A stretch of 64,000 nucleotides of DNA, taken from positions 64,107 to 128,106 of the forward strand of contig JAHBVV010000018.1 in assembly GCA_019637335.1 (NCBI GenBank), written 5' to 3'. Origin of the DNA: Candidatus Hydrogenedentota bacterium. GTDB taxonomy: Bacteria; Hydrogenedentota; Hydrogenedentia; Hydrogenedentales; JAEUWI01. Made by a program: the position numbers and the translations under genes. Of the stretch, positions 1-64,000 are shown one piece after another; the first letter of the stretch is position 1, and each line of letters begins with the position of its first letter. The notes below the pieces were generated by a model. The model made no database searches and had not been told where the DNA came from. It saw nothing but the letters and a program-made list of their open reading frames with translations.

Positions 1-5
1 TCCCC

Positions 6-668
6 GTGCAAGACGGCGCCTTCGACTTGCTGCTCTACGACAACACGGGCGCTCTCGCCGAGACGGTGACCGTGCCCATCACCGCGGGCGCGACCTCGCT
101 CAACGATGTCGCCGCCGCGATCAACGGATCCGCCAACGCCACGGCCACCATCACCAACGGCATCCTCGAAATCACGCCCAACGCGGGCTTCACCTTCACC
201 TTTGCCAACGACACGAGCAATTACCTCGCCGCCACGGGGACCAACGGCCTGTTCACCGGCAACAGCGCCCGAAACATGCGCGTGAGCCAGCACCTGGTCG
301 ACAACCCCGCGCTGCTCAGCTCCGGCGACAGCCCCAACCTCCTCGAAACCGGGGACAACGACATCGCGCTCGAGATGGCGGCCCTGCGCAACCGGCAGTT
401 CCTCTCCGGCGGCACGGAGTCGCTCAACGACTTCTACGAATCCACGGTCGTGCAGCTGGGCATCGAGGCCCGCGCCAACCTGGATCGCCGCCAGACCCAG
501 ATCTCGGTTATCAACGACCTCAACCTCCGCCGCCAGGAAGTCTCCGGGGTCAACCTGGACGAGGAAGTGACCACGCTCATCCAGGTGCAGAAGGCCTTCG
601 ACGCCTCCGCCCGCGTCATCACCGTGACGGATCGCATGCTCGACACCCTCCTCGGCGTCGTCCGGTAG
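6..668 (+). CDS. flgK: Flagellar hook-associated protein 1 (FlgK), C-terminal fragment; 5' end truncated by the window
   Basis: The C-terminal motif GVNLDEE..LIQ.QKAFDASARVI..DRMLDTLL is the conserved FlgK/FlgE-family C-terminal helix. The ORF runs in from the window edge. Confidence 0.65.
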   Translation: MQDGAFDLLLYDNTGALAETVTVPITAGATSLNDVAAAINGSANATATITNGILEITPNAGFTFTFANDTSNYLAATGTNGLFTGNSARNMRVSQHLVDNPALLSSGDSPNLLETGDNDIALEMAALRNRQFLSGGTESLNDFYESTVVQLGIEARANLDRRQTQISVINDLNLRRQEVSGVNLDEEVTTLIQVQKAFDASARVITVTDRMLDTLLGVVR

Positions 669-836
669 CGCCCGGCCCCCCGCCAGGGCGATCGCATTTG
701 AACTTCCAACCCGAGCCGAGGGCCATATGAACCACCTTCAATGGTAAAAGGGCGCGTGTTGGAGCGCTGGAATTTCGCCTGCGGCGAATCCCGGACCTTG
801 CCGGCACCGATGCCGGCGCTCCAAAACGCTCACTTT

Positions 837-1630
837 CGTTGATTCGTAACATTTTGGTCGCCTGAAGCAGCGCCTCCCGTGGACCGCATTATTTGCCCAC
901 GGATAACGCAGGGCAGCCTCTGCCCGCAACCAAAGATAATGATCACCACGAAGGGCACGAAGACCACGAAGAGAAGAAGTTCGAGAAGGAGTGGTATTCA
1001 CGCGTAGGCGCGATAACGCAGCTGAATTGGCGCAGGCTTTATGTCTGGTTGAAGAGAGAGAACCACGAATTCACACGAATGGACACGAATGAACATTCGT
1101 AACACTTCAGCGGAATGAAGCACCCAACGCCTTGGAGGCGATTCTCGGTCAAGACGGGCGTGAATAGCCGGATCGCGTACATTTCGCGGCAACGGAAGCT
1201 CGGGAAATAGAATGACGTAGGAGGTTTGGAATGGAATCCCGGCGTCCCCAGGAGCGGAAAGCATTGTGGACCCGCGCCTCTTCACATACACGTCGATCAC
1301 GATATCTCTCGCGCTCGTCCTGCCGCGGACATGGATGTCCGCGATCCTTTGCGCCTTTCGGCGCATTGGACAGGCGGGACGCCTATCCTACATTTGCGCC
1401 TTTCGGCGCTGAACACAGCCGGGACGCCCGCCTCCGGCGCGTCGTGGAGCTGTGCCACTTTCCTTGCGAGGTGGTTTTGCCGGGGTGAGGGGAACTTTTG
1501 GAGGTGGGCTCACGTTGCCGCAGGCAAGAATTCCCGCGATCCTTTGCCGCGCTTCCTCGTTATCAACGGTCCGTTCGTGCTGTTTCCGCGTGTTGCTGCT
1601 TCAGGCGGCTAAAATGTTACGTTGATTCAA
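837..1630. repeat. Composite intergenic repeat element, copy A (MITE-like; imperfect terminal inverted repeats about 30 bp)
   Basis: Module 1 cgttgattcgtaacattttggtcgcctgaagcagcg at 837-872, with its inverse at 1595-1630. Internal modules atgatcaccacgaagggcacgaagaccacgaagag (938-972) and accacgaattcacacgaatggacacgaatgaac (1062-1095). Tandem gcgcctttcggcgc hairpins at 1351-1409. Confidence 0.5.
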
Positions 1631-1751
1631 GGTTCCGAATCGACTCAATATTACGCCCATTTACCGAGATCGAGTCTAAATGCGATTGCCCTGGCCCCCC
1701 GCGCCTTTATCCCCGCCGCGCCCCTGTGGCACAATACCCTCCCTTCAATCG

Positions 1752-1836
1752 CGGCGCCGTGACTGGCGACTTGGCGTGGAATCAACCACGAGGAAACGGG
1801 CCGCGTTGCATGTTGTGCCGCCGCTCGCCTGGGCCT
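1752..1836 (+). ncRNA. ZTP (pfl-motif) riboswitch candidate
   Basis: Core elements are visible: GUGACUGGCG (1759-1768), GGCGUGGAA-N3-ACCACGAGG (1773-1793) and the 3' pseudoknot partner CGCCUGGGC (1824-1832). It lies immediately 5' of a purH-family gene, the canonical ZTP regulon context. Confidence 0.55.
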
Positions 1837-1872
1837 GGAAGGGCGCGGGAAGGATGCGCCCTTCTGGTTTGA
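1837..1872 (+). terminator. Putative expression-platform hairpin / intrinsic terminator of the ZTP riboswitch
   Basis: aagggcgc-gggaaggat-gcgccctt stem-loop followed by ctggttt. The 5' arm overlaps the pseudoknot strand, so ligand-dependent competition is plausible. Confidence 0.35.
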
Positions 1873-1894
1873 CCGACACCAAAGGAGCATTCCC

Positions 1895-3013
1895 ATGGCC
1901 GATCAGGATCTCAAGCAGATGTACCGCACGCGCACCGAGGGCGAATTCCCCGATGCCTTCGAACTCCTCGGGCGCGCGTATGAAAAGGTGGAAAACCTCC
2001 GCTACGGCACCAACCCGCACCAGCCCGCCGCCTTCTACCGCCCCGCCGATGGCCAGAGCCTCGTGCTCGGGCGCTACGAAATCCTCAAGACCGGCAAGAG
2101 CGGCCTCTCCCAGACCAACCTGGAAGACATGCAGCACGCCATCGGCATCCTCAAGTACATGCAGCGCCCCGCCTGCGCCGTGATGAAACACTGCAATCCC
2201 AGCGGCGTGGCCATTCAGGTCGATGGCCAGTCCCTGGTCACCGTGTACGAGCGCGCGCGCGACGCCGACGCCCAGGCCGCCTTCGGCAGCGTCGTAGTCT
2301 TCAACACCGAAGTGGACGAAGCCACGGCCGCCGCCATCATGGAGACGATCGTGGAAGGGGTCGCCGCGCCGTCCTTCACCGAGGGCGCCCTGGCCGCCCT
2401 GAACGACTTCGACCGCTTCAAGCGCAACAAGGAGATCCGGGTCATCCGGGTCCCCGAGTTCTCGACGCTGCCCAAGTACATCGACGAGGCCGCGCGCGGC
2501 TACGAGATGAAGATCTTCGACGACGGCAGCATCGTCCTGGCGCAGCCCTACCTCTCGCGCGTCAAGACCGCCGCCGACCTCGTCCCGGCCTACAACGAGC
2601 ACGCGAAAAAGGGCCGTATCGACATCGCGCGCCAGCCCACCGAACGCGAACTCGACGACCTCCTCTTCGCCTGGTACGTTAACATCCATGTCCGCAGCAA
2701 CGGCGTCGTCATCGCGAAGAACGGCCAGACCCTGGCCGTCGGCACCGGCGAACAGGACCGCGTCGGGGCCGTGCAGCAGGCGATTATCAAGGCCGGCCAG
2801 AAATACCAGGGCGACGAGACGCTCGACGGCGCCGTGATGTCCTCCGACGGTTTCTTCCCCTTCCGCGACGCCGTCGACGCCGTCACCGCCGCCGGCATCC
2901 GCGCCATCGTGCAGCCGGGCGGCAGCGTCAACGACTACGACGCCATCACGGCCTGCAACGAAGCCGGCGCCACCATGGTCTTCAGCCTCGAGCGCTGCTT
3001 CTCGCACCACTGA
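1895..3013 (+). CDS. purH: AICAR transformylase domain protein (PurH family; no N-terminal IMP cyclohydrolase/MGS domain)
   Basis: LRYGTNPHQ.AAFY motif and C-terminal ...FSHH end are typical of the PurH AICARFT domain. RBS aaaggag sits 8 nt upstream of the ATG. Length 372 aa versus about 520 aa for a bifunctional PurH. Confidence 0.8.
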   Translation: MADQDLKQMYRTRTEGEFPDAFELLGRAYEKVENLRYGTNPHQPAAFYRPADGQSLVLGRYEILKTGKSGLSQTNLEDMQHAIGILKYMQRPACAVMKHCNPSGVAIQVDGQSLVTVYERARDADAQAAFGSVVVFNTEVDEATAAAIMETIVEGVAAPSFTEGALAALNDFDRFKRNKEIRVIRVPEFSTLPKYIDEAARGYEMKIFDDGSIVLAQPYLSRVKTAADLVPAYNEHAKKGRIDIARQPTERELDDLLFAWYVNIHVRSNGVVIAKNGQTLAVGTGEQDRVGAVQQAIIKAGQKYQGDETLDGAVMSSDGFFPFRDAVDAVTAAGIRAIVQPGGSVNDYDAITACNEAGATMVFSLERCFSHH

Positions 3014-3169
3014 TCCGCGCCCCCGGGCTGGTGGCGAAATTTCCGCCGGCCCGGGGGGCTCCATGCTCGCTCCGTCTTTTCGCCAACGTGTTACTTTTGT
3101 CGTAACACTTTAGCCGTCTGAAGTAGGGCGTTCGCCGATACGAGAATCCTTACTTACAAAGGATGTATT

Positions 3170-3256
3170 CGTCATTCCCGCGAAGGCGGGAATCCAGAGG
3201 GTTTGCGAGGTTAACGTTGCATGGTCTCTGGATCCCCACTTTCGTGGGGATGACGG
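3170..3256. repeat. REP-like palindromic hairpin pair (VIPAKAGIQ-type repeat)
   Basis: Two hairpins: cattcccgcgaaggcgggaatcc and ggatccccactttcgtggggatgac. The same family recurs at 8148-8440. Confidence 0.6.
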
Positions 3257-3393
3257 TGCTCGATCACCGAGAGCCGCCACCGTTGGGTGCGACGAGGGCG
3301 ACTACTTCATACGGCTAAAGTTTTACCTTTTGTCTTTGTTTCCTTGCGGGTGCTGTGCTTCAATAGGGTGGAAACCTCGGGAGGATCGTTGCC

Positions 3394-4794
3394 ATGAAAC
3401 GTGTAGCCACGCTTCTTGTGTTGTTGTTTACGGCGATACCGGTCTGGGCGGGGCCGGCGGTGGTGGAAAAGCACAGCGTGCCGCTGGCGTCGGTGCGGGA
3501 CCGAATTCCGTGCGCGTTTTTCCAGCCCGATTTTTTGCATGGGGACAGCAATTACCACTCGCTGGTGTCGGCGTCGGACGGGAACCTTTATTTTTCGATC
3601 GACACGCACAACACGGACTATGCCTGCCGGTTTTACCGCTTCGATCCAAAGACGGAGACGATGACGACGATCGCGGCGATGGACGCGCCGGCGGGGGAGG
3701 ACGCGACGCGGGAGATATCGCAGGGGAAGATCCATGTGCCGTTCTACGAGCACGGGGGCAAGCTGTATTTTGCGACGCACCTGTCGTTCTACCAGGATGG
3801 CCTGCCGGGCTATGACGCGGGGGGAAAGCCGCTGTACCAGGGGGGGCTCTTCATGTCGTACGACCTGGCGTCGGGAGACTTCGAGACGCTGGCGCGCGTG
3901 CTGCCGGACGAGGGGATCATCACGTGCCTGCTGGACCCGAAGCGGGAGGTGCTGTACGGGCTGACGTGGCCGTCGGCGCTGCTGGTCTCGTATGACCTGA
4001 AGGCGGGCGCGCTGCATTCGTGGGGCGCGGTGCAGGGCCGGGGCGAATGGGGCCACCACCCGGAGGAGTGGGACCGCGTATGCCGGACACTGGCGCTGGA
4101 GCCGAACGGGAACCTCTACGGATCGACGATGGACGGGCGGATCTGGCGCTTCGAGCCGGACAAGCGCCCGCGTCCGCTGTCGTACATCGAGGGCCTCGAT
4201 CTAAAACAGCTGACCTTTTCGCAGTCGGCGAAGGAGACGCTGAAGGGGAATTTCCAGTACAACTGGCGGGTGGTGGAGTGGAACCCGGCGACGGAGAGCT
4301 TCTTCGGGGTGCAGTGGGAGACGACGGCGCTGTTCGAGTTTGTGCCCGATCAGGAGTACCTGCGCGCGCTGTGCGATTTCCGGCACGACGCCTATAAGGG
4401 CATGCCGCGGAATCCGGAGATCAGCCAGCTGGGTTTTGTGCTGGCGCCCGACAACAACACGATCCTCTACCTGGCGAACGGGCCGGCCGTGACCGTGCCG
4501 GGGCGTCCCGAGGTGCAGTCGGGCCTGTGGCTGCTGACCTACGACATTGCGGCGGGAACGATGAAGAACCACGGACTGGTGATCGGCCCGGAGGACCGGC
4601 GTCCGTTCTTCACGGAGAGCCTGGTGATCGGCGCGGACGAGCGGTTGTACACCGTGGCGTGGACCGAGGTGATCGATCCGGCGCGCCGCGCGCAGATCGG
4701 CGAGGCGCGGGCCTTCGGTCCCGAGGAGACGGAGCGGATGGTCTACGAGATCCAGCTGGTGCGGCTTCCGAAATGGCGGAAATTCGCGCGCTGA
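3394..4794 (+). CDS. Secreted hypothetical protein (signal peptide; beta-propeller-like repeats likely)
   Basis: RBS gggagga; N-terminal MKRVATLLVLLFTAIPVWA signal peptide; 466 aa with coding-like codon bias; no recognisable catalytic motif. Confidence 0.6.
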   Translation: MKRVATLLVLLFTAIPVWAGPAVVEKHSVPLASVRDRIPCAFFQPDFLHGDSNYHSLVSASDGNLYFSIDTHNTDYACRFYRFDPKTETMTTIAAMDAPAGEDATREISQGKIHVPFYEHGGKLYFATHLSFYQDGLPGYDAGGKPLYQGGLFMSYDLASGDFETLARVLPDEGIITCLLDPKREVLYGLTWPSALLVSYDLKAGALHSWGAVQGRGEWGHHPEEWDRVCRTLALEPNGNLYGSTMDGRIWRFEPDKRPRPLSYIEGLDLKQLTFSQSAKETLKGNFQYNWRVVEWNPATESFFGVQWETTALFEFVPDQEYLRALCDFRHDAYKGMPRNPEISQLGFVLAPDNNTILYLANGPAVTVPGRPEVQSGLWLLTYDIAAGTMKNHGLVIGPEDRRPFFTESLVIGADERLYTVAWTEVIDPARRAQIGEARAFGPEETERMVYEIQLVRLPKWRKFAR

Positions 4795-5016
4795 ACGCGC
4801 TCGGCCTCCGCCGAATCCCTGACCGTGCCGGCAGAGATGCCGGCGCTCCAGCGGCGCGACATTTTCCCACGATTCGCAGCCTGTATGTCTCCAAGCCGCC
4901 GTCACCCGTTGCAATGCGATTGCCCCGCGGGCTTCGCTGGACTCCCCCGGTTGGGGTGGGCTATCGTGGTGCTTCCCGCCGCCCGATCGCGGGCGCCCCG
5001 ACCAGGAGAGAAGACC

Positions 5017-6411
5017 ATGAAATGGACCGCACTCATGCTAGCCGCATCCCTCACCGCAACGCTTGGATCCGCCGCGCAGGAAAAACAGATCACCTTCACG
5101 CCGAAGAACCACGATCTGGACAACAACGACAACTTTTCGCCGGACGGGCGCTTTCTGTGTTACGACACGCGGAACATGGTGGGCCCGGGGATCGACAACG
5201 GGCAGTCGATCGAGCTCGTGGAGGTGGCGACGGGCGTGGAGACGCTGCTGTACAAGCCGGTGGTCTCGGTCACTGGCGAGCGGCCCGCGCCGGGCGTGGG
5301 CGCGGTGTCCTTTTCCGGCGCGGCGAACGAAGTGGCGTTTATTCACGGGCCGCCGGTGGACCAGCTCGACTCGCGGGGTCCCTACGGCAAGCCCAACCGG
5401 CAGGGCGCCTGCGTACGGACGGATGGATCGAGCCCGGCGGCGGCGCGCGGGGGCTATGAGATGCACTGGCTGGACCACCGGGACATCGCGGCGGACCGGG
5501 ACACGCTCCCGGGGGCGCACCGCGGGGGCACGCACCGGCACGAGTACACGCTGGACGGGAAGCGGATCGGGTTTACGTACAACGATTTTCTCATGCCGGA
5601 GTACGATCGGACCGTGGGCTATATGGCGCCGCATCCGGACGCGCCGGGTGGGGCGACGCATTATTTCGCGAACCTGGTTCCGATCGTGCCGCTGGGCGCG
5701 GCGAAGCCGGGGGAGCTGGAGCATGCGTCGAAGGACTCGTGGGTGGGGCGCGAAGGGCTGATGCGGGCGTTCGTGGGGACCGTGCGGAACGCGGACGGGG
5801 AGACGTACGAGAATTCGCTGTTCATCATCGACATCCCGGCGGACGTGGACATCACCACGGCGGATTCCGGGAGCGCGACGCGGTATCCCGGGCCGCCGGA
5901 AGGCACGCGGATCCGGCGGCTGACGCATACGTGGGCGGATGGCACGGTGCGCGGCAGCTTCGATGGGTCGCGGGTGGCCTATTTCGCGAAGGCGCCGGAC
6001 GGCACGACCCAGGTGTTCGTGATTCCTTCGGACGGGTCGGATCAGTCGGAGGATCCGGCGAAGCGGCCGCGCCAGGCGACGTTCCTGCCCGAGGGTTCGG
6101 CGGACGGCCTGCGCTGGCACCCGTCGGGGAACACGGTGTTCAGCATCAGCAACAACGGGATCGTGGCGACGTGCGTGCAGGAGGGCCCGCTGTTCGGGCG
6201 GTCGGTGTTTCTCACGCCGCAGGGCGACGCGCCGGAACGGCTCAAGCTGACCAGCGCGCAGGACGGGACGATGCTCGCCTTTAACAAGCCGGTCCCGACG
6301 AAGGATGAAGAAGGGAACCTGGTGAAGGCGTATGACGGGACGGATCTGTTGCAGATATTCGTGCTGCCGTTTCCGGATGCGGACGGGGACGGGATTGTGG
6401 ATGGGCTTTAG
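5017..6411 (+). CDS. Secreted hypothetical protein with C-terminal D-x-D-G-D calcium-binding/dockerin-like motif
   Basis: Start chosen at MKWTALMLAASLTATLGSAAQ (signal peptide), preceded by aggagag RBS. C-terminus DADGDGIVDGL. The longer upstream ORF extension lacks an RBS. Confidence 0.6.
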   Translation: MKWTALMLAASLTATLGSAAQEKQITFTPKNHDLDNNDNFSPDGRFLCYDTRNMVGPGIDNGQSIELVEVATGVETLLYKPVVSVTGERPAPGVGAVSFSGAANEVAFIHGPPVDQLDSRGPYGKPNRQGACVRTDGSSPAAARGGYEMHWLDHRDIAADRDTLPGAHRGGTHRHEYTLDGKRIGFTYNDFLMPEYDRTVGYMAPHPDAPGGATHYFANLVPIVPLGAAKPGELEHASKDSWVGREGLMRAFVGTVRNADGETYENSLFIIDIPADVDITTADSGSATRYPGPPEGTRIRRLTHTWADGTVRGSFDGSRVAYFAKAPDGTTQVFVIPSDGSDQSEDPAKRPRQATFLPEGSADGLRWHPSGNTVFSISNNGIVATCVQEGPLFGRSVFLTPQGDAPERLKLTSAQDGTMLAFNKPVPTKDEEGNLVKAYDGTDLLQIFVLPFPDADGDGIVDGL

Positions 6412-6574
6412 GGTGAAGGGTGAAGGTGCGGCACGTCCGCCGCAGGCGGAAAGGGAGAAGAATTGGGCGACTTGACAGAATATTCCATACAAGTTATATT
6501 TGGGGTGTAGGAGATCGTTGAAGTCGCGGTGCGGGTGGCGCGCTCGATTTGGCGGGCTTGTGAGGAGCGGCGGG

Positions 6575-6934
6575 TTGATTCTTACGAAGCGGGAGCGGTT
6601 TGAGCGTTTTCTCGAATGGCTCCGGGTTGCGCCGCCAGCGGATTCTTTTGAAGGCGCGTATGCGCTGGTTTGCACGACCTTGAATGCGGTGGAAGACGCG
6701 TTCAGCGGTATTCCCTATGCGCCGGAGCGCTGGCAGAGTGACGGGCGGTTGTACCCCCCGCAGCTGGACAGCCTGCGCCCCGGGCGCAGCAATGAGCGTG
6801 TTACGTGTCTTCGCAGCCGCGCGCACTACCTGTATATCGGTGACAATGGCGCAATCGAAATTCAGACGATTCCGGCGGGTGACGTAATACTTCAGAAGCC
6901 GGGCGTGGACGGATTGGGATTATGGAAGTCGTGA
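6575..6934 (+). CDS. Hypothetical small protein, first gene of a two-gene module
   Basis: In-frame TTG at 6575 preceded by gaggag at 6-nt spacing. Overlaps the next gene by 13 nt. No recognisable domain. Confidence 0.3.
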   Translation: MILTKRERFERFLEWLRVAPPADSFEGAYALVCTTLNAVEDAFSGIPYAPERWQSDGRLYPPQLDSLRPGRSNERVTCLRSRAHYLYIGDNGAIEIQTIPAGDVILQKPGVDGLGLWKS

Positions 6935-7494
6935 ATGAGTTGAACAGCGCGCTGCCGGCGCCCGATCGGCTGCGGGAACTGACCAGGCTGCTTTCCGGCC
7001 GCTTTCCGGAGGCGCGCATTGCGCTGGACGACCCGGCGGATCCGGCGGGCGTCTGGTATGCCGATATCGTGCTCCACGACCACCATGTTGTAGTTCAATG
7101 GCATGCGGATCACGGATTCGGCATTTCGAGCGGGGTGGACCACGCCTTCGGCGAGGGCGCCGACGAGGTCTATCAGGAGGTGGAGGCGGCGTATGGGCGC
7201 TTGGTTTCCCTGCTGATTTCCGGTGGGTATACGGCGCCGCCGCCCTTGCGCCTGGGCGCGCTTCGAAAGGTCTTGGGGGTATCTCAGGAAGCGCTTGCAC
7301 AGGATTTGAATGTCCGGCAGGCGGCCATCTCGAAACTGGAGCGGCGGGAGGATCTCCTGCTGAGCACCTTGCAGTCGGTGGTCCGCGCGCTTGGCGGCGA
7401 GTTGCATGTAACCGCGCGCTTTCCTGGAGGTCGGGAGCACCGGCTGGAATTCTCCGAGCCGTCGCGATCCTCGCGGGAGCACGGTGGTTCCTGA
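6922..7494 (+). CDS. XRE-family helix-turn-helix protein with an N-terminal unknown domain
   Basis: The C-terminal half has LRKVLGVSQEALAQDLNVRQAAISKLER, the HTH_XRE signature. Translationally coupled to the upstream small ORF. Confidence 0.5.
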   Translation: MEVVNELNSALPAPDRLRELTRLLSGRFPEARIALDDPADPAGVWYADIVLHDHHVVVQWHADHGFGISSGVDHAFGEGADEVYQEVEAAYGRLVSLLISGGYTAPPPLRLGALRKVLGVSQEALAQDLNVRQAAISKLERREDLLLSTLQSVVRALGGELHVTARFPGGREHRLEFSEPSRSSREHGGS

Positions 7495-7643
7495 ATCGAG
7501 AGCAGGGTGGGAACGGGGTCTCGCCCGTTGTCTTCGTGCTTACAGGTTTAAAGAAACTGCTGGCGCGGGGCGGGTCTTTGTGCTATAAGGATAGGATAGG
7601 GCAGGGCGTTGGGGCTTCGGGAAACGGGTTGAGGAGTGAAACG

Positions 7644-8117
7644 ATGGCTGCGCCGGAAAAACTTCAGCATTACGCGTCGAGGATCCGAATTTTCAACGGT
7701 TTGACGGTGGAGGAGGTGGATTACATCCTGCATTGCGGGAAGATCATCCATTTCCGGGAGGGGCAGACGGTGTTTCACGAGGGGATGCTGGGGAGCAACC
7801 TGTTCGTGATCCTGAGCGGGAAGGTGGCGATCTACAAGAAGAAGCGCCTGATCGCGCATTGCAAGGTGGGGGATGCGTTCGGGGAGATGGCGGTGCTGAA
7901 TCAGCGACCGCGATCGGCGACGGCGGCGGCGCGGGAGGATGTGAAGCTGTTCACGCTGGATGAACGGCAGATCAATGAGATCCTGGACAAGGCGGTGGCG
8001 GTGAAGCTGCTGTTGAACGTGATCCATGTGTTGAGCGAGCGGCTGGAGAATGCAAACCATATTATCGCGCAGCTGAAGGACGAGAAGAGCGAATTTGACC
8101 GGTCGGGCGGGGCCTGA
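7644..8117 (+). CDS. Stand-alone cyclic-nucleotide-binding domain protein
   Basis: gaggag RBS. FREGQTVFHEGMLGSNLFVILSGKV...GDAFGEMAVL matches the cNMP-binding/CAP effector domain. No DNA-binding domain follows (157 aa). Confidence 0.65.
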   Translation: MAAPEKLQHYASRIRIFNGLTVEEVDYILHCGKIIHFREGQTVFHEGMLGSNLFVILSGKVAIYKKKRLIAHCKVGDAFGEMAVLNQRPRSATAAAREDVKLFTLDERQINEILDKAVAVKLLLNVIHVLSERLENANHIIAQLKDEKSEFDRSGGA

Positions 8118-8147
8118 CCGTTGACAGTTGGCGAAGGGTGAAGACGA

Positions 8148-8440
8148 CCGTCATTCCCGCGAATGGGGCTGTCGCTTTAACTGGTGCGGACGCCTCAAAA
8201 CCTCCAAGTTTGTGCTGCTGTCCTACAACGTCATTCCCGCGAAAGCGGGAATCCAGTGGAAGTCGGAGGTTTGTGCGATCGCGTTGCTGGATCCCCGCGT
8301 TCGCGGGGATGACGGAACTGCTCATTCCTTCCATAGTGTAGGGTGAGTTAAGTAAATCGACAGCCCCGAAAGAGGGAATCCAGAGGATTTCAGCTTTCGC
8401 ATTTCTGGATCTCCGCGGTCGCAGCGATGACGGTTGCCTT
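8148..8440. repeat. Cluster of REP-like palindromic hairpin repeats (VIPAKAGIQ-type)
   Basis: At least four hairpin units: gtcattcccgcgaaagcgggaatccag, ggatccccgcgttcgcggggatgac, and degenerate copies. Same family as 3170-3256. Confidence 0.6.
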
Positions 8441-8472
8441 GGTTGAGGCTGTGAAGCCATGGGCTGTTGGGA

Positions 8473-11400
8473 TCAGGGATCGACCGCCTTGGCGATTGGG
8501 GTTTCGGGCGGGGTGGATTCGGGGTTTTGGGGTTCCGTTTGGGGGACTTCGGGCGCTCGGATGGTCAGGCCTTCCGCGCCGCGAAGAATGGAAAGCGCGA
8601 ATTCCCAGTCGCCATGCCGGACGGCGGTTTTCACGAGGATGCGGTTCACGCCCGCGCGCAGGGGGACCTCGATGCGGTCCTGATCGATCAGGCAGATGCG
8701 CGAGACGGGATTCTGGTGGACCTCCTGGCCGTTGACCCAGATGCGGGTCCAGCCGCTGCTGCCGTGGGCGAAGGTCACGGCGCGCTCGTCGGGGCTTTCC
8801 ACTTCGGCGGCGGCGTAGGCGGCGTGGTTGCTGAGGTGGCCGCGCCCGTCCACGAAGAGCCTTCCGGGCGACAGCACCGGGCAGATCGCTCGGGGTCCCA
8901 CTTCGCGCCAGCCGGCCAGGGCGGCGCCATCGGACTCACCGCGCAGCCACGCGGCCAGGGGCGCGTCCAGCGGGGCGGCCATGGTCTCCCAATCGGGCAA
9001 CGCCGCCGGATCGCTGAGGCGCCAGGCGTCGACCAGGCCGGTCCACAGCGCGATTTCGTGGGCTTCGTGCGCGGGCGCGCCTAGCGCGTCGGGGTCGATG
9101 GGTTCGGGCGTGGCGCCGGCGAGACGGGCGAAGCGGCTGCGAAGGGCGATCAGATCGGAGACGCGGTGATGGGCGGGGTCCGCCTCGATGAGCGAGCGCA
9201 GAAGCGTGTCGGCCGCGTCCCAGCGCTCCGGGACGGCATTGGCGAGGATGGCGTCCCGGGCATTCGCCACGCGTTCCTGGCGGGCGGGGAGCATCTCGGC
9301 GAAAACCTGGATCGCCTCGGTGACGGCGCCCTGCTTGAGGTGAAGGGTGATGCGGACTTCCGCGGCGTGATCGCGCACGTCGGATCTGAAGGCGGGGTTG
9401 TTCCGGGCGCGATCGTAGACGGCGCCGGCGTCTTCCGGCAGTCCGGCGTCCAGGAAGAGGCCCGCGAATTCGTCGACCCAGTTTTCCTGGAAGTCCGGGG
9501 AGTCGAGCAGGGCGCGGTAGCGGGCGAGGGCGTCTTCCTGTTCGCCGCGCGCGCGCGCGATCCAGGCCAGGTTGTAGTCGCGCTGTGCATCCGGGTAGCT
9601 GAGGGCCTGGAGGCGATCCAGCAGGGCCAAGGTGGTTTCGCTTTCCGGGAGCTTGGCGATGAGGTCGAGCGCGCGGTAGGGATGGCTCAAGAGTTCGGGG
9701 TAGCGCTCGGACGCGTCGAGAAGTGCTTTGGCGGCCTCGCCGGCGGCGCCGGACTGCGTGAGCCGGTAGATCAGATCGCCAAGTCCACGCGAATCGTAGC
9801 GGGCGGCGGGGAATCCGGCGACGAGCGCGGCGGCGGCGGCGCGCAGGTTGCCGAGGGAATGAAACAGGTCGCTGTACTCGGCGACCTGGCTGGCGCGCGC
9901 CCAGACGACGGGCTCCAGGAGGGCGGCCACTTCGGCGCGGGCGTCACCGTTTCCATCGGCGGCGCGGAGCTGTTTCGAGACGACCAGCAGGGCGCCGGAG
10001 AGCGACGGAAACTCGCCGGATGCGGCCTGTGCGGCGAAATCGCGCCAGCGCGCGCCCTCTGCGAGAAATCGGCCATAGTCGCGCTCGAACTGTTCCCGCG
10101 ATTCGCCCGAGCGGACGGCGTGGCGGGCTTCCATCGCGGCGGGGATTTCGGCGGCGGCCCCGCTTTTGAAGAGCACTTCGGCGTAGAGCATATCCGCCTC
10201 GGTGTCGCGGGTGCGGAAGGTCGCCGGCGTCTCCAGTACTTCGCGGGCGGCGTCGAATTGGCCGTTTTCCATGAGGAGCTGGGCCAGGGCGATGCCCTCG
10301 CGCCCGCCATGGCGTGGACCGAAGGTGCGCCAGAGATCCATGGCTTCCGCGTACGAGCCAACGCCCGCCAGGGAAGCGGCGAGGACCATGGCGGCCTCCG
10401 TGTTCGCGGGTTCGGCCTCCAGCACGGCGCGGCAGTCCGCGATGGCCTTTTCCCAGGCTTTCTCGCGGCGGTAGAGCACGGCGCGCTGCAGCCGGTAGCC
10501 CGCGTTTTCATCGTTGAATTCGATCTGGTCGAGCATTTCAACGGGCGCACCCCCGCGGGCGGCGGCCTGGCGGGCCTCGTTGATCGCTTGCTGGACCGCT
10601 TCCCGGGTGTTTTCGGACGGATCTTCGGGCCGCTTCGGATTGAGGGCCTCGCGCAGGGGCGGCGGGAGCTCGTTAAGGACGGCGTCCCGCCCCTGGGCGA
10701 CGCGGAAATCCTTGACCTCAACATCGAGCCATTCGAGCGCGGACGCCATATGCCCGAGGTGGGCTTCCAGGCCCGCGAGGAAGACGCGTTCGTTCAGGGT
10801 GAGTACTGATTGGGCTCGCGCGGCTTCCACGAGCGCGCGGGCGGCCTCGGCGGGGGCGGCATGCTCGCGGGCCTTTTCGAAGGCCATGCGGAAATGGGAG
10901 CTGAAATCGTAGTTGTTTTCTTCCCGGCGCGCGGTCTCCCAGGCGAGCTGCCAGGCGGCCTCGTGATCGCCCGCGGCAATGAGCACCCGCGCGATCCGCG
11001 ATGCGTCATTGAACGCCAGGCCCTCCGCGCCTCCCGCGCCCCGGTATTCGCGGAAGGCCCGGGCCGCCGCCTCCCAGTCTCCCCGCTGTTCGAGGTAATC
11101 CATGTAGCGCCGGAGGCCCTGGGCGTCGCGATTCGCCTCCCAGGCATCCCGGAGCGCGGCGCCCGGATCGCGCCCGGGGACTTCACTGTCGAAGGCGGAG
11201 GCGAGCATCGGCCGGGCGGACGCCGGGGCTTTTTCCAGGACGGCGTCCCGCAGGGCGCGAAGGCCTTCGAAGTCGCCGGTATTGCGGTACGCTTCGGCGG
11301 CGTAGCGCGCGTAGGAATGGTGCGGGCTCTCGTTTCGGTTAAGCCAGCTGGCGAGTGCGGCCTTCCGTTCCTCGGGCCGCCCGGCGACTTCAAGCAGGCG

Positions 11401-14400
11401 CTGGTATCGCTGGATCTCGCGCGATTCCTCGGGAAGGCGCTCCATGATTTCGACCGCCCGGCCGTAGTCGCCGAGCTGCTCGTAGATATCCACCATGCGC
11501 AGCTGGATGCCGGGATTTTCGGGATGGCGCGCGGCGATGGGGGCCAGGCGTTCGAGCGCGAGCGGGGGAAAATCGCGGTAGTCCTGCGTGAGTTTTTCGG
11601 CAAACTGCCCTCCGTACTGGCTGGCCTGATCGAACAGGAGGTCGATGGTCGACGTGGCAATGTTTTCGCGTTTGACATGCTCCTCGATAATGATCTCGCC
11701 GAGGTTTCGGTATGTCCAGTCCGATCTGGGCATTCGGGGGGCGATATCGAGAAAATACCGCTCGGCGGGGCTGTGGTAGCCAGCGCGAATCAGGCTTTCG
11801 ATGGCCTGAATGTGCACGTGCGGGGACGCCTGATGCTCCGCCTGCAATTTGTATTGGGCCACGGCCCCGTCGGGGTCCCCTTTCTTCAGATAGAGCGCGG
11901 CAAGCCGCTGATAGTCCCTGCCGCCACGCGCGGGATCCGGCTGATCCACGAAGGCGAGGGCCTCGTCCCATTTCCCCTGTTTTTCCGCGAGGTCCGACAG
12001 CAACCGGCGTATACCGGGCTCGTCCTGGCCGCCCAGCAACTTTTCGAGATCGGTGCGCGCGTCGGCGTAGCGTTTTTCATGCTGCGCGATCATGGCGGCC
12101 ATAAGCGCCCAGCGGCGGGCGTCGGGATCCGCCGCGCGTCCGGCCTCCACGCGGGCCTTGAGATCCGCCAGCGCGCCGGCCTGGGCAAAGCGCGAAACCG
12201 CCGTGGCGAAGGGGGCGCCGTGGACGCCCGCATCGAGGTTGTGCTCATCCTTTTCGAGGAAGTCCCGCCAGACCGCGATCGACTTGTCCCGCTGGCCGCC
12301 GCGCCAGTAGTAGTCGGCGATTTGGGCGAAGAGCATCTGGTTTTCGGGGTGAATCCGCTGGACGCGCTCCAGCATCTCCGCGGCTTTTCCCCATTCCTGA
12401 TCGCGCGCGAAGCGCTGGGCCAGTTCGTGCATCTGCGCGGGGTCGCGCGCCTCCTCCATCAGGCGATCCCGAAGCGCCTCCAGGTCCTCGGTCTTGTTCA
12501 GTTCCTGGTAGAGCCGCTGCAATTCGTTGGAGAATGCGCGACGGTTGCCGGGGTTTGCGCGGGCGAGGTCTTCGAGTTTTGCGAGCGCGGCCTCCTTTTC
12601 GCCGTTGGCCTCCAGGAGGCTGGCGTGTAGCAGGGCGATCTGGGCGTCGTTCGGGCGGCGCGCCAGCAATTCCCCGGCCTGCTTGAGAGCGAGATCGGGC
12701 CGCTTGTTCTGCGCGTGAATCCCGACGAGGGCCATGTGCAGGGTCACCGCGTTGGGCTGGCCGGCCAGCTGTTCTTCAAACGAAGCGATGAGTGCGGGCA
12801 TTTGCCCCGCTTTCTCCGAGGCATCCCAGAGCGGGTGCAGCGCTTGAAGGCCCAGCGAGCCGAGGTTCAGGTTCTGGTGCTGGTAGCCAAAACTCGGGTG
12901 GCGGGGGCCGAGCCGCCCTGCGCCGGCGGACTGGAGTTGCCAGGCTTCGCGGGCCAGCGTAATGGCCTGTTTGTGTTCGCCCGCGCGGGTATGGGCCTGC
13001 GACAGGAGGGCGAGCGTCTCCGGACGCCGGGCGCGCGCCAGATCTTCTTCGAGCAGGAGGCGGGCCTTATCGGGCGCGCCCCCCTGTTCGAGCGCGCGGA
13101 CGACACGGCTGAGATAGGCGGTGTTTCCGCCGAGTGCCATCCAATTCCGGTAGTGCGACACCGCCTCATCATGGTTATTGCGCGCGAGGGCGAGGTGCAG
13201 CCGCGCCTGGGCAATGTCGGCCGGGCGAAGCGCCGGATCTTTTTCGAGGGCGTCGTAGAGCGGCGCCATTTCGTTGTGGCGGCCGAGCACATCGAGGAAC
13301 AGTGCCCGGAAATTGATTAGCAGAAAGTCGCCCGGGCGCGCTTCAAGAAGCGAATCCACCTCCGCAAGCGCGGCCTCCGGGCCGGCGGAATTGAATTGCG
13401 AAGCGATATAGAAGGCGACGAAACCCGCCGCGCGGGCCTGCGCTTCGGGTGTATTCGCCGCGGTATAGGCGCGCGCCTCCTCGCGAAGGCGATCGATGAT
13501 CGGCTCCAGTTTATCGCCATCCGTATCCATCTGAACCAGGAATTGAAAGGCCTGAAGGCGCCCATGATCTTGTGGAACGAAATTCACCCCGAACATTTGT
13601 CCCAAGTTACCGGACGAGATCCAGGGCCGCCCGTCGATCCGGGGCATGTGCATTCGGGCAGGGCGCTGGGCCATCGTGGGCGCGGCGGGATCCGCTTCCG
13701 CGAAAAGGAGATCGGTGTACAGTTCGCGGGCGCGACCGATTTCGCCACGCATGCGGCTGGTCTGGGCGAGCTGGTTGTTAATCTGGCGGCGGAGCGCGGG
13801 ATTGAGGGCGGCCGCCTTTTCGAATTGGGCCTCGGCCTCGTCGTGGCGATTGAAGCGGCTCAGATGGTAGCCGAGCTCGAGGTGGAGATGCGGATCTTCC
13901 GGGGCGAAGGAGACAAGCCGGTCGACCAGTTCGGCGGCTTCCTCGGTGTCTTCCCGGGCGAAATACAGCCCGAGCAGGTGGAACATGGCCCGCCGGGCGG
14001 CGCCGGCGTCCTCGCTGGCGGCCAGCGATTGCGCGAGCGCAATGGCGCCGTCGATGTCTTCCACGGATTCCGTCAGGTGGACCAGGCGCCAGCGCAGGTC
14101 GGTGTCTTCGGGGTAGATTTCGGCCAGCCCCCGGGCGACGGCGAGGGCCTGCTTGTTGTCCCCGGCCAGTTCGCACACCGCCAGGTAGTCGAAGCGCGCG
14201 TCGATATTGTCGGGGTTGGCTTCGGCGCGCTCCGCGTACTCCGCGAGCAGGGTATCCTGTTCGCCGGTTTGCCGGGCGATCTGGACGAGCAGCTGGAGCA
14301 CCTGGCTGCGCATGGCGTCGAAACCGGAGACATTCCGGCCGCCCATCCGCGCAACGGGCATGGGGCGGAAGGCGGAGGATGACGTGTTCCAGCCGCCGAA

Positions 14401-17391
14401 GCCGCCCTGGCTGAAGCCGCCCAGCCTGCCGCCGCCGAAGCCGCCGTACGGCATATGCGGCGAGACGAACGCGGGCGCGAGCGGTGATGGCGCGGGGCTT
14501 CCCGGGGCGGGCTGTGCGGAGCCCTGGCCGCCTTCGGGTTCCGGGCGCTCGCCGATTTCGAGGATGCGTTTGAGTTCCGCCACGGCCTCGTCGGGCAGGT
14601 TGTTGTTGAGCAGTTCCACGGCGTGCTGGTAGCGCAGGTTGTAATCGTAGGGATCGATCGCGAGCGCGCGCTGGATGAAATCGCGGGCGCGCTCCAAATA
14701 GCCGTTTTCAAAGAGCGAACGCGCGACCATGACCTGCGCGGCGGAGTCTTCCGCGTTTTCCTCCGCGATGGACTCCCATACCGAGACGGCGGCCTCGAGG
14801 TCGCCCGTCCGCGCATGCGCTTGCGCGAGGCGATCCAATTCAAAGACGGACGGCTGGCCCGAGAGCGCAATGAGGGCGGTGTGCGCTTCCACGACCTTCC
14901 GGTAGTCGCCGTTGTCGTAGGCCTCGGCGAGTAGGAGCCGGAGCAGGGCCGCTTCGTCCTCAACAACGCCGCGGGCGCTTTCGAGCGCGGCGAAGGCGGC
15001 GGGGCGATCGCCGGCGGCGCGGTAGGCGGCGGCGAGCTCCTGGTAGGCCCCGAGATCGCGGGGCGCGTTGCGGAGCCGGTCCTGGAACTCGCGCACGATG
15101 ATGTCGGCCTGACCCATCCGGACATAGACCGAGGCCAGGCGCGATACGGCGTCGGGCCGCTGCGCGTCCTGGCTGGTTTCCAGCATCTTCCGGAAGGCGT
15201 CCGCGGCTTCGCCAAACTGGTTTGTTCGCAGGAGGGCGTCGCCGAAGTCGCGGTAGTAGGCGGGCTCGTCGCCATCGATCTGGATGAGGTTGCGGAATTG
15301 CTGGAGGGCCTTTTCGGCTTCGCCGTAGCGCAGGTAGGTCGCGGCGAGCTCGGCGCGGGCCTCGGCGCTGCCCGGCGCACGCTCCACGAGCTGCTCCGCG
15401 GCGCGGATGGCCGCGTCCCGGTCGCCGGCGGTGGCGTAGAGGCCGAGCAGTTCGCGCAGGTAGCCGTTGGCGCGGGCGGGGTCGGCCACCATGAGGCCCT
15501 CAAGGACGGCGGCGGCCTCGGCGGTTTTCCGGTTCATGCGGAGGGCCTCGGCAAGCCGGCGCTTGATTTCGATGTTGCCGGGGTCGAGTTTCGCGCACTC
15601 GGCGTAAAGGGCCGCGGCGCGGGGCCGGTTGCCCATGCGGCTGTAGAGGCGGGCGAGCCTCATGCGCGGTGCGACGGCCTCTGGCGAGGCGGCCACTTCC
15701 CGTTCCCAGGCCTCACGCCGTTCATCGAGCGTTTCCAGCGCGGCGTACGCGTCCAGGAGGCCCTGTTCGCCGCGGTCCTGAAAGAAGGCCTGATCCTCCG
15801 CTTCGGCCAGGCGCTCGAACAGCGGGATCGCGCCCTCGACATCGCCGGAAGCGACCCGCAGGCGCGCGCTGGACAGGACGTAGTCGAGGTTGTCCGGATC
15901 CTGGTTCATGGCGCGGTCGTAGAGCTTGAGGGCGTCCTCGGCCAGGTCGTGCGAGGCCAGGATGCCGGCCACCTCGGCGAGCGCCTCGGCGGGGGTGTCC
16001 CCGGCGGCGACGGCGGCCTCCCAAGCGGCGCGCGCGGCGTCTTCCTCGCCCTGTGCGTACTGGATGGACGCGACCCGGAGCCGCCACTCGCGGTCCGCGC
16101 GCAATGCCAGGGCGCGGGCGTAGGCGGCGGCGGCCTCCGGGTAGAACTCGCGCCGTTCAAGCCATTCCGCGTGGCGGGCGTGGTCCTCGGCGGTGGCCGC
16201 GTCACCGGCGGCGGTTCGCGCCCAGGCTTCCAGGGCCTTTTCCGGCTGATTGTGCCGCAGCCAGGCTTCGCCGAGGCGGCGGAGGAAGTCGGGATCGTTC
16301 GGGAAGCGGTCGATCAGCGTTTCATAAGCCGCCGCCATTTCGTCGAGGCGCCCGGCCTGTTCATAAATGCGCAGCAGCAACTCCCAGGCGCTCTGGCGGG
16401 TGGGCGCCCGATCGATCACGGCCCGGGCGGTGGCCTCCGCGGCGTCGGGCTCTTCCCGTCGGAGGTGGATCTGTGCGAGCAGTTCCTGGAATTCCAGATC
16501 CTGGGGGTTCGCCTCCACGCGGGCCTCCAGATACGCCACGAGCCCTGCAAGATCGCCCTGGGCCTCGTACACCGAAACGAGGCGGTCCTTCAGGTCGGCG
16601 TGCAGCCAGTTGCCGGGCGCGGCCAGCGCGAGACCCGCTTCAAACGCGGCGATGGCGCCGGGGTAATCGGGAATGGCGGCGCGCGCGCGGCCGAGCGAAC
16701 GCAGCGCGCTGCATTGCCGGTAGGGGTCGTCCTTCGCGGCGTCGGCGAGGCGCTCCCAGGTCGCGGCGGCGCGGTCCCACAGGCGGTTGGCCTCGAAGAG
16801 CTCGGCGAGTTCCTGGAGCGCGAAATGGTCGCCGGGCGCGGCGTCGGCGAGGCGTTCCCACGTGGCGATGGCCTCGTCCTGGTTTCCGGAACGGAGGTAG
16901 ACGTTGCCGAGGAGGCGGCTGAGGCGCGCGCGCTCCTCCGGCTGCTCGACGGACTCGAGGGCGGCGGACAACACCTCAATGGCCTCGGCGTCGCGCCCCG
17001 CGTCGTAGTAGAGCTGGCCGAGCATCTTGTCCAGCGCGGGGTCGCTTGCCCCCTCGGCGCGGGCTTCGAGGAACGCGGTGATGGCCTCGCCGGTACGCAG
17101 CTGGCGCGCGAGGATGCGCCCGCGCAGGATCAGGCGCGCCTCGTACGGCATGCCGTTGTCGCCGGATTCGAGGCGTTTCAGCCAGGCGTCGACACCCTCG
17201 GATACGAGCCAGGCGTCGTAGACGCGGTCGAAGGCCTGTTCCTGGTAGGGGTTTCGGGCGAGGACCTGCTCGTAGCGGTCTCGAATCTGCTGCTGGGCCG
17301 GATCGAGGGGGACGCCGGCCGGGGGATCCTGCGCGGCGGCGGCTACGGCGATCAGCAACAGAACGGCGCGTGTGATGTGCCGGAAAAACAT
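8473..17391 (-). CDS. Giant secreted tetratricopeptide-repeat protein (2972 aa)
   Basis: N-terminal signal peptide MFFRHITRAVLLLIAVAAAAQ. Hundreds of TPR-like A/L/Y/E/R-rich helical repeats. A central Gly/Pro/Phe-rich low-complexity linker. A C-terminal non-TPR beta-rich domain. Confidence 0.8.
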   Translation of the reverse strand: MFFRHITRAVLLLIAVAAAAQDPPAGVPLDPAQQQIRDRYEQVLARNPYQEQAFDRVYDAWLVSEGVDAWLKRLESGDNGMPYEARLILRGRILARQLRTGEAITAFLEARAEGASDPALDKMLGQLYYDAGRDAEAIEVLSAALESVEQPEERARLSRLLGNVYLRSGNQDEAIATWERLADAAPGDHFALQELAELFEANRLWDRAAATWERLADAAKDDPYRQCSALRSLGRARAAIPDYPGAIAAFEAGLALAAPGNWLHADLKDRLVSVYEAQGDLAGLVAYLEARVEANPQDLEFQELLAQIHLRREEPDAAEATARAVIDRAPTRQSAWELLLRIYEQAGRLDEMAAAYETLIDRFPNDPDFLRRLGEAWLRHNQPEKALEAWARTAAGDAATAEDHARHAEWLERREFYPEAAAAYARALALRADREWRLRVASIQYAQGEEDAARAAWEAAVAAGDTPAEALAEVAGILASHDLAEDALKLYDRAMNQDPDNLDYVLSSARLRVASGDVEGAIPLFERLAEAEDQAFFQDRGEQGLLDAYAALETLDERREAWEREVAASPEAVAPRMRLARLYSRMGNRPRAAALYAECAKLDPGNIEIKRRLAEALRMNRKTAEAAAVLEGLMVADPARANGYLRELLGLYATAGDRDAAIRAAEQLVERAPGSAEARAELAATYLRYGEAEKALQQFRNLIQIDGDEPAYYRDFGDALLRTNQFGEAADAFRKMLETSQDAQRPDAVSRLASVYVRMGQADIIVREFQDRLRNAPRDLGAYQELAAAYRAAGDRPAAFAALESARGVVEDEAALLRLLLAEAYDNGDYRKVVEAHTALIALSGQPSVFELDRLAQAHARTGDLEAAVSVWESIAEENAEDSAAQVMVARSLFENGYLERARDFIQRALAIDPYDYNLRYQHAVELLNNNLPDEAVAELKRILEIGERPEPEGGQGSAQPAPGSPAPSPLAPAFVSPHMPYGGFGGGRLGGFSQGGFGGWNTSSSAFRPMPVARMGGRNVSGFDAMRSQVLQLLVQIARQTGEQDTLLAEYAERAEANPDNIDARFDYLAVCELAGDNKQALAVARGLAEIYPEDTDLRWRLVHLTESVEDIDGAIALAQSLAASEDAGAARRAMFHLLGLYFAREDTEEAAELVDRLVSFAPEDPHLHLELGYHLSRFNRHDEAEAQFEKAAALNPALRRQINNQLAQTSRMRGEIGRARELYTDLLFAEADPAAPTMAQRPARMHMPRIDGRPWISSGNLGQMFGVNFVPQDHGRLQAFQFLVQMDTDGDKLEPIIDRLREEARAYTAANTPEAQARAAGFVAFYIASQFNSAGPEAALAEVDSLLEARPGDFLLINFRALFLDVLGRHNEMAPLYDALEKDPALRPADIAQARLHLALARNNHDEAVSHYRNWMALGGNTAYLSRVVRALEQGGAPDKARLLLEEDLARARRPETLALLSQAHTRAGEHKQAITLAREAWQLQSAGAGRLGPRHPSFGYQHQNLNLGSLGLQALHPLWDASEKAGQMPALIASFEEQLAGQPNAVTLHMALVGIHAQNKRPDLALKQAGELLARRPNDAQIALLHASLLEANGEKEAALAKLEDLARANPGNRRAFSNELQRLYQELNKTEDLEALRDRLMEEARDPAQMHELAQRFARDQEWGKAAEMLERVQRIHPENQMLFAQIADYYWRGGQRDKSIAVWRDFLEKDEHNLDAGVHGAPFATAVSRFAQAGALADLKARVEAGRAADPDARRWALMAAMIAQHEKRYADARTDLEKLLGGQDEPGIRRLLSDLAEKQGKWDEALAFVDQPDPARGGRDYQRLAALYLKKGDPDGAVAQYKLQAEHQASPHVHIQAIESLIRAGYHSPAERYFLDIAPRMPRSDWTYRNLGEIIIEEHVKRENIATSTIDLLFDQASQYGGQFAEKLTQDYRDFPPLALERLAPIAARHPENPGIQLRMVDIYEQLGDYGRAVEIMERLPEESREIQRYQRLLEVAGRPEERKAALASWLNRNESPHHSYARYAAEAYRNTGDFEGLRALRDAVLEKAPASARPMLASAFDSEVPGRDPGAALRDAWEANRDAQGLRRYMDYLEQRGDWEAAARAFREYRGAGGAEGLAFNDASRIARVLIAAGDHEAAWQLAWETARREENNYDFSSHFRMAFEKAREHAAPAEAARALVEAARAQSVLTLNERVFLAGLEAHLGHMASALEWLDVEVKDFRVAQGRDAVLNELPPPLREALNPKRPEDPSENTREAVQQAINEARQAAARGGAPVEMLDQIEFNDENAGYRLQRAVLYRREKAWEKAIADCRAVLEAEPANTEAAMVLAASLAGVGSYAEAMDLWRTFGPRHGGREGIALAQLLMENGQFDAAREVLETPATFRTRDTEADMLYAEVLFKSGAAAEIPAAMEARHAVRSGESREQFERDYGRFLAEGARWRDFAAQAASGEFPSLSGALLVVSKQLRAADGNGDARAEVAALLEPVVWARASQVAEYSDLFHSLGNLRAAAAALVAGFPAARYDSRGLGDLIYRLTQSGAAGEAAKALLDASERYPELLSHPYRALDLIAKLPESETTLALLDRLQALSYPDAQRDYNLAWIARARGEQEDALARYRALLDSPDFQENWVDEFAGLFLDAGLPEDAGAVYDRARNNPAFRSDVRDHAAEVRITLHLKQGAVTEAIQVFAEMLPARQERVANARDAILANAVPERWDAADTLLRSLIEADPAHHRVSDLIALRSRFARLAGATPEPIDPDALGAPAHEAHEIALWTGLVDAWRLSDPAALPDWETMAAPLDAPLAAWLRGESDGAALAGWREVGPRAICPVLSPGRLFVDGRGHLSNHAAYAAAEVESPDERAVTFAHGSSGWTRIWVNGQEVHQNPVSRICLIDQDRIEVPLRAGVNRILVKTAVRHGDWEFALSILRGAEGLTIRAPEVPQTEPQNPESTPPETPIAKAVDP

Positions 17392-17639
17392 TTCAGCTCT
17401 CCTCGCGGGGGTATGGTTCAGCCACTTCCTCCACTATAACGCATGCGGGGGGGGATTTTGGAGGACTTGTATGGGGCGCGGGGATGGTGTCACCGGTTGG
17501 TGGCGTTGTGTGGGCGCCGTCGCCCGACGCACTGTGTCGAGGATTCGGAATGAGAATGGACGGCGGCTTCGCCGCCTGGCAGGCGGGGACGCCCGCGCTC
17601 CCAGCCTTTGACGCTCCCATACTCGGGGCATGCTTTAAC

Positions 17640-18210
17640 TTGGTTTGGACGTAACAGTTTAGCCGTCTGAAGCAAAGAAGATTTTCAACCACGAATGAAC
17701 TTAGAGCAGCCCTGGGCCGCAACCAAAGAAATGATCACCACGAAGGGCGCGAAGCTCACGAAGAGAAAGAGAGACGAAGATTTGACCGCAGAGAGCGCAG
17801 AGAACGCATAGGGTGATTTCTTGTACGCGGATGGATTGGGTGGATGATCGAGAGGGCATCCTTAACCACGAATGAACACCAATGCACACGAATGCGCCGG
17901 GAGCAGCGGCTGGCCTTGATCAGGAGTTGTGACCACGGATTACACTGATGACACGGATAGAAAGGCGTTCCGGTCGTTGAGGCCAGGCGGCGGCTGCGCG
18001 GATCTTTGGAAAAACTCCTTCGTTGCGGCGAAAGGTTGATCTATGTTCTCTGCGGCCAATCAGGTTTTTCGTTACTTGGATGCTTGGCTGTGGGCCTGGG
18101 AAAAGGCTGGTTGAACTGAATTTCGGTTACTTATTCGTGTCCGTTCGTGTCCATTCGTGGTTCAACTGCTACTCAAATCCATACAGCTAAAGAATTACGT
18201 TTGGACAAGG
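17640..18210. repeat. Composite intergenic repeat element, copy B (same family as 837-1630 and 38100-38730)
   Basis: Module 1 gtaacagtttagccgtctgaagc at 17651-17676, with an inverse-like end gctaaagaattacgtttggac near 18187-18207. Module 2 atgatcaccacgaagggcgcgaagctcacgaagag (17726-17765). GCAGAGARC tandem units. Module 3 accacgaatgaacaccaatgcacacgaatgcgcc (17866-17897), with inverse copy 18134-18160. Module 4 tgtgaccacggat...gacacggatag...ttccggtcgttgaggc (17926-17982). Confidence 0.55.
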
Positions 18211-18317
18211 TAGGTCTGAAAATTCCGGGTCGCGAGTTCTCGGAGCTTACGCACGAACGCCCCTCGGCGGGCGCGTGGGGCGATCGCGTGGCGCGAAGGA
18301 AGGCGGTTTTGCGCGGG

Positions 18318-20168
18318 CTATTGCACGTAGGGGGCGGTCACGTGCGTGGGCTCCCAGTGCTCGGGAGCGCGCCAGAGCGAGCTGAGGACCAATTGGCGCA
18401 TGAGCATGAATTCCTTGGGGAGGCGATCGTAGAGCTTGATGAAGAGCTCTTCGTGCGAGAGGATTTCGGCTTCCCAGTTGGCTCGGTCGACGGACATGAT
18501 CTCGTCGAACTGCTTCTCGGTAAAGTCGAGGCCGGTCCAGTCGATGTCTTCGTAGCGTGGGACCCAGCCGAGGGGGCTTTCCTCGGCGTAGGCGCGGCCG
18601 TGCACCTTGTCGACGATCCACTTGAGGATGCGGACGTTTTCGCCGAAGCCGGGCCACACGAACTTGCCGTCCGGATCCTTGCGGAACCAATTCACACCGA
18701 AGATGCGGGGCGGGTTGTTGATGGTGCGGCCGATATCCATCCAGTGGCTCCAGTAATCGGCCATGTGGTAGCCGATGAAGGGGAGCATGGCGAAGGGGTC
18801 GCGGCGGACGTTACCCACGGAGCCGGCGGCGGCGGCGGTGGTCTCCGAGCCCATGGTGGCGGCGAGGTAGACGCCGTAGTTCCAGTTGTAGGCCTGCATG
18901 ACGAGGGGGACGGTGGAGCTGCGGCGCCCGCCGAAGATGAAGGCGTCGATGGGGACACCGCGCGGGTCCAGGTAGGCCGGGTCGGCGCAGGGGCAGTTGG
19001 AGAGGCGCGCGGTGAAGCGGGCGTTCGGGTGCGCGGCGGGTGCGCCGCTCGCCGGAGTCCAGGCGTCGCCGCGCCAGTCCACGAGGTTGGGCGGCGGTGT
19101 GGGGGTCATGCCTTCCCACCAGACGTCGCCTTCGGGTGTGAGGGCGACATTGGTGAAGATGGTGTCGCGGGCGACGCTGGCCATGGCGTTGCGGTTGGAA
19201 TCGAAGGAGGTTCCGGGCGCGACGCCGAAGAAGCCGGCCTCGGGGTTGATGGCGTAGAGTTTGCCGTCGGGCCCGGGCTTGATCCACGCGATGTCGTCGC
19301 CCACGGTGGAGATTTTGTAATCGGAGAAGGTCTCCGGGGGGATCATCATGGCGAAATTCGTTTTGCCGCAGGCGCTGGGGAAGGCGGCGGCGATGTAGGT
19401 CTTTTCGCCGCCGGGCGCGGTGACGCCGAGGATGAGCATGTGCTCGGCAAGCCACCCCTCGTCGCGGGCCATGCAGGAGGCGATGCGGAGGGCGAAGCAT
19501 TTCTTGCCGAGGAGGGCGTTGCCGCCGTAGCCGCTGCCGAAGGACCAGATGCTGCGCTCCTCGGGGAAGTGTACGATGTACTTGTCGTCGTTGTTGCAGG
19601 GCCAGGCGACATCCTTACGCCCGCCGGTGAGCGGCATGCCCACGGAGTGCATGCAGGGGACGAATTCATTGTGCTTGCCGAGCTCGCCGACGACGGCGCG
19701 TCCGACGCGTGTCATGATGTGCATGTTGACGACGACGTAGGGGGAGTCGGTGATCTCGACGCCGATCTCGGCAATATCGGAGCCGATCGGGCCCATGCAG
19801 AAGGGGATGACGTACATCGTGCGGCCCTGCATGCAGCCGTTGAAGAGCCCGTCGAGGGTCGCCTTCATTTTGTGGGGTTCGACCCAGTTGTTGGTGGGGC
19901 CTGCGTCCTGACGGCGGCGGCTGCAAATGAAGGTGCGGTCCTCGACGCGCGCCACATCCTTCGGGTCGGAGCGAAACAGGTAGCTGTTGGGGCGCTTTTC
20001 CTCGTTGAGCTTGATGGCCATGCCCGAGCCGACCATCTCCGCCATGATCCGGGCATACTCGGCCTGCGACCCGTCGCACCAGTAGACCGAATCGGGCTGG
20101 CACAAGTTGGCCATCTCCTTCACCCAGGAGATCAGGCCATGGTGCTTCACGTACGGGGGAATGCTCAT
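18318..20168 (-). CDS. pckG: Phosphoenolpyruvate carboxykinase (GTP)
   Basis: Full-length similarity to GTP-PEPCK: [30 protein letters not shown] (kinase-1a P-loop), and the C-terminal NWF...GENVRILKW region. Start chosen at MSIPPYV. An in-frame upstream ATG at 20228 is possible. Confidence 0.85.
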
Positions 20169-20321
20169 CTTGGACTCACTTTCTATCGGGTTCCCGTCCG
20201 GCGCCGCAATGCCGGCCACGGCGCGCAATGTTCCCGGCTACCATCCAGCCGGGAAAGGCCGTGCGGGTACGCCTGCATGGTACCGTTCCGGGCGCGCCCG
20301 CGCAAAATCGTGGCTTCCGGG

Positions 20322-21341
20322 CTACTCAACGATACCGGTGGCGGGATTGTAGGTCCAGTCCTGGCCGGGGTAGGGGTGCTCGGGTAGTGCGGGGATCGTT
20401 CCCGCGCGCAGGACCTCATCCAGGGAAACGGGCCAGTGGCCGTTGTCTTTCTCGTATCCGTCGAGCAGGTTGCGCAGTATCTTCAGGCGGTTGGCCTTCA
20501 ATTCTTCGAGGGTGGTCGTGTTGTAAATGACGCCGTCGGCGGCGAGGAAGAAGCGCCCGCCCAGCGGGTCCGGCCCCAGGGGCTGGATAATGCCGGCCTG
20601 GACCATCTCGTCGAGGCTCTCGGGAAATTCTCCCGTGCGCTGGCGGAAGGCGAGTACGGCCTGATTCAATTGCTCGGTGGCGGTGATGATATCCATCTCG
20701 ACGAGCTTTCGCGCGGCGAGTTCGCGAAGCAGGGTGTCTTCGCTGCCGGCGAGGCGCGCCCACATTTCCCGCTCGACGTCGGCGAGGTCATACTGGCCGT
20801 GCAGCTGGGTGGCCAGATTGCGGATGAACTCGGGGGAGCCCTCGATGGCGGCGGCGAGGCTGAGGTAGTAGGTGGCGCGCTCCTTTGCGCCTGGCTCGTC
20901 CTTGCGGTTGAGGAGGAAAATCATGGCGAGCTCGTAGGGGAGCTGAAAGTTGTCGGGATTGGCGATGAAGCCGCGCTCGAGGAGGTCGATGCCGGCGTCG
21001 TCGTCGGCGCGGAGCGCGGCGAGAAACATGCCGCCGTAGCGGTAGGCGTCGTCGAACCAGGGGTCGAGTTGGACGATGGTTTCGAGCATCTGCTGGAGCC
21101 AGGTGAACTTACGATCGCCCTTGCTTTCCTTGCCGATGTACTGGATGCACTGGAGCCAGAGGAGATCGGCGACGATGTGGTTCATGCCGCCGGTGAAGTG
21201 CTTGAGGAGCCTGGCGTTGGGCAGGTAGAGGAGTTCGTCGCCCGATTCGAAGGCGCGGGCGGAGTTCGCCTGGCGCTGGGAGAAAATGGCCCCGGCGAAC
21301 AGGGCCGCCGCGCAGGCTATGGCGATAAGCCGCGCGCGCAC
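20322..21341 (-). CDS. Hypothetical exported protein encoded downstream of the ABC-2 permease
   Basis: N-terminal hydrophobic segment MRARLIAIACAAALFAGAIF. Transcribed after the permease gene (21343-22104) on the same strand, with a 1-nt gap between them. Confidence 0.5.
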   Translation of the reverse strand: MRARLIAIACAAALFAGAIFSQRQANSARAFESGDELLYLPNARLLKHFTGGMNHIVADLLWLQCIQYIGKESKGDRKFTWLQQMLETIVQLDPWFDDAYRYGGMFLAALRADDDAGIDLLERGFIANPDNFQLPYELAMIFLLNRKDEPGAKERATYYLSLAAAIEGSPEFIRNLATQLHGQYDLADVEREMWARLAGSEDTLLRELAARKLVEMDIITATEQLNQAVLAFRQRTGEFPESLDEMVQAGIIQPLGPDPLGGRFFLAADGVIYNTTTLEELKANRLKILRNLLDGYEKDNGHWPVSLDEVLRAGTIPALPEHPYPGQDWTYNPATGIVE

Positions 21342-21342
21342 G

Positions 21343-22104
21343 TCAGACGTCCTTTTCCTGGAAGGCGAGCGCCGCGAGGATCAGGAGCATGACGGTGTAC
21401 ATGAGGCCGTAGGACATGGCCCAGACGACATAGGCCCCGGAGACGGCGACATCGTTTGCGGCTTCGCGGGCGATGTCGAAGTTGCTCAGGTTCGGGATGA
21501 CGTAGTAGGCCGCCTCCAGCATGGATTTCGCGAAGGTGCCGTCGAACTGCGGCGGGAGGTCGCGGAAGACTTCGGTGGCGTGGCCGAAGACCGCGACCGA
21601 GAAGACGATGATCGCGCCGAGTATGGGCGAGGTCATGGCCGACAGCAGGATGGCGAAGGCCGTGATCAGCATGAGCTTCCAGTAGATGAGCAGGATGGCC
21701 AGGAAATAGGTTGTGGTGAGCGATCCGCCGAGGAGCAGGATGTAGACCGATGAGACGGCGGCCATGATCGCGGTGACGACCGCGAGCAGCGCCATCAGGC
21801 CGAGGTATTTTCCCACGACGAACTCGTAGCGGTGCATCGGCTGCGAGAGGATCGTGTAGAGCGTGCGCTTGTCGATTTCCTTGTAAATGAGGCTCGTTCC
21901 CACGAAGATGGCGATGAGGATACCGAAGATGGACGTGGCGCCGAGGGCAATATCCTTCACGATCTTGATGTCCTGCCCGATGCTGATCCAGCCGAGGGCC
22001 TTCGATCCGAATATGGTCACGGCGGCGAAGAACAGGAGCACGTAGAGGACCTTGTCGCGGATCGACTCGCGAAACGTGTTCTGGGCAATGGCGAGTATAC
22101 GCAT
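21343..22104 (-). CDS. ABC-2 family transporter permease
   Basis: Six predicted TM helices. Its ATG overlaps the ATPase stop (ATGA at 22104). Confidence 0.7.
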   Translation of the reverse strand: MRILAIAQNTFRESIRDKVLYVLLFFAAVTIFGSKALGWISIGQDIKIVKDIALGATSIFGILIAIFVGTSLIYKEIDKRTLYTILSQPMHRYEFVVGKYLGLMALLAVVTAIMAAVSSVYILLLGGSLTTTYFLAILLIYWKLMLITAFAILLSAMTSPILGAIIVFSVAVFGHATEVFRDLPPQFDGTFAKSMLEAAYYVIPNLSNFDIAREAANDVAVSGAYVVWAMSYGLMYTVMLLILAALAFQEKDV

Positions 22105-23066
22105 CAGATGGCCCTCTCCGCGGGCGGCAATGCACTTGCGGGAAGCGCGCCTTCTTCCTGCTGCCGCAGGAAGAAATCCTCCAGCGTTTCCTTGATGGTC
22201 TGGAACTCGACCAGGGTCCCGCCCCGCTCATAGATCAGGCGGGCGCCCTCATTGGCTTCGCCCCGATCGGCGAAGGTGAAGATATCCTGCGCGTCGAGTT
22301 GCCGATGCTTTGTGGCGAGGGCAATCACCGCGGCGCGACCGGCCTCGTCCAGCCCCTCCGCGATGACGTCGACGGCCTTCACGTGGTGGCCGAGCAACTC
22401 GTCAATGCGGCCGCGGTGCGTCAGCCTGCCCTTCACGAGGATGCTTACCCGGTCGCAGATCTGTTCCACATCGCCCATCACGTGGGAACTGAAAAAGATG
22501 GTCTTCTTTTCGTCCCGGCACCGCATGATCAGGTCGCGAATCATGCGGCGGCCGACGGGGTCGAGGCCGCTCATGGGCTCGTCGAGGATGAGTAGCGGCG
22601 GATCGCCCACGAGCGCGACGGCGAAGCCGATCCGCTGGCGCATGCCCTTGGAGAAGCCCTTGACCCGCTGCTCGGCGATGTCGCGGAGGTCGAGCAGTTC
22701 GGAGAGCTTGTCCCACTGCCTCTGGCGCTCCGCGGGGGAGAGTTTTTGCAGGCGCCCGTAGAAGTCGATGGTCTCGCGGGGCGTGAGGTATTCGTAGAAA
22801 TAGGGCTGCTCGGGCAGGTAGCCCACCAGGCGCCGGGCCTCTGGGGTCCGGACGCTTTTGCCGAAGATGAAGGCCTCGCCACCGGTCGGTTTCAGCAGCC
22901 CGCAGAGGATCTTGATGGTCGTCGTCTTGCCCGCGCCGTTGCGCCCGAGAAAGCCGTAGACTTCGTTCTCCTCGATCGTGAGATCGAGGCCATCCAGCGA
23001 CTTCACCGGCGACTTTCCGATGGCCCGGTACACCTTGCAGAGATCGTTCGTGACGATAGCGCTCAA
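22104..23066 (-). CDS. ABC transporter ATP-binding protein
   Basis: Walker A GRNGAGKTT, signature LSKGMRQR, Walker B LLILDEP, H-loop. Confidence 0.85.
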   Translation of the reverse strand: MSAIVTNDLCKVYRAIGKSPVKSLDGLDLTIEENEVYGFLGRNGAGKTTTIKILCGLLKPTGGEAFIFGKSVRTPEARRLVGYLPEQPYFYEYLTPRETIDFYGRLQKLSPAERQRQWDKLSELLDLRDIAEQRVKGFSKGMRQRIGFAVALVGDPPLLILDEPMSGLDPVGRRMIRDLIMRCRDEKKTIFFSSHVMGDVEQICDRVSILVKGRLTHRGRIDELLGHHVKAVDVIAEGLDEAGRAAVIALATKHRQLDAQDIFTFADRGEANEGARLIYERGGTLVEFQTIKETLEDFFLRQQEEGALPASALPPAERAI

Positions 23067-23167
23067 CCCGGAATCTCCTAAGCATGTTCAGTGCCAGCTT
23101 TGCGAGGATTCTAGCGCGCCACCCGCGAAGTTGTCCAGTGGCGTACGCCCGGCGAGGCGGTGGCAGC

Positions 23168-24490
23168 CTACAGGGACCAGCCGTCGCGATAGGCCTGGCG
23201 CACGTATTGAGTGGCGTCGGGGAGGTTGGTGAATTCCAACTTCGCCGCGTCCCAGAGCAGTTTGGTGTTCATGCGTTTGGCGATGTTGCCGAGGAGCGTG
23301 ATTTCGGTGAGTGGGCCCGAATAGTCGAAGGCCGCGTTGGCGGGGCGATTGTTGCGGATGGCGTCGCACCATTCGGCCTCGTGCGTGCCTTCCACCTTGC
23401 GGATGTTGGGTTCGGGCGGGGTGAAATCCGCCATGCGGGCCGCGGGCACGAGGCGGGGCGACTGGCCGTAGGTGCCGCAGGTGATGCAGCCCTTTGAGCC
23501 CTTGAACAGCGCGCCGCCCTCGCCGTCGCCGAGGTCGTCCTTTTCGCTGAGTTCGCTGGGGCGCGGGGGGCGCAGGCCGTCGTACCAGTTCACGATGACG
23601 GCCGGCCGATCGCCCCTGGCGGGGAATTCGTAGCGCACGATGGAGGCGAGGGGATGCAGTTCCCCGGTGAGGCCCGTGGAGCTGGCCTCGATGCTCACCG
23701 GCTGGCCGAGATCCAGCGCCCAGACGATGGGATCGAAGGTGTGCGCGCCGCGATCGCCCATCATGCCGCATCCGAAGTCCCACCAGCTCCGCCAGCTGCC
23801 GGGGTGGTAGCAGGGGTGGTACGGGCGCGACGGGGCGGGCCCGAGCCAGAGATCCCAGTCGAGCGTGGCCGGTACGGGCGGGGTGTCTTCCGGGCGCGCG
23901 CCGACGGGTGAGCTCCAGGCGGCGTGGCCCCAGGGGTAGTAGGTCAGGTCGCACCAGGCGTCGACTTCGCGGACCTCGCCGATGACGCCGGCCTGAATCC
24001 AGGTGACGATGTCGCGCGCGCCGGACATGGAGTGGCCCTGAATGCCCATCTGGGTGATCACGCCGGTCTCGCGGGCGATTTCGGCGAGGCGGCGCGATTC
24101 GAACACATCGTGGGTCAGCGGCTTCTGGCAGTAGACATGCTTGCCTGCTTCCATGGCGGCCTTCGCGATGACGGCGTGGGTGTGGTCGGGCGTGGCGATG
24201 AGCACGGCGTCGATGTCGCGCTGTTTTTCGAGCATGACGCGGAAGTTGGCGTAGCGCGCGGCGTTTGGGTACTTCTCGAAGGTCTTTGCCGCGTAGTCGC
24301 TGTCCACATCGCAGAGCGCGATGATGTTTTCGTTTTCCAGGGCGCGGAGGTTCGAGGCGCCCATCCCGCCGACGCCGATCCCGGCGATGTTGATCTTCTC
24401 GTTGGGGGAGGCGGCGGCGCGGGCGGGCCGGGCGGCGAGGAGGGCGGACGTGGCCAGGGCGGTGTGCTGAATGAACTCGCGGCGTTTCAT
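23168..24490 (-). CDS. Gfo/Idh/MocA family oxidoreductase with twin-arginine signal peptide
   Basis: MKRREFIQHTALATSALLAARPARAAAS Tat motif. Then GIGVGGMGASN Rossmann fold and the EKP/CQKP motif of Gfo/Idh/MocA. Confidence 0.75.
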   Translation of the reverse strand: MKRREFIQHTALATSALLAARPARAAASPNEKINIAGIGVGGMGASNLRALENENIIALCDVDSDYAAKTFEKYPNAARYANFRVMLEKQRDIDAVLIATPDHTHAVIAKAAMEAGKHVYCQKPLTHDVFESRRLAEIARETGVITQMGIQGHSMSGARDIVTWIQAGVIGEVREVDAWCDLTYYPWGHAAWSSPVGARPEDTPPVPATLDWDLWLGPAPSRPYHPCYHPGSWRSWWDFGCGMMGDRGAHTFDPIVWALDLGQPVSIEASSTGLTGELHPLASIVRYEFPARGDRPAVIVNWYDGLRPPRPSELSEKDDLGDGEGGALFKGSKGCITCGTYGQSPRLVPAARMADFTPPEPNIRKVEGTHEAEWCDAIRNNRPANAAFDYSGPLTEITLLGNIAKRMNTKLLWDAAKLEFTNLPDATQYVRQAYRDGWSL

Positions 24491-24615
24491 GGTCTGGGAC
24501 TCCGGTTGTGTCTGAATGGCGTACGCGCCGGCTCCATGGTACCCGCTTGGCGGTGTGGCTTCCAGTACGCCGCGCGGGACCTCGGCCCTTGACATTGGGA
24601 GCCGGAGCGAACAAA

Positions 24616-25080
24616 ATGGAGGAGGAAGTCTACTATTTCATGTTCAAGCTCTATTCCAAAGGTTGCCAGTACGCGCTGCGGGCGCTTGCCTACGTCGTCA
24701 CCGAACGGGGCAGCGAGCGCTTTCAGATTGCGGAGATCTGCGAAAAGGTCGGGATTCCCGAGCCGTTTACCCGCAAGGTCTTCCAGGATCTCGTGCAGGC
24801 CGGCTTCCTCCATGCCCACCGGGGTCCGGGCGGCGGTTACTCCCTGGCCGAAAGCCCCGACAGGATCTCGCTGCTCGACGTGATACACGCCGTGGACGGC
24901 GAGGACACCTTCAATCACTGCGTCCTCGGGTTCGAGGAATGTGGCAGCGCGCACCCTTGCCCCATGCACTACCGCTGGGCCGAGGCGAAGTCCCAACTGC
25001 TCGACCAGCTTGCGCAGGATACGCTTCAGGATATCGCGGACTTCGCGGCGAAGCGGCTGAAGAACCTGCCCCGAACCTGA
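24616..25080 (+). CDS. Rrf2-family transcriptional regulator (NsrR/IscR-like)
   Basis: YALRALAYV..ERF.IAEICEK.GIPEPFTRKVFQDLVQAGFL...GGGYSLA matches Rrf2 HTH. Three Cys (CxxxxxxC...C) fit a possible Fe-S ligand set. An alternative start at 24640 (MFKL) is possible. Confidence 0.7.
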   Translation: MEEEVYYFMFKLYSKGCQYALRALAYVVTERGSERFQIAEICEKVGIPEPFTRKVFQDLVQAGFLHAHRGPGGGYSLAESPDRISLLDVIHAVDGEDTFNHCVLGFEECGSAHPCPMHYRWAEAKSQLLDQLAQDTLQDIADFAAKRLKNLPRT

Positions 25081-25156
25081 TCGCGCGGGGCCGGATCGCC
25101 CTTTATTTCCGGGTTTTTAGAAGAATGAACCAAGCCATTGACACGGCGCGGCCAAA

Positions 25157-25201
25157 TAGTGGATAATTTGGTCCGGAATAAAGTGGATAAAAAAATCCAC
25201 T
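25157..25201. promoter_or_regulatory. Candidate operator: direct repeat AGTGGATAA x2 and perfect inverted repeat AGTGGAT-N6-ATCCACT in the promoter region of the nar locus
   Basis: tagtggataat at 25157-25167, then agtggataaaaaaatccact at 25182-25201. AT-rich island in an otherwise GC-rich genome, sitting between the Rrf2 gene and the first nar-locus gene. Confidence 0.35.
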
Positions 25202-25241
25202 ATATTGGGCCTGGTCACGGGCCCCATGGAGAGGCAATTTG

Positions 25242-26150
25242 ATGCTTGCGAACCTGCCCCCGCTTCGATTCCGCGGCCGCCGCCTGGCGGCGCTGCTGAT
25301 CGCCGCCGCGCTGGCCCTCCCCTGTGGCGTTGCCGGCGCCCAGGAGACGGCGGCGGAAGCGCCCGCCCCCGAGACGCCCGCTGAAACCGCCGAAGCCGCG
25401 CTCGCGCCGGATGCACCGGCCGCCGCGCCCGAGGACGTGGCGGCGCAGGCCTACGCGACCAAGTGCATGGGCTGCCACACGATTGGCGGCGGGGCCCTCT
25501 CCGGCCCCGACCTCAAACCATCTGCCGCGTGGCCCCGGAAGAACCTCTGGGACGCGATCAAGCGCATGGAGAAGAACGTGGGGCCAATGGCGGATGAGGA
25601 AATCGACCTGCACACCGACTTCCTCCTCGCCGTTGACGCGGCGGAGCGGATCGCTGAGGCGCAGAAGCAGGCCGCGCTCAGGCACGCGGCCACGATGGAA
25701 CCGGCTTCGGCGGATACGGGCCGCGCGCTCTTTCTGGGGCGGACGCCCTTTGCCAATGGCGGGCTTGCGTGCGGCGCGTGCCACCAGGCGGGCGGTCGCG
25801 GCGGATCGCTGGCCTCCTCGCTGGAAGACGCGTTCACGCGGCTGGGCGAGGCCCCGTTGATGGCCGCCTGCGAGTCGCCCGGCTACCCGGTCATGCGGGC
25901 CATGTACCTTGACTCCGCGCAGCCGGTGACCCGGCAGGAAGCGCTTCACGTGGTGAAGTACCTGGAGCAGGTCTCTGGCCAGCCGCAATCCGCGATCAGC
26001 ATCCCGCTGCACCTGCTGGGCGTGTTGGGCGCGGGGGGGACCGTAGTGTTGCTCGCCACCCGTTACAAGAAGACCCCCGGCGGCACGCGGGCGCGTCTCG
26101 TCGCGCGCGCCTGCCGCAAGCAGGACACCGGCCAGGACCAGGGAGTTTAA
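25242..26150 (+). CDS. Membrane-anchored diheme cytochrome c
   Basis: Signal peptide; two CxxCH motifs (CMGCH, CGACH); C-terminal hydrophobic helix; RBS ggagagg. Stop lies 5 nt before the narG ATG. Confidence 0.7.
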   Translation: MLANLPPLRFRGRRLAALLIAAALALPCGVAGAQETAAEAPAPETPAETAEAALAPDAPAAAPEDVAAQAYATKCMGCHTIGGGALSGPDLKPSAAWPRKNLWDAIKRMEKNVGPMADEEIDLHTDFLLAVDAAERIAEAQKQAALRHAATMEPASADTGRALFLGRTPFANGGLACGACHQAGGRGGSLASSLEDAFTRLGEAPLMAACESPGYPVMRAMYLDSAQPVTRQEALHVVKYLEQVSGQPQSAISIPLHLLGVLGAGGTVVLLATRYKKTPGGTRARLVARACRKQDTGQDQGV

Positions 26151-26154
26151 TCGC

Positions 26155-29100
26155 ATGAGCTGGATCAAGGACATATTCGAGCCGGAGGCGCGGGCGTGGG
26201 AAGACTTCTACCGGAACCGCTGGTCCTACGACAAAGTGGTGCGGAGCACCCACGGCGTCAACTGCACGGGGTCGTGCAGCTGGAACATTTACGTTAAGCG
26301 GGGCATCGTCACGTGGGAGATGCAGGCGCTCGACTACCCGATCCTCGATAAGGATATCCCGCCCTACGAGCCGCGCGGGTGCCAGCGCGGCATCTCGTAC
26401 TCGTGGTACATCTACAGCCCGTTGCGCGTGAAGTACCCCTACCTCCGGGGCGCGCTGGCCGATCTCTGGCGCGCGGCGAAGCGAAAGCATCCCGGCGATC
26501 CGGTGGCCGCGTGGCGATCAATCGTGACGGACCCACCGTCCCGCAAGCGCTACCAGCAGGCGCGGGGCAAGGGCGGGTTCCGGCGGAGCACCTGGGAGGA
26601 AGTCGAGGAGATCATCGCCGCGGCCAACCTGTACACCGTCCAGGAATTCGGGCCGGATCGACTCATCGGCTTCTCGCCCATCCCGGCGATGTCCATGATC
26701 AGCTACGCGGCCGGGGCGCGGTTCATGCAGCTCATGGGCGGCGTGGCGCTGTCCTTTTACGACTGGTACTGCGACCTGCCGCCCGCCTCGCCGGAAATCT
26801 GGGGCGAACAGACGGATGTGGCCGAGAGCGCGGACTGGTTCCACTCGAAATTCATCGCGACCGTCGGTTCCAACGTGTTGATGACGCGCACGCCCGACGC
26901 GCACTTCCTGGTGGAGGCGCGGCACCAGGGCGCCAAGGTGGTGGTGTTCTCGCCGGACTTCAGCCAGACCTCCAAGGTCGGGGACGAATGGATCCCGATG
27001 AACCAGGGCCAGGACGGGGCCTTCTGGATGGCGGTGAACCATGTGATCCTGCAAGAGTTTTACGTGAACCGGGAGACCCCGAGCTTCAGCACCTACCTGA
27101 AGGAAAACAGCGACGCGGCATTTCTCGTGCAGCTCGAACCCGACGGGCAGGGCGGCTACAAGCCGGGGGCCTACCTCCGCGCGTCGCAGCTCGCGGAAAC
27201 GAAGGACGAAGAGCTCGCCGAATGGAAAATGTTCGTTCTCGACGAGGAAAACGCCGCGATCCGGCTGCCGGCCGGCCAGGTGGGCCACCGCTGGCAGCAT
27301 ACGAAGGGCCAGTGGCACATCAAGCAGGAGGATTCTCGCACCGGCGAGGCGTTTGAGGCCCGCCTGAGCGTTGCGGGGCTCGGCGAGGCGGTCCCGGTGC
27401 GCTTCAACGACTTCTCCGAGGGCCGGAACGACGTCATCCGGACCCGGCACGTGCCATCGCACACCGTGGAGACGGCGGCGGGGCCGGTGCTGGTCACGAC
27501 GGCCTTCGATCTGCTGCTGGCGCAGCACGGCGTAAACCGGGGCTACGCCGGGGAGTGGCCCGAGAGCTACGACGACGGCGCGCAGCCCTTCACACCGGCC
27601 TGGCAGGAGCCCTACACCGGCATCAAGGCCGCCACGGTCACTCGCTTCGCCCGGGAATGGGCCATCACCGCCGAAAAGACCGGCGGCAAGTGCATGGTGA
27701 TCATCGGGGCGGGGGTGAACCACTGGTACCACAACAACCTGATCTACCGCGCGTGCATCAACGCGCTTCTGCTCTGCGGCTGTGTGGGGAAGAACGGCGG
27801 CGGCTGGAACCATTACGTGGGGCAGGAGAAGCTGGTGCCGCAGGGGTCCTGGGGGCCTATCGCCTTCGGCGCGGACTGGGGCGGCCCGCCGCGCCTGCAG
27901 AACACGCCGTCCTTCCACTACATGCACTCGGATCAGTGGCGCTACGATCGCGCGTTCCGCGAGATGTGCCCGGTGGCGGAAGAAGATCACCCCATGGCCT
28001 CCGGGCATACCGCCGACAAGCAGGCCCTGGCGGTCCGCAGCGGCTGGCTGCCGTGCTTCCCCCAGTTCACGGAGCACAACTTCAAACTGGTGAAGGAAGC
28101 CGAGGAACGCGGGGCCGATCCCGTGGAGCACCTGGTCAACCGCCTCAAGGACCGATCGCTCAAGTTTGCGATGGAGGATCCCGACAATCCCGCGTGCTAC
28201 CCGCGCGTGTGGTACATCTGGCGCGGCAACGCGATCCAGGCGTCCGCCAAGGGGCACGAATACTTCCTGAAACACTACCTCGGCACGCACCACAACACGA
28301 TCGCCGAGGAAGTGGCGAAGGACGATGTCGAGGACGTGGTCTGGCACGACAAGGTCGAGCTGGGGAAGATGGACCTGATCGTCGATTTGAACTTCCGGAT
28401 GGACACGTCGGCGCTGTACTCGGATATCGTGCTGCCGACGGCGTCCTGGTACGAAAAAGACGATCTCAGCTCCACGGACATGCACTCCTTCATCCACCCG
28501 CTCCAGAAGGCCGTGCCCCCGTGCTGGGAATCCCGGAGCGACTGGCAGATCTTCCAGAGCATCGCGAAGAGCACCTCCGAGATGGCGCGGCAGTACCTGC
28601 CGAAGCCGCAGCGCGACATTGTGATCTCCCCGCTGCTCCACGACACGCCCGCCGAAGTCGCGCAGCCGTCCATCAAGGACTGGGCGAAGGGCGAGTGCGA
28701 GCCCATTCCCGGCAAGACCATGCCGAACATTACGGTGGTCGAGCGCGACTACACGAAGGTCTACGAGAAGTTCATCTCGCTCGGCCCGAACTACCGCGAC
28801 AAGGGGTTGGGCATTCACGGCACGGTGTATCAGGTTGACGACGTCTACGACCAGTACCTGACGAACCACCGCACCGAGGAATGGGGTGGCAAGCGCTATC
28901 CATCGCTCCGCGCCGATCGCGACGTTTGCGAGGTGATCCTGCACTTCGCGGCGGAGACCAACGGCGAACTGGCGCACCGCGCGTACGAGGTCGAATCGAA
29001 GAAGACCGGCATCGACCACACGCACCTGGCGCGCGACACGCGGGGGGTGGTGTACAACTTCGACGATCTGTGCACGTCGCCGCGCCGCACGCTGACGACG

Positions 29101-29772
29101 CCGTACTGGACCGGCGTGACGAATGGCGGGCGCACCTACGCCGCGTTCTGCCAGAACGTGGAGGAACGGATTCCCTGGCGGACGCTGACCGGGCGGCAGC
29201 ACCTGTACCTCGACCACGAGGCCTACCGGGCCTATGGCGAGCACCTGCCCACCTTCAAGCCGCGCGCCGACCTGCGCACCACGCGCGACCTGGACTACAC
29301 CGGCGTCGAGCCGGGATCCATGGTGCTGAACTACCTGACGCCCCACGGCAAGTGGCATATCCACTCGACGTTTGGCGACACCCTGCGGATGGAGACGCTC
29401 TCGCGCGGTATCGAGCCCTTCTGGATGAACGACAACGACGCGGGCCTGATCGGCGTGCACGACAACGACTGGGTCGAGGTTATCAACGACCACGGGACGG
29501 TGGTCACGCGCGCCTGCGTGAGCGCGCGCATCCCGCGCGGCATCTGCTTCATTTACCACGCCACCGAGCGGACGGTGGGCGTGCCGAAATCGCAGCACCG
29601 GAAGCGCCAGCGCGGCGGCGCGCACAACAGCCTTACGCGCGCCCGGCTCAAACCGCTCTTCATGATCGGCGGCTACGCCCAGTTCAGCTACGCCTTCAAT
29701 TACTGGGGCCCCCAGGGCGTTAACCGGGACACCTTCGTGATCGTGCGAAAAATCGACAAGCCGGCCTGGTAA
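26155..29772 (+). CDS. narG: Respiratory nitrate reductase alpha subunit (NarG-type, cytoplasmic orientation; no Tat motif)
   Basis: N-terminus [33 protein letters not shown] matches the NarG FS0 cluster-binding signature (H-x3-C-x3-C). 1205 aa. Confidence 0.9.
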   Translation: [1205 protein letters not shown]

Positions 29773-29797
29773 GCCCGCGCTGGAAAGGATTTACGAG

Positions 29798-31294
29798 ATG
29801 GATGTACGCGCACAGGTCTCCATGGTGTTCCATCTGGACAAGTGCATCGGCTGCCACACGTGCAGCCTGGCCTGCAAGAACCTGTGGACCGAGCGCCCCG
29901 GCGCGGAGTACATGTGGTGGAACAACGTGGAAACCAAGCCCGGCACGGGCTATCCCACGCTGTGGGAGGACCAGCTGAACTACAAGGGCGGCTGGGAGGT
30001 GAATGAGAAGCGCGAGCTCGTGCTCAAGAGCCAAAGCCGGGGCGGCGCGTTCCACAAGCTCTTCTACAACCCGAACCAGCCCGGGCTCGACGACTATTAC
30101 GAACCGTGGACCTACCGCTACAGCGATTTGTTTGATGCGCCGGAGGGCCACGACCAGCCAACGGCGCGGCCCATCTCCCAGATCACCGGCGAGCCGATGG
30201 ACATCGAGGCCGGCCCGAACTGGGACGACGACCTGGGCGGCTCCCCGATCTACGCGGAGAACGATCCCAACCTCGCCGGGCTTACGGAAGACGAGCGCCA
30301 GGCCCTGTTCGATGTCGAGAGCATCGCCATGATGTATCTCCCGCGCATCTGCAACCACTGCGCGAATCCGAGTTGCGTGGCCTCCTGCCCCTCCGGCGCG
30401 CTCTACAAGCGCGGCGAAGACGGGATTGTCCTCGTCAACCAGGACAAATGCCGCGGCTGGCGCGCGTGCGTCGCGGCCTGCCCGTACAAGAAGGTGTACT
30501 ACAACTGGCAGACCGGGAAGTCGGAGAAATGCATACTCTGCTACCCGCGCATCGAGACCGGCCAGCCCCCCGCCTGCTTCCACTCCTGCGTCGGGCGGAT
30601 CCGGTACATGGGCGTGCTGCTGTACGACGCGTCCCGGATGGAAGACGCGATGAAGGCGCCGGAGAAGTCCCTGGTGGAGGCCCAGCGCGCGCTGCTGCTC
30701 GACCCGAACGACCCCGAGGTTATCGCGGGCGCGCAGCGCAACGGCATCAGCGAGCAATTCGTGCGGGCGGCGCAGGAATCCCCGGTGTGGAAGTACGTGA
30801 TGGAATGGAAGCTCGCGCTTCCGCTGCACCCCGAGTTCCGGACCATGCCTATGCTGTATTACGTGCCGCCGCTCCTGCCGGTTTCGGGGCGAAGCGGCGA
30901 CGGCATCTACGAGCAGGATTCCGACGAATTCTTCACGCACCTCGAAAAGTCGCGGCTCCCCGTGAAGTACCTCTCCCGGCTCTTCAGCGCGGGCAACGAG
31001 GGTATTATCCGCGCGGTGATGAAGCGGCAGATGGCCGTGCGCTATTTCAAGCGCGCGCAGGACGTCAGCGATGTGGACTCGGCGCGGGTGGACGCGGTGC
31101 TCCGGGAGGCGCACCTTACGGCGGAACAGGCCGAGGCCATCTACCAGATGACCGCGCTGGCGCCGATGAGCAGCCGCTACGTGATGCCGCCCATCCAGCG
31201 GGAGGAAGCCATCGAGGCCACCGGCTGTTCGCCGCAGCAATGCCGGGGACAGTGCGGGCTCGGCGTGGCGGCCGAACCGAAGCGGGGCGCCTGA
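29798..31294 (+). CDS. narH: Respiratory nitrate reductase beta subunit
   Basis: MVFHLDKCIGCHTCSLACKNLWT, almost identical to the E. coli NarH N-terminus. Four Cys clusters. Confidence 0.9.
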   Translation: MDVRAQVSMVFHLDKCIGCHTCSLACKNLWTERPGAEYMWWNNVETKPGTGYPTLWEDQLNYKGGWEVNEKRELVLKSQSRGGAFHKLFYNPNQPGLDDYYEPWTYRYSDLFDAPEGHDQPTARPISQITGEPMDIEAGPNWDDDLGGSPIYAENDPNLAGLTEDERQALFDVESIAMMYLPRICNHCANPSCVASCPSGALYKRGEDGIVLVNQDKCRGWRACVAACPYKKVYYNWQTGKSEKCILCYPRIETGQPPACFHSCVGRIRYMGVLLYDASRMEDAMKAPEKSLVEAQRALLLDPNDPEVIAGAQRNGISEQFVRAAQESPVWKYVMEWKLALPLHPEFRTMPMLYYVPPLLPVSGRSGDGIYEQDSDEFFTHLEKSRLPVKYLSRLFSAGNEGIIRAVMKRQMAVRYFKRAQDVSDVDSARVDAVLREAHLTAEQAEAIYQMTALAPMSSRYVMPPIQREEAIEATGCSPQQCRGQCGLGVAAEPKRGA

Positions 31295-31295
31295 C

Positions 31296-31841
31296 ATGGT
31301 CGCGGCGCCCCGGACTATCGACATGTACACCGCACTGGCGGATTTCCTTGCCTACCCGGAAGCGGATGATCGCGCCGATCTGACCGCGTGGTCCGACTAC
31401 GTGCGCGACGAGTTTCCTGCCGCCTCGACGCACCTCGATCGCTTTCTGCGCGAGACCGAGCACCTGAGCGCCGAGGAGCTTCAGGAAATCTACACGCGCG
31501 CCTTTGACGTGGCCCCGCAGTGCGTCCCCTATCTCAGCGTGTATCTCTTCGGCGCGGAGAGTTTCAAGCGCGCGGAACTGATGGCCGGCCTGAAGGAGGT
31601 GTACGAGCGTGCGGACCTCGACTGCGGCCAGGAGCTGCCGGATCACCTGGCGGTGGTGCTGCGCTGCGCCGCCGCGTTCAGCCACGAAGAATGGAATGAA
31701 TTGATGGGCTGGTGCGCGCCCGGGCCGATCAAGGCGATGATCGCCGGCCTGAAGCAGGCCTCCAGCCCCTATCTTCACGTGCTGCTTGCCATCCGTCACG
31801 TGTTGCAGACCCAGTATCCCCGGGAGTTCGCGTCATGCTAG
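31296..31841 (+). CDS. narJ: Nitrate reductase molybdenum cofactor assembly chaperone
   Basis: Position between narH and narI; NarJ-like acidic helical protein (181 aa). Start overlaps the narH stop region. Confidence 0.75.
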   Translation: MVAAPRTIDMYTALADFLAYPEADDRADLTAWSDYVRDEFPAASTHLDRFLRETEHLSAEELQEIYTRAFDVAPQCVPYLSVYLFGAESFKRAELMAGLKEVYERADLDCGQELPDHLAVVLRCAAAFSHEEWNELMGWCAPGPIKAMIAGLKQASSPYLHVLLAIRHVLQTQYPREFASC

Positions 31842-33154
31842 ACCAGTTTCTCTTCGTCGGCCTGCCCTACATCGCGCTGTTCGTGCTGGTGGCCGGATCA
31901 ATCTGGCGGATCCGCCGGCATCCCTTCAGCGTCTCTTCGCTCAGCTCCCAGTTTCTCGAAGGGCGACAGTTGAAGTATGGATCGCTCCCCTTCCACCTGG
32001 GCATTCTGATTATTCTCGTCGGGCACGTCATCCCCATCCTGCTTCCGGGAATCTGGCAGGCCCTCATGGGCGTGCCCGTGCTCCTGATCAGCGTCGAAGT
32101 CATCGGCATGATCGCCGCGTTCCTGGCGTTGTTCGGGCTCGGCGTGCTCCTCTACCGGCGTCTCACCTCCGCGAAGATACAGGCGGTCACTACGCCGGCG
32201 GACCTGGCCGTGCTCGGGCTGCTCATTGCGCAGGTGCTCGTGGGCATCGGCGTAGCCGGCGGCCACCGCTGGGGCGCGGCGTGGTCCACGGGCACGACGA
32301 CGCCATACCTCTGGAGCCTGGTCGCGTTTCAGCCGCGCACGGATCTCGTGGCCAGCCTGCCGCCGACGGTCAAGCTGCACCTCGCGCTGGCGTGGGTCAT
32401 TCTGCTGCTCATTCCCTTCACGCGGCTGGTTCACCTCTTCACCTTCCCGCTCTCCTACCTCTGGCGCCCGCCCATCAAGGTCGTCTGGACGAATCCCCGC
32501 CGCTTTGCGTATGTGCCCGAGCCGGTGCGGCAGGCGGCGGACAGCCGCCGCTACTTCGTGCGCGGGGCCGCCGGTGTCGGCGCGGCGGGCGTGCTGCTCT
32601 CGGCGGGGGTGCTGGACAAGCTCGGGCGTTTCTTCCAGGGCGCGCGGATGTCGAGCGAGGCGGAGGCGGAACTGCTCGCGAAGAAGCTGGAGCGCCTCGA
32701 ACTGGCGGCGAAGGAGCGCGAACTGGAGCTCGAGCGGATCAATAGCGCGTACATTCACGTGGCGCGCCTCGGCGAGCTCAGCGAAAAGGACGGTCGGTAC
32801 TTCACCGACTACGAGATGCGGCCGGCCCTCGCCTTCCGCGATGAAAACGGCCTGCCGCTGCTCATATCGGCGAAATGCACGCACCTGGGCTGCACCGTGG
32901 CCAGCACGCTCGACGCGGACAGGCGGCTCCTCTGCCCCTGCCACGTGTCCTACTTCGACGTGCGCACCGGCCAGCCGAATCCCGGCGCGCCCGCCAAGGC
33001 CCCCCTGCCGCGCATCGGCTGGGTGCTGATGGACGCCGCCGGCGATATCGTGGCGAGCCAGGGCCCGGACGGGCCGGTTCAGGGCGCGCCCGACCCCGAA
33101 AAACTGGACAGCTACGGCGTATTCATCGCCCGGCGCATGGAGGAACTGGCCTGA
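31835..33154 (+). CDS. narI: Nitrate reductase gamma subunit (NarI) fused to a C-terminal Rieske [2Fe-2S] domain
   Basis: The N-terminal 230 aa match the NarI 5-TM diheme-b fold (FHLGILIILVGH, HRWGAAWSTG...). Then SRRYFVRGAAGVGAAGVLLSAGV, a Tat-like motif plus TM. Then CTHLGCTV...CPCHVSYFD, Rieske boxes I and II. ATG overlaps narJ by 7 nt. Confidence 0.7.
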   Translation: MLDQFLFVGLPYIALFVLVAGSIWRIRRHPFSVSSLSSQFLEGRQLKYGSLPFHLGILIILVGHVIPILLPGIWQALMGVPVLLISVEVIGMIAAFLALFGLGVLLYRRLTSAKIQAVTTPADLAVLGLLIAQVLVGIGVAGGHRWGAAWSTGTTTPYLWSLVAFQPRTDLVASLPPTVKLHLALAWVILLLIPFTRLVHLFTFPLSYLWRPPIKVVWTNPRRFAYVPEPVRQAADSRRYFVRGAAGVGAAGVLLSAGVLDKLGRFFQGARMSSEAEAELLAKKLERLELAAKERELELERINSAYIHVARLGELSEKDGRYFTDYEMRPALAFRDENGLPLLISAKCTHLGCTVASTLDADRRLLCPCHVSYFDVRTGQPNPGAPAKAPLPRIGWVLMDAAGDIVASQGPDGPVQGAPDPEKLDSYGVFIARRMEELA

Positions 33155-34260
33155 TGAGCGGTAACGAACGGGTACAGGCCCTCGGAACCTGGCTATACGA
33201 ACGCGTGCCCCTGCACAAGCTGAATTTCGAGGACATGCTGAAGAAGAAGGAGGTGCCGGTTCACCGGATGAGCTGGGCCTACTACCTGGGCGGCCTGGCG
33301 CTCCTTTTCTTCGGGATCCAGGTTGTCACGGGGCTGATGCTGCTCTTCTACTACCAGCCGACCGTCGCGGACGCCCATGCGTCGGTGGAGTTCATCACGA
33401 AGCACGTCAGCGGCGGCGCGCTCATCCGCAACCTGCACACGTGGTCGTCCTCGGGGATGATCCTGTGCGTGCTGGCGCACCTGCTCACGACCTTCGCCAT
33501 GAAGGCCTTCGAGAAGCCGCGCGAAGCGCTGTGGGTTTCCGGCGTGCTCCTGCTGATCGTGACCTTCGGGTTCGGGTTCACCGGCTATCTGCTGCCGTGG
33601 CACCAGATCGCGGTCAACGCCACGAAGGTCGGCATGCAGTCGATCGAAGAAGTGGGAGCGTACCTGCCCGGGGCGCTCTCGGAACTGCCCGCCCGGGCGA
33701 AAGAGTTGATCCAGGGCGAAAAGGCCGTGGGCCAGGCAACGCTCAGCCGCTTCTACGCGCTCCACGTGGTCGTGCTGCCGCTGGTGGCCTTCATGATCCT
33801 GGGGCTGCACCTGCTGCTGGTTCAATTGCACGGCATGAGCCAGGGGGTCGACCGGCCCACCGGGAAGACCGAGCGCTTCTTCCCGTTGTTTGTGCTCAAG
33901 GACTTCTCGCTCTGGGGCATGGTGTTTCTGGTCGTCTTCGTGTTCGCGCTGTGCCTGCCCTTCGAGGCCTTCTTCTCCTATCCCCTCTTCGAGCCCTTCG
34001 ATCCGATGGGGTCGACCCCCGACGGCATTAAGCCGGAGTGGTACTTCTTCTTCGTGTACTACCCGCTGGAGCTGCTGCCCTTCTGGCTGGTGATGATCGT
34101 GACCAACGGCGTGCTCGCGATGCTGCTGCTGGCCCCATGGATCTTCCGGGGCACACAACGCAAGACCCTCGGCTGGATCGCCGCGGCGGCGGGCGCCTAC
34201 CTCGTGATTATCACCATCTTCGGACAGTCCATATACGAGTTTCTGAAAGGAGCCCACTGA
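33154..34260 (+). CDS. Cytochrome b (bc1/b6-type)
   Basis: MSWAYYLGG...FGIQVVTGLMLLFYYQP...RNLHTWSSSGMILCVLAHL...GYLLPWHQI is the diagnostic cytochrome b N-terminal domain. ATGA overlap with the narI-Rieske stop; ggagga RBS. Confidence 0.8.
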   Translation: MSGNERVQALGTWLYERVPLHKLNFEDMLKKKEVPVHRMSWAYYLGGLALLFFGIQVVTGLMLLFYYQPTVADAHASVEFITKHVSGGALIRNLHTWSSSGMILCVLAHLLTTFAMKAFEKPREALWVSGVLLLIVTFGFGFTGYLLPWHQIAVNATKVGMQSIEEVGAYLPGALSELPARAKELIQGEKAVGQATLSRFYALHVVVLPLVAFMILGLHLLLVQLHGMSQGVDRPTGKTERFFPLFVLKDFSLWGMVFLVVFVFALCLPFEAFFSYPLFEPFDPMGSTPDGIKPEWYFFFVYYPLELLPFWLVMIVTNGVLAMLLLAPWIFRGTQRKTLGWIAAAAGAYLVIITIFGQSIYEFLKGAH

Positions 34261-34874
34261 TGCGTCAGGCAACGCCACAATGGGCGCGCGGAATCGCCGC
34301 CCTGGCCCTGGTGTGGGCCGGCCCCGCGCTCGCCTACCCCGAGTTCGAGGCCTACGTCGAAAAAGTCTCCGGCATGCCCGTGAACTGCAGCCTGTGCCAC
34401 ACCCACCCGGATGGCCCCGAGGGCCTGAAACCGGGACAGATCGGCAGCCTGAAGCCGGCGGATCTGGAACGGCACAACCGCGCGCGCGCGGCGTTTGAGC
34501 CGGGCCAGGCGGTGGACAGCCCGATTCTCAACGAATTCGGCAACTTCCTGATCGAGCAACTGGGGAAGACCCGCTTCCTCCAGATGCGGCTGGAGCCGGA
34601 AACGCTGGCCGACGCGATACCCGCGGACAGCGATCTAGATGGCGACGGGGTGACCGACCGCGCCGAGTACCTCGCCGGAACGCACCCGCTCGACCCGCAC
34701 CACGGGCCGCCGTGGCAACTCTTCTGGATCAACTTGAAGCGCAAGTTTTTCCACGTCGTCATGATCGCCGTCGCCACGGCCCTCGGCCTCTACGGGCTCA
34801 ACAACCTGCTGCGCGGGTTCGAGCTGCTCGGCGGCGCGCCAGGAGACGGGGACGATCCACAACAGCCTACCTGA
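34260..34874 (+). CDS. Membrane-anchored monoheme cytochrome c
   Basis: Signal peptide MRQATPQWARGIAALALVWAGPALA; single CSLCH; DSDLDGDGVTDRAEY calcium-binding-like loop; C-terminal TM helix. ATGA overlap with the cytochrome b stop. Confidence 0.6.
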   Translation: MRQATPQWARGIAALALVWAGPALAYPEFEAYVEKVSGMPVNCSLCHTHPDGPEGLKPGQIGSLKPADLERHNRARAAFEPGQAVDSPILNEFGNFLIEQLGKTRFLQMRLEPETLADAIPADSDLDGDGVTDRAEYLAGTHPLDPHHGPPWQLFWINLKRKFFHVVMIAVATALGLYGLNNLLRGFELLGGAPGDGDDPQQPT

Positions 34875-34907
34875 GCCCGCCGGGCCAGCGCCGATGAAAG
34901 CGCCGCA

Positions 34908-36446
34908 ATGAACGAGTCCCCCAAAGCCTATGTCGTGCTGGCGATGAACACGATCGCCTTTACCGTCTGCTTTGCGTGCTGGATGATGAACGGGGTTCTG
35001 GTCACCTTTCTGGTGGAGAACCAGGTGTTTGCGTGGAGCGAATCGCAGGTCGGGTGGCTGATCGGCATTCCGGTCCTCAGCGGATCGATCCTGCGGCTGC
35101 CGGTCGGGATCCTGACGGACAAGTATGGCGGCAAGCCGGTCTATACCGTAGTGATGCTGATCTCCGCGGTTCCGATGTATTTTCTGAGCTACGCGGATTC
35201 CTACCTGTCGTTCCTGTTGCTCAGCCTCGGCTTCGGGATCGCGGGAACCTCCTTTGCCGTCGGTATTGCGTATTCGTCGGTCTGGTTCAAGAAGGAGCAC
35301 CAGGGCACGGCGCTGGGGATCTTTGGCGCGGGCAACGCGGGGGCGGCGGTGACCAGCATGGGCGCGCCTTTTCTCCTGCGCTGGCTGACGGGCGGTGGCG
35401 AGAACGTGGAGGCGTGGCGGGCCATGCCGCGGATCTACGCCGGCGTGCTGGTCGCCATGGCGGTGCTGTTCCTGCTCTTTACGGTCCACAAGAAGGTGGA
35501 CGATTCGCATATCACCAGTTTTCGAGCGCGCCTCGCCCCGCTGCGCTACATGCGCGTCTGGCGCTTCGGCCTGTACTACTTTCTCGTCTTCGGCGGCTTC
35601 GTGGCGATGGCGCAATGGCTCATCCCGTACTACGTGAACGCCTACATGATGCCGCTCGCGACGGCGGGTCTGATGGCGGCGATCTTCAGCCTGCCATCCG
35701 GGGTTATCCGCGCGCTCGGCGGGTACATGTCCGACCGGTGGGGCGCCCGGCGTGTGATGTACTGGGTGCTCGCCTCCTGTCTCATCTGCTGCTCGCTGCT
35801 GGTCGCGCCGCGCATGGAGCTGGAATCGCCGGGGAAGGGGATCATGGCGAAGCGCGCCGGCGTGGTGACGTCGGTCTCCGAGGAGGCGATTGTCGTGGGC
35901 GAAACGCGGTACCCGCTCCGCACGGCGGAAGGGAAATCGCTTACGGACGCGCAGAAGCATGACGGGGTGCTCGTGTGGCCCACGTTTGCGATGTGGCAGG
36001 AGCCCGTGGTGGCGCCGGGCGACGACGTTGTGAAGAAGGAGCTCCTCGCGCGCGGGGTCACGCGGGTGTACTTCCAGGCGAACGTATGGATCTTCACGGG
36101 GCTGGTTTTCATTGTCGGGATCATGATGGGGATCGGGAAGGCGGCGGTCTACAAGCACATCCCCGACTACTTCCCGCGCGAGGTGGGGGTGGTGGGCGGC
36201 ATCGTCGGCGTGCTCGGGGGTCTGGGCGGGTTCATCTGCCCGATTATTTTTGGATACCTGCTCGAACGCACGGGGATTTGGACCACCTGCTGGCTCTTTT
36301 TTGCCGTGCTGTCCGGGATTTGTCTGTGGTGGATGCACCGGGTCGTCCAGCGGATGCTGCACGAGGCGGCGCCGGAGCTGATCGGCCACATTGAAGACTT
36401 GGAACACGCACGGGAACAGCAGCGCTACGGGCGCGGCGCAACCTGA
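34908..36446 (+). CDS. narK: MFS nitrate/nitrite transporter (NarK family) with an about 100-aa insert after the TM6-TM7 region
   Basis: The G-x3-D-x2-G-x-R-like motifs and overall 12-TM MFS pattern resemble NarK. A central soluble insert (residues about 300-400) is atypical. Confidence 0.75.
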   Translation: MNESPKAYVVLAMNTIAFTVCFACWMMNGVLVTFLVENQVFAWSESQVGWLIGIPVLSGSILRLPVGILTDKYGGKPVYTVVMLISAVPMYFLSYADSYLSFLLLSLGFGIAGTSFAVGIAYSSVWFKKEHQGTALGIFGAGNAGAAVTSMGAPFLLRWLTGGGENVEAWRAMPRIYAGVLVAMAVLFLLFTVHKKVDDSHITSFRARLAPLRYMRVWRFGLYYFLVFGGFVAMAQWLIPYYVNAYMMPLATAGLMAAIFSLPSGVIRALGGYMSDRWGARRVMYWVLASCLICCSLLVAPRMELESPGKGIMAKRAGVVTSVSEEAIVVGETRYPLRTAEGKSLTDAQKHDGVLVWPTFAMWQEPVVAPGDDVVKKELLARGVTRVYFQANVWIFTGLVFIVGIMMGIGKAAVYKHIPDYFPREVGVVGGIVGVLGGLGGFICPIIFGYLLERTGIWTTCWLFFAVLSGICLWWMHRVVQRMLHEAAPELIGHIEDLEHAREQQRYGRGAT

Positions 36447-36456
36447 GGAACGCACC

Positions 36457-38070
36457 ATGGCGGCCTTGAGACAATGGGAGCCGGAAGACGAGGCCTTCTG
36501 GAAAAATGGCGGCAGCGCGATCGCGCAACGCAACCTCTGGATATCGATCCCGAACCTGCTCCTGGGCTTCGCGGTCTGGATCCAGTGGAGCGTGATCATC
36601 GGGCTCATGCAGGGGGCGCACGACACGAATCCGGACCTGTACAACTTCACCTTTGGCAATGATGGACAGCCGCTTTCCGGCGAGGCCTACAAGGCCCTGC
36701 TCTACACCTTGCCGGCGGTCGCGGGGCTTGCGGGCGCAACGCTGCGCATTCCCAATTCCTTCATGATCGCGATATGCGGCGGTCGCAACGTCAAGGCGCT
36801 GACCACGCTGCTGCTTATCCTGCCGGCGCTCGGCGCGGGCCTGGCGCTGCGAAATCCCGATACCCCGTTTCTCATGTACATCCTCCTCGCCGCGCTCTCC
36901 GGCGTGGGCGGCGGCGCCTTCGCGTCGTCCATGTCCAACATCAGCTTTTTCTTTCCACGGCGCATGCAGGGCCTCTCGCTGGGGCTGAATGCGGGCCTGG
37001 GCAATCTCGGCGTGGCCGTCATGCAGCTTTCCGTGCCCCTGGTGATTACGATCGGTATCTTCGGCGGCCCTTCGCAGGCGCTCGACGGCAATCCCGTCTG
37101 GATTCAGAACACCGGGCTGGTCTGGGTTCCGGTGCTGGCCTTTTTTGCCGTGGTCGCGTGGTTTGGCATGCACAACCTGCCGCAACACGACTGCGGATCG
37201 GCACTGTCCGCCGCCGGGCGCTTCCTGTGGCTCGAACTGCTCGGTTTTGTCGGGGCCGCGGTGGCTATCGTGCTCCTGCTGCTCCCCTGGGGGGGCGTGC
37301 CGGAGCTGCTGAAGATTCTGGTGGTGTTGATCGTCGCCGTGCTGGTGACGCTGGCCTGCATGCGCTACCTAACGCCCGCGCAGACCCAGGCGCGCCTCGT
37401 CAGCCAGTTCGGCATCTTCAAGAACAAGCACAACTGGATCATGACCTACCTCTATGTCATGACCTTCGGATCCTTCATCGGCTACTCGAACGCGTTTCCG
37501 AAGTTGCTCAAGGATGTCTTCGGTTACATCCGCGTGGATGAGGCCGGCCAGCCGCTGGCGGAAGCCATCGTCAATCCGAACGCGCCGAACATCCTGAAGT
37601 ACGCGTTCCTGGGCGCCGCCATGGGCGCGGCGATTCGACCGATTGGCGGCTGGCTGTCCGACAAGTTCGGCGGCGCGCGCGTGACGCACTGGGACACGAT
37701 CGTTATGATCGCGAGCGCCGTGGCCTGCGGGTATGTCGTGAGCCAGGCGAACGTCTCGCCGCAACCCGAGAAGTACTTTGCGGCGTTCCTGGCGATATTC
37801 ATCCTGCTCTTCGCCACCACCGGGATCGGCAACGGATCGACCTTCCGGATGATCGCGGTAATCTTCTCGCGGGAACAGGCCGGCCCCGTGCTGGGGTGGA
37901 CCTCCGCCATCGCGGCGTACGGCGCGTTCCTGATTCCCAATGTGTTCGCGAGCCAGATCAAGGCCGGCACGCCGCAGTACGCCATGTACGGCTTCGCGAT
38001 CTACTACGTGACCTGCCTTGCGCTGAACTGGTGGTACTACGCACGCAAGGGGGCCGAGGTGAAGTGCTGA
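36457..38070 (+). CDS. narK: MFS nitrate/nitrite transporter, NarK2-like
   Basis: 12-TM MFS; conserved NarK motifs GGAFASSMSNISFFFP...G; tandem with the upstream narK. Confidence 0.75.
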   Translation: MAALRQWEPEDEAFWKNGGSAIAQRNLWISIPNLLLGFAVWIQWSVIIGLMQGAHDTNPDLYNFTFGNDGQPLSGEAYKALLYTLPAVAGLAGATLRIPNSFMIAICGGRNVKALTTLLLILPALGAGLALRNPDTPFLMYILLAALSGVGGGAFASSMSNISFFFPRRMQGLSLGLNAGLGNLGVAVMQLSVPLVITIGIFGGPSQALDGNPVWIQNTGLVWVPVLAFFAVVAWFGMHNLPQHDCGSALSAAGRFLWLELLGFVGAAVAIVLLLLPWGGVPELLKILVVLIVAVLVTLACMRYLTPAQTQARLVSQFGIFKNKHNWIMTYLYVMTFGSFIGYSNAFPKLLKDVFGYIRVDEAGQPLAEAIVNPNAPNILKYAFLGAAMGAAIRPIGGWLSDKFGGARVTHWDTIVMIASAVACGYVVSQANVSPQPEKYFAAFLAIFILLFATTGIGNGSTFRMIAVIFSREQAGPVLGWTSAIAAYGAFLIPNVFASQIKAGTPQYAMYGFAIYYVTCLALNWWYYARKGAEVKC

Positions 38071-38099
38071 GGCGGGCGCACCACGACGGTGGCAGGGCC

Positions 38100-38730
38100 G
38101 CCTCTGGCCGCAACCGAAGAAATGATCACCACGAAGGGCACGAAGACCACGAAGAGAAAGAGAGTTGAAGCTTTGACCTCAGAGAACGCAGAGAGCGCAG
38201 AGAACGCAGAGAGCGCAGAGAGCGCAGAGGATGGCTCTTGTACGCAGATGAAGTAGGTGGTTGAATGAGGGTGCGTTTTTGACCACGAATGGACACCAAT
38301 GCACACGAATGCGCCTCGAGCAGCCACTGGCCGCGATCAGGATTTGTGACCACGGATGACACGGATGACACGGATAGCAATTGGTTCCGGTCGTTGAGGC
38401 GTGCCGGCGGCTGCGTGCGATTTTCGACGCAGCCTGTTCGGATTGCCCAGCATCGAAATGGTAGCGGAGTGGATCGGGCGGCGGGCTGCTTCTTCTTGTT
38501 TGTTTCGAGTGCCGCTTCAATCCGTGTCATCGGTGTAATCCGTGGGCAAGAAAAGAATTTCGACCACGAAACTTGCGGAACGGCCGGGAGATACTCCTTG
38601 GATCTATCGCTTCGTAAATGCTTTTACAACAGACGGTTATATGGATCTTGAACGAAAGAACTTGCTGAAAAAACAAGAAAATGACGGATAGTAGTACGAA
38701 GGGCACGAAGAGAAGAAGTTTGAGAAGGAT
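38100..38730. repeat. Composite intergenic repeat element, copy C (same family as copies A and B)
   Basis: Modules atgatcaccacgaagggcacgaagaccacgaagag (38118-38157), five GCAGAGARC tandem units (38186-38229), accacgaatggacaccaatgcacacgaatgcgcc (38282-38315), tgtgaccacggatgacacggatgacacggatag...ttccggtcgttgaggc (38344-38400), and tacgaagggcacgaagagaagaagtttgagaagg (38694-38727). Confidence 0.55.
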
Positions 38731-38916
38731 AGGCATTCACGCAAAGGCGTCGGCGCGGACTTCACGCCTTCCTGATTCAATTGAACCATAACTACACACG
38801 GGGTAGCCTCAGGCGGCTGCCGAAAGAAGACAGGACGCGATTTACGCGAAAGTGGGAATCCAGTGGGATTCTCGGGCAAGCGTGTTTGTGTTTCCAGGTG
38901 TGCGCGTTCGCGGCGA

Positions 38917-39840
38917 TTACCGGGCGGCAGCGCCCAGCAGATCCTTCAGTGCGCCGGCCAGGTCCGGGTAGGCGAATTCATAGCCGGATTCCAACAATCG
39001 CACCGGAATAACCCGCCGGCTCTTCAGGACGAGCTCCGTTTCCGTCCGGATAATGGTCGCGCCCGCCTCCAGGAGCCACGTGGGCAGCGGCAGCCCCAGA
39101 GGCATCCCGCAGGCGCGGCGCAATGCGTGCATGAACTCGGCGTTCAACACCGGGGCGGGCGCCGCCAGGTTAACCGTGCCCGCGATCGTTTCGTGGCGGA
39201 TAATGTGATCCGCCATCCGCGCGAAATCCGCCTCGTGCAGCCAGCTTACGTACTGCCGGCCATTTCCCTGGCGCCCGCCGACACCAAGCCGCGCGAGCAC
39301 CCGCATCGGCGTCAAGGCCCCGCCGCCCCGCCCCAGAACGATCGCGGTGCGCAGCGCAACCCGGCGCACGGTTCCTGGTATGGGCGCATCGAAGAACGTT
39401 TGCTCCCAGCGCTGGCAGACTTCCACTGAAAACCCTTCGCCGATCTCTCCGGTCGGCTCGTCCATGTTCCGGTCTTCCGCATGGCGGTATATTGTTCCCG
39501 AGGATGCGTTCATCCACAGCCGGGGCGGATGGGCGCAGGCCGCCACGGCCTCCGCGAGCATCCGTGTGGATTCCAGGCGTGAACTGTATATTGCCCTCCG
39601 GTTTGCTTTCGTGTAGCGGCAGTCCACCGACTTCCCGCTCAGGTTGATCAGCACAGCCGCGCCCTCCAGGTGCGCTGCCCACGGTCCGGGAGTTCTCCCG
39701 TCCCAGGCGAGCACGCCGCCCGGTCCCCGCGCATGACCGGGCCGGCGAGTGAGTGTGTATACCTCGTGGCCCGCCTCCGTGAAATAGCGCCGAAGCACCT
39801 GGCCCAGGAATCCACTTCCGCCCGCGACGACAAGCTTCAT
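38917..39840 (-). CDS. Epimerase-family protein (SDR39U1/YfcH-like NAD-dependent epimerase with DUF1731 C-terminal domain)
   Basis: N-terminal VAGGSGFLG Rossmann motif. 307 aa, the typical length for this family. ATGA overlap with the upstream TetR gene. Confidence 0.65.
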   Translation of the reverse strand: MKLVVAGGSGFLGQVLRRYFTEAGHEVYTLTRRPGHARGPGGVLAWDGRTPGPWAAHLEGAAVLINLSGKSVDCRYTKANRRAIYSSRLESTRMLAEAVAACAHPPRLWMNASSGTIYRHAEDRNMDEPTGEIGEGFSVEVCQRWEQTFFDAPIPGTVRRVALRTAIVLGRGGGALTPMRVLARLGVGGRQGNGRQYVSWLHEADFARMADHIIRHETIAGTVNLAAPAPVLNAEFMHALRRACGMPLGLPLPTWLLEAGATIIRTETELVLKSRRVIPVRLLESGYEFAYPDLAGALKDLLGAAAR

Positions 39841-40532
39841 CGCCCATCCTCCGCCGCCGGGGCCGCGCTTGTGGCGAGCTCCACAATGCGCGCGGCGGCC
39901 TGGCTGATTCCGCCCATGAAGGGCAGTGCGGTGGCCTGGATGAGTTTCTGGATCAGCCCGAGGCTCACGGAAATCAACTCCCGGGTGCGTTGCTGGTTGG
40001 CGGAGGCGTCGTTCACCCAGAACAGAATGACGCCCATCTGGTAGAGCCAGAGGATGCGCGCCAGGTGCGGGCGGATTACCGCGTTGGCCTTCAGGTTGCT
40101 CCCCTCCAGCGCCTGCTCGATCAGCGCGATGGCTTCGTCGCGCACGGGCTTGGTGTTCGGGCTGAACGGGGAAAGCGGGTGGCTCCAGTCCGCCGCGTGC
40201 CGCGCGAGCACGGTGGTCAGGGCGCGAAACGGGGCCATCTGCGCGAGCTTGAACTCGATCAGGGCCGCCATGCGCTGCTGAAAATCCTTCGAGGCCGCCA
40301 CAATCTCCCAGTTGTGATCCCGGGCCTCCGCGCCGGTGTGCGCGTAAAAGTGCAGCACGAGTTCGTCTTTCGTGCGGAAGTAGTAGTAGGCGGCGCCCAG
40401 GGACATGCCCGCCTCGCTGGCGATCATGCGCATGGTGGTCTTGTCGAAGCCATGGGTTTGGAAGAGTTCCAGGGCGGTGGCGAGGATATGGGACTGGGTG
40501 GCTTCGCTCTTGGCGGTTTTTTTGGGGGGCAT
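39837..40532 (-). CDS. TetR/AcrR family transcriptional regulator
   Basis: N-terminal ILATALELFQTHGFDKTTMRMIASEAGMSLGAAYYYFRTKDEL is the TetR HTH signature. Confidence 0.75.
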   Translation of the reverse strand: MPPKKTAKSEATQSHILATALELFQTHGFDKTTMRMIASEAGMSLGAAYYYFRTKDELVLHFYAHTGAEARDHNWEIVAASKDFQQRMAALIEFKLAQMAPFRALTTVLARHAADWSHPLSPFSPNTKPVRDEAIALIEQALEGSNLKANAVIRPHLARILWLYQMGVILFWVNDASANQQRTRELISVSLGLIQKLIQATALPFMGGISQAAARIVELATSAAPAAEDGR

Positions 40533-40599
40533 GGTCTGGCCTTTCTGGTTTGAACACGTTCAAAGTATAGCCCGGGAAAGGGCCGCTGTCAAGCAGAAC

Positions 40600-40642
40600 C
40601 CGCAAAGAAAAAGCGGCCCGCATCCACTGCTGGATGCGGGCC
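40600..40642 (-). terminator. Rho-independent terminator downstream of the minus-strand multiheme cytochrome operon
   Basis: On the minus strand: gcggcccgcatccagcagtggatgcgggccgc (13-bp perfect stem) followed by tttttcttt. Confidence 0.55.
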
Positions 40643-40668
40643 GCATAATGGGCAGTCTGGAGGAGCGC

Positions 40669-41277
40669 TTACTCCTGCTTCGCCTTCATCGGGTTCGGGT
40701 GCTCGATGATTTTCACCGCCTGCTCGTAGTCGAAGCCGGCCTTGGAGCCGTCTTCCTTCGTGTATTTTTCAGGATCCCAGGTGGGGCTTTCTTCATTGTG
40801 GCACTGGAGGCAGAGGGACTCCTCGACTTTCAGGAGGTTCGCCATCCAGTCGACCTCCTCCGAAGTTTTCTTCTTGAACATGACGTCCTTGCCTTCGGCG
40901 ACGTGGAATTCGCCGGGGCCGTGGCAGGTTTCGCACTGGACGCCCATTTCGGGCTTAATCTTTGCCGGCGCGGCCATGGCCTGGAAGTCGTAGGCCGTGA
41001 CGTGGCACTTGAGGCACTCGGGGGCTTCGTGCGGGGGCTTGGTCATGCCGCGCTCCTGCGCGACCTTCAGCGCCGCCTCGCTCTTGAGGTTTTCGAAGGC
41101 CTTGGAGTGTTTCTCCGCCTTCCAGGCGGTGAACTGGGCGCCTTCGGGCTTCTTGTCGTGGCAGACCTTGCACTGATCCGCGCCAATGTACTCGGGTTTC
41201 TTGTCCTGGGCGTGCGCGACGCCCGCAGCCAGCATCAGAGCGACCGCGCCGATGAGACCTTTACGGAAGAATTGCAT
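40669..41277 (-). CDS. Periplasmic tetraheme cytochrome c
   Basis: aaggagg RBS; signal peptide; four CxxCH (CKVCH, CLKCH, CETCH, CLQCH); 202 aa. Confidence 0.75.
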   Translation of the reverse strand: MQFFRKGLIGAVALMLAAGVAHAQDKKPEYIGADQCKVCHDKKPEGAQFTAWKAEKHSKAFENLKSEAALKVAQERGMTKPPHEAPECLKCHVTAYDFQAMAAPAKIKPEMGVQCETCHGPGEFHVAEGKDVMFKKKTSEEVDWMANLLKVEESLCLQCHNEESPTWDPEKYTKEDGSKAGFDYEQAVKIIEHPNPMKAKQE

Positions 41278-41415
41278 GGTACCTCCTTCAATTTCTGATT
41301 TTTGTCCTGGCAATGCGTGGCTGCCCGCGCAATACCTCCAAGTATAGCGCACATTCACCGCGCGCGAAACTTTTTTGTGCGCGAACCCCGCGAACTGGAC
41401 GCGGGACGGCGCGAA

Positions 41416-42549
41416 CTATTCATGGCACACCCGGCAGGCGACCGAATTGTTGGTCGGGTGCGGGGCGCGGTGCGGCAGCCCGCCCGGGTGGCACTCGGCG
41501 CAATTCGTCGGGAAGATGCCCAGGGTGTGCGGCGACCGGGTCGACGTCCGGTGCTCGATGTTTTCATGGCAGACGGTGCAGGAGGTTTCCTGCGCGGGGA
41601 AGTGGCAGGAGACGCAGTGCTGGTTGCGCGAGCCGCCGAATCCGGCGCGATGGGAGCGCGGCGCGGTCTTCTCGTGGCATTTGATGCAGGAGTCTTCCTC
41701 GTGGCAGACGGCGCAGCTCTCGCGGTTGATGAGGGCCTGGAGGCCATGGGGTTTGCGGCGCCAGGCGATGGTGTGGTTTTGCGGCTTCTCTCGGCTGTGG
41801 CAATCGTCGCAGGTGGCCACCGTATCGTGGCACATGGCGCAATACTGTGGGTCGAACTGGGCCTCTTTACCGTGTATTTTCAGCCAGAGGTCCGGCGAGT
41901 CGTGCGCGATGCGCGCGCCGCTGCGGAACTTGGGGCGGGTTTCCTCGGTGATCTCGGAGTGGCAAATCGCGCATTCGTTGGCGACAAAGGCGATATTGGG
42001 CTCGCCCGACTCCAGCATGGGCGCGTCGCTGGTCTTGTGGCAATCCATGCACCAGGGCATGAGCGGGCCCTTCGGGAGATCGGGGATTTCGCCGGGGGTC
42101 TTGTGGCACTCCATGCAGGAGATTTCCGCGTCCATGTGCTCGGCGTGTCCGAAGATGGTCTCCACGCTCATGCGCTTGACCAGGGGATCGACCGACTGGT
42201 CGTCGCGGGTGTGGCAGAAGCTGCACGCGGCCCGGTCGGCGGCCGGGACGTTTTCCTGGGCTTCGACCGCCATCACGACGTCGAGATCGATCTCGTGGCA
42301 GATACTGCACAGGTCGTGACCGGGCATCACGTGCGCGGCGTCTTCCCAGATGTGGCAGGTGGTGCAGTCGAGCTGCTGTTCGATATGCGCGTTGTGGCCG
42401 GACTTGAGGCCGCGGCTGTGCGGTTCCGGCGCCGCGGCGCGCCCGAAGAGGGCGCCGCCGAAGATGAACGCGGCGCAGTAGAGCGCCACCCCGGCTGCCA
42501 GGGTCCAGCGGAAGCCCCGCCCGCGGATTATTTCCATTCCATTCTTCAT
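41416..42549 (-). CDS. Multiheme cytochrome c with about 14 CxxCH motifs; N-terminal signal/anchor
   Basis: 14 CxxCH motifs counted in 377 aa, about one heme per 27 aa. Start codon overlaps the stop of the upstream beta-barrel gene (TAATG). Confidence 0.8.
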   Translation of the reverse strand: MKNGMEIIRGRGFRWTLAAGVALYCAAFIFGGALFGRAAAPEPHSRGLKSGHNAHIEQQLDCTTCHIWEDAAHVMPGHDLCSICHEIDLDVVMAVEAQENVPAADRAACSFCHTRDDQSVDPLVKRMSVETIFGHAEHMDAEISCMECHKTPGEIPDLPKGPLMPWCMDCHKTSDAPMLESGEPNIAFVANECAICHSEITEETRPKFRSGARIAHDSPDLWLKIHGKEAQFDPQYCAMCHDTVATCDDCHSREKPQNHTIAWRRKPHGLQALINRESCAVCHEEDSCIKCHEKTAPRSHRAGFGGSRNQHCVSCHFPAQETSCTVCHENIEHRTSTRSPHTLGIFPTNCAECHPGGLPHRAPHPTNNSVACRVCHE

Positions 42550-44222
42550 TAGAATCGTATCCGGTAGCCGGCCCGGAGCCGCCAGTATGGCGAATCGGGC
42601 GCATCATCTTCCTCGAAGGATACCTTGGCGAATAGCTCCTGGTCCTTCCGGAACTCCCATTCGATATCGGTAAAAATGCTGTAAACGTTCTCGCGCGTAT
42701 CCACCACCCGGGTCGCCGCGTATTGCGCGAAGAATGACCTGCCGGGATAGACGCCGGGAAGCAGGGCGACGATCGCGTCGTTCAGTCGCGCGGTGCGGTA
42801 GTCATACTCGATGACGCGATCCTTGTAGCGCACGAAATCGACCCCCGCGCGCCACTTCACGGTTTCCCACTTCCGCTCGACCTCGCCGGTCACGGTCCAG
42901 TAGCCCTCGCCCTCCGAGGTGTCCCAGTATTCGAGGGAGGTGGAGACATCGAATTCGCGGTACAGGTCTTCGACGTACAGGACGGTGGCGAGGCGGTAGT
43001 AGTCGCGGCTGCCGGTGTAGAAGTCGTCGTTTTTCGCGTCGCGGATTTCGCCTTCCAGGGAGAGGGTGACCCGCTTGGTGATTGGGCGGTGCAGGCCGAT
43101 GTAGAGGGTCTTGTGTTGCCGGTACTGGCCCAGGATTTGGTAGAAGGGCGAGAGATCCGCCGTGGTGTCGCCGGTCGTGTCGAAAAGCTGGCGGTAATCC
43201 ACGTCGTAGAGGAGATCCAGCCGCGGTATGTAGCCGTTGAGGCTGAGCACGAGTTCGTTCACGTCGCCTCCGAGCGTGCCCAGGCGCGCGAAGAGGCGGG
43301 TGTTTACGCCGAAGCTGTGCCAGAGGCTCAGGGTCACGCGGCTGTCATTGATTTCATTGGCGATGGGCCGGTTGAAGCCGCCCAGCAGGGAACTCCGGCG
43401 CGCGCGGGCGACGCCATAGCGGCTTTCCTCGGCATAGTAGCCGTCCAGCGCGAGGCGCGTGTGGACGCCCGGTATAAAGGCGACGCCGCCGCCGAGCACG
43501 AGATCGTCCGAGGTGTCGCGGTATATGGAGGCGCGGGCGCCGATGAAGCCGTACCACTCGAGCCGGTCGTGGCGCTTCTTGAGGTACAGCCCGTCCACCC
43601 GGTTGTAGGTCGCGCCCTCGCGGATGCGGTGCCGCCCCAGGCGCAGCACGGATTGATCGCCCAACACGCCGTCGATGTCGGCGTACAGGTAGAGCAGCCG
43701 CGCCTGCACATCGGAGGCGGACGCGTCGTTGATGTCGCGCAGGGTATTGGGTTTTCCGCGGTCCGAGGAGAGGTCCTGGTGCAGCCAGAGCGATCCGCGC
43801 AGGTGCAGCCGGGGCATTTGGGGCGGGTCCATCTCCAGGCGCAGATACTCGCTCAGGTCCCAGTCGTTTCCGCCGCCGGAGATAACACTGTCGATTTCCG
43901 CCTCAAAGGAGCCGCGATACCAGGGCGCGGTGGCGGCCCGCGTTTCCGGCGCTTCCCCCGCGTCGGGCGGGGTTTCACCCGAGTCCTCTTCCGCGGGCGC
44001 TTCGTCGCCCTCGCTCTCGGGAGCCGCATCCTCCGGCGGCGCTTCGGCCGCCGCCTCCGGACTGGCGGCCTCCTCGACGACCGTATCCGGCGCGGCTTCG
44101 GCGTCCTGGGCGCGGGCGGCCGGGTGGAAGCAGGCGGCGATCAGCAGGATCAACAAGGCGATCCCCCCGCCGCAACGTTTCGCTTCGTGCCTTCGAGAAA
44201 GCAACGCCCGTAACCTTTCCAT
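42549..44222 (-). CDS. Putative outer-membrane beta-barrel (porin-like) protein encoded between multiheme cytochrome genes
   Basis: Signal peptide (…LLILLIAACFHPAARA-QD). Acidic A/E/P-rich N-terminal linker. Long stretch of alternating hydrophobic/polar residues rich in Y/R/D. C-terminal …YRIRF matches the OMP beta-signal (terminal Phe, hydrophobics at -3/-5). Start assigned at MERLR; the six-frame ORF extends further upstream without a signal peptide. Confidence 0.5.
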   Translation of the reverse strand: MERLRALLSRRHEAKRCGGGIALLILLIAACFHPAARAQDAEAAPDTVVEEAASPEAAAEAPPEDAAPESEGDEAPAEEDSGETPPDAGEAPETRAATAPWYRGSFEAEIDSVISGGGNDWDLSEYLRLEMDPPQMPRLHLRGSLWLHQDLSSDRGKPNTLRDINDASASDVQARLLYLYADIDGVLGDQSVLRLGRHRIREGATYNRVDGLYLKKRHDRLEWYGFIGARASIYRDTSDDLVLGGGVAFIPGVHTRLALDGYYAEESRYGVARARRSSLLGGFNRPIANEINDSRVTLSLWHSFGVNTRLFARLGTLGGDVNELVLSLNGYIPRLDLLYDVDYRQLFDTTGDTTADLSPFYQILGQYRQHKTLYIGLHRPITKRVTLSLEGEIRDAKNDDFYTGSRDYYRLATVLYVEDLYREFDVSTSLEYWDTSEGEGYWTVTGEVERKWETVKWRAGVDFVRYKDRVIEYDYRTARLNDAIVALLPGVYPGRSFFAQYAATRVVDTRENVYSIFTDIEWEFRKDQELFAKVSFEEDDAPDSPYWRLRAGYRIRF

Positions 44223-44248
44223 GTGCCGGTGTGCCGGCGTTTGCGCGA

Positions 44249-45316
44249 TCAGGGCCGCGCCCCGAGCATTTCGTAAAGGGATTGCAGGTATTCGTTGTTG
44301 GCCCGATCCGCGGGATTGTGCGCGGTCCCGGAACCCGGCGCGCTGGAATCGTGGCAACCGGTCACGCCGGCGCACGAATTGGGCGGCGCGGGCGTGACGC
44401 CTTGCGCCACGGCGTCGTTCGTGGCGATGGGCGGAATGGTAAACAGCGAGTGGTCGTGCCCCGCCGCGCCGCCGGCGTCCAGCGGCGGGAGGTGACAGCT
44501 CGTGCAGCGGCTTGCGCCCGACCCCGCCGGATCGACCGGATGGAAGGGGCCGGTGTGAAAATCGACGTCCGCGTCGGTCCGGAAGCCGAGCTGCGCACTC
44601 TGGTGGCACTGCAGACAGAGGCGGTTGTCCGCCGGATTGGCGCGGAACATGTCGCCCTGGTGCATGTTGTGGCAGCTTGCGCAGGTGGCCACGTCCAGCT
44701 GCGCGTGGGTGCTCGCGGCGAAGCCCGCCACGGCGCCCTCGTGGCACTCGCCACAGAGCATGGCGTAGTTTTCGCTGCCGAACCGGGCGGGCGAAGTGGC
44801 GCTGATCGCCATGCCTCCCTGCTTGTGCACGTTGTGGCAATCGGTGCAGGTTGCGGCGCCCGCGTTGAAGTGCGCGGTCCGCAGGAAGCCGCTCACCGAA
44901 TCACCGCCCGGCGTCGTGGTGTCCGCGTGGCATTCGGTACACGCCGCGTGCCGCTTTTCGAATGGCAGGCGCCCGGGATTATCGATGAAGAGGCCGAAAC
45001 GCCCGCCGTTGCGGACATGCCGCAGGCCGGGGCCGTGGCAGGTTTCGCAGGAGATGGACTTGTGGGGCCCCTGGAAGTGCTCGCGCTGGTCGCTTGCGCT
45101 GCGGCCGTCGTGGCAGGCCATACAGGTGGCCGTGCCGACCTCGCCGGGCCCCAGTGCGGTCCCGCGGCATCCGTCCACGCCCAGCCCGAGCAATGCGGCC
45201 GCCGCCAGGCCGAATCCTCCCAGCGCCGCGCGCGCGCGCCGCATGCGGCGGCGTGGCGAGGCCGCCGCGATTACACCGCGCACCCCCTCCCCCATTCCCA
45301 AATTACGGTCCACCAT
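44249..45316 (-). CDS. Octaheme c-type cytochrome (periplasmic; start uncertain)
   Basis: Eight CxxCH (CMACH, CETCH, CTECH, CTDCH, CGECH, CASCH, CLQCH, CTSCH) plus one CX5CH-like site. Hydrophobic N-region RRARAALGGFGLAAAALLGLG. Alternative starts at 45295 or 45244. Confidence 0.65.
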   Translation of the reverse strand: MVDRNLGMGEGVRGVIAAASPRRRMRRARAALGGFGLAAAALLGLGVDGCRGTALGPGEVGTATCMACHDGRSASDQREHFQGPHKSISCETCHGPGLRHVRNGGRFGLFIDNPGRLPFEKRHAACTECHADTTTPGGDSVSGFLRTAHFNAGAATCTDCHNVHKQGGMAISATSPARFGSENYAMLCGECHEGAVAGFAASTHAQLDVATCASCHNMHQGDMFRANPADNRLCLQCHQSAQLGFRTDADVDFHTGPFHPVDPAGSGASRCTSCHLPPLDAGGAAGHDHSLFTIPPIATNDAVAQGVTPAPPNSCAGVTGCHDSSAPGSGTAHNPADRANNEYLQSLYEMLGARP

Positions 45317-45401
45317 GTTCCCTCGCCGATCCAACCCGTTTCTCCGCCCGCCCAGCAGCCGCCGGAGACTACGCTGGCGTATCCCGGTCTTGCGGCATTG
45401 G

Positions 45402-45604
45402 CTGTCTGGCGCCAGACAGTAAGCAATCTTGTTGCCAACTCCCGAACGGAGTGGCGCTTGGTTCCCAATGGCGTTCACGCTAGCACGAACGCGCGAGCAA
45501 GTCAAACAAAACTACCTTGCGAAACGAACCGATCTGGTGTAAGGTGGAGCAGTAACCGGCGCACTACTGTGCAATTGAGCAGGCGCCGGGTGTTCAATTG
45601 AACA
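45402..45604. promoter_or_regulatory. Divergent promoter region of the cytochrome cluster with two perfect palindromes
   Basis: ctgtctggcgccagacag (45402-45419; 18 nt) and tgttcaattgaaca (45591-45604; 14 nt). Both lie in the about 600-bp intergenic gap between the minus-strand octaheme operon and the plus-strand decaheme gene. Confidence 0.3.
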
Positions 45605-45930
45605 CATCGAGATCACTTCTGAGCGACGGGGGGAATCCGGACCCGATAGTGAGTGACGGAAATGGCCGAAAATGCGCGGGTAGACGGGCAAATCGAGGGC
45701 CGGGGAAGCAGACGGTAATCTTGGCATGGAAACGGCTTGCATTGCAGGTTAGATAGCCAGCATCAGGGCAGCAAATGGCCATGGCGGCTGTCGAATTGGA
45801 AGTGTGTCGCATCGGATCCGCATGGGGTCGGCTTCGGTCGTGGCGACCACGGCGCCGGAGAGCGAGTTGGGAATCCGCCCGTAGAGGGCGTTCAGGAACG
45901 CACGGGGAACCGTGAAGGGAGAATCAGGTT

Positions 45931-48003
45931 ATGGCCAGCCAGCGTGAAGTGAGGAAAGCCACCGGGTGGGCGTTCGTGTCGTTGTTAGCGACCGCCGTTC
46001 TGTTGGTGGGCTGCCCCGTGACTCCAAATCCGGATCCGGACCCGGATCCCGACCCGGAACCCCAGGTGGTGGTTCCGGTTTCCACTTCACCGGGCCTGAA
46101 CGTGGAAATCGAGAAAGTGGAGATCCCGGCGGACCTGAAGCCGGTGATCCATCTTACGATCACGGACAACGCGGGCCAGCTGATCCCGTTGCGCGAACTC
46201 ACGGACGCGCGCTTCATTCTGGCTTACCTGAATCCGTCGCCTCCCGAGGGGAGCACGGCCCACTACATCAGCTATAACACCCGAACGGAAGCCGCGGCGG
46301 GCGGCGGCACGGTGCTGCAGGCGACGTACGACGGGGCCGGGCTGGGCGGCCTGACCCAGAAAGCGGACGGGACCCTGAGTTATAAGTTTGGAACGGCCCT
46401 GCCCGCGGACTATATCGAAAGCGCCACCCACCAGATCGGCGGGCAGCTCTCGCGGCGTTTTCCCATCGACGAGGTCGTTTATCCCGCGAACGCGGACTTC
46501 AAGTTCCGCCCGGACGGCGGCATGGAACTGGGCGCCCGCGAGATTGTGAACACGGAGACGTGCAACGTCTGCCACACGCGGTTGGCGGTTCACGGTACGC
46601 GCCGCGAAGTACAGCTTTGCATCCTCTGCCACAACCCGGGATCGACGGACGGGAACACGGGCAATTCGGTCGATTTTGCGGAGATGATACATAAGATCCA
46701 CCGGGGCGCGGGCCTGCCCAGCGTGCAGGATGGCGAGCCCTACCAGATCATCGGTTTCCGCAACACGGTGCACGACTATTCCGAGGTGCATTTTCCGCAG
46801 CCGGTACAGAACTGCACGGCGTGCCACGCCAACACCGACATGGCGAACATCTACATGACCACGCCCACCATCGCGGGTTGCGCCTCCTGCCACGACCGGA
46901 CCTGGTTCGGCGATCCGCTGCAAACGCCGGCGGGCTGGGAAAACCACCTGGCCGGCCAGCAGGTTGACAATCGCCTGTGCGCGCTGTGCCACACGCCGAC
47001 CGCGCCCGGGCCGTCTCCGATCATGGAAGCGCACCGGCTGCTGACCGATCACCCGAACGCGCCGGGTCTCGCGCTGACCGTCAACCGCGTGACGACGGCC
47101 GAGACCGAGACGGGCATCGCCGTGACAATCAACTTCACCGCGGAGGACGAAAGCGGCGCGCCGTACACGCAGCTTTCCGCGCTCTCCACGGTCGCGGCGA
47201 CGGTCGCCTACCCGGCCGCCGAATACGAGACTTCATTCCGCGAGACGATCAACGCGGGCAATTCCGTCGCTAATGGGGATGGAACCTTTAACTACACATT
47301 TAACCGCCAGCTACCCGCGGGGCTTACCGACACCGTCGCCGTGGCGATGGACGGCCGGTTGAACTTCGCCATTGGCGACCTGAACGTGACCCAGGGCACC
47401 TCGTCCAACGGCCGGATGATCTTCACGGCCAACAACAGCCAGCCCGTCGAGCGGCGCCAGATCGTGGACGACGCGAAGTGCAATGCCTGCCACGGGGAGG
47501 TCCGGCTGCACGGAAGTCTGCGCGTCGGCGTCGAGTACTGTGTGATGTGCCACAACCCGAGTTCCTCGGACATCAACCGGCGGCCGGAAGGCGCCGGCGA
47601 TCCGGAGACGATCAACTTCAAGGACATGATCCACAAGATCCACCGCGGCGCCGAGCTGGAAAGCGGCTACACGGTCTATGGCTTCGGCAGCACCGCGTTC
47701 GATTTCACCGGCGTGCACTTCCCTGGCGACCTGCGCGCCTGCGAAATGTGCCACGTCGAAGGCTCCTACAGCGTTCCGCTGGCTATGGAGACCCTTTCAA
47801 CCATTGTGACGGATGCGGCCGGCGCGCTTCTGAGGGAGAAGCTTCCCGAGCGGGCGGCCTGCGTATCCTGCCACGACAGCCTGATTACCGAGGTGCACGC
47901 GATCCTGCAGACCGACCCGAACACACGGGTGGAGTCTTGTTCGGTGTGCCACGGCAACAACGCGGATTTCTCGGTGCTCGACGTCCACAACATGGGCCCG
48001 TGA
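45931..48003 (+). CDS. Decaheme c-type cytochrome lipoprotein (MtrC/OmcA-like outer-surface cytochrome candidate)
   Basis: Lipobox LLVGC followed by PNPDPDPDPDPEP linker. Ten CxxCH motifs arranged as two homologous pentaheme halves, each ending in the motif (F/N)xxMIHKIHRGA. Confidence 0.8.
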   Translation: MASQREVRKATGWAFVSLLATAVLLVGCPVTPNPDPDPDPDPEPQVVVPVSTSPGLNVEIEKVEIPADLKPVIHLTITDNAGQLIPLRELTDARFILAYLNPSPPEGSTAHYISYNTRTEAAAGGGTVLQATYDGAGLGGLTQKADGTLSYKFGTALPADYIESATHQIGGQLSRRFPIDEVVYPANADFKFRPDGGMELGAREIVNTETCNVCHTRLAVHGTRREVQLCILCHNPGSTDGNTGNSVDFAEMIHKIHRGAGLPSVQDGEPYQIIGFRNTVHDYSEVHFPQPVQNCTACHANTDMANIYMTTPTIAGCASCHDRTWFGDPLQTPAGWENHLAGQQVDNRLCALCHTPTAPGPSPIMEAHRLLTDHPNAPGLALTVNRVTTAETETGIAVTINFTAEDESGAPYTQLSALSTVAATVAYPAAEYETSFRETINAGNSVANGDGTFNYTFNRQLPAGLTDTVAVAMDGRLNFAIGDLNVTQGTSSNGRMIFTANNSQPVERRQIVDDAKCNACHGEVRLHGSLRVGVEYCVMCHNPSSSDINRRPEGAGDPETINFKDMIHKIHRGAELESGYTVYGFGSTAFDFTGVHFPGDLRACEMCHVEGSYSVPLAMETLSTIVTDAAGALLREKLPERAACVSCHDSLITEVHAILQTDPNTRVESCSVCHGNNADFSVLDVHNMGP

Positions 48004-48082
48004 TCGCGGGATTCGCCAGTATAATCAGTAGTACGGGTCGCGGGGAAGGTGGTAGTACCGAGCCGCCTTCCCCGCGGCATCC

Positions 48083-49558
48083 ATGATGGTTCGGGCCGTA
48101 GCGCGGGAGAATGGATTCATGACAAGGACACCCAGGGGATGGAAGTGGGCTATCGGCCAACTTGTCTGGCGTAACTGGCTGACGTTGTTCGGCAGCAGCC
48201 TGACCACGGTGAGCGCACTGGCGATTATCGTGTTCATGGTGCTTGGGGGGGCGGGCGTCGCCCTTTCGCCCTATATCGGCCTGCTCACGTACCTGGTGCT
48301 CCCGGGAATCTTCGTTTTCGGCCTGCTGCTCATTCCGCTGGGCGCCTGGGTTGACCGGCGGCGGCGCCGCCGCCTCAACGAAGATGAGCCCGCCCATATC
48401 GATCTGGATTTCAACAACCCGCGCATCCGGCGGCTGGCGATGATCGTCACCGTGCTTACGGCGGCCAACATCGCCATCATATCGGCGGTGAGCTACGAGG
48501 GCGCGGTGTACATGGAATCGGTGGCTTTCTGCGGCACGACATGCCACACCGTGATGGAGCCCGAGTTTACGGCCCACATGAACTCGCCGCACGCGCATAT
48601 CAGCTGTGTGGAGTGCCACATCGGCCCGGGGCTGTCCGCGATGGTCCACGCGAAGCTCAACGGGCTCAACCAGGTGTACGGCGTGCTGACGGGCTCGTAT
48701 GAACGCCCAGTGCCGACGCCGGTGCACGGCATGGCGAACGCGGAGCTTACCTGCGGCGAGTGCCACAACCCGGGCATGGATCTGGGGAACACCTTGCGGG
48801 TAACGACGGATTACGCCACCGACGATGCGAATACGCCCCTGACGTCCGTTCTGCTGATGCGCGTGGGCGGGCGGGGCGTCGAGGGCACGGGCATCCACAA
48901 CTGGCACCTCGCTCCCGGCCGGGAGGTCTACTTCTATTCGCCGGACGACAAACGGGAAGTGATCACCTATGTGAAGGTGGCCAATGAAGACGGCACGGAA
49001 GTGGAATACTTCGTTGACGGGGCCGAGGTTGACCCCGCCTCCCTGCCACCCGGCGCCTTGCGGAAGATGGACTGCACCGATTGCCACAACCGGGCGAGCC
49101 ACGTCTTCGAAATGCCGGGTCCCGCGTTGAACAAGGCCATTGCGCGTGGCGAGATCGATGTTGCGCTGCCGTCCGTGAAGGCGGCGGGCCTGGAGGCGCT
49201 GGAGGGCGCGGTCGCGGCGGAGGATGGCCCGGCCTTCATTGCGAAGTCGGTACAGGACTATTACGCGGCGAACTACGCGGACGCCGCGGCGCAACAGCAA
49301 GCGCTGATCGATCGGGCGATCGCGAGCATGCAGGGCATATACAAGCGCAACATCTTCCCGAAAATGAATATCGGGTGGGGGACGTATCCCGACCACAATG
49401 GCCACACCATGTTCAATGGGTGCTTTCGCTGCCACGACGACGGTCACAGCAGCCGCGACGGCGCGCACGTCATCAGCCAGGACTGCACCGCGTGCCACAA
49501 CGTTGTTACGTGGCAGGAGGAGAACCCCGAAATACTTTCGACCCTGGGGCTTCAGTAA
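48083..49558 (+). CDS. Membrane-anchored hexaheme cytochrome c (quinol dehydrogenase candidate)
   Basis: Two N-terminal TM helices. Six heme sites: CGTTCH (a CX3CH variant), CVECH, CGECH, CTDCH, CFRCH, CTACH. An alternative start at 48119 (MTRTPRGWKW) has a better RBS. Confidence 0.7.
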   Translation: MMVRAVARENGFMTRTPRGWKWAIGQLVWRNWLTLFGSSLTTVSALAIIVFMVLGGAGVALSPYIGLLTYLVLPGIFVFGLLLIPLGAWVDRRRRRRLNEDEPAHIDLDFNNPRIRRLAMIVTVLTAANIAIISAVSYEGAVYMESVAFCGTTCHTVMEPEFTAHMNSPHAHISCVECHIGPGLSAMVHAKLNGLNQVYGVLTGSYERPVPTPVHGMANAELTCGECHNPGMDLGNTLRVTTDYATDDANTPLTSVLLMRVGGRGVEGTGIHNWHLAPGREVYFYSPDDKREVITYVKVANEDGTEVEYFVDGAEVDPASLPPGALRKMDCTDCHNRASHVFEMPGPALNKAIARGEIDVALPSVKAAGLEALEGAVAAEDGPAFIAKSVQDYYAANYADAAAQQQALIDRAIASMQGIYKRNIFPKMNIGWGTYPDHNGHTMFNGCFRCHDDGHSSRDGAHVISQDCTACHNVVTWQEENPEILSTLGLQ

Positions 49559-49654
49559 GGTACGGCTTGCCGCGGCGTCGCCCGGGATGGCGCCGCGGGG
49601 CACAGCAGGTGTCCCGGCGCGCCCGCGCGAAACGGCGGGTGAAAAGGGGATGGT

Positions 49655-50290
49655 ATGACGCGTTCGGTTCAATGCACGGTGTGGGCGGGGCTGCTGGTCG
49701 CCGCGGGTTGCGTGACGCCCGAGGTTCGCTACGAGACGATTCACGAGGCGGCCGCCGAAGGGAACACGCACGATGTTGCGGCGATGGTCGATGGCGGCCA
49801 ATCGATCAACGCGCGGGGCGAGCACGGCATGACGCCGCTGCATAGCGCTGCCGCCTGGGGCAATGAGAACATCATGGCGTACCTTATCCGCAACGGCGCG
49901 GAGGTGAACGCGACGAACGACTGGGGGCTCACGGCCCTGCATATTGCCGCCGCCCGGTGCCACGATCACGATGTGTTGTTTCTTCTCGAGCACGGGGCCG
50001 ATCCCAACGCCCCGACCAACGCGAGCTGGACGCCGCTCCATTATGCGGCGGCCCGCGGCAACGTGCAGGTTACCCGCACCTTGCTCGACGCCGGGGCGAA
50101 CCCGGACCTCCAGAACCAGACCGGCGACACGCCGCTGCACCGCGCCGCGCGCAACGCCAGCGAAGACGTGGTGCGGCTGCTTCTGGAGCGTGGCGCGGAC
50201 CCGGCCCTGAAGAACGCCGACGGCGACACCCCCGCCGCCGCCGCGACCCGCGAGGGCCACGCGAACATCGCGGCGATCTTCGGGCGGTAG
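49655..50290 (+). CDS. Ankyrin-repeat lipoprotein
   Basis: Lipobox LVAAGC; five ankyrin repeats (G.TPLH.AA..G motifs). Confidence 0.75.
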   Translation: MTRSVQCTVWAGLLVAAGCVTPEVRYETIHEAAAEGNTHDVAAMVDGGQSINARGEHGMTPLHSAAAWGNENIMAYLIRNGAEVNATNDWGLTALHIAAARCHDHDVLFLLEHGADPNAPTNASWTPLHYAAARGNVQVTRTLLDAGANPDLQNQTGDTPLHRAARNASEDVVRLLLERGADPALKNADGDTPAAAATREGHANIAAIFGR

Positions 50291-50438
50291 GGGGGCGGCG
50301 GCCCGGCACGGTTCCGGCGAATTGTGGGCGCGCCGGGCGGGTTGACGCGTTTCCGCCTGTCCGATCGCGCCGGTGTTTGTTATACTGGCTCCTTGAAAAG
50401 AGAAGGCGTCTCGATTCTCCCACCGTAAAGGAGCCCCC

Positions 50439-51623
50439 ATGCTTGTACCCGTTCTCGCCGCGCTCGCACTCGCCGTTACCCCCGAGCCCGCGGGCGATCC
50501 GTGGCCCATGCACACCATCGACAACACCTCCGAGGGCGCCGATGGCGTGCGCCTGGCCGATTTCGACGGCGATGGCCTTCCCGATATCGCTACGGGCTGG
50601 GAAGAGGGCGGGGTAGTCCGTATCTACCGCAATCCCGGCCCCGAAAGGGTCCGGGAACCGTGGCCGATGGTCGAGATCGCGCAGGTGCGCTCGCCGGAGG
50701 ACGCCGTCTTTGCCGATCTCGATGGCGACGGCGCGCTGGACGTCATCAGTTGCAGCGAGGGCGAGGAGCGGCAGATCTGGATCCATTGGGCGCCGTCCGA
50801 TCCCGAGCTCTACATGGACCCGAGCGCCTGGACAACGGAAGCGCTGCCCGCCGCCGCCGGCATGACCCAATGGATGTACTGCCTGCCGATGCAGGTGGAC
50901 GGCCAGCGCGGCATCGATCTGGTCGCCGGATCGAAGAATTTTGATGCGGTTATCGGGTGGTTTGAATCCCCGGAGAATCCGCGCGACCTCGCCGCCTGGC
51001 GCTGGCATCCGATGCGGCAGGCCGGCTGGGTGATGTCGCTCATCGCCCACGATGTCGACGGCGACGGCCATATGGACGTGGCCTACACGGACCGCAAGCA
51101 GAACCTCCGGAGCGCCGGATGGCTGCGCAATCCCGGCCCGGACGATCCCGAGGCGCTGCGCAGGCCCTGGGACGACCACACCTTCGGCGGGCGGGAATCG
51201 GAAGTGATGTTTCTGAATCATGGCGCCTTTTCGCCCGCCGGGCCCACGGAATGGGTCTGCGCGAACCGGGGCCGCGGCCTCTTGCGATTCACGCCCGGCG
51301 AAAGCCCCGATACCTGGATCCAGGAAGAGATCCCGATGCCGCTCAACACGGGAACGGGCAAGGCGGTCGCGATCGGCGATCTCAACGGTGATCGCCGCCC
51401 GGATATCGCGGTCACCTGCGAAGCGGCGGAGAACCGCCACGGCGTGTTCTGGCTGGAACAGTCGGACGACGGCTGGATCCCCCGCGCCATTTCGGGACTG
51501 ACCGGCACGAAATATGACCTGGTCGTGCTGTACGACCTGGACGGAGATGGCGATCTGGATGTGCTGACGTGTGAAGAGAACGAGAATCTGGGGGTGATCT
51601 GGTACGAAAACCCGTTGAAATAG
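50439..51623 (+). CDS. Secreted FG-GAP/VCBS-like repeat protein
   Basis: aaaggag RBS; signal peptide; repeated DxDGDGxxD calcium-binding FG-GAP motifs (FDGDGLPDI, LDGDGALDV, VDGDGHMDV, LNGDRRPDI, LDGDGDLDV). Confidence 0.65.
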   Translation: MLVPVLAALALAVTPEPAGDPWPMHTIDNTSEGADGVRLADFDGDGLPDIATGWEEGGVVRIYRNPGPERVREPWPMVEIAQVRSPEDAVFADLDGDGALDVISCSEGEERQIWIHWAPSDPELYMDPSAWTTEALPAAAGMTQWMYCLPMQVDGQRGIDLVAGSKNFDAVIGWFESPENPRDLAAWRWHPMRQAGWVMSLIAHDVDGDGHMDVAYTDRKQNLRSAGWLRNPGPDDPEALRRPWDDHTFGGRESEVMFLNHGAFSPAGPTEWVCANRGRGLLRFTPGESPDTWIQEEIPMPLNTGTGKAVAIGDLNGDRRPDIAVTCEAAENRHGVFWLEQSDDGWIPRAISGLTGTKYDLVVLYDLDGDGDLDVLTCEENENLGVIWYENPLK

Positions 51624-51772
51624 CGGAAGGCTTTCGGCATCGACGGAATTGAACAGCGCCGCGAATAACGGCGATTCGCCGGTTGTACCTCCTGTCGCAC
51701 CGGTAGTAGACTGAAGCGGAATTCGCAACCCGGCGCCCCGTTGGCGGCGCCGCGCCCCGGGAGGGCTGTTAC

Positions 51773-52891
51773 ATGGCACTTTGGGACAAAATCCGCGGGG
51801 AACTGGTCGATATCATTGAATGGCTGGACCCGGCCAGCGACATCCTGGTCCACCGTTTCGAGCGCCATGGCAACGAGATCAAGCACGGGGCGAAGCTCAC
51901 GGTCCGCGAGGGCCAGGCGGCGGTCTTCATCAAGGAGGGCAAGCTGGCCGACGTGTTCAGCCCCGGCATGTATACGCTGGACACGAAAAACCTGCCGATC
52001 ATCTCCACGCTGGAGGGTTGGCGGCACGGGTTCGAAAGCCCCTTCAAGGCCGAGGTGTATTTCATCAGCACCCGCCGTTTCACCAACCTGAAGTGGGGCA
52101 CGAAGAATCCCATCATGCTGCGCGACGCGGAGTTCGGCCCGTTGCGGGTGCGCATGTTCGGCACCTACTGCATGCGCGTGCAGCAGCCCGCCGTCTTCGT
52201 CAAGGAGATCGTCGGCACAGACGGCCACTTCACGACGGGCGAGATTGTCGAGCAGATGCGCAATTTGATTGTTGCGCGCTTTTCGGATCTGGTGGCCGAG
52301 AGCAGGATTCCCGTGCTCGATCTGGCCGCGAACTACGACGAACTGGGCCGTTTCGCCACGGAGCGCCTGCACGATGACTTCGAGGCCTACGGGCTGGATG
52401 TCACCAATCTGCTGGTGGAGAACATTTCGCTGCCGCCGGCGGTGGAAGAGGCGCTCGACAAGCGGGCGAGCATGGGCGTGATCGGGAATCTCCAGCAATA
52501 CACCCAGTTCCAGGCGGCGAACGCGATGGAAAGCGCCGCGAAGAACCCCGGCGGCGAAGCGGCGGGCGGCATGGGATTGGGAATGGGCTTCGCCATGGCC
52601 AACCAGATGGTCCAGGGCTTCGGCCAGCAGACGCAGGGCGCGAACGCGACGCCGACGCCGGGCCCGCCGCCCATCCCCGGGCAGACCCAGTTCTTTGTGG
52701 CGGTCAACGGCCAGCAGACCGGGCCGTATACCGCCGCCGCGATACAGCAGCAGGCGTCTCAGGGCCAGATCGCGGCGGAAACGCTGGTCTGGGCGCAGGG
52801 CATGGCGAACTGGACCGCCGCCGGGCAGGTTCCCGAGTTGCGGGACGCCTTCGCGCCGGGTCCGCCGCCTGTTCCGCCTGGCGCGCCCTGA
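51773..52891 (+). CDS. SPFH (band-7) domain protein with C-terminal GYF-like (DUF4339) domain
   Basis: gggaggg RBS; the N-terminal about 270 aa are SPFH-like; a Gly/Gln-rich linker; C-terminal FFVAVNGQQTGPYT...LVWAQGMANW GYF-like motif. Confidence 0.65.
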   Translation: MALWDKIRGELVDIIEWLDPASDILVHRFERHGNEIKHGAKLTVREGQAAVFIKEGKLADVFSPGMYTLDTKNLPIISTLEGWRHGFESPFKAEVYFISTRRFTNLKWGTKNPIMLRDAEFGPLRVRMFGTYCMRVQQPAVFVKEIVGTDGHFTTGEIVEQMRNLIVARFSDLVAESRIPVLDLAANYDELGRFATERLHDDFEAYGLDVTNLLVENISLPPAVEEALDKRASMGVIGNLQQYTQFQAANAMESAAKNPGGEAAGGMGLGMGFAMANQMVQGFGQQTQGANATPTPGPPPIPGQTQFFVAVNGQQTGPYTAAAIQQQASQGQIAAETLVWAQGMANWTAAGQVPELRDAFAPGPPPVPPGAP

Positions 52892-53450
52892 GGGTCTTTG
52901 GCCGCGGGCTCACCGGTACGGCGTAAAGCCGGGTGTGGGGCCCACCGCCGTGAACCAGCTCGGGTCCGCCTGAATGGCGGGCGCCGTTTCGGCGAAATCC
53001 TGCACCAGGTGGCGCGGGGCGGTTCTCAGAAAGCTTTCCGTCGGCCCCGGCCGCGTAAACCAGGAGGGAAGCTCGGTCTCCCGGGCGAGGGCCTGGGTCG
53101 TGGTTTCGGTGGCGGCCATAGCGTTTTCACCTTTCTACCTTGCGCTTGCCTTTTTGTCAGCGGTGAGCAATTTGTGCTCGTATAAACCAGAGCTATGCCA
53201 ATTTCGTAACTATATGTAATTAAACCTCTTATCGAGTTACTGTTCCATATTGGATTGTGCGATATATTCAATGTAGACACATTGTATGTCGAGATTGACC
53301 ATGTTTTTCTGGGACAGGCTGAAATCGGTCGTGCGCCGGGCCATTGCCCCCCGGCGGCTGTGCGGGCGGATTGAGGCGACGACGACGGAGGGCGTTGTCG
53401 GGGCGCGATCGCGCCTGCTACACTCAGCGCGGAAAAACGAGGAGCTACAC

Positions 53451-54875
53451 ATGAAATCGAAAACCCAGGCGTTTGGCCGCCGAAGCTTCCTGCGCCGGGC
53501 GGTGTGTGCGGGGTCCCTGCTGGGCGCGTCGGCGGGCCCGCAGGTTTTGTCGTTTGCGCAGGGCGACAAGACATTCCGGGCCGGCGAGGCGCATGTCGAT
53601 GCGACACCGCCGCTGGAGATTGAGCTTGCGGGGTTCCACTATCCCGTGGGCGGAACGCCGCGCCACATCACCGGCATCCGCCAGCCCGCGGCGGTGCGCG
53701 CGCTGGTATTGGAGCAGAACCTGACCCAGGTCGCGCTGGTTTCGTTGGACATTGCGGCGGTCTCCGAGGAGATGTCTCGGAGCGTGGGTAAGGCGGTGGC
53801 GGAGAAGACGGGGATTCCGGCGTCGAACGTGCGGCTTTGCGCGACGCACACGCACTCGATGCCGACCTTTGCATACTGGCGGCAGTGGGGCCTGATTCCC
53901 GAAGAGTACCGGGCGGCGGTGGAAGCGAAGATCGTGGAGGCCGTGGTAAAGGCCCAGGCCGACTGCGCCGAGGCCGCACTGTTTGTTGGCGGCAGCCCGG
54001 CGGAGGGGGGCAATTTCAACCGCACGTCGAAGACCTGGAAGAACGAGGCGGAATTCGGGCCGGGCAGCAGCGACGCGGATCGCTGGCTCGACCGGTTGGT
54101 CCAGGTGCTGTACCTCGAGCGCGCCGGGGGCAAGCCGGGGATTCTGTGGTACCACTTTGCGTCGCACCCGGTCTGCTACAACGACGGGCAGGCGGGCCCG
54201 GACTGGCCCGGGCTGGTGACCGACCGGATCACGGCGGAGTACGGGATGGTTCCGTCGTTCCTGCAGGGACACGCGGGCGATGTGAATCCGGGAGACGGCG
54301 TCAAGTGGATCGGCGAGGCCGAACCCTCGGCCAATGCGGTGGTGGCGGCGATCGATCGCGCAATGTCGCGCCTGGAGCGCATCCCGGTAGACGGGATCGG
54401 TGCGGTGGAGAAGCCTATGGCGTTGCCGCTCGATCTCGAACGGTACCGGCAGTGGCTGAGCGCCTACGCGGAGAATCCGGCCGCCTGCGCGTCGGGGGTG
54501 TGGGTGGACGCGGGGTTTGCGAAGGAATGGTACGAGGCAAGCGTCCAGAAGAACTGGACCGAGCCGGTGCTGCGCGCGCCCGCCAGCGCGATCCGGCTTG
54601 GGTCGGTGGGGCTGGCCTTTCACCCGAGCGAACTCTTCAGCTACTACGGGCTGGCGATCCGCCGCCAGTCGCCCTTCGACCACACGCTCGTGACGGGCTA
54701 CGCGGATGGGTCGATCGGTTACGTCACCGACCCCGCCGCGTACAACGAGGGGGATGGCGGCATTTATGCGGCGGTCACCGTGCCGAAGATCATCGATATC
54801 CCGCCGTTTACGCCCGAAGCCGGCCGCGAGCTCGCGGCGGCCATGATCGCGCTTTTGCGTTCGGCAACCGTGTAG
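53451..54875 (+). CDS. Tat-exported hydrolase-like protein (weak resemblance to neutral ceramidase N-terminal region)
   Basis: gaggag RBS; MKSKTQAFGRRSFLRRAVCAGSLLGA twin-arginine signal; CATHTHS motif reminiscent of the ceramidase ATHTHSGP box. Family call is tentative. Confidence 0.55.
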   Translation: MKSKTQAFGRRSFLRRAVCAGSLLGASAGPQVLSFAQGDKTFRAGEAHVDATPPLEIELAGFHYPVGGTPRHITGIRQPAAVRALVLEQNLTQVALVSLDIAAVSEEMSRSVGKAVAEKTGIPASNVRLCATHTHSMPTFAYWRQWGLIPEEYRAAVEAKIVEAVVKAQADCAEAALFVGGSPAEGGNFNRTSKTWKNEAEFGPGSSDADRWLDRLVQVLYLERAGGKPGILWYHFASHPVCYNDGQAGPDWPGLVTDRITAEYGMVPSFLQGHAGDVNPGDGVKWIGEAEPSANAVVAAIDRAMSRLERIPVDGIGAVEKPMALPLDLERYRQWLSAYAENPAACASGVWVDAGFAKEWYEASVQKNWTEPVLRAPASAIRLGSVGLAFHPSELFSYYGLAIRRQSPFDHTLVTGYADGSIGYVTDPAAYNEGDGGIYAAVTVPKIIDIPPFTPEAGRELAAAMIALLRSATV

Positions 54876-54913
54876 AATACGGGGGTATTGGCGTTCAACT
54901 CCGGGGACGATCG

Positions 54914-55906
54914 ATGTGGTTCTTGTTCATTGTGATGCTCATTGCGGCGGTGTTACTCGCGCTCATTGTTGTTCGCGGACAACAGGCGATGATGGAGGGC
55001 ATGCCCGATACCGGCGACGGTGAGCACGGGGACGAAGCGTGGTTTCCGGAGGGATCGCTGCCCCGCGCGGCGGATCTGGCTGCGGCCTACGCCCGGGCGG
55101 GTTTCGACGATGTCGCTGGCCTGGTGACGGAAGCCGCACAGCCCTGTTTTCGCATCTGCATGGCGGCGGAGGACGAAGGGCAGCGCAGCCGGGCCGGCGG
55201 GGTGCCGGATCTCGCCGACAGCGCGGCGTGGCCGGCGTGGGACGGGGTTCCGCTGGCGTTTCTGGCGCAGATCGACCTGTCGGAACTGGCCGCGATTAAT
55301 CCGGACACGCCGCTGCCGAAGCAGGGCCTGCTCCAGTTCTACTACGACGCCGGCCAGCGCACCTGGGGCACGGACCCGAAGGACCGGGACAGCTGGCGCG
55401 TGTTGTATTTTCGCGATCCCTTCGAGCCGACGCCCATCGAGCACTGGCCCGAGGGCCTGCCGGACCACGCGTGTTATCCGATCGCCCCGCTGCTGGTTGA
55501 AGAGTCCGATTCCTTTCCGGATGAGTTGATTGAGCGGCTTCGCGAGGGGAAGGGCCTCCGGGCGCAAGGGTTGATCGAGGAGATCTTCGCGCAATACGAG
55601 GATTGCCATGACGGGCCGTGCCACCAGGTGCTGGGCTACCCGTATTCCATCAAGGGCGACCCCAGGCTGACGAGCCAGCTCGCGAGCAATGGCGTCTACT
55701 GCGGCGACGAAATCGATCTGGAGACGCCCGAGGCCCTGGCCCTGGCGCCGGGCGCCGCGGACTGGCAGCTGCTTTTCCAATTCGACACCGACGAGCAGAC
55801 GGGAATGAGCTGGGGCGATTGCGGGACGCTCTTTTTCCTTATCCGCCGGGACGATCTGGCGGCGCAGCGGTTCGATCGGGCCTGGATGGTGCTCCAGTGT
55901 ATTTGA
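54914..55906 (+). CDS. DUF1963 (YwqG-like) domain protein with N-terminal TM helix
   Basis: C-terminal ...HQVLGYP...DW.LLFQFDTDEQTGMSWGDCGTLFFLI matches the YwqG/DUF1963 signature. Read in a different frame from the spurious 689-aa ORF 53837..55906. Confidence 0.5.
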   Translation: MWFLFIVMLIAAVLLALIVVRGQQAMMEGMPDTGDGEHGDEAWFPEGSLPRAADLAAAYARAGFDDVAGLVTEAAQPCFRICMAAEDEGQRSRAGGVPDLADSAAWPAWDGVPLAFLAQIDLSELAAINPDTPLPKQGLLQFYYDAGQRTWGTDPKDRDSWRVLYFRDPFEPTPIEHWPEGLPDHACYPIAPLLVEESDSFPDELIERLREGKGLRAQGLIEEIFAQYEDCHDGPCHQVLGYPYSIKGDPRLTSQLASNGVYCGDEIDLETPEALALAPGAADWQLLFQFDTDEQTGMSWGDCGTLFFLIRRDDLAAQRFDRAWMVLQCI

Positions 55907-55930
55907 GGGGCGACGGTATCCGGTTCCCGA

Positions 55931-57502
55931 TCAGTGTTCCAGGTCGCGGAGGATGACGGTGGCGGCGTTGCGGCCGGCGGCGCCCATGATGCCGCCGCCG
56001 GGGTGGGTGCTGGCGCCGGTGAGGTAGAGGCCGGGGATGGGGGCGCGGTACTGGTGTGCGCCCCAGGCGGGCCGCCGGAAGAACATCTGGTCCGACGACA
56101 TTTCCAGGTGCATCACGTTGCCCCGCAGCAGCCCGAGTTCGCGCTCCAGGTAGAGCGGCGTCTCCACGAGGCGATCGATCACGGCTTCCTTGACGTTCGG
56201 CGCGTAGGCGGCCAGGGTGTCGAGCATGATATCGGCCTCCCGATCCCCGATGGCGTCCCAGTTTTCCCCACCGGCGAGTTCGTAGGGGTAGTATTGCCCC
56301 CAGAGAAACATCGTGTGCTTTCCGGGCGGCGCCAGGCTGGGGTCGGCCTTGGAAAAGGTCATGGCCAGCAGCGCGGGATGGCGCGACGGCCGTCCGGCCT
56401 GGAAATCGGCGTAGGCGGCGTCGAGGTAGTCCATGTCCGGGCAGATGAACTGGAGCGCGTTGTGGTGATCGCTGCCGGTGTGGGTGTCCGGCGACGGCAG
56501 CGCGGTGTAGTTGGGCAGTTCGTTCATGGCGAAGCGCACGACCATGCCGAAACCATTGCCGATGCGGCGCTTCATGATGGACTTTTCGAAGGCCGCTGGT
56601 CTGGCCTCGGGGTCGATCATCCCGAGCGTGGCGCGGATGTGCGCGCCGGAGACGACCCGACGCCCGCGAATGATGCGGCCGTCCTCGCACTCGACGCCGC
56701 GCGCGCAACCGTCCTCCAGCAGGATTCGCTTCACGGGCGCGCCGGTGGTGATGGTTCCGCCGCGCGATTCGATCATGCGCGCGAGGGCCTGGGTCAGCAT
56801 GCCGGAGCCGCCGCGGGGGCGCCGCATGCCGCTGCGGTGGTAGAGCGGGTGCCACATGGCGAGGGGGCCGGAGAGCGCCTCGCCGGGGGGCGGTCCGGAC
56901 TGCGCGGCCATCCAGCCGACGACGGCCTGGACGCGGGGATCGGAGAAACTCCGCCGGATCATCGGGCCATAGCCGGACAGCGCGTTCCGCAGGGTCTCCA
57001 GGAAATTTTCGCTCCGCGCCCAGGTGTCCGCGACGAGCGATTTCGCGATGCCGCCGAGCGACGGCGGGTTCAGGAAGGCATCGACAAAGGTCTCGGCAAC
57101 GGGCGTCCACTTTCGGACGAAATCGCGGTAGGCCGCGGCGTCTTTTTCGGAAACGGCCGCGATGCTTTCGCAGGTGCGTTCGATATCCCGCCAGATGGTG
57201 ATATGGGAGCCATCGGGAAACGGGGCGAAGAAAAGGGGGTCAAGATCGATGTAGTCGAGCCCGTGTTGCTCCAAGTCCAGATCGCGCACGATGGGGGTGT
57301 GGTTGATCAGAATGTGCGCGGATCCGCCCAGGTCGAACTTGAATCCCGGAACGATCTCTTCCGTCACCACCGCGCCGCCCGCAATGTGGCGGCGTTCCAC
57401 GACGTGGACATTGTGCCCGGCCCGGGCGAGGTAGCCGGCGCAGACGAGCGCATTGTGGCCCGCGCCGATTATCACGAAGTCATGTTGGTCCATTCGAATC
57501 AT
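55931..57502 (-). CDS. Phytoene desaturase-family FAD-dependent oxidoreductase (CrtI/CrtD-like)
   Basis: N-terminal DFVIIGAGHNALVCAGYLARAG dinucleotide-binding motif; the C-terminal region matches the CrtI-family fold; sits in the carotenoid cluster. Confidence 0.7.
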   Translation of the reverse strand: MIRMDQHDFVIIGAGHNALVCAGYLARAGHNVHVVERRHIAGGAVVTEEIVPGFKFDLGGSAHILINHTPIVRDLDLEQHGLDYIDLDPLFFAPFPDGSHITIWRDIERTCESIAAVSEKDAAAYRDFVRKWTPVAETFVDAFLNPPSLGGIAKSLVADTWARSENFLETLRNALSGYGPMIRRSFSDPRVQAVVGWMAAQSGPPPGEALSGPLAMWHPLYHRSGMRRPRGGSGMLTQALARMIESRGGTITTGAPVKRILLEDGCARGVECEDGRIIRGRRVVSGAHIRATLGMIDPEARPAAFEKSIMKRRIGNGFGMVVRFAMNELPNYTALPSPDTHTGSDHHNALQFICPDMDYLDAAYADFQAGRPSRHPALLAMTFSKADPSLAPPGKHTMFLWGQYYPYELAGGENWDAIGDREADIMLDTLAAYAPNVKEAVIDRLVETPLYLERELGLLRGNVMHLEMSSDQMFFRRPAWGAHQYRAPIPGLYLTGASTHPGGGIMGAAGRNAATVILRDLEH

Positions 57503-57532
57503 TCCGGGAGTGGGCGCGCCGGGCGTCCGCTA

Positions 57533-58489
57533 TCAGGCCTTATTCTGCAATAAGAGGACGTCGCCAGGATAACGAAGCGGCCTGGATAGCGGGGCCCGGG
57601 AAAAGCGATTCAGCGTCCGAAATGGGATTTCGGCGATGGCCCAGGCGACGGCCTTGAGCCCGAGGAGGTACTTTCGGCATTTCGGCACGAACGCGCGTCC
57701 GGCGAAGACGTCGCAACCCCGCGCCCGGACCGCGTCGCCGATTGCGGCGTAGATGAAGCGCGCGGCGCGGACCGCGAGCGCGGCGCGCCAGGAGAGGCCG
57801 CGCATGCCGATGTCCGCGGAGGCGTAATACACGTCAGCCAGATTGAGCAATTCGGAAACGGATCTTGAGAGCGCATCGCGGCATTGGTGCGACAGCGGTC
57901 GGCCCTTCTGCCAGGGTAGGACCGCTGCGCCGTGGCGGGCGAGCAGGTCGTGGGGCAGGTAAAGGCGGCCCCGGTCCCAGTCCTCGCGGACGTCGCGGCA
58001 GATGTTGGTGATCTGCATGGCGATTCCGAGGTGGACGGCATGCTGGAGGGCGCGGGGGTCGCGCACGCCGAGCACGTGGCTCATCATGAGGCCGACGGTC
58101 CCCGCGACGCGGTAGCAGTAGAGGAGCAGTGTGTCCAGGTCGGGATAGGCGACGCCGCGCGCGTCCATGGCCATGCCTTCGAGCAGCTCCTCCGGATAGG
58201 TCCGCGGAATCTGGAATTCGCGGACGAGTTGCTGCATGGCCGTCACGAGGGCGTCGTGCGATGGATCACCCGCGTAAATGGCGTCCAATTCCCGCTTCAG
58301 CGCGGCCAGGGCGGCATCGTGGTCCTCGGGGTCCGCCAGGTCGATGGCGTCGTCGGCGCGGCGGCACCAGGTATAGAGCACCTCGACGTGGCGCCGCGCT
58401 TCCCCCGGGATGAGGGTGGACGCAAAGGAGAAACTCTTGCTGTGATGCTGGATGGTCTCCCGGAAAGTCTGGGCATCGCGGGCCTCCAT
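57533..58489 (-). CDS. crtB: Phytoene synthase
   Basis: YTWCRRADDAID and the second Asp-rich region are typical of squalene/phytoene synthase. ATGA overlap with the crtI stop. Confidence 0.8.
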   Translation of the reverse strand: MEARDAQTFRETIQHHSKSFSFASTLIPGEARRHVEVLYTWCRRADDAIDLADPEDHDAALAALKRELDAIYAGDPSHDALVTAMQQLVREFQIPRTYPEELLEGMAMDARGVAYPDLDTLLLYCYRVAGTVGLMMSHVLGVRDPRALQHAVHLGIAMQITNICRDVREDWDRGRLYLPHDLLARHGAAVLPWQKGRPLSHQCRDALSRSVSELLNLADVYYASADIGMRGLSWRAALAVRAARFIYAAIGDAVRARGCDVFAGRAFVPKCRKYLLGLKAVAWAIAEIPFRTLNRFSRAPLSRPLRYPGDVLLLQNKA

Positions 58490-60048
58490 CAGGACACCTT
58501 CACGCCCATATCTGCGAGCAACACGCCAGCTGTCGCCTTCCCCGCGTTCACGACGCCGGGTACACCCGCGCCGGGGTGCGTACCCGCGCCGGTGATGTAG
58601 AGGCCGGGGATTTTCGGGTCGCGGTTGTGCGGCCGGAACCACGCGCTTTGCGTCAGGGTCGGCGCGAGGGAGAAGGCCGCGCCGTGGTAGCCCTTGAGCG
58701 TGTCCCGGAAGTCGCAGGGGGTCATCCAGTGCTTTGTGACGACGTGTTTGCGCAGGTCCGGCATGCTCCGCTCCAGGTACGCGAGGATGCGGTCCGCGTA
58801 GGCGGGCCCGGCGGTCTCCCAGTCGATGTTGGCGTTGCCGAGGTGCGGCACGGGGCTCAAGACGTAGTAGGCTCCGCATCCGGGCGGGGCGAGGTCGGGA
58901 TCCGTCACGGTGGGCGCGTGCAGGTAGAGGCTGAAATCATCGGGCAGCCTGGAACCGTGGAAGATGTCCTGGAGGAGCTCCTTGTAGCGTGGTCCGAAGA
59001 GCACGGTGTGGTGCGCGATGTCGTAGTTGCGGTCGGTCCCGAAGTAGAGCACGAAGAGCGACATCGACCAGGCGGAGCGCTCGAGACGGCGCTGTGTGGC
59101 CTGAGCTTCGGGGTGGGAGCGGTACAGCCGCGCGTAGGTGTGGTGCACGTCGGCATTCGAGACGACGGCCTCGGCGTCCAGCGTTTGCCCATCGCCCCAG
59201 TGCACACAGTGGCGCGTCTGGCCATCTTCCTGAACGAGGGTAACTTCCTGGACCGGGGCGTTCAGATGGAGGGTTCCGCCGAGCTCTTCGAAGACGCGGA
59301 CCAGCGCGCGGATCAGCGCGCCCGTGCCGCCTTTGGGGAAGAAGACGCCCCACTTGCGCTCGAGATAGTGAATGAGCGTGTAGATCGCGCTGGTCTCAAA
59401 GGGGTTGCCGCCCACGAGGAGCGAATGAAAACTGAGGGCCTGGCGCAGGTGATCGTCGCTGACGTACCGGGAAACGGTCTTGTAGACGCTGCGGTCCGCC
59501 CGGAGGCGCGCGAGATCCGGCGCGACGCGCACCATGTCGCTGAAGCGGAGGAAGGGCACGTCCACGAGTTCCTCGTAGCCCTTCGCGAAGACCTTCTTCG
59601 AGTACTCCAGAAAGCGCTGGTATCCGTCCGCATCTTTCGGGTTTCGCTTGCGGATCTGGGCCAGCATGTCCTCCAGATCCGCCGTATAGTCGAGCTGATC
59701 GCCATCGTCCCACTGGAGCCGGTACATCGGCTCCACGGGGAGCAGGGTTACGTAGTCCTCCAGGCGGCGTCCGGCGGCGGCGAAGAGTTCTTCGAGGCAC
59801 TGGGGCGCGGTGATCACCGTGGGGCCGGCGTCAAAGGTGTATCCGTCATTTTCGTAGACGTAGGCGCGCCCGCCGGGCTTGTCGCGCGCTTCAAACAAGG
59901 TGACCTGGAGGCCGGCGGCCTGAAGGCGAATGGCGGCGGCCAGCCCGCCGAAACCGCTGCCGATCACGGCCACGGCGCGGCCGGGCTTGCGTCCCGGGTC
60001 GGACAGGGGGAACGGGGGAACGAGATTCCGGGTGGCGGTATCAGACAT
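58489..60048 (-). CDS. crtI: Phytoene desaturase
   Basis: AVIGSGFGGLAAAIRLQAAGLQVTLFEARDKPGGRAY FAD motif, with CrtI-like length and C-terminus. Start chosen at MSDTATR; upstream ATG at 60087 is possible. Confidence 0.8.
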   Translation of the reverse strand: MSDTATRNLVPPFPLSDPGRKPGRAVAVIGSGFGGLAAAIRLQAAGLQVTLFEARDKPGGRAYVYENDGYTFDAGPTVITAPQCLEELFAAAGRRLEDYVTLLPVEPMYRLQWDDGDQLDYTADLEDMLAQIRKRNPKDADGYQRFLEYSKKVFAKGYEELVDVPFLRFSDMVRVAPDLARLRADRSVYKTVSRYVSDDHLRQALSFHSLLVGGNPFETSAIYTLIHYLERKWGVFFPKGGTGALIRALVRVFEELGGTLHLNAPVQEVTLVQEDGQTRHCVHWGDGQTLDAEAVVSNADVHHTYARLYRSHPEAQATQRRLERSAWSMSLFVLYFGTDRNYDIAHHTVLFGPRYKELLQDIFHGSRLPDDFSLYLHAPTVTDPDLAPPGCGAYYVLSPVPHLGNANIDWETAGPAYADRILAYLERSMPDLRKHVVTKHWMTPCDFRDTLKGYHGAAFSLAPTLTQSAWFRPHNRDPKIPGLYITGAGTHPGAGVPGVVNAGKATAGVLLADMGVKVS

Positions 60049-61111
60049 AGCTGTTGCGAAGCCTTTCAAACTCCCGGTGGAGCGCATCCACGCAGGCGGG
60101 ATTGGCGATACGGTTGTCCAGGTGCGTCAGGGCGTGCGCCAGCCGGGCGTGTAGATCGGCGTCCAGGCTTTCCGGCAGCACGTCGCGGAGCCGGCCGCGG
60201 AGGAACGAGGTTTCCGCGCGCCCTCCCTGCACGTCTTGCGAGAGATGCACGAGTTCGCGGTAGGCGGCGGGATCGAGGGTCTGCGCCGCCCAGGCCCAGG
60301 GCCAGGTGGGGGCGCCGGTGAGCAAATCTTCCCGGGCTTTTTCCGCGCGCGCGCCGCTTGCCATGGAGCCGGCGTCATCCAGGATCTGGAGCATGCCGCC
60401 GAGTTCCTCGCCAAACGCGGCGTAGGCCTCGCAGGTTTCGAGATCCGCGCCGGCCGCCAGGGCGCCGAGCCAGGCCGAGAGCCCCATTAGGGCGCCGGTC
60501 TTCAGCGCGGTTTTTGTGGCGGTGACGGCGGGCATGTCCTCCTGGTGGATGTCCTGGACCTTCAGGGATACATCCAGCCCCTGGCCCAGGTGGCAGCGGT
60601 GCTGGGTCTCCGCGAGCTTTTTCAGGGCGGCGAGCTCCTGATCGGGGCGCAGGCCGGCCTCGCCGATCAGGCGCGCGGGCCAGAAGTACAGCCAGTTGCC
60701 GGCGTTCAGCGCCGGCGCGACGCCATAGCGGAGGTGGAGCGCCACATCCCCGCGCCGTTCGGTGGCCCCATCCTCGATGTCGTCGATAATCAGCGAGCCG
60801 GCGTGCATGGCTTCGACGGCGAGCGCAAAGGCCATGGGCATTTCACCGGCGCCGCCCGCCGCGCGCCACGCCCATTCGGTCATGCTCGCGCGAAACATTT
60901 TTGAATTGCGATCGAGAAAATCCTGGAGCGGCGCGCCGAGGGCTTTCTGCCAGTACATTCTGGGAAGAGCCGTGCCGGCGGCGGAGGTCTGCGCGCGGAG
61001 TGCGGCGGGCGAGAGTTCGGCGCGGAGGCGGTGCAGCAGGTGCGCGCGCACCCGGAGTGGCGCGGCGGGCGCGGCGGGCCGTTCATCGGCGATGCGCAGG
61101 GGTGCAGTCAT
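60041..61111 (-). CDS. Polyprenyl synthetase-family protein (GGPP synthase-like; second Asp-rich motif degenerate)
   Basis: First DDxxD motif IIDDIED is present. The second motif reads ILDDAGS. Position in the carotenoid cluster. Confidence 0.55.
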   Translation of the reverse strand: MTAPLRIADERPAAPAAPLRVRAHLLHRLRAELSPAALRAQTSAAGTALPRMYWQKALGAPLQDFLDRNSKMFRASMTEWAWRAAGGAGEMPMAFALAVEAMHAGSLIIDDIEDGATERRGDVALHLRYGVAPALNAGNWLYFWPARLIGEAGLRPDQELAALKKLAETQHRCHLGQGLDVSLKVQDIHQEDMPAVTATKTALKTGALMGLSAWLGALAAGADLETCEAYAAFGEELGGMLQILDDAGSMASGARAEKAREDLLTGAPTWPWAWAAQTLDPAAYRELVHLSQDVQGGRAETSFLRGRLRDVLPESLDADLHARLAHALTHLDNRIANPACVDALHREFERLRNSYV

Positions 61112-62325
61112 GATTCGGGCGCTCCTTCAAGCAGTCGTCGCAGGGACAGTCCGCGGGGTGGCCGCCCGAGAAAGAACCGCGCCTGGTCCCAGCGCGTCAT
61201 CTCGAGCCGGTAAAAACGTTCGATTACATCCTCGGGCAGTGTGTAGAACCGTTGAAAGATGTGGTAACGGCGCGCGGGCGGATAGGCCCGGAACAGCAGC
61301 AGATTCAGCCAGGTCGCAAAGCGATATTGGGCGCGATGGCGCCGCATGAATCCGGCCCACCCTGCATCGAACGGCGGCTCGGGCGCGCGGTCCGCGATGT
61401 GCAGCGCCAGGCGAACGGCCAGGGGAAACGAGTAGCCGGTTGCCGGGTGCAGGAAGCCGCCCCGGTAGCCTGCGAGCAGCGGCGGGGCGGCCGGCCACAC
61501 ACGGCGCGCGGACCACGGCATCGGCAGCACGCCCGATTCTTCTCGCAGGATTTCGTGCACGTCGAGCCCGAGCCCGCCGGCATACCGAAGCACTTCCGCG
61601 CGCAGACGTGCGATATCCAGGTCCGGGCTGTCGGAGAAACGCGTGTCTTCCACCAGCACACAATCCGATTCAAAAGGCAGAACATAGAAAAAGCGGAACC
61701 CATCTTCCTGCGGGACCTCGGCGTCCATCAGGACGGGGCCCCGAAGCGGGAACGGGGCGGCAAGCCGGAGTTCGAGCCCGACGAATTTCTGGTAGCCGGT
61801 GGATTTCACGGGCTGGTGAGGCGGCAGGCCGCGGGCGTCGATCACCGTCCGGCCGTAGAGCACCCGTCCGTTGCCGAGCACGATTCGGTCCGCGTCAACC
61901 GCCGCAATCGGCGTGTTCAGCACCAGGCGCGCGTTCGGCGCGGCCTCTATACGCGCCCGAACCGCGGCGGCGAGACGTTCCGACAGGATACTGCCGTAGG
62001 GGCAGTCCACGCGTCGCTGCATCCCGGGGAATTTCACCGTGTAGTGGTCCCAGGTGAAGTCGAGCACCGGTTCCAGGGCGGCCCGGGCCTCCGGGGGGAT
62101 GTCGGCGAGGTGAAACGACCAGGTGTGGTTTCCGCACAGGGCGGACTCCTGCTCAACGAGGGTAACGCGGCACTCGGGCTGCCGGTGCAGCAGGAGGAGC
62201 GCTATCAGGCAGTTCTGCAGCCCGCCTCCCGCCAGCAGGTAGTCGCAGTCTGTCGTTGAATCGTTGCGCACGATGTCGCCTCGTGGTTGGAAACGAAACC
62301 ACCCCGCGCGCCGACGCCGGGGCAC
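61108..62325 (-). CDS. Lycopene cyclase family protein (CrtY/CrtL-type)
   Basis: N-terminal DYLLAGGGLQNCLIA dinucleotide-binding motif. FAD-dependent lycopene beta-cyclase-like length. The true start is probably downstream of the annotated ATG. Confidence 0.6.
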   Translation of the reverse strand: MPRRRRAGWFRFQPRGDIVRNDSTTDCDYLLAGGGLQNCLIALLLLHRQPECRVTLVEQESALCGNHTWSFHLADIPPEARAALEPVLDFTWDHYTVKFPGMQRRVDCPYGSILSERLAAAVRARIEAAPNARLVLNTPIAAVDADRIVLGNGRVLYGRTVIDARGLPPHQPVKSTGYQKFVGLELRLAAPFPLRGPVLMDAEVPQEDGFRFFYVLPFESDCVLVEDTRFSDSPDLDIARLRAEVLRYAGGLGLDVHEILREESGVLPMPWSARRVWPAAPPLLAGYRGGFLHPATGYSFPLAVRLALHIADRAPEPPFDAGWAGFMRRHRAQYRFATWLNLLLFRAYPPARRYHIFQRFYTLPEDVIERFYRLEMTRWDQARFFLGRPPRGLSLRRLLEGAPES

Positions 62326-62379
62326 GAACCGAGCTAACGTTACCGAATGTATGAATTATGGTACCCGGGCTCGCCCTAA

Positions 62380-62401
62380 TTGTCAAGGATTATTTTGACA
62401 A
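62380..62401. promoter_or_regulatory. Perfect inverted repeat TTGTCAA-N8-TTGACAA in the divergent crt/idi promoter region
   Basis: ttgtcaaggattattttgacaa lies in an AT-rich stretch between the lycopene cyclase gene (minus) and idi (plus). Confidence 0.3.
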
Positions 62402-62620
62402 AAGTACGACATGATGGTATAGTGGCGTTACGTGGGGTGAGTGTGCGATTATGAGTTGCTACGCTTTGTAGAGTCATTGCGTTCCTCGCAGCGGCGGAGA
62501 AGGCCCGGGCCATCTGGACGCACGTTGCGCCGCGGGAGCGGCACGGCGGGCACTACCACGGAGGGCCGTGGTAACGAGTGGGCGAGCGACCGAAGGCGCG
62601 GGCAGATCAGGAGAAAGAAC

Positions 62621-63145
62621 ATGGCGCGGGAAGTCATACTGGTGGACGAGCATGATCGGCCGGTGGGCCGCCGGGAGAAGCTCCTGGCGCACCAGCGGGG
62701 CGAGCTCCATCGCGCTTTTTCGGTATTCCTGTTCGACAGTGCCGGCCGGTGGCTGTTGCAGCGGCGCCACACGTCGAAATACCACTCGGGCGGGCTCTGG
62801 ACCAACACGTGCTGCAGCCATCCGGCGCCGGGGGAAGAAACGGGGGCGGCGGCGCGGGCGCGGCTTTGGGAGGAAATGGGGATTGACGCGCCGTTGGAAC
62901 CGTTGTTCCAGTTCACGTACCGCGCGGCCTTCGACAACGGCCTGATCGAGCATGAACTGGACCACGTTTTTGCCGGTACGTTTGACGGGTCGCCGAAGCC
63001 GGATCCAACCGAAGTGAGCGATTGGCGCTGGGTGGAGACGGTGGACCTGCTTCGCGAGCTGGATGTGTATCCCGAGAATTTCACCTACTGGTTTCGCGTG
63101 GCGGTGGAGCAGGTTTTAATGCACCAGGCGTCGGCCCGGCGCTGA
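62621..63145 (+). CDS. idi: Isopentenyl-diphosphate delta-isomerase, type 1 (Nudix fold)
   Basis: HRAFSVFLF...LLQRRHTSKYHSGGLWTNTCCSHP...EHELDHVF matches the IDI-1 conserved Cys/Glu active-site region; ggagaaag RBS. Confidence 0.8.
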   Translation: MAREVILVDEHDRPVGRREKLLAHQRGELHRAFSVFLFDSAGRWLLQRRHTSKYHSGGLWTNTCCSHPAPGEETGAAARARLWEEMGIDAPLEPLFQFTYRAAFDNGLIEHELDHVFAGTFDGSPKPDPTEVSDWRWVETVDLLRELDVYPENFTYWFRVAVEQVLMHQASARR

Positions 63146-63426
63146 GGGCGTGATAAATTTGGCGTGGGAACGCGGGTAGCGCCACAGCTTCGTCGCCGTC
63201 TTCGCGTACGGAGCGCTGCTGAAGGTGGCTTCTTGCGGTGCCGGTACCGCTGCACGCCCGCAGGTCTGTCCCAGGAGGCTCTCCTTTCTATCCCCGCGTC
63301 GATGCCCTGCCCGCGCATCCCGCCCCATCAGGATCACCCGGTCGGGCACCCCTTTGTAAGTCCCGGCAGGCAGCCCGTATAGTACCAACGCGTGCTTCTT
63401 ACAGGCCCCACACAGGGAGATTAACG

Positions 63427-64000
63427 ATGACCTTCCGCCCGCTCGCCCTCCTGTTGGCCGCGATGCTTCCGGCCGCCATTGCCAATGCCGCCCCGTTGGA
63501 AAGCTCCGAGAGCATTTCGGTGGGCTCGTACCCTCAGGAAATGCAGAGGTCTTACACCATTGCGGACGGCCTGCCGTCGAACGACGTACGCGCCATAGCG
63601 GTAACGCCAACGGGGTTTGTGTACGCAGGCACGCCGGAGGGGCTTGCTCGCTGGAATGGTAGCGTATGGGAGACAGTGTTTCGCGCGCCGGGGGATATTC
63701 AGAAGCTGCTGTACGACAGCGAGCGGGTTTATGCCGTCACCAACGCCTATGTCTATCCGGTGATAGACGGCAAGGCGGGCCCGCCGCTCGCGAAGCTCCC
63801 GGCGCCCCCCAATGCCTTGGTGTGGGACAGGTCCGAGGGGGACGATGCCATGCTCGCCGCGACGGACAAGGGGCTATTCGCGCTGAAAGACGGAAAGGCG
63901 ACGCAGATTGAAGTGCTGGACGAGCGCTACAGCGAAGTTACAGAAATCCGCGATGTCACGGTGAGTACTAATGGGCTTATTGTCGTTGCAACTCGGGTTG
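63427..64000 (+). CDS. Secreted propeller-domain protein, 3' end truncated by the window (two-component-regulator-propeller-like repeats)
   Basis: Signal peptide MTFRPLALLLAAMLPAAIANA. Repeated GLPSNDVRAIA...GTPEGL motifs resemble the Reg_prop repeat. The reading frame stays open to the window end. Confidence 0.45.
   Translation, partial: MTFRPLALLLAAMLPAAIANAAPLESSESISVGSYPQEMQRSYTIADGLPSNDVRAIAVTPTGFVYAGTPEGLARWNGSVWETVFRAPGDIQKLLYDSERVYAVTNAYVYPVIDGKAGPPLAKLPAPPNALVWDRSEGDDAMLAATDKGLFALKDGKATQIEVLDERYSEVTEIRDVTVSTNGLIVVATRV

Follow-up and report, generated by a model that had tools for sequence, protein, structure and literature searches.

A non-coding repeat lies between flgK and the riboswitch preceding purH in the window (the whole 64-kb stretch of DNA that was analysed), where it had first been described as a MITE-like composite. 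The question raised by this locus is whether the repeat, hereafter element A, was inserted as a mobile unit and from which family its ends derive, or whether it corresponds to a static accumulation of short intergenic repeats, a spreading unit of another kind or a regulatory cassette for its neighbours.

Limits, ends and target-site duplications of the elements

When its junctions are read directly, element A extends from position 846 to position 1620 of the window (775 bp, GTAAC...GTTAC), which is large for a MITE. Its left terminal inverted repeat (GTAACATTTTGGTCGCCTGAAGCAGCG, 846-872, + strand) fits the IS66-type end pattern without any mismatch and pairs with the right one (1594-1620, - strand), 24 of 27 nt being identical between 846-872 and 1594-1620 read in reverse complement. 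When 701-1750 was compared with the window by BLAST, the same ends were returned as an inverted pair, 845-871 and 1595-1621, with 92.6% identity, and in a repeat search the inverted similarity reaches weakly to 64 nt. Immediately outside these ends, the 8-mer GTTGATTC found at 838-845 is repeated identically at 1621-1628, and the site before insertion is reconstructed as ...CTCACTTTC GTTGATTC AAGGTTCCGAA... The initial annotation had described inverted repeats of about 30 bp bounding an element between flgK and the purH riboswitch, which holds over 27 nt, and had set the limits at 837-1630; the nucleotides at 837-845 and 1621-1630 lie outside the element and correspond mostly to its perfect 8-bp target-site duplication. 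The contig being metagenome-assembled, a local mis-join in the repeats is conceivable, but the matching duplications argue against it.

A degenerate pattern drawn from the ends of A has six matches in the window and 0 in 100 shuffles, and the consensus end 22-mer, with up to 6 mismatches allowed, occurs in seven copies in 64 kb when compared to 0-0.4 in shuffles. Over 22-27 nt, the consensus of the ends reads GTAACAnTTTrGyCGyCTGAAG...

Two further MITEs of the window are bounded by such ends. Element D (225 bp, 3102-3326; 3094-3334 with its duplications) is located between the stop codon of purH and the next gene. Its two ends differ from the consensus at 0 and 2 positions, its terminal repeats are identical at 23 of 27 nt and its first 25 nt are those of the end of an autonomous IS (locus L004). 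It is flanked by CTTTTGTC at 3094-3101 and 3327-3334 (8/8), with ...CGTGTTA CTTTTGTC TTTGTTTCC... as the reconstructed empty site, and holds another kind of short repeat as an inverted doublet (3170-3256) and no heptamer array. Element B (548 bp, 17651-18198; 17643-18206 with its duplications) also has IS66-type ends, the right one badly decayed, with terminal repeats identical at 17 of 27 nt. Its 8-bp duplication, GTTTGGAC at 17643-17650 and 18199-18206, is perfect and the empty site is reconstructed as ...TTAACTTG GTTTGGAC AAGGTAGG... Inside B are found a linker with a CACGAAG array, an array of GCAGAGA heptamers and two CACGAAT arrays inverted with respect to each other (17864-17896 and 18130-18163).

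A third region, cluster C (38092-38749, + strand), has 310 bp in common with the inner part of B and 68 plus 54 bp with A, and contains CACGAAG, GCAGAGA and CACGAAT arrays together with an inverted CACGGAT pair (38346-38377 and 38519-38548). It has no terminal repeats, the end pattern finding no match there within 6 mismatches, and corresponds to a related cluster of repeats instead of a further copy of A. The modules of A had been reported again at 17640-18210 and 38100-38730. Both regions indeed share internal modules with A, but only the first is confirmed as a bounded member (element B), and terminal repeats recur at B and at D, which had been missed, but are absent from 38100-38730.

The 64 kb thus contain three bounded elements (225, 548 and 775 bp) with different interiors and a G+C content of 0.51-0.57, as compared to 0.65 for the window. 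What A and B have in common is limited to their ends and ca. 110 bp of modules; they therefore represent different subfamilies and not copies of one sequence; the grouping of A, B and D rests on ca. 25 bp of ends and on the duplication length. All three have perfect 8-bp duplications just outside their inverted ends, each with a chance probability of ca. 1.5e-5, which is a signature of transposition.

Relationship of the ends to IS66-family elements

Scanning one genome per species with the end pattern yielded at least 120 loci, mostly from Planctomycetota and also from Hydrogenedentes, Elusimicrobia and others. Among the matches listed, six loci (L019/L054/L076 and L004/L073/L078) have ends located 1534-1537 bp apart, and each of the corresponding elements contains a single ORF of 466-480 aa. 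The ORF of L019 matches Pfam DDE_Tnp_IS66 (1.4e-42) and zf-IS66, as well as NCBIfam transpos_IS66 above its cut-off (9.6e-80). These full-length IS elements are also flanked by 8-bp duplications, and numerous shorter elements (130-580 bp) bounded by these ends are found at the same loci, again among the matches listed. In the window and the listed loci taken together, 31 elements (7 full IS and 24 short) have 8-bp duplications identical at 7 or more of the 8 positions. Their targets share an AT-rich centre, a first position that is rarely T and a last position biased towards C, a preference that would steer insertions to intergenic DNA in a genome of 65% G+C. The 480-aa transposase of L004 (Hydrogenedentes) and that of L019 (Planctomycetia) are only 60% identical and have kept the same 22-nt end, which fits with this end being the site recognised by the transposase.

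The PckG of the window is 100% identical to MBX3179211.1, a protein from a MAG named Candidatus Hydrogenedentes bacterium. The sequence OW818658.1 (7.9 Mb) encodes a PckG that is 83% identical to that of the window and has kept the gene order upstream of pckG, indicating a related Hydrogenedentes genome. The 1537-bp IS is present there at three different sites, in copies 100% identical to one another, which points to recent activity. Two MITEs of this genome (L065 4505-4898 and L037 3065-3389) share with B both the ends and the subterminal CACGAAT arrays found at either end, together with the module GCAGCC..TGGCCGCAACCAAA and the CACGAAG array. In one relative, a fragment of an IS66 transposase gene is found directly 3' of pckG, which shows that the family is present in this lineage. 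Autonomous IS and MITEs share only their terminal ca. 22-26 nt, so that the interiors of the MITEs are not deletion remnants of a transposase gene. That the subterminal arrays might belong to the parent IS was also considered and ruled out, the autonomous copies having only ca. 23-26 nt in common with the MITEs.

In the 64-kb window, tblastn detected no similarity to IS66 transposases, even at E<=10, and none of the seven ORFs inside or overlapping A has a Pfam match; A has no coding capacity and, as first noted, no transposase ORF. The same 22-mer bounds single-ORF IS66 elements with 8-bp duplications, and the elements of the window are therefore regarded as ISBst12-like IS66 MITEs. Region 846-1620 is very probably a non-autonomous MITE of the IS66 family, from the single-ORF ISBst12-like branch, that has presumably been moved in trans. 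Its earlier description as an inserted, non-autonomous and MITE-like composite is borne out by the perfect 8-bp duplication and by the match of its ends to autonomous IS66-family elements of other genomes. In the mechanism proposed, an IS66-type DDE transposase of ca. 470-480 aa encoded elsewhere would recognise the 22-27-nt ends and would insert A in trans at the AT-rich 8-bp target GTTGATTC, duplicating it in the process; B and D would have arisen in the same way at other targets, the elements of the window being presumably all mobilised in trans.

The locus might alternatively be a static cluster of intergenic REP-like repeats, in which the inverted ends and the flanking 8-mers occur by chance or recombination. 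Short repeats do abound in the intergenic regions of this genome and no empty site was found (see below), but three independent perfect duplications, each with the chance probability given above, would have to be accounted for, as would ends for which shuffles predict 0 matches and which, in identical form, bound active-looking IS copies elsewhere. Such a static origin is very improbable.

MITEs as such are commonplace. In the literature searched, no description of an IS66-derived MITE was found, although absence there is no proof. The IS66 MITE interpretation documents an active-looking system of IS66/ISBst12-type IS and MITEs in uncultured Hydrogenedentes and in their neighbours (Planctomycetota, Elusimicrobia), and the exact ends, duplication length and target preference are useful for annotating repeat-rich MAGs, in which contig breaks and losses of synteny may be due in part to such sites.

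Interior of element A and heptamer arrays

Downstream of the left end of A, the linker GCAGCC..GCCCGCAACCAAAG is followed by a triple CACGAAG array of period 9 (913-973, + strand; TRF array 945-972). This part is found again in B, with 84% identity between 897-975 and 17689-17767, and in cluster C, with 94% identity between 908-975 and 38092-38158, while the segment at 957-1010 (+ strand) is common to A and the far end of cluster C (38696-38749; 85% over 54 nt). Next comes a triple CACGAAT array of period 10 (AACCACGAATTCACACGAATGGACACGAATGAACA, 1059-1095, + strand; TRF 1064-1095), in which 1060-1090 is 90% identical to 18163-18133 and also matches 17864-17894. BLAST gave a further module match at 38282-38311, and self-comparison of the whole window gives the same picture.

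An extra degenerate terminal repeat occurs at 1099-1122 (+ strand) and is oriented like the left end; it has 3 mismatches to the end pattern and 20 of 27 nt in common with the right end of A. The right half of A (1123-1594) holds the two tandem 45-bp units already recognised in the initial annotation, each with a GCGCC-TTTC-GGCGC hairpin (1348-1437, + strand; spacing 45, 83% identity over 36 nt), and a GC-rich hairpin unit (1404-1465, + strand). The latter is 82.5% identical to positions 5764-5825 of locus L073 (OW818658.1), a counterpart that lies between convergent genes, downstream of a gene.

Element A is probably a chimera of two MITEs, with a B-like left part (846-1098) and a second element that would start at the decayed end at 1099; the two may have been adjacent or nested, the outermost ends being those that would have been used in the last insertion. 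In one version of this anatomy, which is compatible with the IS66 MITE explanation, a complete MITE (1099-1620) adjoins a left-hand fragment of a B-like MITE (846-1098), and 846/1620 are the ends last used. It is suggested by the end-like sequence at 1099-1122, placed in direct orientation to the left end, by the order of modules in 846-1098, which is that of B at 17651-17896 (end, linker with CACGAAG array, CACGAAT array), and by the ATTC that precedes both 842-869 and 1095-1122. The 8-mers flanking 1099/1620 match at only 5 of 8 positions, versus 8 of 8 for 846/1620, indicating that 1099 was not the end last used; in addition, the end consensus revealed no second right end, and no separate element corresponding to the interior 1123-1594 was detected elsewhere. 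Overall, this version is a serious candidate with a little less than an even chance.

In the window, triple arrays were detected by TRF only in A, B and C, with the heptamers CACGAAG (period 9), CACGAAT (period 10), CACGGAT (period 9) and GCAGAGA (period 9). They are often preceded by the linker motif GCAGCCnnTGGCCGCAACCAAAG, which was seen only in Hydrogenedentes loci. They are also the source of many spurious small ORFs, for instance 'NHEWTRMDTN'. Metagenomes were scanned with an array 19-mer from the right end of B (ACCACGAATGGACACGAAT, 17/19 identical to 1061-1079 of A), which has exact matches at more than 120 loci, many of them from soil or sediment. Among the matches listed, none of 138 metagenomic array occurrences has an IS66-type end within 70 bp upstream, and the outer flanks of the arrays show no relationship to one another and frequently adjoin a start or stop codon. 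These arrays do not depend on IS66-type ends: the internal modules that had been attributed to a composite repeat are present, yet they form a separate widespread repeat class that is not specific to the element.

Many of these arrays occur in pairs. Among the matches listed, an inverted partner is found within 700 bp downstream for 68 of 132 arrays and upstream for 11, with 0 in shuffles, and the spacing of the pairs is bimodal (33-200 bp and ca. 400-470 bp). The long-form units enclose a small gene, and the six products that were tested all belong to TIGR04256 GxxExxY (E from 3e-41 to 3e-19). With a local profile, GxxExxY coding segments were detected in 19 of the 120 listed loci, ca. 15 of them directly abutting an array, and in several of these genes (e.g. 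L212, L246 and L153) the start codon lies inside the array, where ..ACCACGA ATG GAC ACG AAT is read as MDTN... Truncated intermediates of these units occur as well (L194, L195 and L236). At one orthologous site, with both flanks 80-83% identical, L212 has a full 430-bp unit when L141 has a 69-bp hairpin that retains the first few codons and the stop, and ORF-less array hairpins are therefore interpreted as internal-deletion derivatives. No direct target duplication was found at array pairs; an A nearly always precedes the array, and the flanks have a tendency to be complementary. The window contains no GxxExxY similarity, and its arrays correspond to ORF-less forms like that of L141, including the inverted pairs of B and C.

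On these grounds, the arrays of A, B and C may tentatively be assigned, with a less than even chance, to an undescribed and widespread inverted-array class, whose full form (ca. 430-490 bp) would carry a GxxExxY gene (PD-(D/E)XK fold) with its start codon in the array and whose short forms would derive from it by internal deletion. Nothing was found on repeats around GxxExxY genes in the literature searched, where absence is again no proof, and this side observation is more novel than the MITE itself. In many environmental bacteria, GxxExxY genes are enclosed by inverted units whose arms are these arrays; should these units be mobile or control the enclosed gene, they would provide a function and a life cycle for a large family of uncharacterised proteins. 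Other identities were considered for the arrays and the linker by eye, namely a sigma-54 promoter, a tRNA-like 3' end, CsrA-type GGA sites and response-regulator direct repeats. Each of them fails for some type of array, GGA for instance being absent from the GCAGAGA arrays.

The abundance of the arrays raises the possibility that heptamer-array units, as decayed relatives of the array/GxxExxY units, are the main and self-spreading entities of this locus, the IS66-type ends being incidental. In line with this, arrays occur without IS66 ends in cluster C and in all 138 listed metagenomic occurrences, as judged within 70 bp upstream, and about half of the listed arrays form inverted pairs (see above). 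The perfect 8-bp duplications are, by contrast, found just outside the IS66-type ends and not outside the arrays, array pairs have no direct duplication and D has both ends and duplication without any heptamer array, which makes this scenario unlikely, if somewhat less so than a static cluster. Under the IS66 MITE interpretation, the interior of A is a mosaic of short intergenic repeats, namely triple heptamer arrays of 9-10-bp period, a Hydrogenedentes-specific linker and GC-rich hairpin units. In the Hydrogenedentes lineage, these repeats would have been inserted into a MITE or captured by its IS66-type ends, and would now travel with it. If the inverted-array class is real, the MITEs of the window are chimeras in which an IS66 transposase spreads hitch-hiking array hairpins.

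Neighbouring genes and comparison with known systems

The ORF upstream of A shows 72% identity to the last 221 residues of the FlgK of a relative, a protein that carries the FlgK_D1 and Flg_bbr_C domains. The downstream gene is purH, the best relatives of which come from Hydrogenedentes, the closest one reaching 93% in the protein search. Between A and purH are found a ZMP/ZTP riboswitch (1749-1841, + strand; Rfam RF01750, 44.1 bits) and, next to it, a conserved purH upstream region (1702-1748, + strand), homology to the relatives L121 and L123 beginning at 1702-1725. The insertion did not disrupt this stretch (1702-1841). In relatives whose purH DNA is 85-86% identical, the same region is found from ca. 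1702 on (promoter region, riboswitch and gene), with entirely different genes upstream of it and no A-like element there. Because A is located ca. 75 bp upstream of the conserved promoter/riboswitch region, it is probably without effect on purH. Its insertion was most likely neutral for the neighbouring genes, the control of purH and of the flagellar gene being apparently unaltered.

For empty-site comparison, the loci of the closest purH homologues (93% and 90%; L121-L123) and of PckG homologues (83-86%; L124-L126) were used. No empty site was found, since L121-L126 are not syntenic at the insertion point of A, B or D: none of them keeps the flgK-purH adjacency, the gene 3' of purH or the gene 3' of pckG, and homology ends at the promoter or at the stop codon.

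It had also been proposed that such elements can carry promoters, terminators or sRNAs, and A could accordingly be viewed as a functional cis-regulatory or small-RNA cassette for purH or flgK. Its position between a flagellar gene and a riboswitch-controlled gene is suggestive in this respect, and as single-stranded DNA it folds better than shuffles (z = -4.75), a value that the inverted ends and hairpin repeats suffice to explain. The proposal was not supported by the searches for cargo: Rfam detected no family in A or C, even at E<=5, the only match being the ZTP riboswitch outside A, and promoter-like and terminator-like sites in A, B and D are not above shuffle expectation. In addition, the purH of close relatives has the same promoter/riboswitch region with no such element upstream, and of all explanations weighed here a regulatory cassette is the least probable. 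A coding role of the modules was also rejected, there being no Pfam matches and the common CACGAAG array being read in different frames in A and C.

Several known systems resemble parts of these elements. With pneumococcal BOX elements they share a mosaic of short modules, tandem units of ca. 45 bp, hairpins and an intergenic scatter, but BOX elements are not known to have IS-derived inverted ends or a target duplication of fixed length. REP/REPIN doublets, which are mobilised by RAYT transposases, are similar to the heptamer arrays in forming inverted doublets and long hairpins that are abundant in intergenic DNA and adjoin genes. The arm of an array is, however, a triple direct repeat with a 9-10-bp period and not a palindrome, it has no GTAG-type motif, and the gene associated with the arrays encodes a GxxExxY protein (PD-(D/E)XK-like) and not a RAYT.

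The classic IS66 arrangement comprises three genes, tnpA/B/C, and differs from that of the autonomous relatives described here, in which it is not found. A closer parallel is provided by ISBst12, which is listed as a DDE subgroup of IS66 (PMC8024623), and by ISDge4 of the same group, ca. 1.5 kb in length, in which a single ORF encodes a transposase of 449 aa, the ends are GTAAC/GTGAC and the direct repeat measures 8 bp (PMC12898284). Like these IS, the elements studied here have ends that begin with GTAAC and a target duplication of 8 bp, and their autonomous relatives are ca. 1.53 kb long with one DDE_Tnp_IS66/zf-IS66 transposase of 466-480 aa. The elements of the window, unlike them, are 225-775 bp long and non-coding, with ca. 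22-26 nt common to the autonomous elements.

Finally, the presumed mode of spread resembles that of MITEPsy1 of Pseudomonas syringae, an IS5-related MITE that has been shown to transpose (PMC3189936). The parent family in the window is IS66 and not IS5, the duplication is 8 bp and not 4, A is much larger with a mosaic interior and mobility is here presumed. In both cases, the element is short and non-coding, the inverted repeats at its ends are those of a resident IS family, the flanking duplication has the length usual for this family and mobilisation is presumed to occur in trans.

Terminal repeats and copy number of the IS66-type-ended elements

In MITEs A, D and B of the window, the terminal repeats (846-869, 3102-3125 and 17651-17674) have an imperfect dyad within them, ACTTTAGCC G TCTGAAGT, as do the IS ends at L004 and L019, two loci carrying a full IS. 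This dyad is near-identical on both strands and could be where a dimeric DNA-binding domain of the transposase binds. Among the matches to the IS66-type end pattern that were listed, dozens correspond to MITEs of 211-212 bp in a single Planctomycetota MAG, JBNJEM01 (for instance L020, L027, L031, L035, L041, L048, L089, L090, L103 and L120), many of them flanked by perfect 8-bp duplications, and this looks like a burst of one MITE subfamily. In MAG assemblies, many of the listed matches are no more than about 100 bp away from the end of a contig (L008, L009, L016, L021, L022, L028, L046, L050, L053, L074, L077 and others), as expected if short-read assemblies break at repeats of this IS66-type family. 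Two bins, labelled as Bathyarchaeota (L063) and as Thermoplasmatota (L084), also contain the pattern, and either horizontal transfer or binning contamination could account for it there.

Paired heptamer arrays and other short repeats

Triple heptamer arrays (ACCACGAATGGACACGAAT...) are extremely abundant across metagenomes, with at least 120 loci (L127-L246). Among the metagenome matches listed, the arrays are paired in inverted orientation with a bimodal spacing, and the long form of the paired unit holds a GxxExxY gene (TIGR04256) between its arms, the start codon of which falls, in several genes, inside an array. Paired arrays occur in the window at 17864-18163 and 38346-38548, and in metagenomes at L212 (3229-3658), L155 (111-574), L140 (2719-3160) and L141 (7336-7428). 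Comparison of one orthologous site, L212 versus L141, shows the short forms to be internal-deletion derivatives.

A second repeat, distinct from the heptamer arrays, consists of GTCATTCCCGCGAAGGCGGGAATCCAG and an inverted partner, which form an inverted doublet within MITE D (3163-3260); several further copies occur at 8150-8430 (region 8140-8440) and others in L002 and L115, from other genomes. Its translation yields the familiar spurious peptides IPAFAGMT / FPRRRES.

A GC-rich hairpin repeat (..GAATCCCGGACCTTGCCGGCACCGATGCCGGCGCTCC..) is found at 747-836 and 4804-4850 (87% identity over 47 nt), in both cases a short distance past a stop codon, that of flgK and that of the gene ending at 4794. 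The arms of the first copy (747-773 and 810-836) are 81% complementary and the repeat may be terminator-like or REP-like in nature; the MITE A insertion directly adjoins this copy.

Window self-comparison detected further short repeat pairs, one of them a perfect 24-mer, at 40912-40935 / 45026-45049, 55996-56049 / 58569-58625 and 16735-16765 / 16837-16867. On the minus strand, 8473-17391 forms one 2972-aa ORF with abundant TPR-like repeats, its start lying about 250 bp from MITE B.

Gene order around the MITEs in relatives

When compared to loci around purH and PckG homologues in relatives (L121-L126), breaks in gene order coincide exactly with the MITE-holding intergenic regions of the window (1-3400 and 17391-18318): different genes are found in relatives on both sides of purH and downstream of pckG, and the order upstream of pckG is preserved. 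Rearrangement hotspots may coincide with the MITE repeats. Finally, in a related Hydrogenedentes contig (L125, ca. 8040-8280), an IS66-type transposase gene fragment (..CPDCGGTLNRCEETRTRYTEDIPETKPEVTEHVNHRDWCSKCKKKVE..) is located just downstream of pckG, the same general position as that of MITE B in the window.

Follow-up and report, generated by a model that had tools for sequence, protein, structure and literature searches.

Can the membrane anchor of a nitrate reductase and the Rieske subunit of a cytochrome bc-type complex be one protein, and if so, where would the electrons handled by its two halves go? The question is raised by a 64,000-nt stretch of DNA from an uncultured Candidatus Hydrogenedentota bacterium (GCA_019637335.1, contig JAHBVV010000018.1, positions 64,107-128,106, forward strand), referred to here as the window, within which all coordinates are given.

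One polypeptide contains NarI and a Rieske domain

The open reading frame at 31835-33154 (+) runs from an ATG at 31835 to a TGA at 33152-33154 with no internal stops and encodes 439 residues, identical to NCBI entry MBX3179221.1. Its product carries two Pfam domains, Nitrate_red_gam (residues 3-218, E = 8.1e-61) and Rieske (residues 308-391, E = 1.9e-7; 31.3 bits, cut-off 20.3). A single protein is thus both the nitrate reductase membrane anchor and the Rieske subunit of a cytochrome bc-type complex, as an earlier note made from the sequence alone had claimed. No description of such a fusion was found in the searchable literature.

The NarI half is complete, and the Rieske domain is of the bc type. 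NarI passes the NCBIfam narI equivalog cut-off (127.6 versus 105.6), and the TM-score between its AF2 model and E. coli NarI is 0.80. Haem ligands H54, H64, H182, and H200 are invariant in an alignment of 71 sequences and align to E. coli NarI H56, H66, H187, and H205; together with a Gly63-His64/Glu88 signature, they are the same as in the free-standing NarI of Thermus. The Rieske ligands (C348, H350, C353, C367, C369, and H370) are likewise invariant in the 71 sequences, and this domain, modeled by AF2 with a pLDDT of ∼90, has the Thermus Rieske protein and arsenite oxidase AioB as its best solved relatives.

Table 1 Features of the operon and its surroundings (positions within the window)
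Feature	Positions	Strand	Details
Rrf2-family (Fe-S type) regulator, directly upstream of operon	24649-25080	+	Pfam Rrf2, E 2.7e-33
Promoter-like site, regulator-narC gap	25138-25167	+	TTGACA-18-GATAAT; 11/12 consensus matches
narC, periplasmic dihaem cytochrome c	25239-26150	+	signal peptide; CMGCH aa 76, CGACH aa 178; TM aa 255-273
narG, cytoplasm-facing catalytic subunit	26155-29772	+	NCBIfam narG equivalog, 1535 bits vs cut-off 1084
narH, iron-sulfur subunit	29798-31294	+	Pfam Fer4_11 and Nitr_red_bet_C
narJ chaperone	31296-31841	+	Pfam Nitrate_red_del, 1e-13; 7-nt overlap with narI
NarI domain of fusion	31835-32488	+	aa 1-218; five TM helices, two haem b sites; Pfam 8e-61
NarI TM5-to-Tat-motif cytoplasmic junction	32489-32539	+	aa 219-235; reading frame continuous
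Internal twin-arginine motif and TM6	32540-32614	+	D-S-R-R-Y-F-V-R aa 236-243; TM6 aa 242-260
Charged periplasmic helix, TM6 to Rieske head	32654-32743	+	aa 274-303; AF2 helix, block-mean pLDDT 79-88
Rieske [2Fe-2S] domain	32750-33154	+	aa 306-439; CTHLGC 32876-32893, CPCH 32933-32944
Cytochrome b	33154-34260	+	368 aa, 7 predicted TM; N-terminal half resembles b6 and is fused to a C-terminal half resembling subunit IV
Small monohaem cytochrome c	34260-34874	+	204 aa, orphan family; signal peptide, C-terminal TM anchor
narK-type nitrate/nitrite MFS transporter	34908-36446	+	Pfam MFS_1; NCBIfam NarK weak, 186 bits vs cut-off 311.7
narT-type second nitrate/nitrite transporter	36457-38070	+	NarK/NarU families, 269 and 301 bits, both under cut-offs

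The C-terminus of E. coli NarI is cytoplasmic, as established from structure 1Q16. In the fusion, the corresponding point leads into a junction in which R222 and R223 are nearly invariant, flanked by Y208, R211, W218, R238, and R239, all invariant in the 71 sequences. The last two belong to a consensus twin-arginine motif of the form (E/D)SRRxF(L/V)(K/R), here SRRYFVR, and the Tat-like segment that the earlier note had described is borne out by the weakly hydrophobic TM6 that follows, whose roughly estimated insertion energy is the least favourable among the six helices and which has K/R residues after it. The five NarI helices plus TM6 give a topology that is internally consistent. Unfused Rieske relatives have the same RR-TM-helix-Rieske unit at their N-termini, charged periplasmic helix included.

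A Tat motif, a weakly hydrophobic last helix, and K/R residues thereafter drive the hand-over from Sec to Tat (Tooke et al. 2017, PMC5449189). Dual Sec/Tat proteins such as the actinobacterial 3-TM QcrA, the 5-TM Sco3746, and polyferredoxins (Keller 2012, PMC3471235; Tooke 2017, PMC5449189) share with the fusion the internal twin-arginine motif immediately before the last helix, the weak hydrophobicity of that helix, the positive charges after it, and a C-terminal globular domain bearing a cofactor. The fusion differs from them in its 5+1 helices and in having the dihaem subunit of another enzyme as its Sec-inserted part, and the 2017 Tat survey (PMC5449189) does not list its family. Export of the Rieske domain would, by this likeness, depend on Tat.

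A bc1/b6-type cytochrome b and a monohaem cytochrome c directly follow the fusion, as previously noted, with each neighboring pair of genes sharing a single base (TGATG) rather than the 4-nt ATGA overlap reported. Cytochrome b matches Pfam Cytochrome_B (1.4e-40) and Cytochrom_B_C (8e-5), has cytochrome b6 as its best PDB match (3e-46), and contains haem histidines 95/109 and 204/219 and PEWY at residues 294-297; the haem-ci cysteine is replaced by tyrosine. The small cytochrome c has a mature N-terminus at AxA/YPEF, one CSLCH, and a Ca-loop-like DxDxDG. All cofactor ligands are present in the operon proteins.

The Nar half is of the Thermus type

The preceding genes, earlier called classical narGHJ, do encode a cytoplasm-facing enzyme: NarG matches E. 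coli NarG over its full length (1268 bits), keeps the FS0 motif HGVNCTGSC, and yielded no Tat signal when scanned. Their type is more specifically that of Thermus thermophilus narCGHJIKT, to which the Nar half is orthologous gene by gene and in the same order, as judged from sequence identities of 45% (NarC, haem domain), 60% (NarG), 60% (NarH), 37% (NarJ), 42% (NarI), 43-48% (NarK), and 37-40% (NarT). The dihaem cytochrome c gene correctly placed before narG by the earlier note stands 4 nt upstream of it; its product (Pfam cytochrome c) is by the same comparison the orthologue of Thermus NarC, both being periplasmic with a C-terminal anchor, and its homologues among 72,556 plasmid records are Thermus narC genes only. 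Both NarI proteins have Glu88 and a TPYLWS motif and lack the E. coli Lys86. Thermus NarI, however, stops after TM5 (225 aa) with narK directly next, whereas in the window NarI runs on into the Tat motif, TM6, and the Rieske domain, and the extra cytochrome b and small cytochrome c genes are inserted ahead of narK.

The narT-type frame opens at TTG 36391, with ATG 36457 the likelier start. The regulator lies in an ORF spanning 24508-25080, its exact start codon is uncertain, and NCBIfam places it no further than the Rrf2 superfamily; the regulator that precedes narC in a related locus (L023) shares 59% identity with it. The promoter-like site is a consensus match only, such sites being no more numerous in the region than in shuffles.

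The fusion and its operon are conserved

Other genomes, which the earlier note had suggested searching, contain many such fusions: more than 120 clusters at 90% identity were found in independent assemblies from NCBI, JGI, ENA, and Logan, the best 120 being 436-480 aa long with both Pfam domains in each. By tblastn, 15 genome loci match the fusion over residues 1-433 to 1-439; their labels (Hydrogenedentota, Planctomycetota, Calditrichaeota, Blastocatellia, 'Alphaproteobacteria', and two unclassified bacterial MAGs) span at least five phyla. The order narC-G-H-J-(I::Rieske)-cytb-c is kept in all 15, along with narK where the contig reaches, and in seven further loci. The two-domain clusters and the invariance in 71 sequences of the junction, R238/R239, the four haem histidines, and the six Rieske ligands show a genuine fusion that selection maintains. 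The design had been called unusual, and it is indeed absent from cultured model organisms and the 72,556 plasmid records, but it is common in metagenome-assembled genomes.

Neighbors of the operon in relatives include genes for Rrf2 regulators, ScdA/hemerythrin, CRP/FNR, Moco biosynthesis, and NarK-type transporters, and a SLAC1/TehA-type channel is encoded in a verrucomicrobial version. Within 10 kb, the Pfam-annotated nar-type contexts (L023, L025/L026, and L034-L037) contained no nir, nor, nos, or nrf genes, and none was present among the scanned genes of the window.

The bc module also exists independently. Three loci (L027, L028, and L029) have the Rieske/cytochrome b/cytochrome c trio without Nar, so that the operon in the window derives from a nar operon of the Thermus type that took up a bc module, and unfused Rieske proteins of the same subfamily (P0132, P0137, and P0138) come from loci without nar genes. 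Variants include a NarC-like haem domain fused to a Rieske protein (P0134, in L028), a 918-aa protein with at least seven NarC-like haem domains (L032), a cytochrome c::Rieske version located near nosZ, and NarI::Rieske-cytb-c with no narGHJ within 10 kb (L032/L033).

Possible routes for electrons

We tentatively favour, at a little short of even confidence, a supercomplex of Nar and bc, tethered by the fusion, with Q-cycle electrons entering NarI and NarGH through c haems and NarC. The five NarI helices would be inserted via Sec/YidC and the weakly hydrophobic TM6, after SRRxF(L/V)(K/R), passed to Tat, so that the folded [2Fe-2S] domain would reach the periplasmic side and dock there with the neighboring cytochrome b at its Qo site. 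Of the two electrons from quinol oxidized at this site, the high-potential one would leave the Rieske cluster for the small anchored cytochrome c, the NarC haems, or both, cross NarI by haem bD and then haem bP, and reach cytoplasmic nitrate via the NarH clusters and NarG Mo; the low-potential one would be recycled by way of the b haems, ending at a Qi site.

Conservation of the fusion in over 120 clusters and of the operon order in 15 plus seven loci is consistent with this supercomplex, as is the topology (cytoplasmic NarI C-terminus, Tat motif, least hydrophobic helix, K/R). The operon's NarC is orthologous to Thermus NarC, which binds NarI and connects its haems to periplasmic partners (PMC7694296); since NarC-like haem domains accompany the bc subfamily elsewhere (P0134/L028 and L032), the output carrier of the bc complex would be the very protein that sits on NarI. 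The lack of nir, nor, nos, and nrf within 10 kb suggests an operon that is self-contained from quinol to nitrate. A functional precedent is Streptomyces coelicolor Nar1, which needs and co-purifies with the bcc-aa3 supercomplex, with a proposed route from c haem to NarI haem bD and 4 H+ per 2e- (Falke et al. 2021, PMC7931247). There too, a cytoplasm-facing NarGHI works with a Rieske/cytochrome b complex, but the genes are unlinked, the proteins are separate and associate only weakly or transiently, and the complex includes an aa3 oxidase, whereas the Hydrogenedentota link is covalent and lies in a single operon without oxidase genes.

Several points weigh against the supercomplex. The proposed direction in Thermus is the opposite, from NarI to NarC and outward to Nir/Nor (PMC7694296), and electrons passing to NarI haem bD from c haems, whose potential is typically higher, would have to go uphill locally. 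The stand-alone trio does not need Nar as an acceptor, L032/L033 have the fusion without nearby narGHJ, and the analysis covers 64 kb of the genome, outside which genes for other acceptors may lie. NarI may also oxidize quinol on its own, given its haem ligands and Thermus-like signature, which would bypass the Q cycle. Of the earlier proposal of a Nar-bc supercomplex with a Q cycle, the assembly idea is supported by conservation of the whole operon in every full-length locus examined; the Q-cycle coupling is what we infer from it.

A second reading, possible but rather unlikely in our judgment, has NarGH supplied, as in E. coli or Thermus, by a NarI that oxidizes quinol directly. The bc complex would be co-assembled but would pass its Q-cycle electrons, by way of the small cytochrome c and NarC, to different acceptors in the periplasm or further out, for example reductases of nitrite, NO, or N2O, or multihaem cytochromes. 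The fusion would then merely secure 1:1 co-expression and co-assembly of a nitrate/denitrification respirasome. The unchanged NarI Q-site region and haem ligands, the bc trio as a stand-alone quinol:cytochrome c module, the cytochrome c::Rieske version near nosZ, the outward direction proposed for Thermus NarC (PMC7694296), and a multihaem cytochrome cluster 6-15 kb downstream in the window all fit such parallel modules. However, nir, nor, nos, and nrf genes were not found within 10 kb of the operon in the nar-type contexts examined, it is hard to see what purpose a covalent tether would serve between halves that exchange no electrons, and flow to nitrate from NarC reduced by bc and seated on NarI would be downhill overall.

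Operation in reverse as a Nitrobacter-like nitrite oxidoreductase we consider improbable; here, the cytoplasmic NarG-like subunit would oxidize nitrite, electrons would exit via NarI and NarC, and the tethered bc complex would relay them or drive reverse flow into the quinone pool. Nitrobacter has nxrX between its alpha and beta subunit genes and, in its nxr cluster, a channel gene similar to the SLAC1/TehA-type one of the verrucomicrobial operon; this cluster is not known to contain Rieske/cytochrome b genes. The Nitrobacter and Thermus-type clusters are alike in their narGHJI-type genes after a c-type cytochrome and their cytoplasm-facing active site (PMC7694296), and direction is not readable from sequence in the cytoplasmic NarG/NxrA clade (PMC10732223). 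This reverse role, also raised by the earlier note, nevertheless gets little support: NarG exceeds the narG equivalog cut-off and is 60% identical to an experimentally studied Thermus nitrate reductase, the narG-narH gap of 25 nt holds no nxrX-like gene, the Rrf2, ScdA/hemerythrin, CRP/FNR, and Moco neighbors typically go with anaerobic nitrate respiration and nitrosative stress, and the scanned window genes yielded neither terminal oxidase nor carbon-fixation genes.

Finally, a frameshift or lost stop codon joining separate narI and Rieske genes, a notion to which the unfused Rieske proteins lend some color, is refuted almost beyond doubt by the continuous frame, the conserved junction, the 15 full-length loci, and the recurrence of the same length and both domains in clusters from four data sources, with the unfused proteins belonging to loci without nar genes.

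Implications for nitrate respiration

Other organisms combine nitrate reduction with bc-type components in other ways. In haloarchaeal pNar, the nitrate reductase operon encodes a Rieske protein (NarB) and a cytochrome b (NarC), but NarG is Tat-exported and outward-facing and there is no NarI; the Hydrogenedentota operon has NarI, NarK transporters, and a NarG without a Tat signal. The Caldithrix abyssi nap cluster (PMC5317091) and the Qcr-dependent Nap of Campylobacter (PMC6195509) have a dedicated Rieske/cytochrome b for periplasmic nitrate reduction. Like the supercomplex proposed here, these systems enlist a bc-type complex in nitrate respiration so that its Q cycle conserves additional energy, but they serve periplasmic Nap, have no NarI, and no reductase-bc fusion has been described for them. 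In Thermus, Nar is proposed to substitute for a bc complex, whereas in the Hydrogenedentota operon a bc complex is attached to Nar. If the favoured supercomplex forms, ∼4 charges would be translocated per 2e-, compared to 2 in a plain NarGHI redox loop. The fusion probably ties a nitrate reductase and a bc-type complex into one machine, and this design may yield the cell more energy per nitrate.

An uninterrupted NarI-Rieske fusion in a Thermus-type nar operon

The operon belongs to a metagenome-assembled genome of Candidatus Hydrogenedentota, and its fusion protein, NarI::Rieske (NCBI MBX3179221.1), is annotated merely as 'respiratory nitrate reductase subunit gamma'. The genes are tightly packed, with intergenic gaps of -7 to +33 nt, and form a self-contained set that leads from quinol oxidation to nitrate reduction and includes nitrate/nitrite transport genes. 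As the earlier note had proposed, NarI is fused to a Rieske domain and followed by cytochrome b and cytochrome c; the open reading frame is continuous, with no stop between the NarI and Rieske parts, and both domains are matched. The gene overlaps, previously given as ATGA, are in fact single-base TGATG overlaps; the final base of the stop codon of the fusion gene is also the first base of the cytochrome b gene, and this adjacency is conserved. A promoter and terminator scan returned one well-placed promoter-like site, with site counts not above those of shuffled sequences, and an Rfam scan of window positions 20000-42000 gave no match to a riboswitch or other RNA family.

Features of the operon and of the neighbouring multihaem cytochrome cluster (window positions)
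Feature	Position	Strand	Evidence
Rrf2-family regulator	24649-25080	+	Pfam 2.7e-33
Promoter-like site	25138-25167	+	consensus match only
Dihaem cytochrome c (narC)	25239-26150	+	signal peptide, CxxCH at aa 76 and 178, C-terminal TM helix
NarG	26155-29772	+	NCBIfam narG equivalog 1535 bits; FS0 motif HGVNCTGSC; no Tat signal
NarH	29798-31294	+	Pfam Fer4_11, Nitr_red_bet_C
NarJ	31296-31841	+	Pfam Nitrate_red_del
NarI::Rieske fusion protein, 439 aa	31835-33154	+	Pfam NarI and Rieske domains
Cytochrome b, 368 aa	33154-34260	+	Pfam Cytochrome_B; b6-like first half
Monohaem cytochrome c, 204 aa (small c)	34260-34874	+	CxxCH, orphan family
NarK-type transporter	34908-36446	+	43-48% to Thermus NarK
NarT-type transporter	about 36457-38070	+	37-40% to Thermus NarT
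c554-like cytochrome	40669-41358	-	
c7/c3-like cytochrome	41416-42549	-	
763-aa protein	42549-44840	-	no Pfam match
MtrC/MtrF-like protein, 690 aa	45931-48003	+	
NapC/NirT-like protein	48083-49558	+	

All seven gene products of the Thermus narCGHJIKT operon have a counterpart here, in the same order, with identities of 60% for NarG, 60% for NarH, 37% for NarJ, 42% for NarI and 45% for NarC (haem domain), and with those listed in the table for the two transporters. Both systems have a dihaem NarC with a C-terminal anchor, its gene lying before narG, and among the records of the plasmid collection this c cytochrome matched only Thermus, namely the narC of narCGHJIKT. Whereas narI directly precedes narK and narT in Thermus, here the Rieske domain, cytochrome b and small c intervene. 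The nar genes had been called classical and cytoplasm-facing: the N-terminus of NarG (MSWIKDIFEPE) contains no RR motif and the cytoplasmic placement stands, while the subtype, which had not been stated, is that of Thermus. The archaeal pNar type, which has a Tat signal on NarG and no NarI, was rejected, as neither holds here.

The fusion is widespread and conserved

A protein search among 5.8 billion proteins gave 794 matches, and the best 120 clusters, which come from four independent data sources, all consist of 436-480 aa proteins with both domains at 56-97% identity. Across an alignment of 71 of these best-cluster homologues, the four haem histidines, Glu88, Y208, R211, W218, R238, R239 and the six Rieske cysteines and histidines are invariant, and R222 and R223 at the junction are nearly so (90% or more). 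When one genome per species was scanned, 15 full-length loci with the fusion were found, in MAGs labelled Hydrogenedentota, Planctomycetota, Calditrichaeota, Blastocatellia and 'Alphaproteobacteria' and in two unclassified bacterial MAGs. The gene order narC-G-H-J-(I::Rieske)-cytb-c is kept in 15/15 loci where the contig reaches, as is narK, and seven further loci, one of them verrucomicrobial, agree on it. No record of the plasmid collection carries the fusion.

A frameshift artefact, for which the earlier note had advised a check, is not borne out and was rejected: the frame is continuous, the junction is conserved and therefore not a product of sequencing error, and copies recur across assemblies. 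The search of other genomes that it had also advised found the fusion widely, in at least 120 clusters and the 15 genome loci. The fusion architecture is firmly established and frequent among uncultured anaerobes. The searchable full-text literature yielded no account of a NarI-Rieske fusion.

Domains and cofactor sites of the fusion protein

The NarI part (aa 3-218) is full-length, matches Pfam family PF02665 at 8e-61 (205.8 bits, cut-off 22.9) and passes the NCBIfam narI equivalog TIGR00351 (127.6 bits, cut-off 105.55). H54, H64, H182 and H200, the ligands of haems bD and bP, correspond in the alignment to E. coli H56, H66, H187 and H205, and the AlphaFold2 model has a NarI fold with five TM helices (TM-score 0.80 to 1Q16 chain C, E. 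coli NarI). The E. coli-type quinol-site Lys86 is missing, no basic residue is found in the aligned region, and an invariant Glu88 is present instead. Thermus NarI shares Glu88 and TPYLWS with the fusion protein, whereas the E. coli, Paracoccus and Burkholderia proteins have the Lys86 region there. Because Lys86 is absent also from free-standing Thermus NarI and from actinobacterial NarI proteins, its absence marks a NarI subtype and is no ground for exclusion; for the same reason, loss of the NarI quinol site was dropped as an argument for the Q-cycle route considered below.

Unlike stand-alone NarI, which has about 225 aa and ends in the cytoplasm after TM5, the 439-aa protein continues into an internal, not N-terminal, twin-arginine motif (D-S-R-R-Y-F-V-R, aa 236-243), a Gly/Ala-rich helix (TM6, aa 242-260), a charged helix (aa 274-303) and the Rieske domain (aa 306-432). 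The two Rieske boxes, CTHLGC (CxHxGC, aa 348-353) and CPCH (CxCH, aa 367-370), include both disulfide cysteines, as is usual for bc-type Rieske subunits. The general Pfam Rieske model recognises the domain, and the NCBIfam Rieske models score 23-40 bits against cut-offs of 95-275, with no curated bc1, b6f or QcrA equivalog in NCBIfam matched above cut-off. The protein is a NarI in every defining feature except that it does not stand alone, and it links NarI covalently to a Rieske domain with the cofactor sites of both intact.

The C-terminus of E. coli NarI is cytoplasmic (structure 1Q16), and bc-type Rieske heads work on the periplasmic side. A sixth helix after the cytoplasmic NarI end would therefore place the Rieske head in the periplasm. 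Of the six helices, TM6 has the lowest hydrophobicity, with a sum of +4.8 against -2.1 to +1.9 for TM1-5 on a rough, position-independent Hessa scale (family median +4.1 on the same approximate scale); the motif (E/D)SRRxF(L/V)(K/R) stands before it and K/R residues (median 2) come after it. An RR motif, a weak last helix and following positive charges make Sec release a helix to Tat (Keller 2012, PMC3471235; Tooke 2017, PMC5449189). All the sequence features of Tooke 2017 (RR before the last TM helix, low hydrophobicity, C-terminal charges) are present in the fusion protein, and the NarI::Rieske family is not listed in that survey (PMC5449189). The AlphaFold2 model of the whole protein (pLDDT 82) shows the NarI fold, TM6 as a long helix, one further helix and a Rieske domain modelled with confidence, with a relative domain placement that is unreliable (pTM 0.51). 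The topology prediction that had been recommended is consistent with a periplasmic Rieske domain after a weakly hydrophobic TM6. A cytoplasmic Rieske domain, with TM6 not spanning the membrane, is unlikely given the invariant Tat consensus and the use of this segment as an N-terminal signal anchor by unfused relatives.

The cytochrome b and the small cytochrome c

The first half of the cytochrome b is b6-like (3e-46 to spinach b6) and the second half subunit-IV-like, with a Pfam Cytochrome_B match of 1.4e-40, haem histidines H95/H109 and H204/H219 on helices B and D, at the b6-type spacing on helix D, and a PEWY Qo motif at aa 294-297. It has YYLGG where b6 has YCLGG, and two haems are expected because the cysteine that binds haem ci/cn is absent. 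The Qi site was inspected by eye on the alignment, in which residue equivalences are too uncertain to use. The Rieske and cytochrome b parts fit their structural definitions yet pass no curated equivalog model. The second-best NCBIfam match of the cytochrome b is ExtP (183 bits, below the cut-off of 290), a b-type cytochrome encoded in a selenite/tellurite reduction operon, and this hints that b6-like cytochromes of this type are recruited to several anaerobic reductase systems.

The small c belongs to a family of 431 members, all annotated 'hypothetical', and has no Pfam match save a sub-threshold TSP3-like match to a DxDxDG Ca-loop-like segment. A predicted AxA signal-peptidase site is followed by a nearly invariant Y-P-E-F, with CxxCH 17 residues on, and for a distal ligand the family has no conserved Met and no conserved His besides H49 next to the proximal His. 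Cytochrome f ligates its haem through the N-terminal amine. The predicted mature N-terminus of the small c recalls this ligation, on an unrelated fold that is all-alpha in the predicted model (pLDDT 89). No relatives were found in the PDB by sequence or by fold, nor was homology to cytochrome c1 or cytochrome f, and the protein can best be regarded as an orphan subunit that is c1-like in role.

The Rieske/cytochrome b/c module also occurs without nar genes

When aa 230-439 served as the query of an exhaustive profile-free search, just 17 clusters (50% identity) matched at E <= 1e-30. They form three groups: NarI-fused proteins, unfused proteins of 224-229 aa that begin with the same RR-TM-helix-Rieske unit as the fusion protein, and P0134, a relative in which a NarC-like monohaem domain with its own TM anchor takes the place of NarI. 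The unfused and cytochrome c-fused loci have the layout (c)-Rieske-cytb(369-370 aa)-small c, with nar genes absent from the sequence available. At the P0134 locus (L028 10001-12995, NCBI GCA_964400165.1), the fusion of NarC-like monohaem c and RR-TM-Rieske is followed by cytochrome b and small c, with nosZ and an Rrf2 regulator within 10 kb. Two metagenome loci (L032 7149-12947 and L033; JGI 3300013125 and 3300013138) encode NarI::Rieske-cytb-c although narGHJ is absent from the surrounding 10 kb, and the gene before this module encodes a 918-aa protein that strings together at least seven NarC-like haem domains. This variant has Tyr at the position of the NarI His for the proximal haem (E. 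coli H205), and its small c carries CAMCR, not CxxCH. In a neighbour-joining tree of the cytochrome b, drawn with neither support values nor an outgroup, the unfused modules sit among the fused ones.

By its gene neighbourhoods, the Rieske/cytochrome b/c trio (hereafter the bc module) appears as a distinct mobile subfamily with a NarC-like c domain as its usual companion. Because the subfamily is found outside nar loci, we infer that it was inserted, at least once, in a nar operon of Thermus type, where it became joined to NarI.

A possible route from quinol to nitrate through the bc module

In Thermus, NarC binds to NarI and links its haems to partners in the periplasm (PMC7694296). Nar1 of S. 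coelicolor depends on and co-purifies with a bcc complex, and for this Nar1 a route from c-haem to haem bD worth 4 H+ per 2e- was proposed (PMC7931247). The system described here would work like the Streptomyces association, built from a Thermus-type Nar and a bc module. The bc module would oxidise quinol, its high-potential electrons would pass through the small c and/or NarC to NarI and on to NarGH, and its low-potential electrons would recycle at Qi. We tentatively hold that Q-cycle electrons reach NarI and NarGH in this manner, with confidence a little below even.

The main rival is that NarI oxidises quinol itself while the bc module works alongside it. The NarI part seems as capable of quinol oxidation as Thermus NarI and the bc module is clearly able to work without Nar, but the covalent tether itself speaks against mere coexistence, the usual c partner of the bc module is the very protein that sits on NarI, and none of the nar-type contexts examined has nir, nor, nos or nrf genes close to the operon. 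We consider this arrangement rather unlikely, and on the same three grounds the Q-cycle route is cautiously preferred to it. A reversed, nitrite-oxidising operation, conceivable in that sequence alone does not fix the direction of a NarG/NxrA-type enzyme (PMC10732223), is improbable given the close likeness to a proven nitrate reductase, the 25-nt narG-narH gap with no room for an nxrX-like gene, and neighbours such as Rrf2, ScdA/hemerythrin, CRP/FNR and Moco genes.

Extended to its full form, the Q-cycle reading becomes more speculative. It would make the operon a widespread, genetically tethered supercomplex in which quinol electrons reach nitrate by way of Qo, Rieske, orphan c, NarC, NarI and NarGH, doubling the charge translocated per nitrate as compared to textbook NarGHI; NarI::Rieske would be a new 5+1-helix dual Sec/Tat class, and the small c may use its mature N-terminus (AxA|YPEF) as a cytochrome-f-like haem ligand on an unrelated all-alpha fold.

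Genomic surroundings

In the flanks of three further loci (L035, L036 and L037), genes for ScdA_N/hemerythrin (iron-centre repair) or hemerythrin only, additional Rrf2 regulators and a CRP/FNR regulator recur, which suggests control by NO/nitrosative stress and anoxia. The operon lies directly before Moco biosynthesis genes in the verrucomicrobial L025/L026 (13088-19987) and in a divergent relative, L034 (12968-18649). L025/L026 carry moaA, moaD, moaE, moeA, mobA, moaC/B and a molybdate transporter, with a SLAC1/TehA-type anion channel in NarK's place, and L034 has a smaller Moco set.

Within the window, a multihaem c cytochrome cluster (40672-49555) lies behind a TetR regulator gene (39837-40532); it may be an extracellular electron transfer module and could provide an alternative sink for c-haem electrons. 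Positions 8473-17391 (- strand) hold a 2972-aa ORF made almost entirely of TPR repeats, and the genes at 55931-62325 (- strand) resemble a carotenoid-type group: a polyprenyl synthase, a lycopene cyclase and two genes of the flavin amine-oxidase/phytoene-desaturase kind.

Implications for nitrate respiration

Textbook NarGHI conserves energy only via a redox loop (2 H+ per 2e-), and evidence for a cytoplasm-facing nitrate reductase drawing on a bc complex has so far been indirect, from Streptomyces spores. The NarI-Rieske gene fusion, conserved with its operon under labels of at least five phyla, speaks for a partnership that is fixed both physically and functionally. In current annotation pipelines the fusion appears as 'nitrate reductase subunit gamma', a name that hides the feature. 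The operon is a compact set of seven respiratory genes that could be expressed and measured; it brings an undescribed cytochrome c family, and its fusion protein is a new test case for the hand-over from Sec to Tat. What the architecture means energetically is a clear hypothesis that lends itself to testing. Should the Q-cycle route hold, the nitrate growth yields of many uncultured anaerobes, among the Hydrogenedentota, Planctomycetota, Acidobacteriota, Verrucomicrobiota and Calditrichota, would be underestimated by current models.

Follow-up and report, generated by a model that had tools for sequence, protein, structure and literature searches.

The gene at positions 45931–48003 of the window (the whole stretch of 64,000 nucleotides analyzed here) encodes a protein with ten heme-binding sites, and the locus raises the question of which cytochrome family this protein belongs to and where the electrons passing through it would go. 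A preliminary description of the DNA had called the product a decaheme lipoprotein, which is borne out by the 690-aa ORF, its ten CxxCH motifs and the lipobox cysteine Cys28. The gene and its parts are as follows.

45931–48003, + strand: gene for an OmcA/MtrC-family decaheme c-type cytochrome lipoprotein (ORF, 690 aa)
45931–46014, + strand: lipoprotein signal peptide with the lipobox L-V-G-C (Cys28), read from the sequence
46015–46065, + strand: Pro/Asp-rich flexible tether PVTPNPDPDPDPDPEPQ, with low AF2 confidence after Cys28
46087–46530, + strand: domain I, beta-barrel, approximately aa 53–200 (AF2 strands E57–192; its partner in self-comparison is domain III)
46531–47058, + strand: domain II, pentaheme, hemes 1–5 (CxxCH sites, invariant His, PF22113)
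46684–46710, + strand: motif copy 1, MIHKIHRGA, aa 252–260 (predicted distal ligands H254 of heme 3 and H257 of heme 1)
47059–47445, + strand: domain III, beta-barrel, approximately aa 377–505, without the CX8-15C disulfide (AF2 strands E381–499)
47446–48000, + strand: domain IV, pentaheme, hemes 6–10 (CxxCH sites, invariant His, best stretch of the PF22113 match)
47626–47652, + strand: motif copy 2, MIHKIHRGA, aa 566–574 (predicted distal ligands H568 of heme 8 and H571 of heme 6)

At the sequence level, the protein is clearly a member of the OmcA/MtrC family, whose ten-heme cytochromes work at the cell surface and hand electrons on to minerals. The NCBIfam profile TIGR03507 matches with 410.8 bits (curated cut-off, 209.3 bits), with aa 70–686 covering profile positions 7–672 of 672, and PF22113 matches with 190.1 bits versus a cut-off of 30, in two stretches, the best of which is aa 509–687. 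The phmmer search against PDB sequences retrieved MtrF (5.6e-33), OmcA (4.4e-24), UndA (1.8e-9) and MtrC (~2e-6). These matches overturn the earlier impression that the sequence looks unrelated to MtrC and OmcA. An identical NCBI entry, GenBank MBX3179232.1 from Candidatus Hydrogenedentes, already carries the correct name, "OmcA/MtrC family decaheme c-type cytochrome". A Shine-Dalgarno-like sequence, AAGGGAG, is located approximately 10 nt 5' of the ATG. The protein is an uncharacterised member of a known family, for which the decaheme count, the duplication and the His motif are textbook features; the finding as originally flagged thus matters little in itself.

The predicted structure leads to the same family. 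In a Foldseek search of the PDB with the AF2 model (pLDDT 92, pTM 0.84), the top 15 matches include only OmcA, UndA, MtrC and MtrF (E from 4e-31 to 2e-22, TM 0.60–0.70 over the full length), and the next match falls to E=1e-4 and TM 0.11. Full-length matches comprising all four domains are restricted to 4LMH, 3UCP, 6QYC, 4LM8 and 3PMQ. A staggered-cross arrangement of the ten hemes is expected from homology and the fold match. Self-comparison reveals a significant internal repeat: the two halves of the protein align by BLASTP with E=9e-31 (32% identity, 214 aa), and a profile-profile comparison, for which an 86-sequence alignment was cut into two halves, gives E=6.8e-59 over 274 columns (aa 53–370 versus 377–688). 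The tandem duplication of a pentaheme module proposed previously, as in MtrC/OmcA, is correct as regards the repeat, but not its extent, since the duplicated unit consists of a beta-barrel and a pentaheme domain rather than of the pentaheme module alone. An ancient tandem duplication of this two-domain unit would have generated the four-domain fold.

The CxxCH sites are found at aa 211, 230, 295, 317 and 350 in the first block and at aa 517, 537, 604, 644 and 670 in the second. All 20 non-lipobox cysteines fall within these motifs, whereas in 20,000 shuffles of the protein CxxCH occurred 0.023 times on average and at most twice. Ten sites are present in 116 of the 117 homologues. The parallel spacing noted for the two blocks holds for the first three sites and becomes looser afterwards (19/65/22/33 versus 20/67/40/26). 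MIHKIHRGA does occur twice where it had been placed on the DNA; its place in both blocks, however, is between the second and third heme sites, not at the end of the block, as was first thought. Outside the CxxCH motifs, each pentaheme domain has exactly five invariant histidines (221, 254, 257, 339 and 368 in domain II; 527, 568, 571, 656 and 686 in domain IV), at positions equivalent between the halves. The four motif histidines are among them, H254 and H257 being found in 117/117 sequences.

Motif copy 1 aligns without gaps to MIH(274)AIH(277)KGG of OmcA. More broadly, H221, H254, H257 and H527 align to OmcA H240, H274, H277 and H576, the published distal ligands of hemes 2, 3, 1 and 7, respectively (PMC9861303), and in the OmcA mutants H274M and H277M it is the distal ligand of heme 3 and of heme 1, respectively, that is exchanged (PMC9861303 Tables 1-2). 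Copy 2 pairs with copy 1 in the self-comparison and aligns to LIHGLH of MtrF and MIHQIH of UndA; the OmcA ligands of hemes 8 and 6, H613 and H618, follow in the same order as those of copy 2. Judging by these alignments, MIHKIHRGA is predicted to be the known heme-ligand pair of the family, providing two of the five distal ligands in each pentaheme domain, as the preliminary description had allowed. All ten CxxCH hemes are likewise predicted to have bis-His ligation, completed by the ten invariant extra histidines. The same description had also considered a flavin- or metal-binding site in the motif. Only its His content speaks for such a site, and the motif histidines align to experimentally assigned distal ligands of OmcA. 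Furthermore, ten hemes need ten distal ligands, and the count of five extra histidines per domain is reached only if those of the motif are included. Flavin binding in Shewanella has been tied not to the motif but to the domain III disulfide region near heme 7 (PMC4486940), and this flavin-linked disulfide is absent here. A flavin or metal site in place of the ligand pair is thus highly improbable.

A motif of the MIHKIHRGA type is present twice in nearly all of 85 related genome loci. It is presumably because each copy carries two distal heme ligands that the motif is strongly conserved and found in both halves. The two 27-nt copies differ at four positions, all synonymous, and their flanks are only ~60% identical; identical or nearly identical motif pairs are common throughout the clade. 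The four synonymous differences therefore indicate a conserved sequence rather than recent gene conversion between the copies, which was rejected. A Ser/Thr-Pro-Ser/Thr "hematite-binding" motif was rejected as well, as the alignment consensus does not retain the TPT found after the heme-5 site (CALCHTPT).

At the N-terminus, the lipobox column contains Cys in 96 of the 117 homologues, mostly within L[AV]GCP. The spacer after the lipobox Cys had been read as extending the protein away from the membrane surface, and AF2 is consistent with a flexible segment: confidence for residues 30–32 is below 50, and the blocks 21–30, 31–40 and 41–50 average 60, 53 and 79. Linkers at the same place in homologues are variable and rich in Pro, Asp or Glu (PDPDPD, GEGEGE, PPVVxPP). 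The lipobox by itself does not tell on which face of the membrane the protein resides. Cys28 is the sole cysteine outside the heme motifs, and the domain III CX8-15C disulfide is accordingly missing. The same is true of many relatives, since non-heme cysteines are absent beyond aa 60 from 101 of the 117 homologues and from the mature part of the protein at 58 of the 85 genome loci. By contrast, the disulfide is conserved in the Shewanella outer-membrane clades (MtrC, MtrF, OmcA and UndA), where it is the proposed redox switch for FMN binding (Edwards et al. 2015, PMC4486940). The Hydrogenedentota protein hence lacks the element proposed in Shewanella to gate flavin binding and oxygen reactivity.

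The module around the decaheme gene is the only moderately novel part. It includes one gene downstream and a divergent operon on the opposite strand.

48083–49558, + strand: downstream gene, membrane-anchored NapC/NirT/NrfH-type multiheme cytochrome, candidate quinol dehydrogenase
44249–45316, − strand: divergent operon gene 1, octaheme cytochrome (8 CxxCH) with a lipobox-like Cys, partly MtrA/DmsE-like
42549–44222, − strand: divergent operon gene 2, outer-membrane beta-barrel of ~22 strands, unannotated family (AF2)
41416–42549, − strand: divergent operon gene 3, 14-heme cytochrome, 377 aa (14 CxxCH, Pfam c7/c3 matches)
40669–41277, − strand: divergent operon gene 4, periplasmic tetraheme cytochrome, c554-like (PF13435 E=5.6e-18, 4 CxxCH)

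The downstream cytochrome has five CxxCH motifs and a conserved CX3CH as its first heme site, with partial matches to PF03264 and to TIGR03153 NrfH; its best PDB match is the quinol dehydrogenase NrfH (2j7a_C, E=4.8e-5). Hydrogenedentota loci carry this NrfH-like gene together with the decaheme gene, although in one of them (L002) it is found at the other end of the module. For the octaheme cytochrome, matches to TIGR03508 (72.9 bits, cut-off 192.2) and to the GSU2203 family (82.1 bits) are both below the cut-off, and the best PDB match is 6r2q_A (E=9.7e-8), from the S. baltica Mtr complex (6R2Q, PMC7198977). Its start is uncertain, with the Met at 45244 giving a cleaner signal peptide. A lipobox-like Cys is present in the octaheme orthologues and a lipobox in most orthologues of the 14-heme cytochrome, while the c554-like protein has a classical signal peptide. 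The six-gene module is kept beside the decaheme gene in Hydrogenedentota loci, in which the decaheme proteins are 48–68% identical and the flanks differ; some Hydrogenedentota decaheme paralogues occur without it (L010, L016 and L018). No Rfam family was detected anywhere in the region, including the divergent intergenic stretch. No sigma-70-like promoter was found in 45200–49800, and the single terminator-like match in this interval is below the shuffle expectation. The same window also contains narG, narH, a narI-Rieske fusion, cytochrome b and two NarK-like transporters at 26155–38070.

The barrel protein, which NCBI lists with 100% identity as the hypothetical protein KF886_17890, is acidic and disordered at its N-terminus and ends in Phe. 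Its AF2 model has 22 strands, and most of the strand-rich 10-residue blocks average >90, whereas MtrB has 26 strands (PMC7198977). It matches no Pfam or NCBIfam family, including PF11854 and TIGR03509, and no PDB sequence, either as a single sequence or as a profile. Foldseek returned only generic barrels (TM 0.33–0.40). The idea of a divergent MtrB is unsupported by any of these searches, and hhalign with two acidobacterial MtrB-like barrels gave a probability of <1%. A profile search of 1.8 billion representatives recovered 482 relatives, and ten that were sampled contained no informative Pfam family. In one of these the barrel is joined, by fusion or merging, to a multiheme cytochrome, and in another to ResB. 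Because the barrel has no detectable MtrB/PioB similarity, docking of the decaheme protein on it is something we infer from gene linkage.

Baker et al. 2022 define MtrCAB by clustering of mtrC, mtrA and mtrB (PMC8805035). Adjacent to the decaheme gene there is neither an MtrA/DmsE-family decaheme cytochrome, the octaheme protein having 8 hemes instead of 10, nor an MtrB/PioB-family barrel. In its fold the decaheme protein is close to S. oneidensis MtrF (3PMQ) and MtrC (4LM8; S. baltica 6QYC), which are four-domain lipoproteins with the same order of CxxCH sites, H-x2-H in both pentaheme domains (MIHSKH and LIHGLH in MtrF) and a flexible Gly/Asp/Pro linker after the lipobox Cys. MtrF is the best match by sequence, and the Foldseek values for MtrF/MtrC are E ~1e-23 to 1e-26 with TM 0.6–0.7; however, identity in the structural alignment is only 18–20%, the domain III disulfide distinguishes them from the protein described here, and the latter is encoded not beside mtrA/mtrB but beside genes for the ~22-strand barrel and the octaheme and 14-heme cytochromes. 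The best structural match is S. oneidensis OmcA (4LMH; Foldseek E=4.4e-31, TM 0.66–0.67). Its MIHAIHKGG is nearly identical to MIHKIHRGA, but the domain IV copy has diverged to H-x4-H (AWKAH613ESEGH618), whereas both copies in the Hydrogenedentota protein are H-x2-H. OmcA also contains disulfides in domains I and III and serves MtrCAB in an accessory role (PMC4486940).

MtrC homologues of Acidobacteriota (Bryobacterales, Thermoanaerobaculia and Holophagae), which constitute Group 5 MtrCAB of Baker et al. 2022 (PMC8805035), are 34–40% identical to the decaheme protein and have ten hemes. They share with it two copies of [ML][IV]H[KR]IHxG and mostly lack extra cysteines. In these bacteria, mtrC is followed by genes for an MtrA-like cytochrome (278–313 aa) and a 634–708-aa barrel, in the canonical mtrCAB order; one acidobacterial barrel (locus L078) has a weak match to PF11854 MtrB_PioB. 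In the Hydrogenedentota clade, mtrAB is replaced by the divergent operon encoding the octaheme, 22-strand barrel, 14-heme and c554-like proteins. Geobacter Pcc clusters encode the periplasmic octaheme OmaB/C, the porin-like OmbB/C and the outer lipoprotein multiheme OmcB/C. The divergent operon, with its octaheme cytochrome, porin-like barrel and heme-rich lipoprotein cytochrome, resembles such a cluster in its layout. To our knowledge, Pcc clusters have no OmcA/MtrC-family partner.

Taken together, we regard the gene product, with a probability of roughly 0.8, as a lipid-anchored OmcA/MtrC-family decaheme cytochrome with a duplicated unit and bis-His hemes, proposed to form the extracellular end of an electron conduit. 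Its N-terminal lipid and flexible Pro/Asp linker would anchor it on the external side of the outer membrane. In this scheme, the NrfH/NapC-like cytochrome (48083–49558) would draw electrons from the quinol pool and hand them to periplasmic cytochromes; from there they would cross the ~22-strand barrel through a threaded octaheme or 14-heme cytochrome (operon 40669–45316) and reach the decaheme protein, which would reduce an acceptor that is insoluble or extracellular, e.g. Fe(III) or Mn(IV) oxides. Surface exposure and reduction of an extracellular acceptor are suggested by extension from the characterised Shewanella relatives. The lipobox-like Cys found in the octaheme, 14-heme and decaheme proteins of most orthologues bears on the first of these points: with three such cytochromes in the module, not all can be assumed to be external. 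The decaheme protein might instead face the periplasm, anchored in the inner membrane or in the periplasmic leaflet of the outer membrane, and store electrons or shuttle them between the NrfH-like dehydrogenase and the barrel complex. In favour of this, Shewanella depends on a type II secretion system for surface display, and the 64-kb window shows no such system. However, the structurally characterised relatives are all extracellular (PMC4486940, PMC7198977), a long flexible tether behind the lipid anchor is a conserved feature, and the closest relatives in Acidobacteriota are encoded in mtrC-mtrA-barrel order, making a periplasmic orientation very unlikely.

The direction of electron flow is a separate issue for the outward-facing conduit. 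Multiheme conduits of the Mtr/Mto families are reversible in principle, and MtoAB/PioAB-type systems are thought to run inward. A conduit working in reverse would take up electrons at the surface from Fe(II), Mn(II), reduced minerals or humics and pass them, for instance, to respiratory nitrate reductase; the nar genes are located 8–20 kb upstream in the same window, and Hydrogenedentota that carry porin-cytochrome genes have their maximum in the nitrogenous zone of hadal sediments (PMC10809760). Nonetheless, the nar genes are outside the conserved module, the flanks being different in L002, L004 and other loci. The characterised OmcA/MtrC-family proteins known to us are reductases, and we know of no oxidising conduit (MtoAB, PioAB) with an MtrC-type partner. 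Uptake is thus an unlikely alternative to outward transfer. A more specific proposal is that Hydrogenedentota have a conduit of their own, an Mtr/Pcc hybrid composed of the disulfide-less decaheme protein, the unannotated ~22-strand barrel, octaheme and 14-heme lipoproteins and the NrfH-like dehydrogenase. In such an assembly, the barrel might be threaded or flanked by the two lipoprotein cytochromes. We advance this proposal tentatively, its chances being slightly below even.

At least 572 OmcA/MtrC-family loci are present among species-representative genomes, mainly in Hydrogenedentota and Acidobacteriota. The family is thus common outside Proteobacteria, whereas surveys demanding an mtrCAB cluster name three phyla only. 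In the literature collection searched, no paper was found that joins Hydrogenedentes or Hydrogenedentota with decaheme, MtrC or OmcA; mentions are at survey level. Among these, Hydrogenedentota MAGs were flagged as putative Fe/Mn reducers via FeGenie porin-cytochrome homologues, and the peak of porin-cytochrome-bearing Hydrogenedentota was reported from hadal sediments (PMC10809760). The six-gene module provides a concrete gene set for asking whether Hydrogenedentota respire minerals. If the hybrid conduit proved true, this uncultured, widespread phylum would truly respire metals or minerals, or take up electrons.

The 690-aa product of the ORF at 45931-48003 (+), hereafter the decaheme protein, is an uncharacterised member of the known OmcA/MtrC family. 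Its exact sequence is already public (GenBank MBX3179232.1, from a 134,692-bp contig) and the automatic annotation in GenBank is correct. Ten CxxCH motifs are found in two blocks of five (aa 211, 230, 295, 317 and 350; aa 517, 537, 604, 644 and 670), versus a mean of 0.023 and a maximum of two in 20,000 shuffles of the same residues. They account for 20 of the 21 cysteines, the remaining one being Cys28 of the lipobox LVGC; the ten-heme lipoprotein noticed in the preliminary description is thus real. Cys28 is directly followed by PVTPNPDPDPDPDPEPQ, and AlphaFold2 confidence is low just past it (<50 at residues 30-32; averages of 53 and 79 in the 10-residue blocks 31-40 and 41-50). The protein matches TIGR03507 (NCBIfam, "OmcA/MtrC family decaheme c-type cytochrome") with 410.8 bits over profile positions 7-672 of 672, against a curated cut-off of 209.3 bits, and PF22113 (Pfam, MtrC/MtrF domains II/IV) twice. 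Sequence searches of the PDB retrieved MtrF (3PMQ, E=5.6e-33) and OmcA (4LMH, 4.4e-24) and, more weakly, UndA (3UCP, 1.8e-9) and MtrC (~2e-6). In the AlphaFold2 model (86 homologues, mean pLDDT 92, pTM 0.84), the predicted secondary structure runs strands-helices-strands-helices, the order expected of beta-barrel I, pentaheme II, beta-barrel III and pentaheme IV. OmcA, UndA, MtrC and MtrF fill the top 15 Foldseek matches of this model in the PDB (E 4e-31 to 2e-22, whole-chain TM 0.60-0.70), after which the values drop to E=1e-4 and TM 0.11. All these searches contradict the earlier impression that the sequence looks unrelated to MtrC/OmcA; the heme count, duplication and histidine motif flagged there are defining, published features of the family.

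The internal duplication is strongly supported, although what was duplicated is a beta-barrel together with a pentaheme domain rather than the pentaheme module alone, as initially proposed. The N- and C-terminal halves align with each other in BLASTP (E=9e-31, 32% identity over 214 aa), and profile-profile comparison based on the 86-sequence family alignment matches aa 53-370 to aa 377-688 (E=6.8e-59, 274 columns). Each half carries one copy of the motif MIHKIHRGA, at aa 252-260 (nt 46684-46710) and aa 566-574 (nt 47626-47652). The copies do not close the heme blocks, as had been described, but sit between heme sites 2 and 3. Across 117 aligned sequences, five histidines outside CxxCH are invariant in each pentaheme domain, at equivalent positions in both halves (H221, H254, H257, H339 and H368; H527, H568, H571, H656 and H686), which is the count needed for bis-His ligation of ten hemes.

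The motif had been suspected to supply distal heme ligands, and comparison with OmcA bears this out. Phmmer aligns MIH254KIH257RGA without a gap to MIH269AIH272KGG of OmcA (chain numbering). Distal-ligand mutants of OmcA are H277M, H240M, H274M, H384M and H359M for hemes 1-5, and H618M, H576M, H613M and H733M for hemes 6-9, respectively; the mutant primers translate as FTYMIHAIMKGG (heme 1) and FTYMIMAIHKGG (heme 3) (PMC9861303). The offset of +5 between chain and published numbering was independently confirmed twice: chain H235 (LALHGG), aligned with H221, is H240, and chain H571, aligned with H527, is H576. Together, alignment, mutants and offset indicate that the first motif histidine ligates heme 3 and the second heme 1, so H254 and H257 are the predicted ligands of hemes 3 and 1. 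By duplication, hemes 8 and 6 would have H568 and H571 as their ligands, matching the order of H613 and H618 in OmcA. The alternative reading of the motif as a flavin or metal site found no support and is rejected. In OmcA, the heme-1 and heme-3 ligands lie near each other and mutation of either destabilises the protein (PMC9861303), which would explain the strong conservation of the motif. It is indeed family-wide: counterparts are MIHSKH and LIHGLH in MtrF and MVHAIHKG and MIHQIH in UndA, and nearly all of 85 genomic loci encoding relatives have two copies of [ML][IV]H[KR]IHxG, which match each other exactly in several loci (L017, L035, L050, L052). In the decaheme gene, the nucleotide sequences of the two copies are separated by four differences in 27 positions, each of them synonymous, so that the identity of the peptides reflects purifying selection rather than recent conversion. 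An eleventh histidine outside CxxCH, H167 (46429-46431 (+)), is conserved in 116 of the 117 sequences (99%). It is located in the last strands of domain I, in the context ATHQxGGQ, has no counterpart in domain III and is replaced by Q/R at the aligned spot in Shewanella proteins.

Unlike the Shewanella outer-membrane cytochromes, the decaheme protein lacks the domain-III disulfide and has no spare cysteines. According to Edwards et al. 2015 (PMC4486940), all clades of Shewanella outer-membrane cytochromes have a CX8-15C disulfide in this domain, which serves FMN binding as a redox switch and cannot be lost without harm in air. Non-heme cysteines are absent beyond aa 60 in 101 of 117 homologues and from the mature part in 58 of 85 loci. 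A few members from Bryobacterales and other Acidobacteriota (L039, L061, L065, L071, L075, L077, L079) have CX5C in domain III; this pair may correspond to the Shewanella disulfide, which is absent from the Hydrogenedentota clade.

The decaheme gene belongs to a six-gene module, the other members of which are as follows.

Genes surrounding the decaheme gene
40669-41277, minus strand, cytochrome c554-like tetraheme protein, divergent operon
41416-42549, minus strand, 14-heme cytochrome, divergent operon
42549-44222, minus strand, barrel protein (557 aa), divergent operon
44249-45316, minus strand, octaheme cytochrome with partial MtrA/DmsE and GSU2203-type decaheme similarity, divergent operon
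48083-49558, plus strand, membrane-anchored NapC/NirT/NrfH-like multiheme cytochrome, downstream of the decaheme gene

In contrast to MtrCAB, the gene-linked partner in the window is not MtrAB. Both profile matches of the octaheme cytochrome are under cut-off, and its best PDB match is 6r2q_A (E=9.7e-8), 6R2Q being the Mtr complex of S. baltica (PMC7198977). The 333-aa chain is labelled "Cystathionine beta-synthase" in the table of PDB chains searched, which looks like a metadata error. The barrel protein, 100% identical to hypothetical protein KF886_17890 of the same MAG, has no match in Pfam, NCBIfam or PDB sequences. Its AlphaFold2 model has ~22 beta-strands (most of the strand-rich 10-residue blocks average >90) behind a disordered acidic N-terminal stretch and ends in Phe; Foldseek returned only generic large barrels (FimD, AlgE, Occ porins; TM 0.33-0.40). 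Among 1.8 billion representatives, 482 relatives were retrieved by profile search; none of ten sampled has an informative Pfam family, and one, P0230, is joined to a multiheme cytochrome. The best PDB match of the 48083-49558 product is the quinol dehydrogenase NrfH. Its first heme site (aa 150-155, 48530-48547 (+)) reads CGTTCH followed by TVM, that is, CX3CH-x2-M in place of CxxCH; CG..CH[TS]VM is retained in orthologues from related loci and looks like a conserved non-canonical attachment site.

Among Hydrogenedentota, loci L001-L009, L013, L015, L020 and L021 retain the module, with decaheme identities of 48-68% (98% in L001). Flanks differ between loci, and in L002 the NrfH-like gene is relocated to the other end; paralogues in L010, L016 and L018 lack the module. 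Scanning species-representative genomes revealed at least 572 loci encoding relatives, with identities of 46-68% in Hydrogenedentota and 34-40% in Acidobacteriota (Bryobacterales, Thermoanaerobaculia, Holophagae, Blastocatellia), the others being scattered. In acidobacterial loci, genes for an MtrA-like cytochrome and a barrel of 634-708 aa come after the decaheme gene, in the canonical mtrCAB order. The barrel of one of them, L078, weakly matches MtrB_PioB, and the Hydrogenedentota barrel profile has no similarity to two acidobacterial MtrB-like barrels compared with it. Several MAGs labelled "uncultured Nitrospirales/Nitrospiraceae" (L012, L014, L015, L016, L018, L021) also have decaheme genes, sharing 45-50% identity with the query, and L015 and L021 carry the Hydrogenedentota-type module, which suggests mislabelled bins or lateral transfer.

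The analysis shows family membership, fold, duplication, the inventory of heme sites and ligands, the lipoprotein signal and gene linkage. We propose that the decaheme protein sits on the outer face of the outer membrane, held by its lipid anchor and a flexible Pro/Asp tether, with ten bis-His hemes in a staggered cross. A periplasmic orientation is the rival to this location, and lipobox-like cysteines in three of the module's cytochromes speak for it. Such a cysteine follows the signal peptide in most octaheme and 14-heme orthologues compared (L002, L004, L009, L013, L015, L020, L021, L026); the 14-heme protein of the window has an atypical ALYC at this place. The module would accordingly encode three putative lipoprotein cytochromes, unlike Mtr, in which MtrC is the sole lipidated member. 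For the outward-facing arrangement, the NrfH-like protein would take electrons from quinol, and a barrel-sheathed cytochrome of the divergent operon would pass them to the decaheme protein, which would deliver them to insoluble or extracellular acceptors. The model for this transfer is Mtr, in which electrons go from MtrA heme 10 to MtrC heme 5 across MtrB (PMC7198977). The module could also operate in the reverse direction, as the narGHI-narK genes in the window are suggestive of, but these genes are not conserved with the module.

Nitrate reductase cluster
26155-38070, plus strand, respiratory nitrate reductase cluster: NarG-like (1205 aa), NarH-like, two MFS (NarK-like) transporters
31712-33154, plus strand, NarI domain fused to a Rieske domain, within the cluster
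32875-34260, plus strand, cytochrome b, within the cluster

It is unusual for a NarI-Rieske fusion to be followed by cytochrome b. Elsewhere, the ORF at 8473-17391 (-) encodes 2972 aa that are nearly all TPR repeats, matching many TPR families of Pfam (E=1.8e-54 for the best), and a ZMP/ZTP riboswitch (Rfam RF01750, 1749-1841 (+), 44.1 bits versus a gathering score of 39) lies immediately upstream of the ORF at 1895-3013 (+).

In the literature collection searched, we found no paper linking Hydrogenedentes/Hydrogenedentota to decaheme cytochromes, MtrC or OmcA. On the basis of porin-cytochrome matches in FeGenie, one survey listed 15 MAGs of Hydrogenedentota among putative Fe/Mn reducers (PMC10809760). 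Baker et al. 2022, who reported three phyla, used the mtrCAB cluster as criterion (PMC8805035), by which the Hydrogenedentota arrangement would be missed by design. Only the non-Mtr module of barrel and cytochromes around the decaheme gene, taken with the absent disulfide, is moderately novel.
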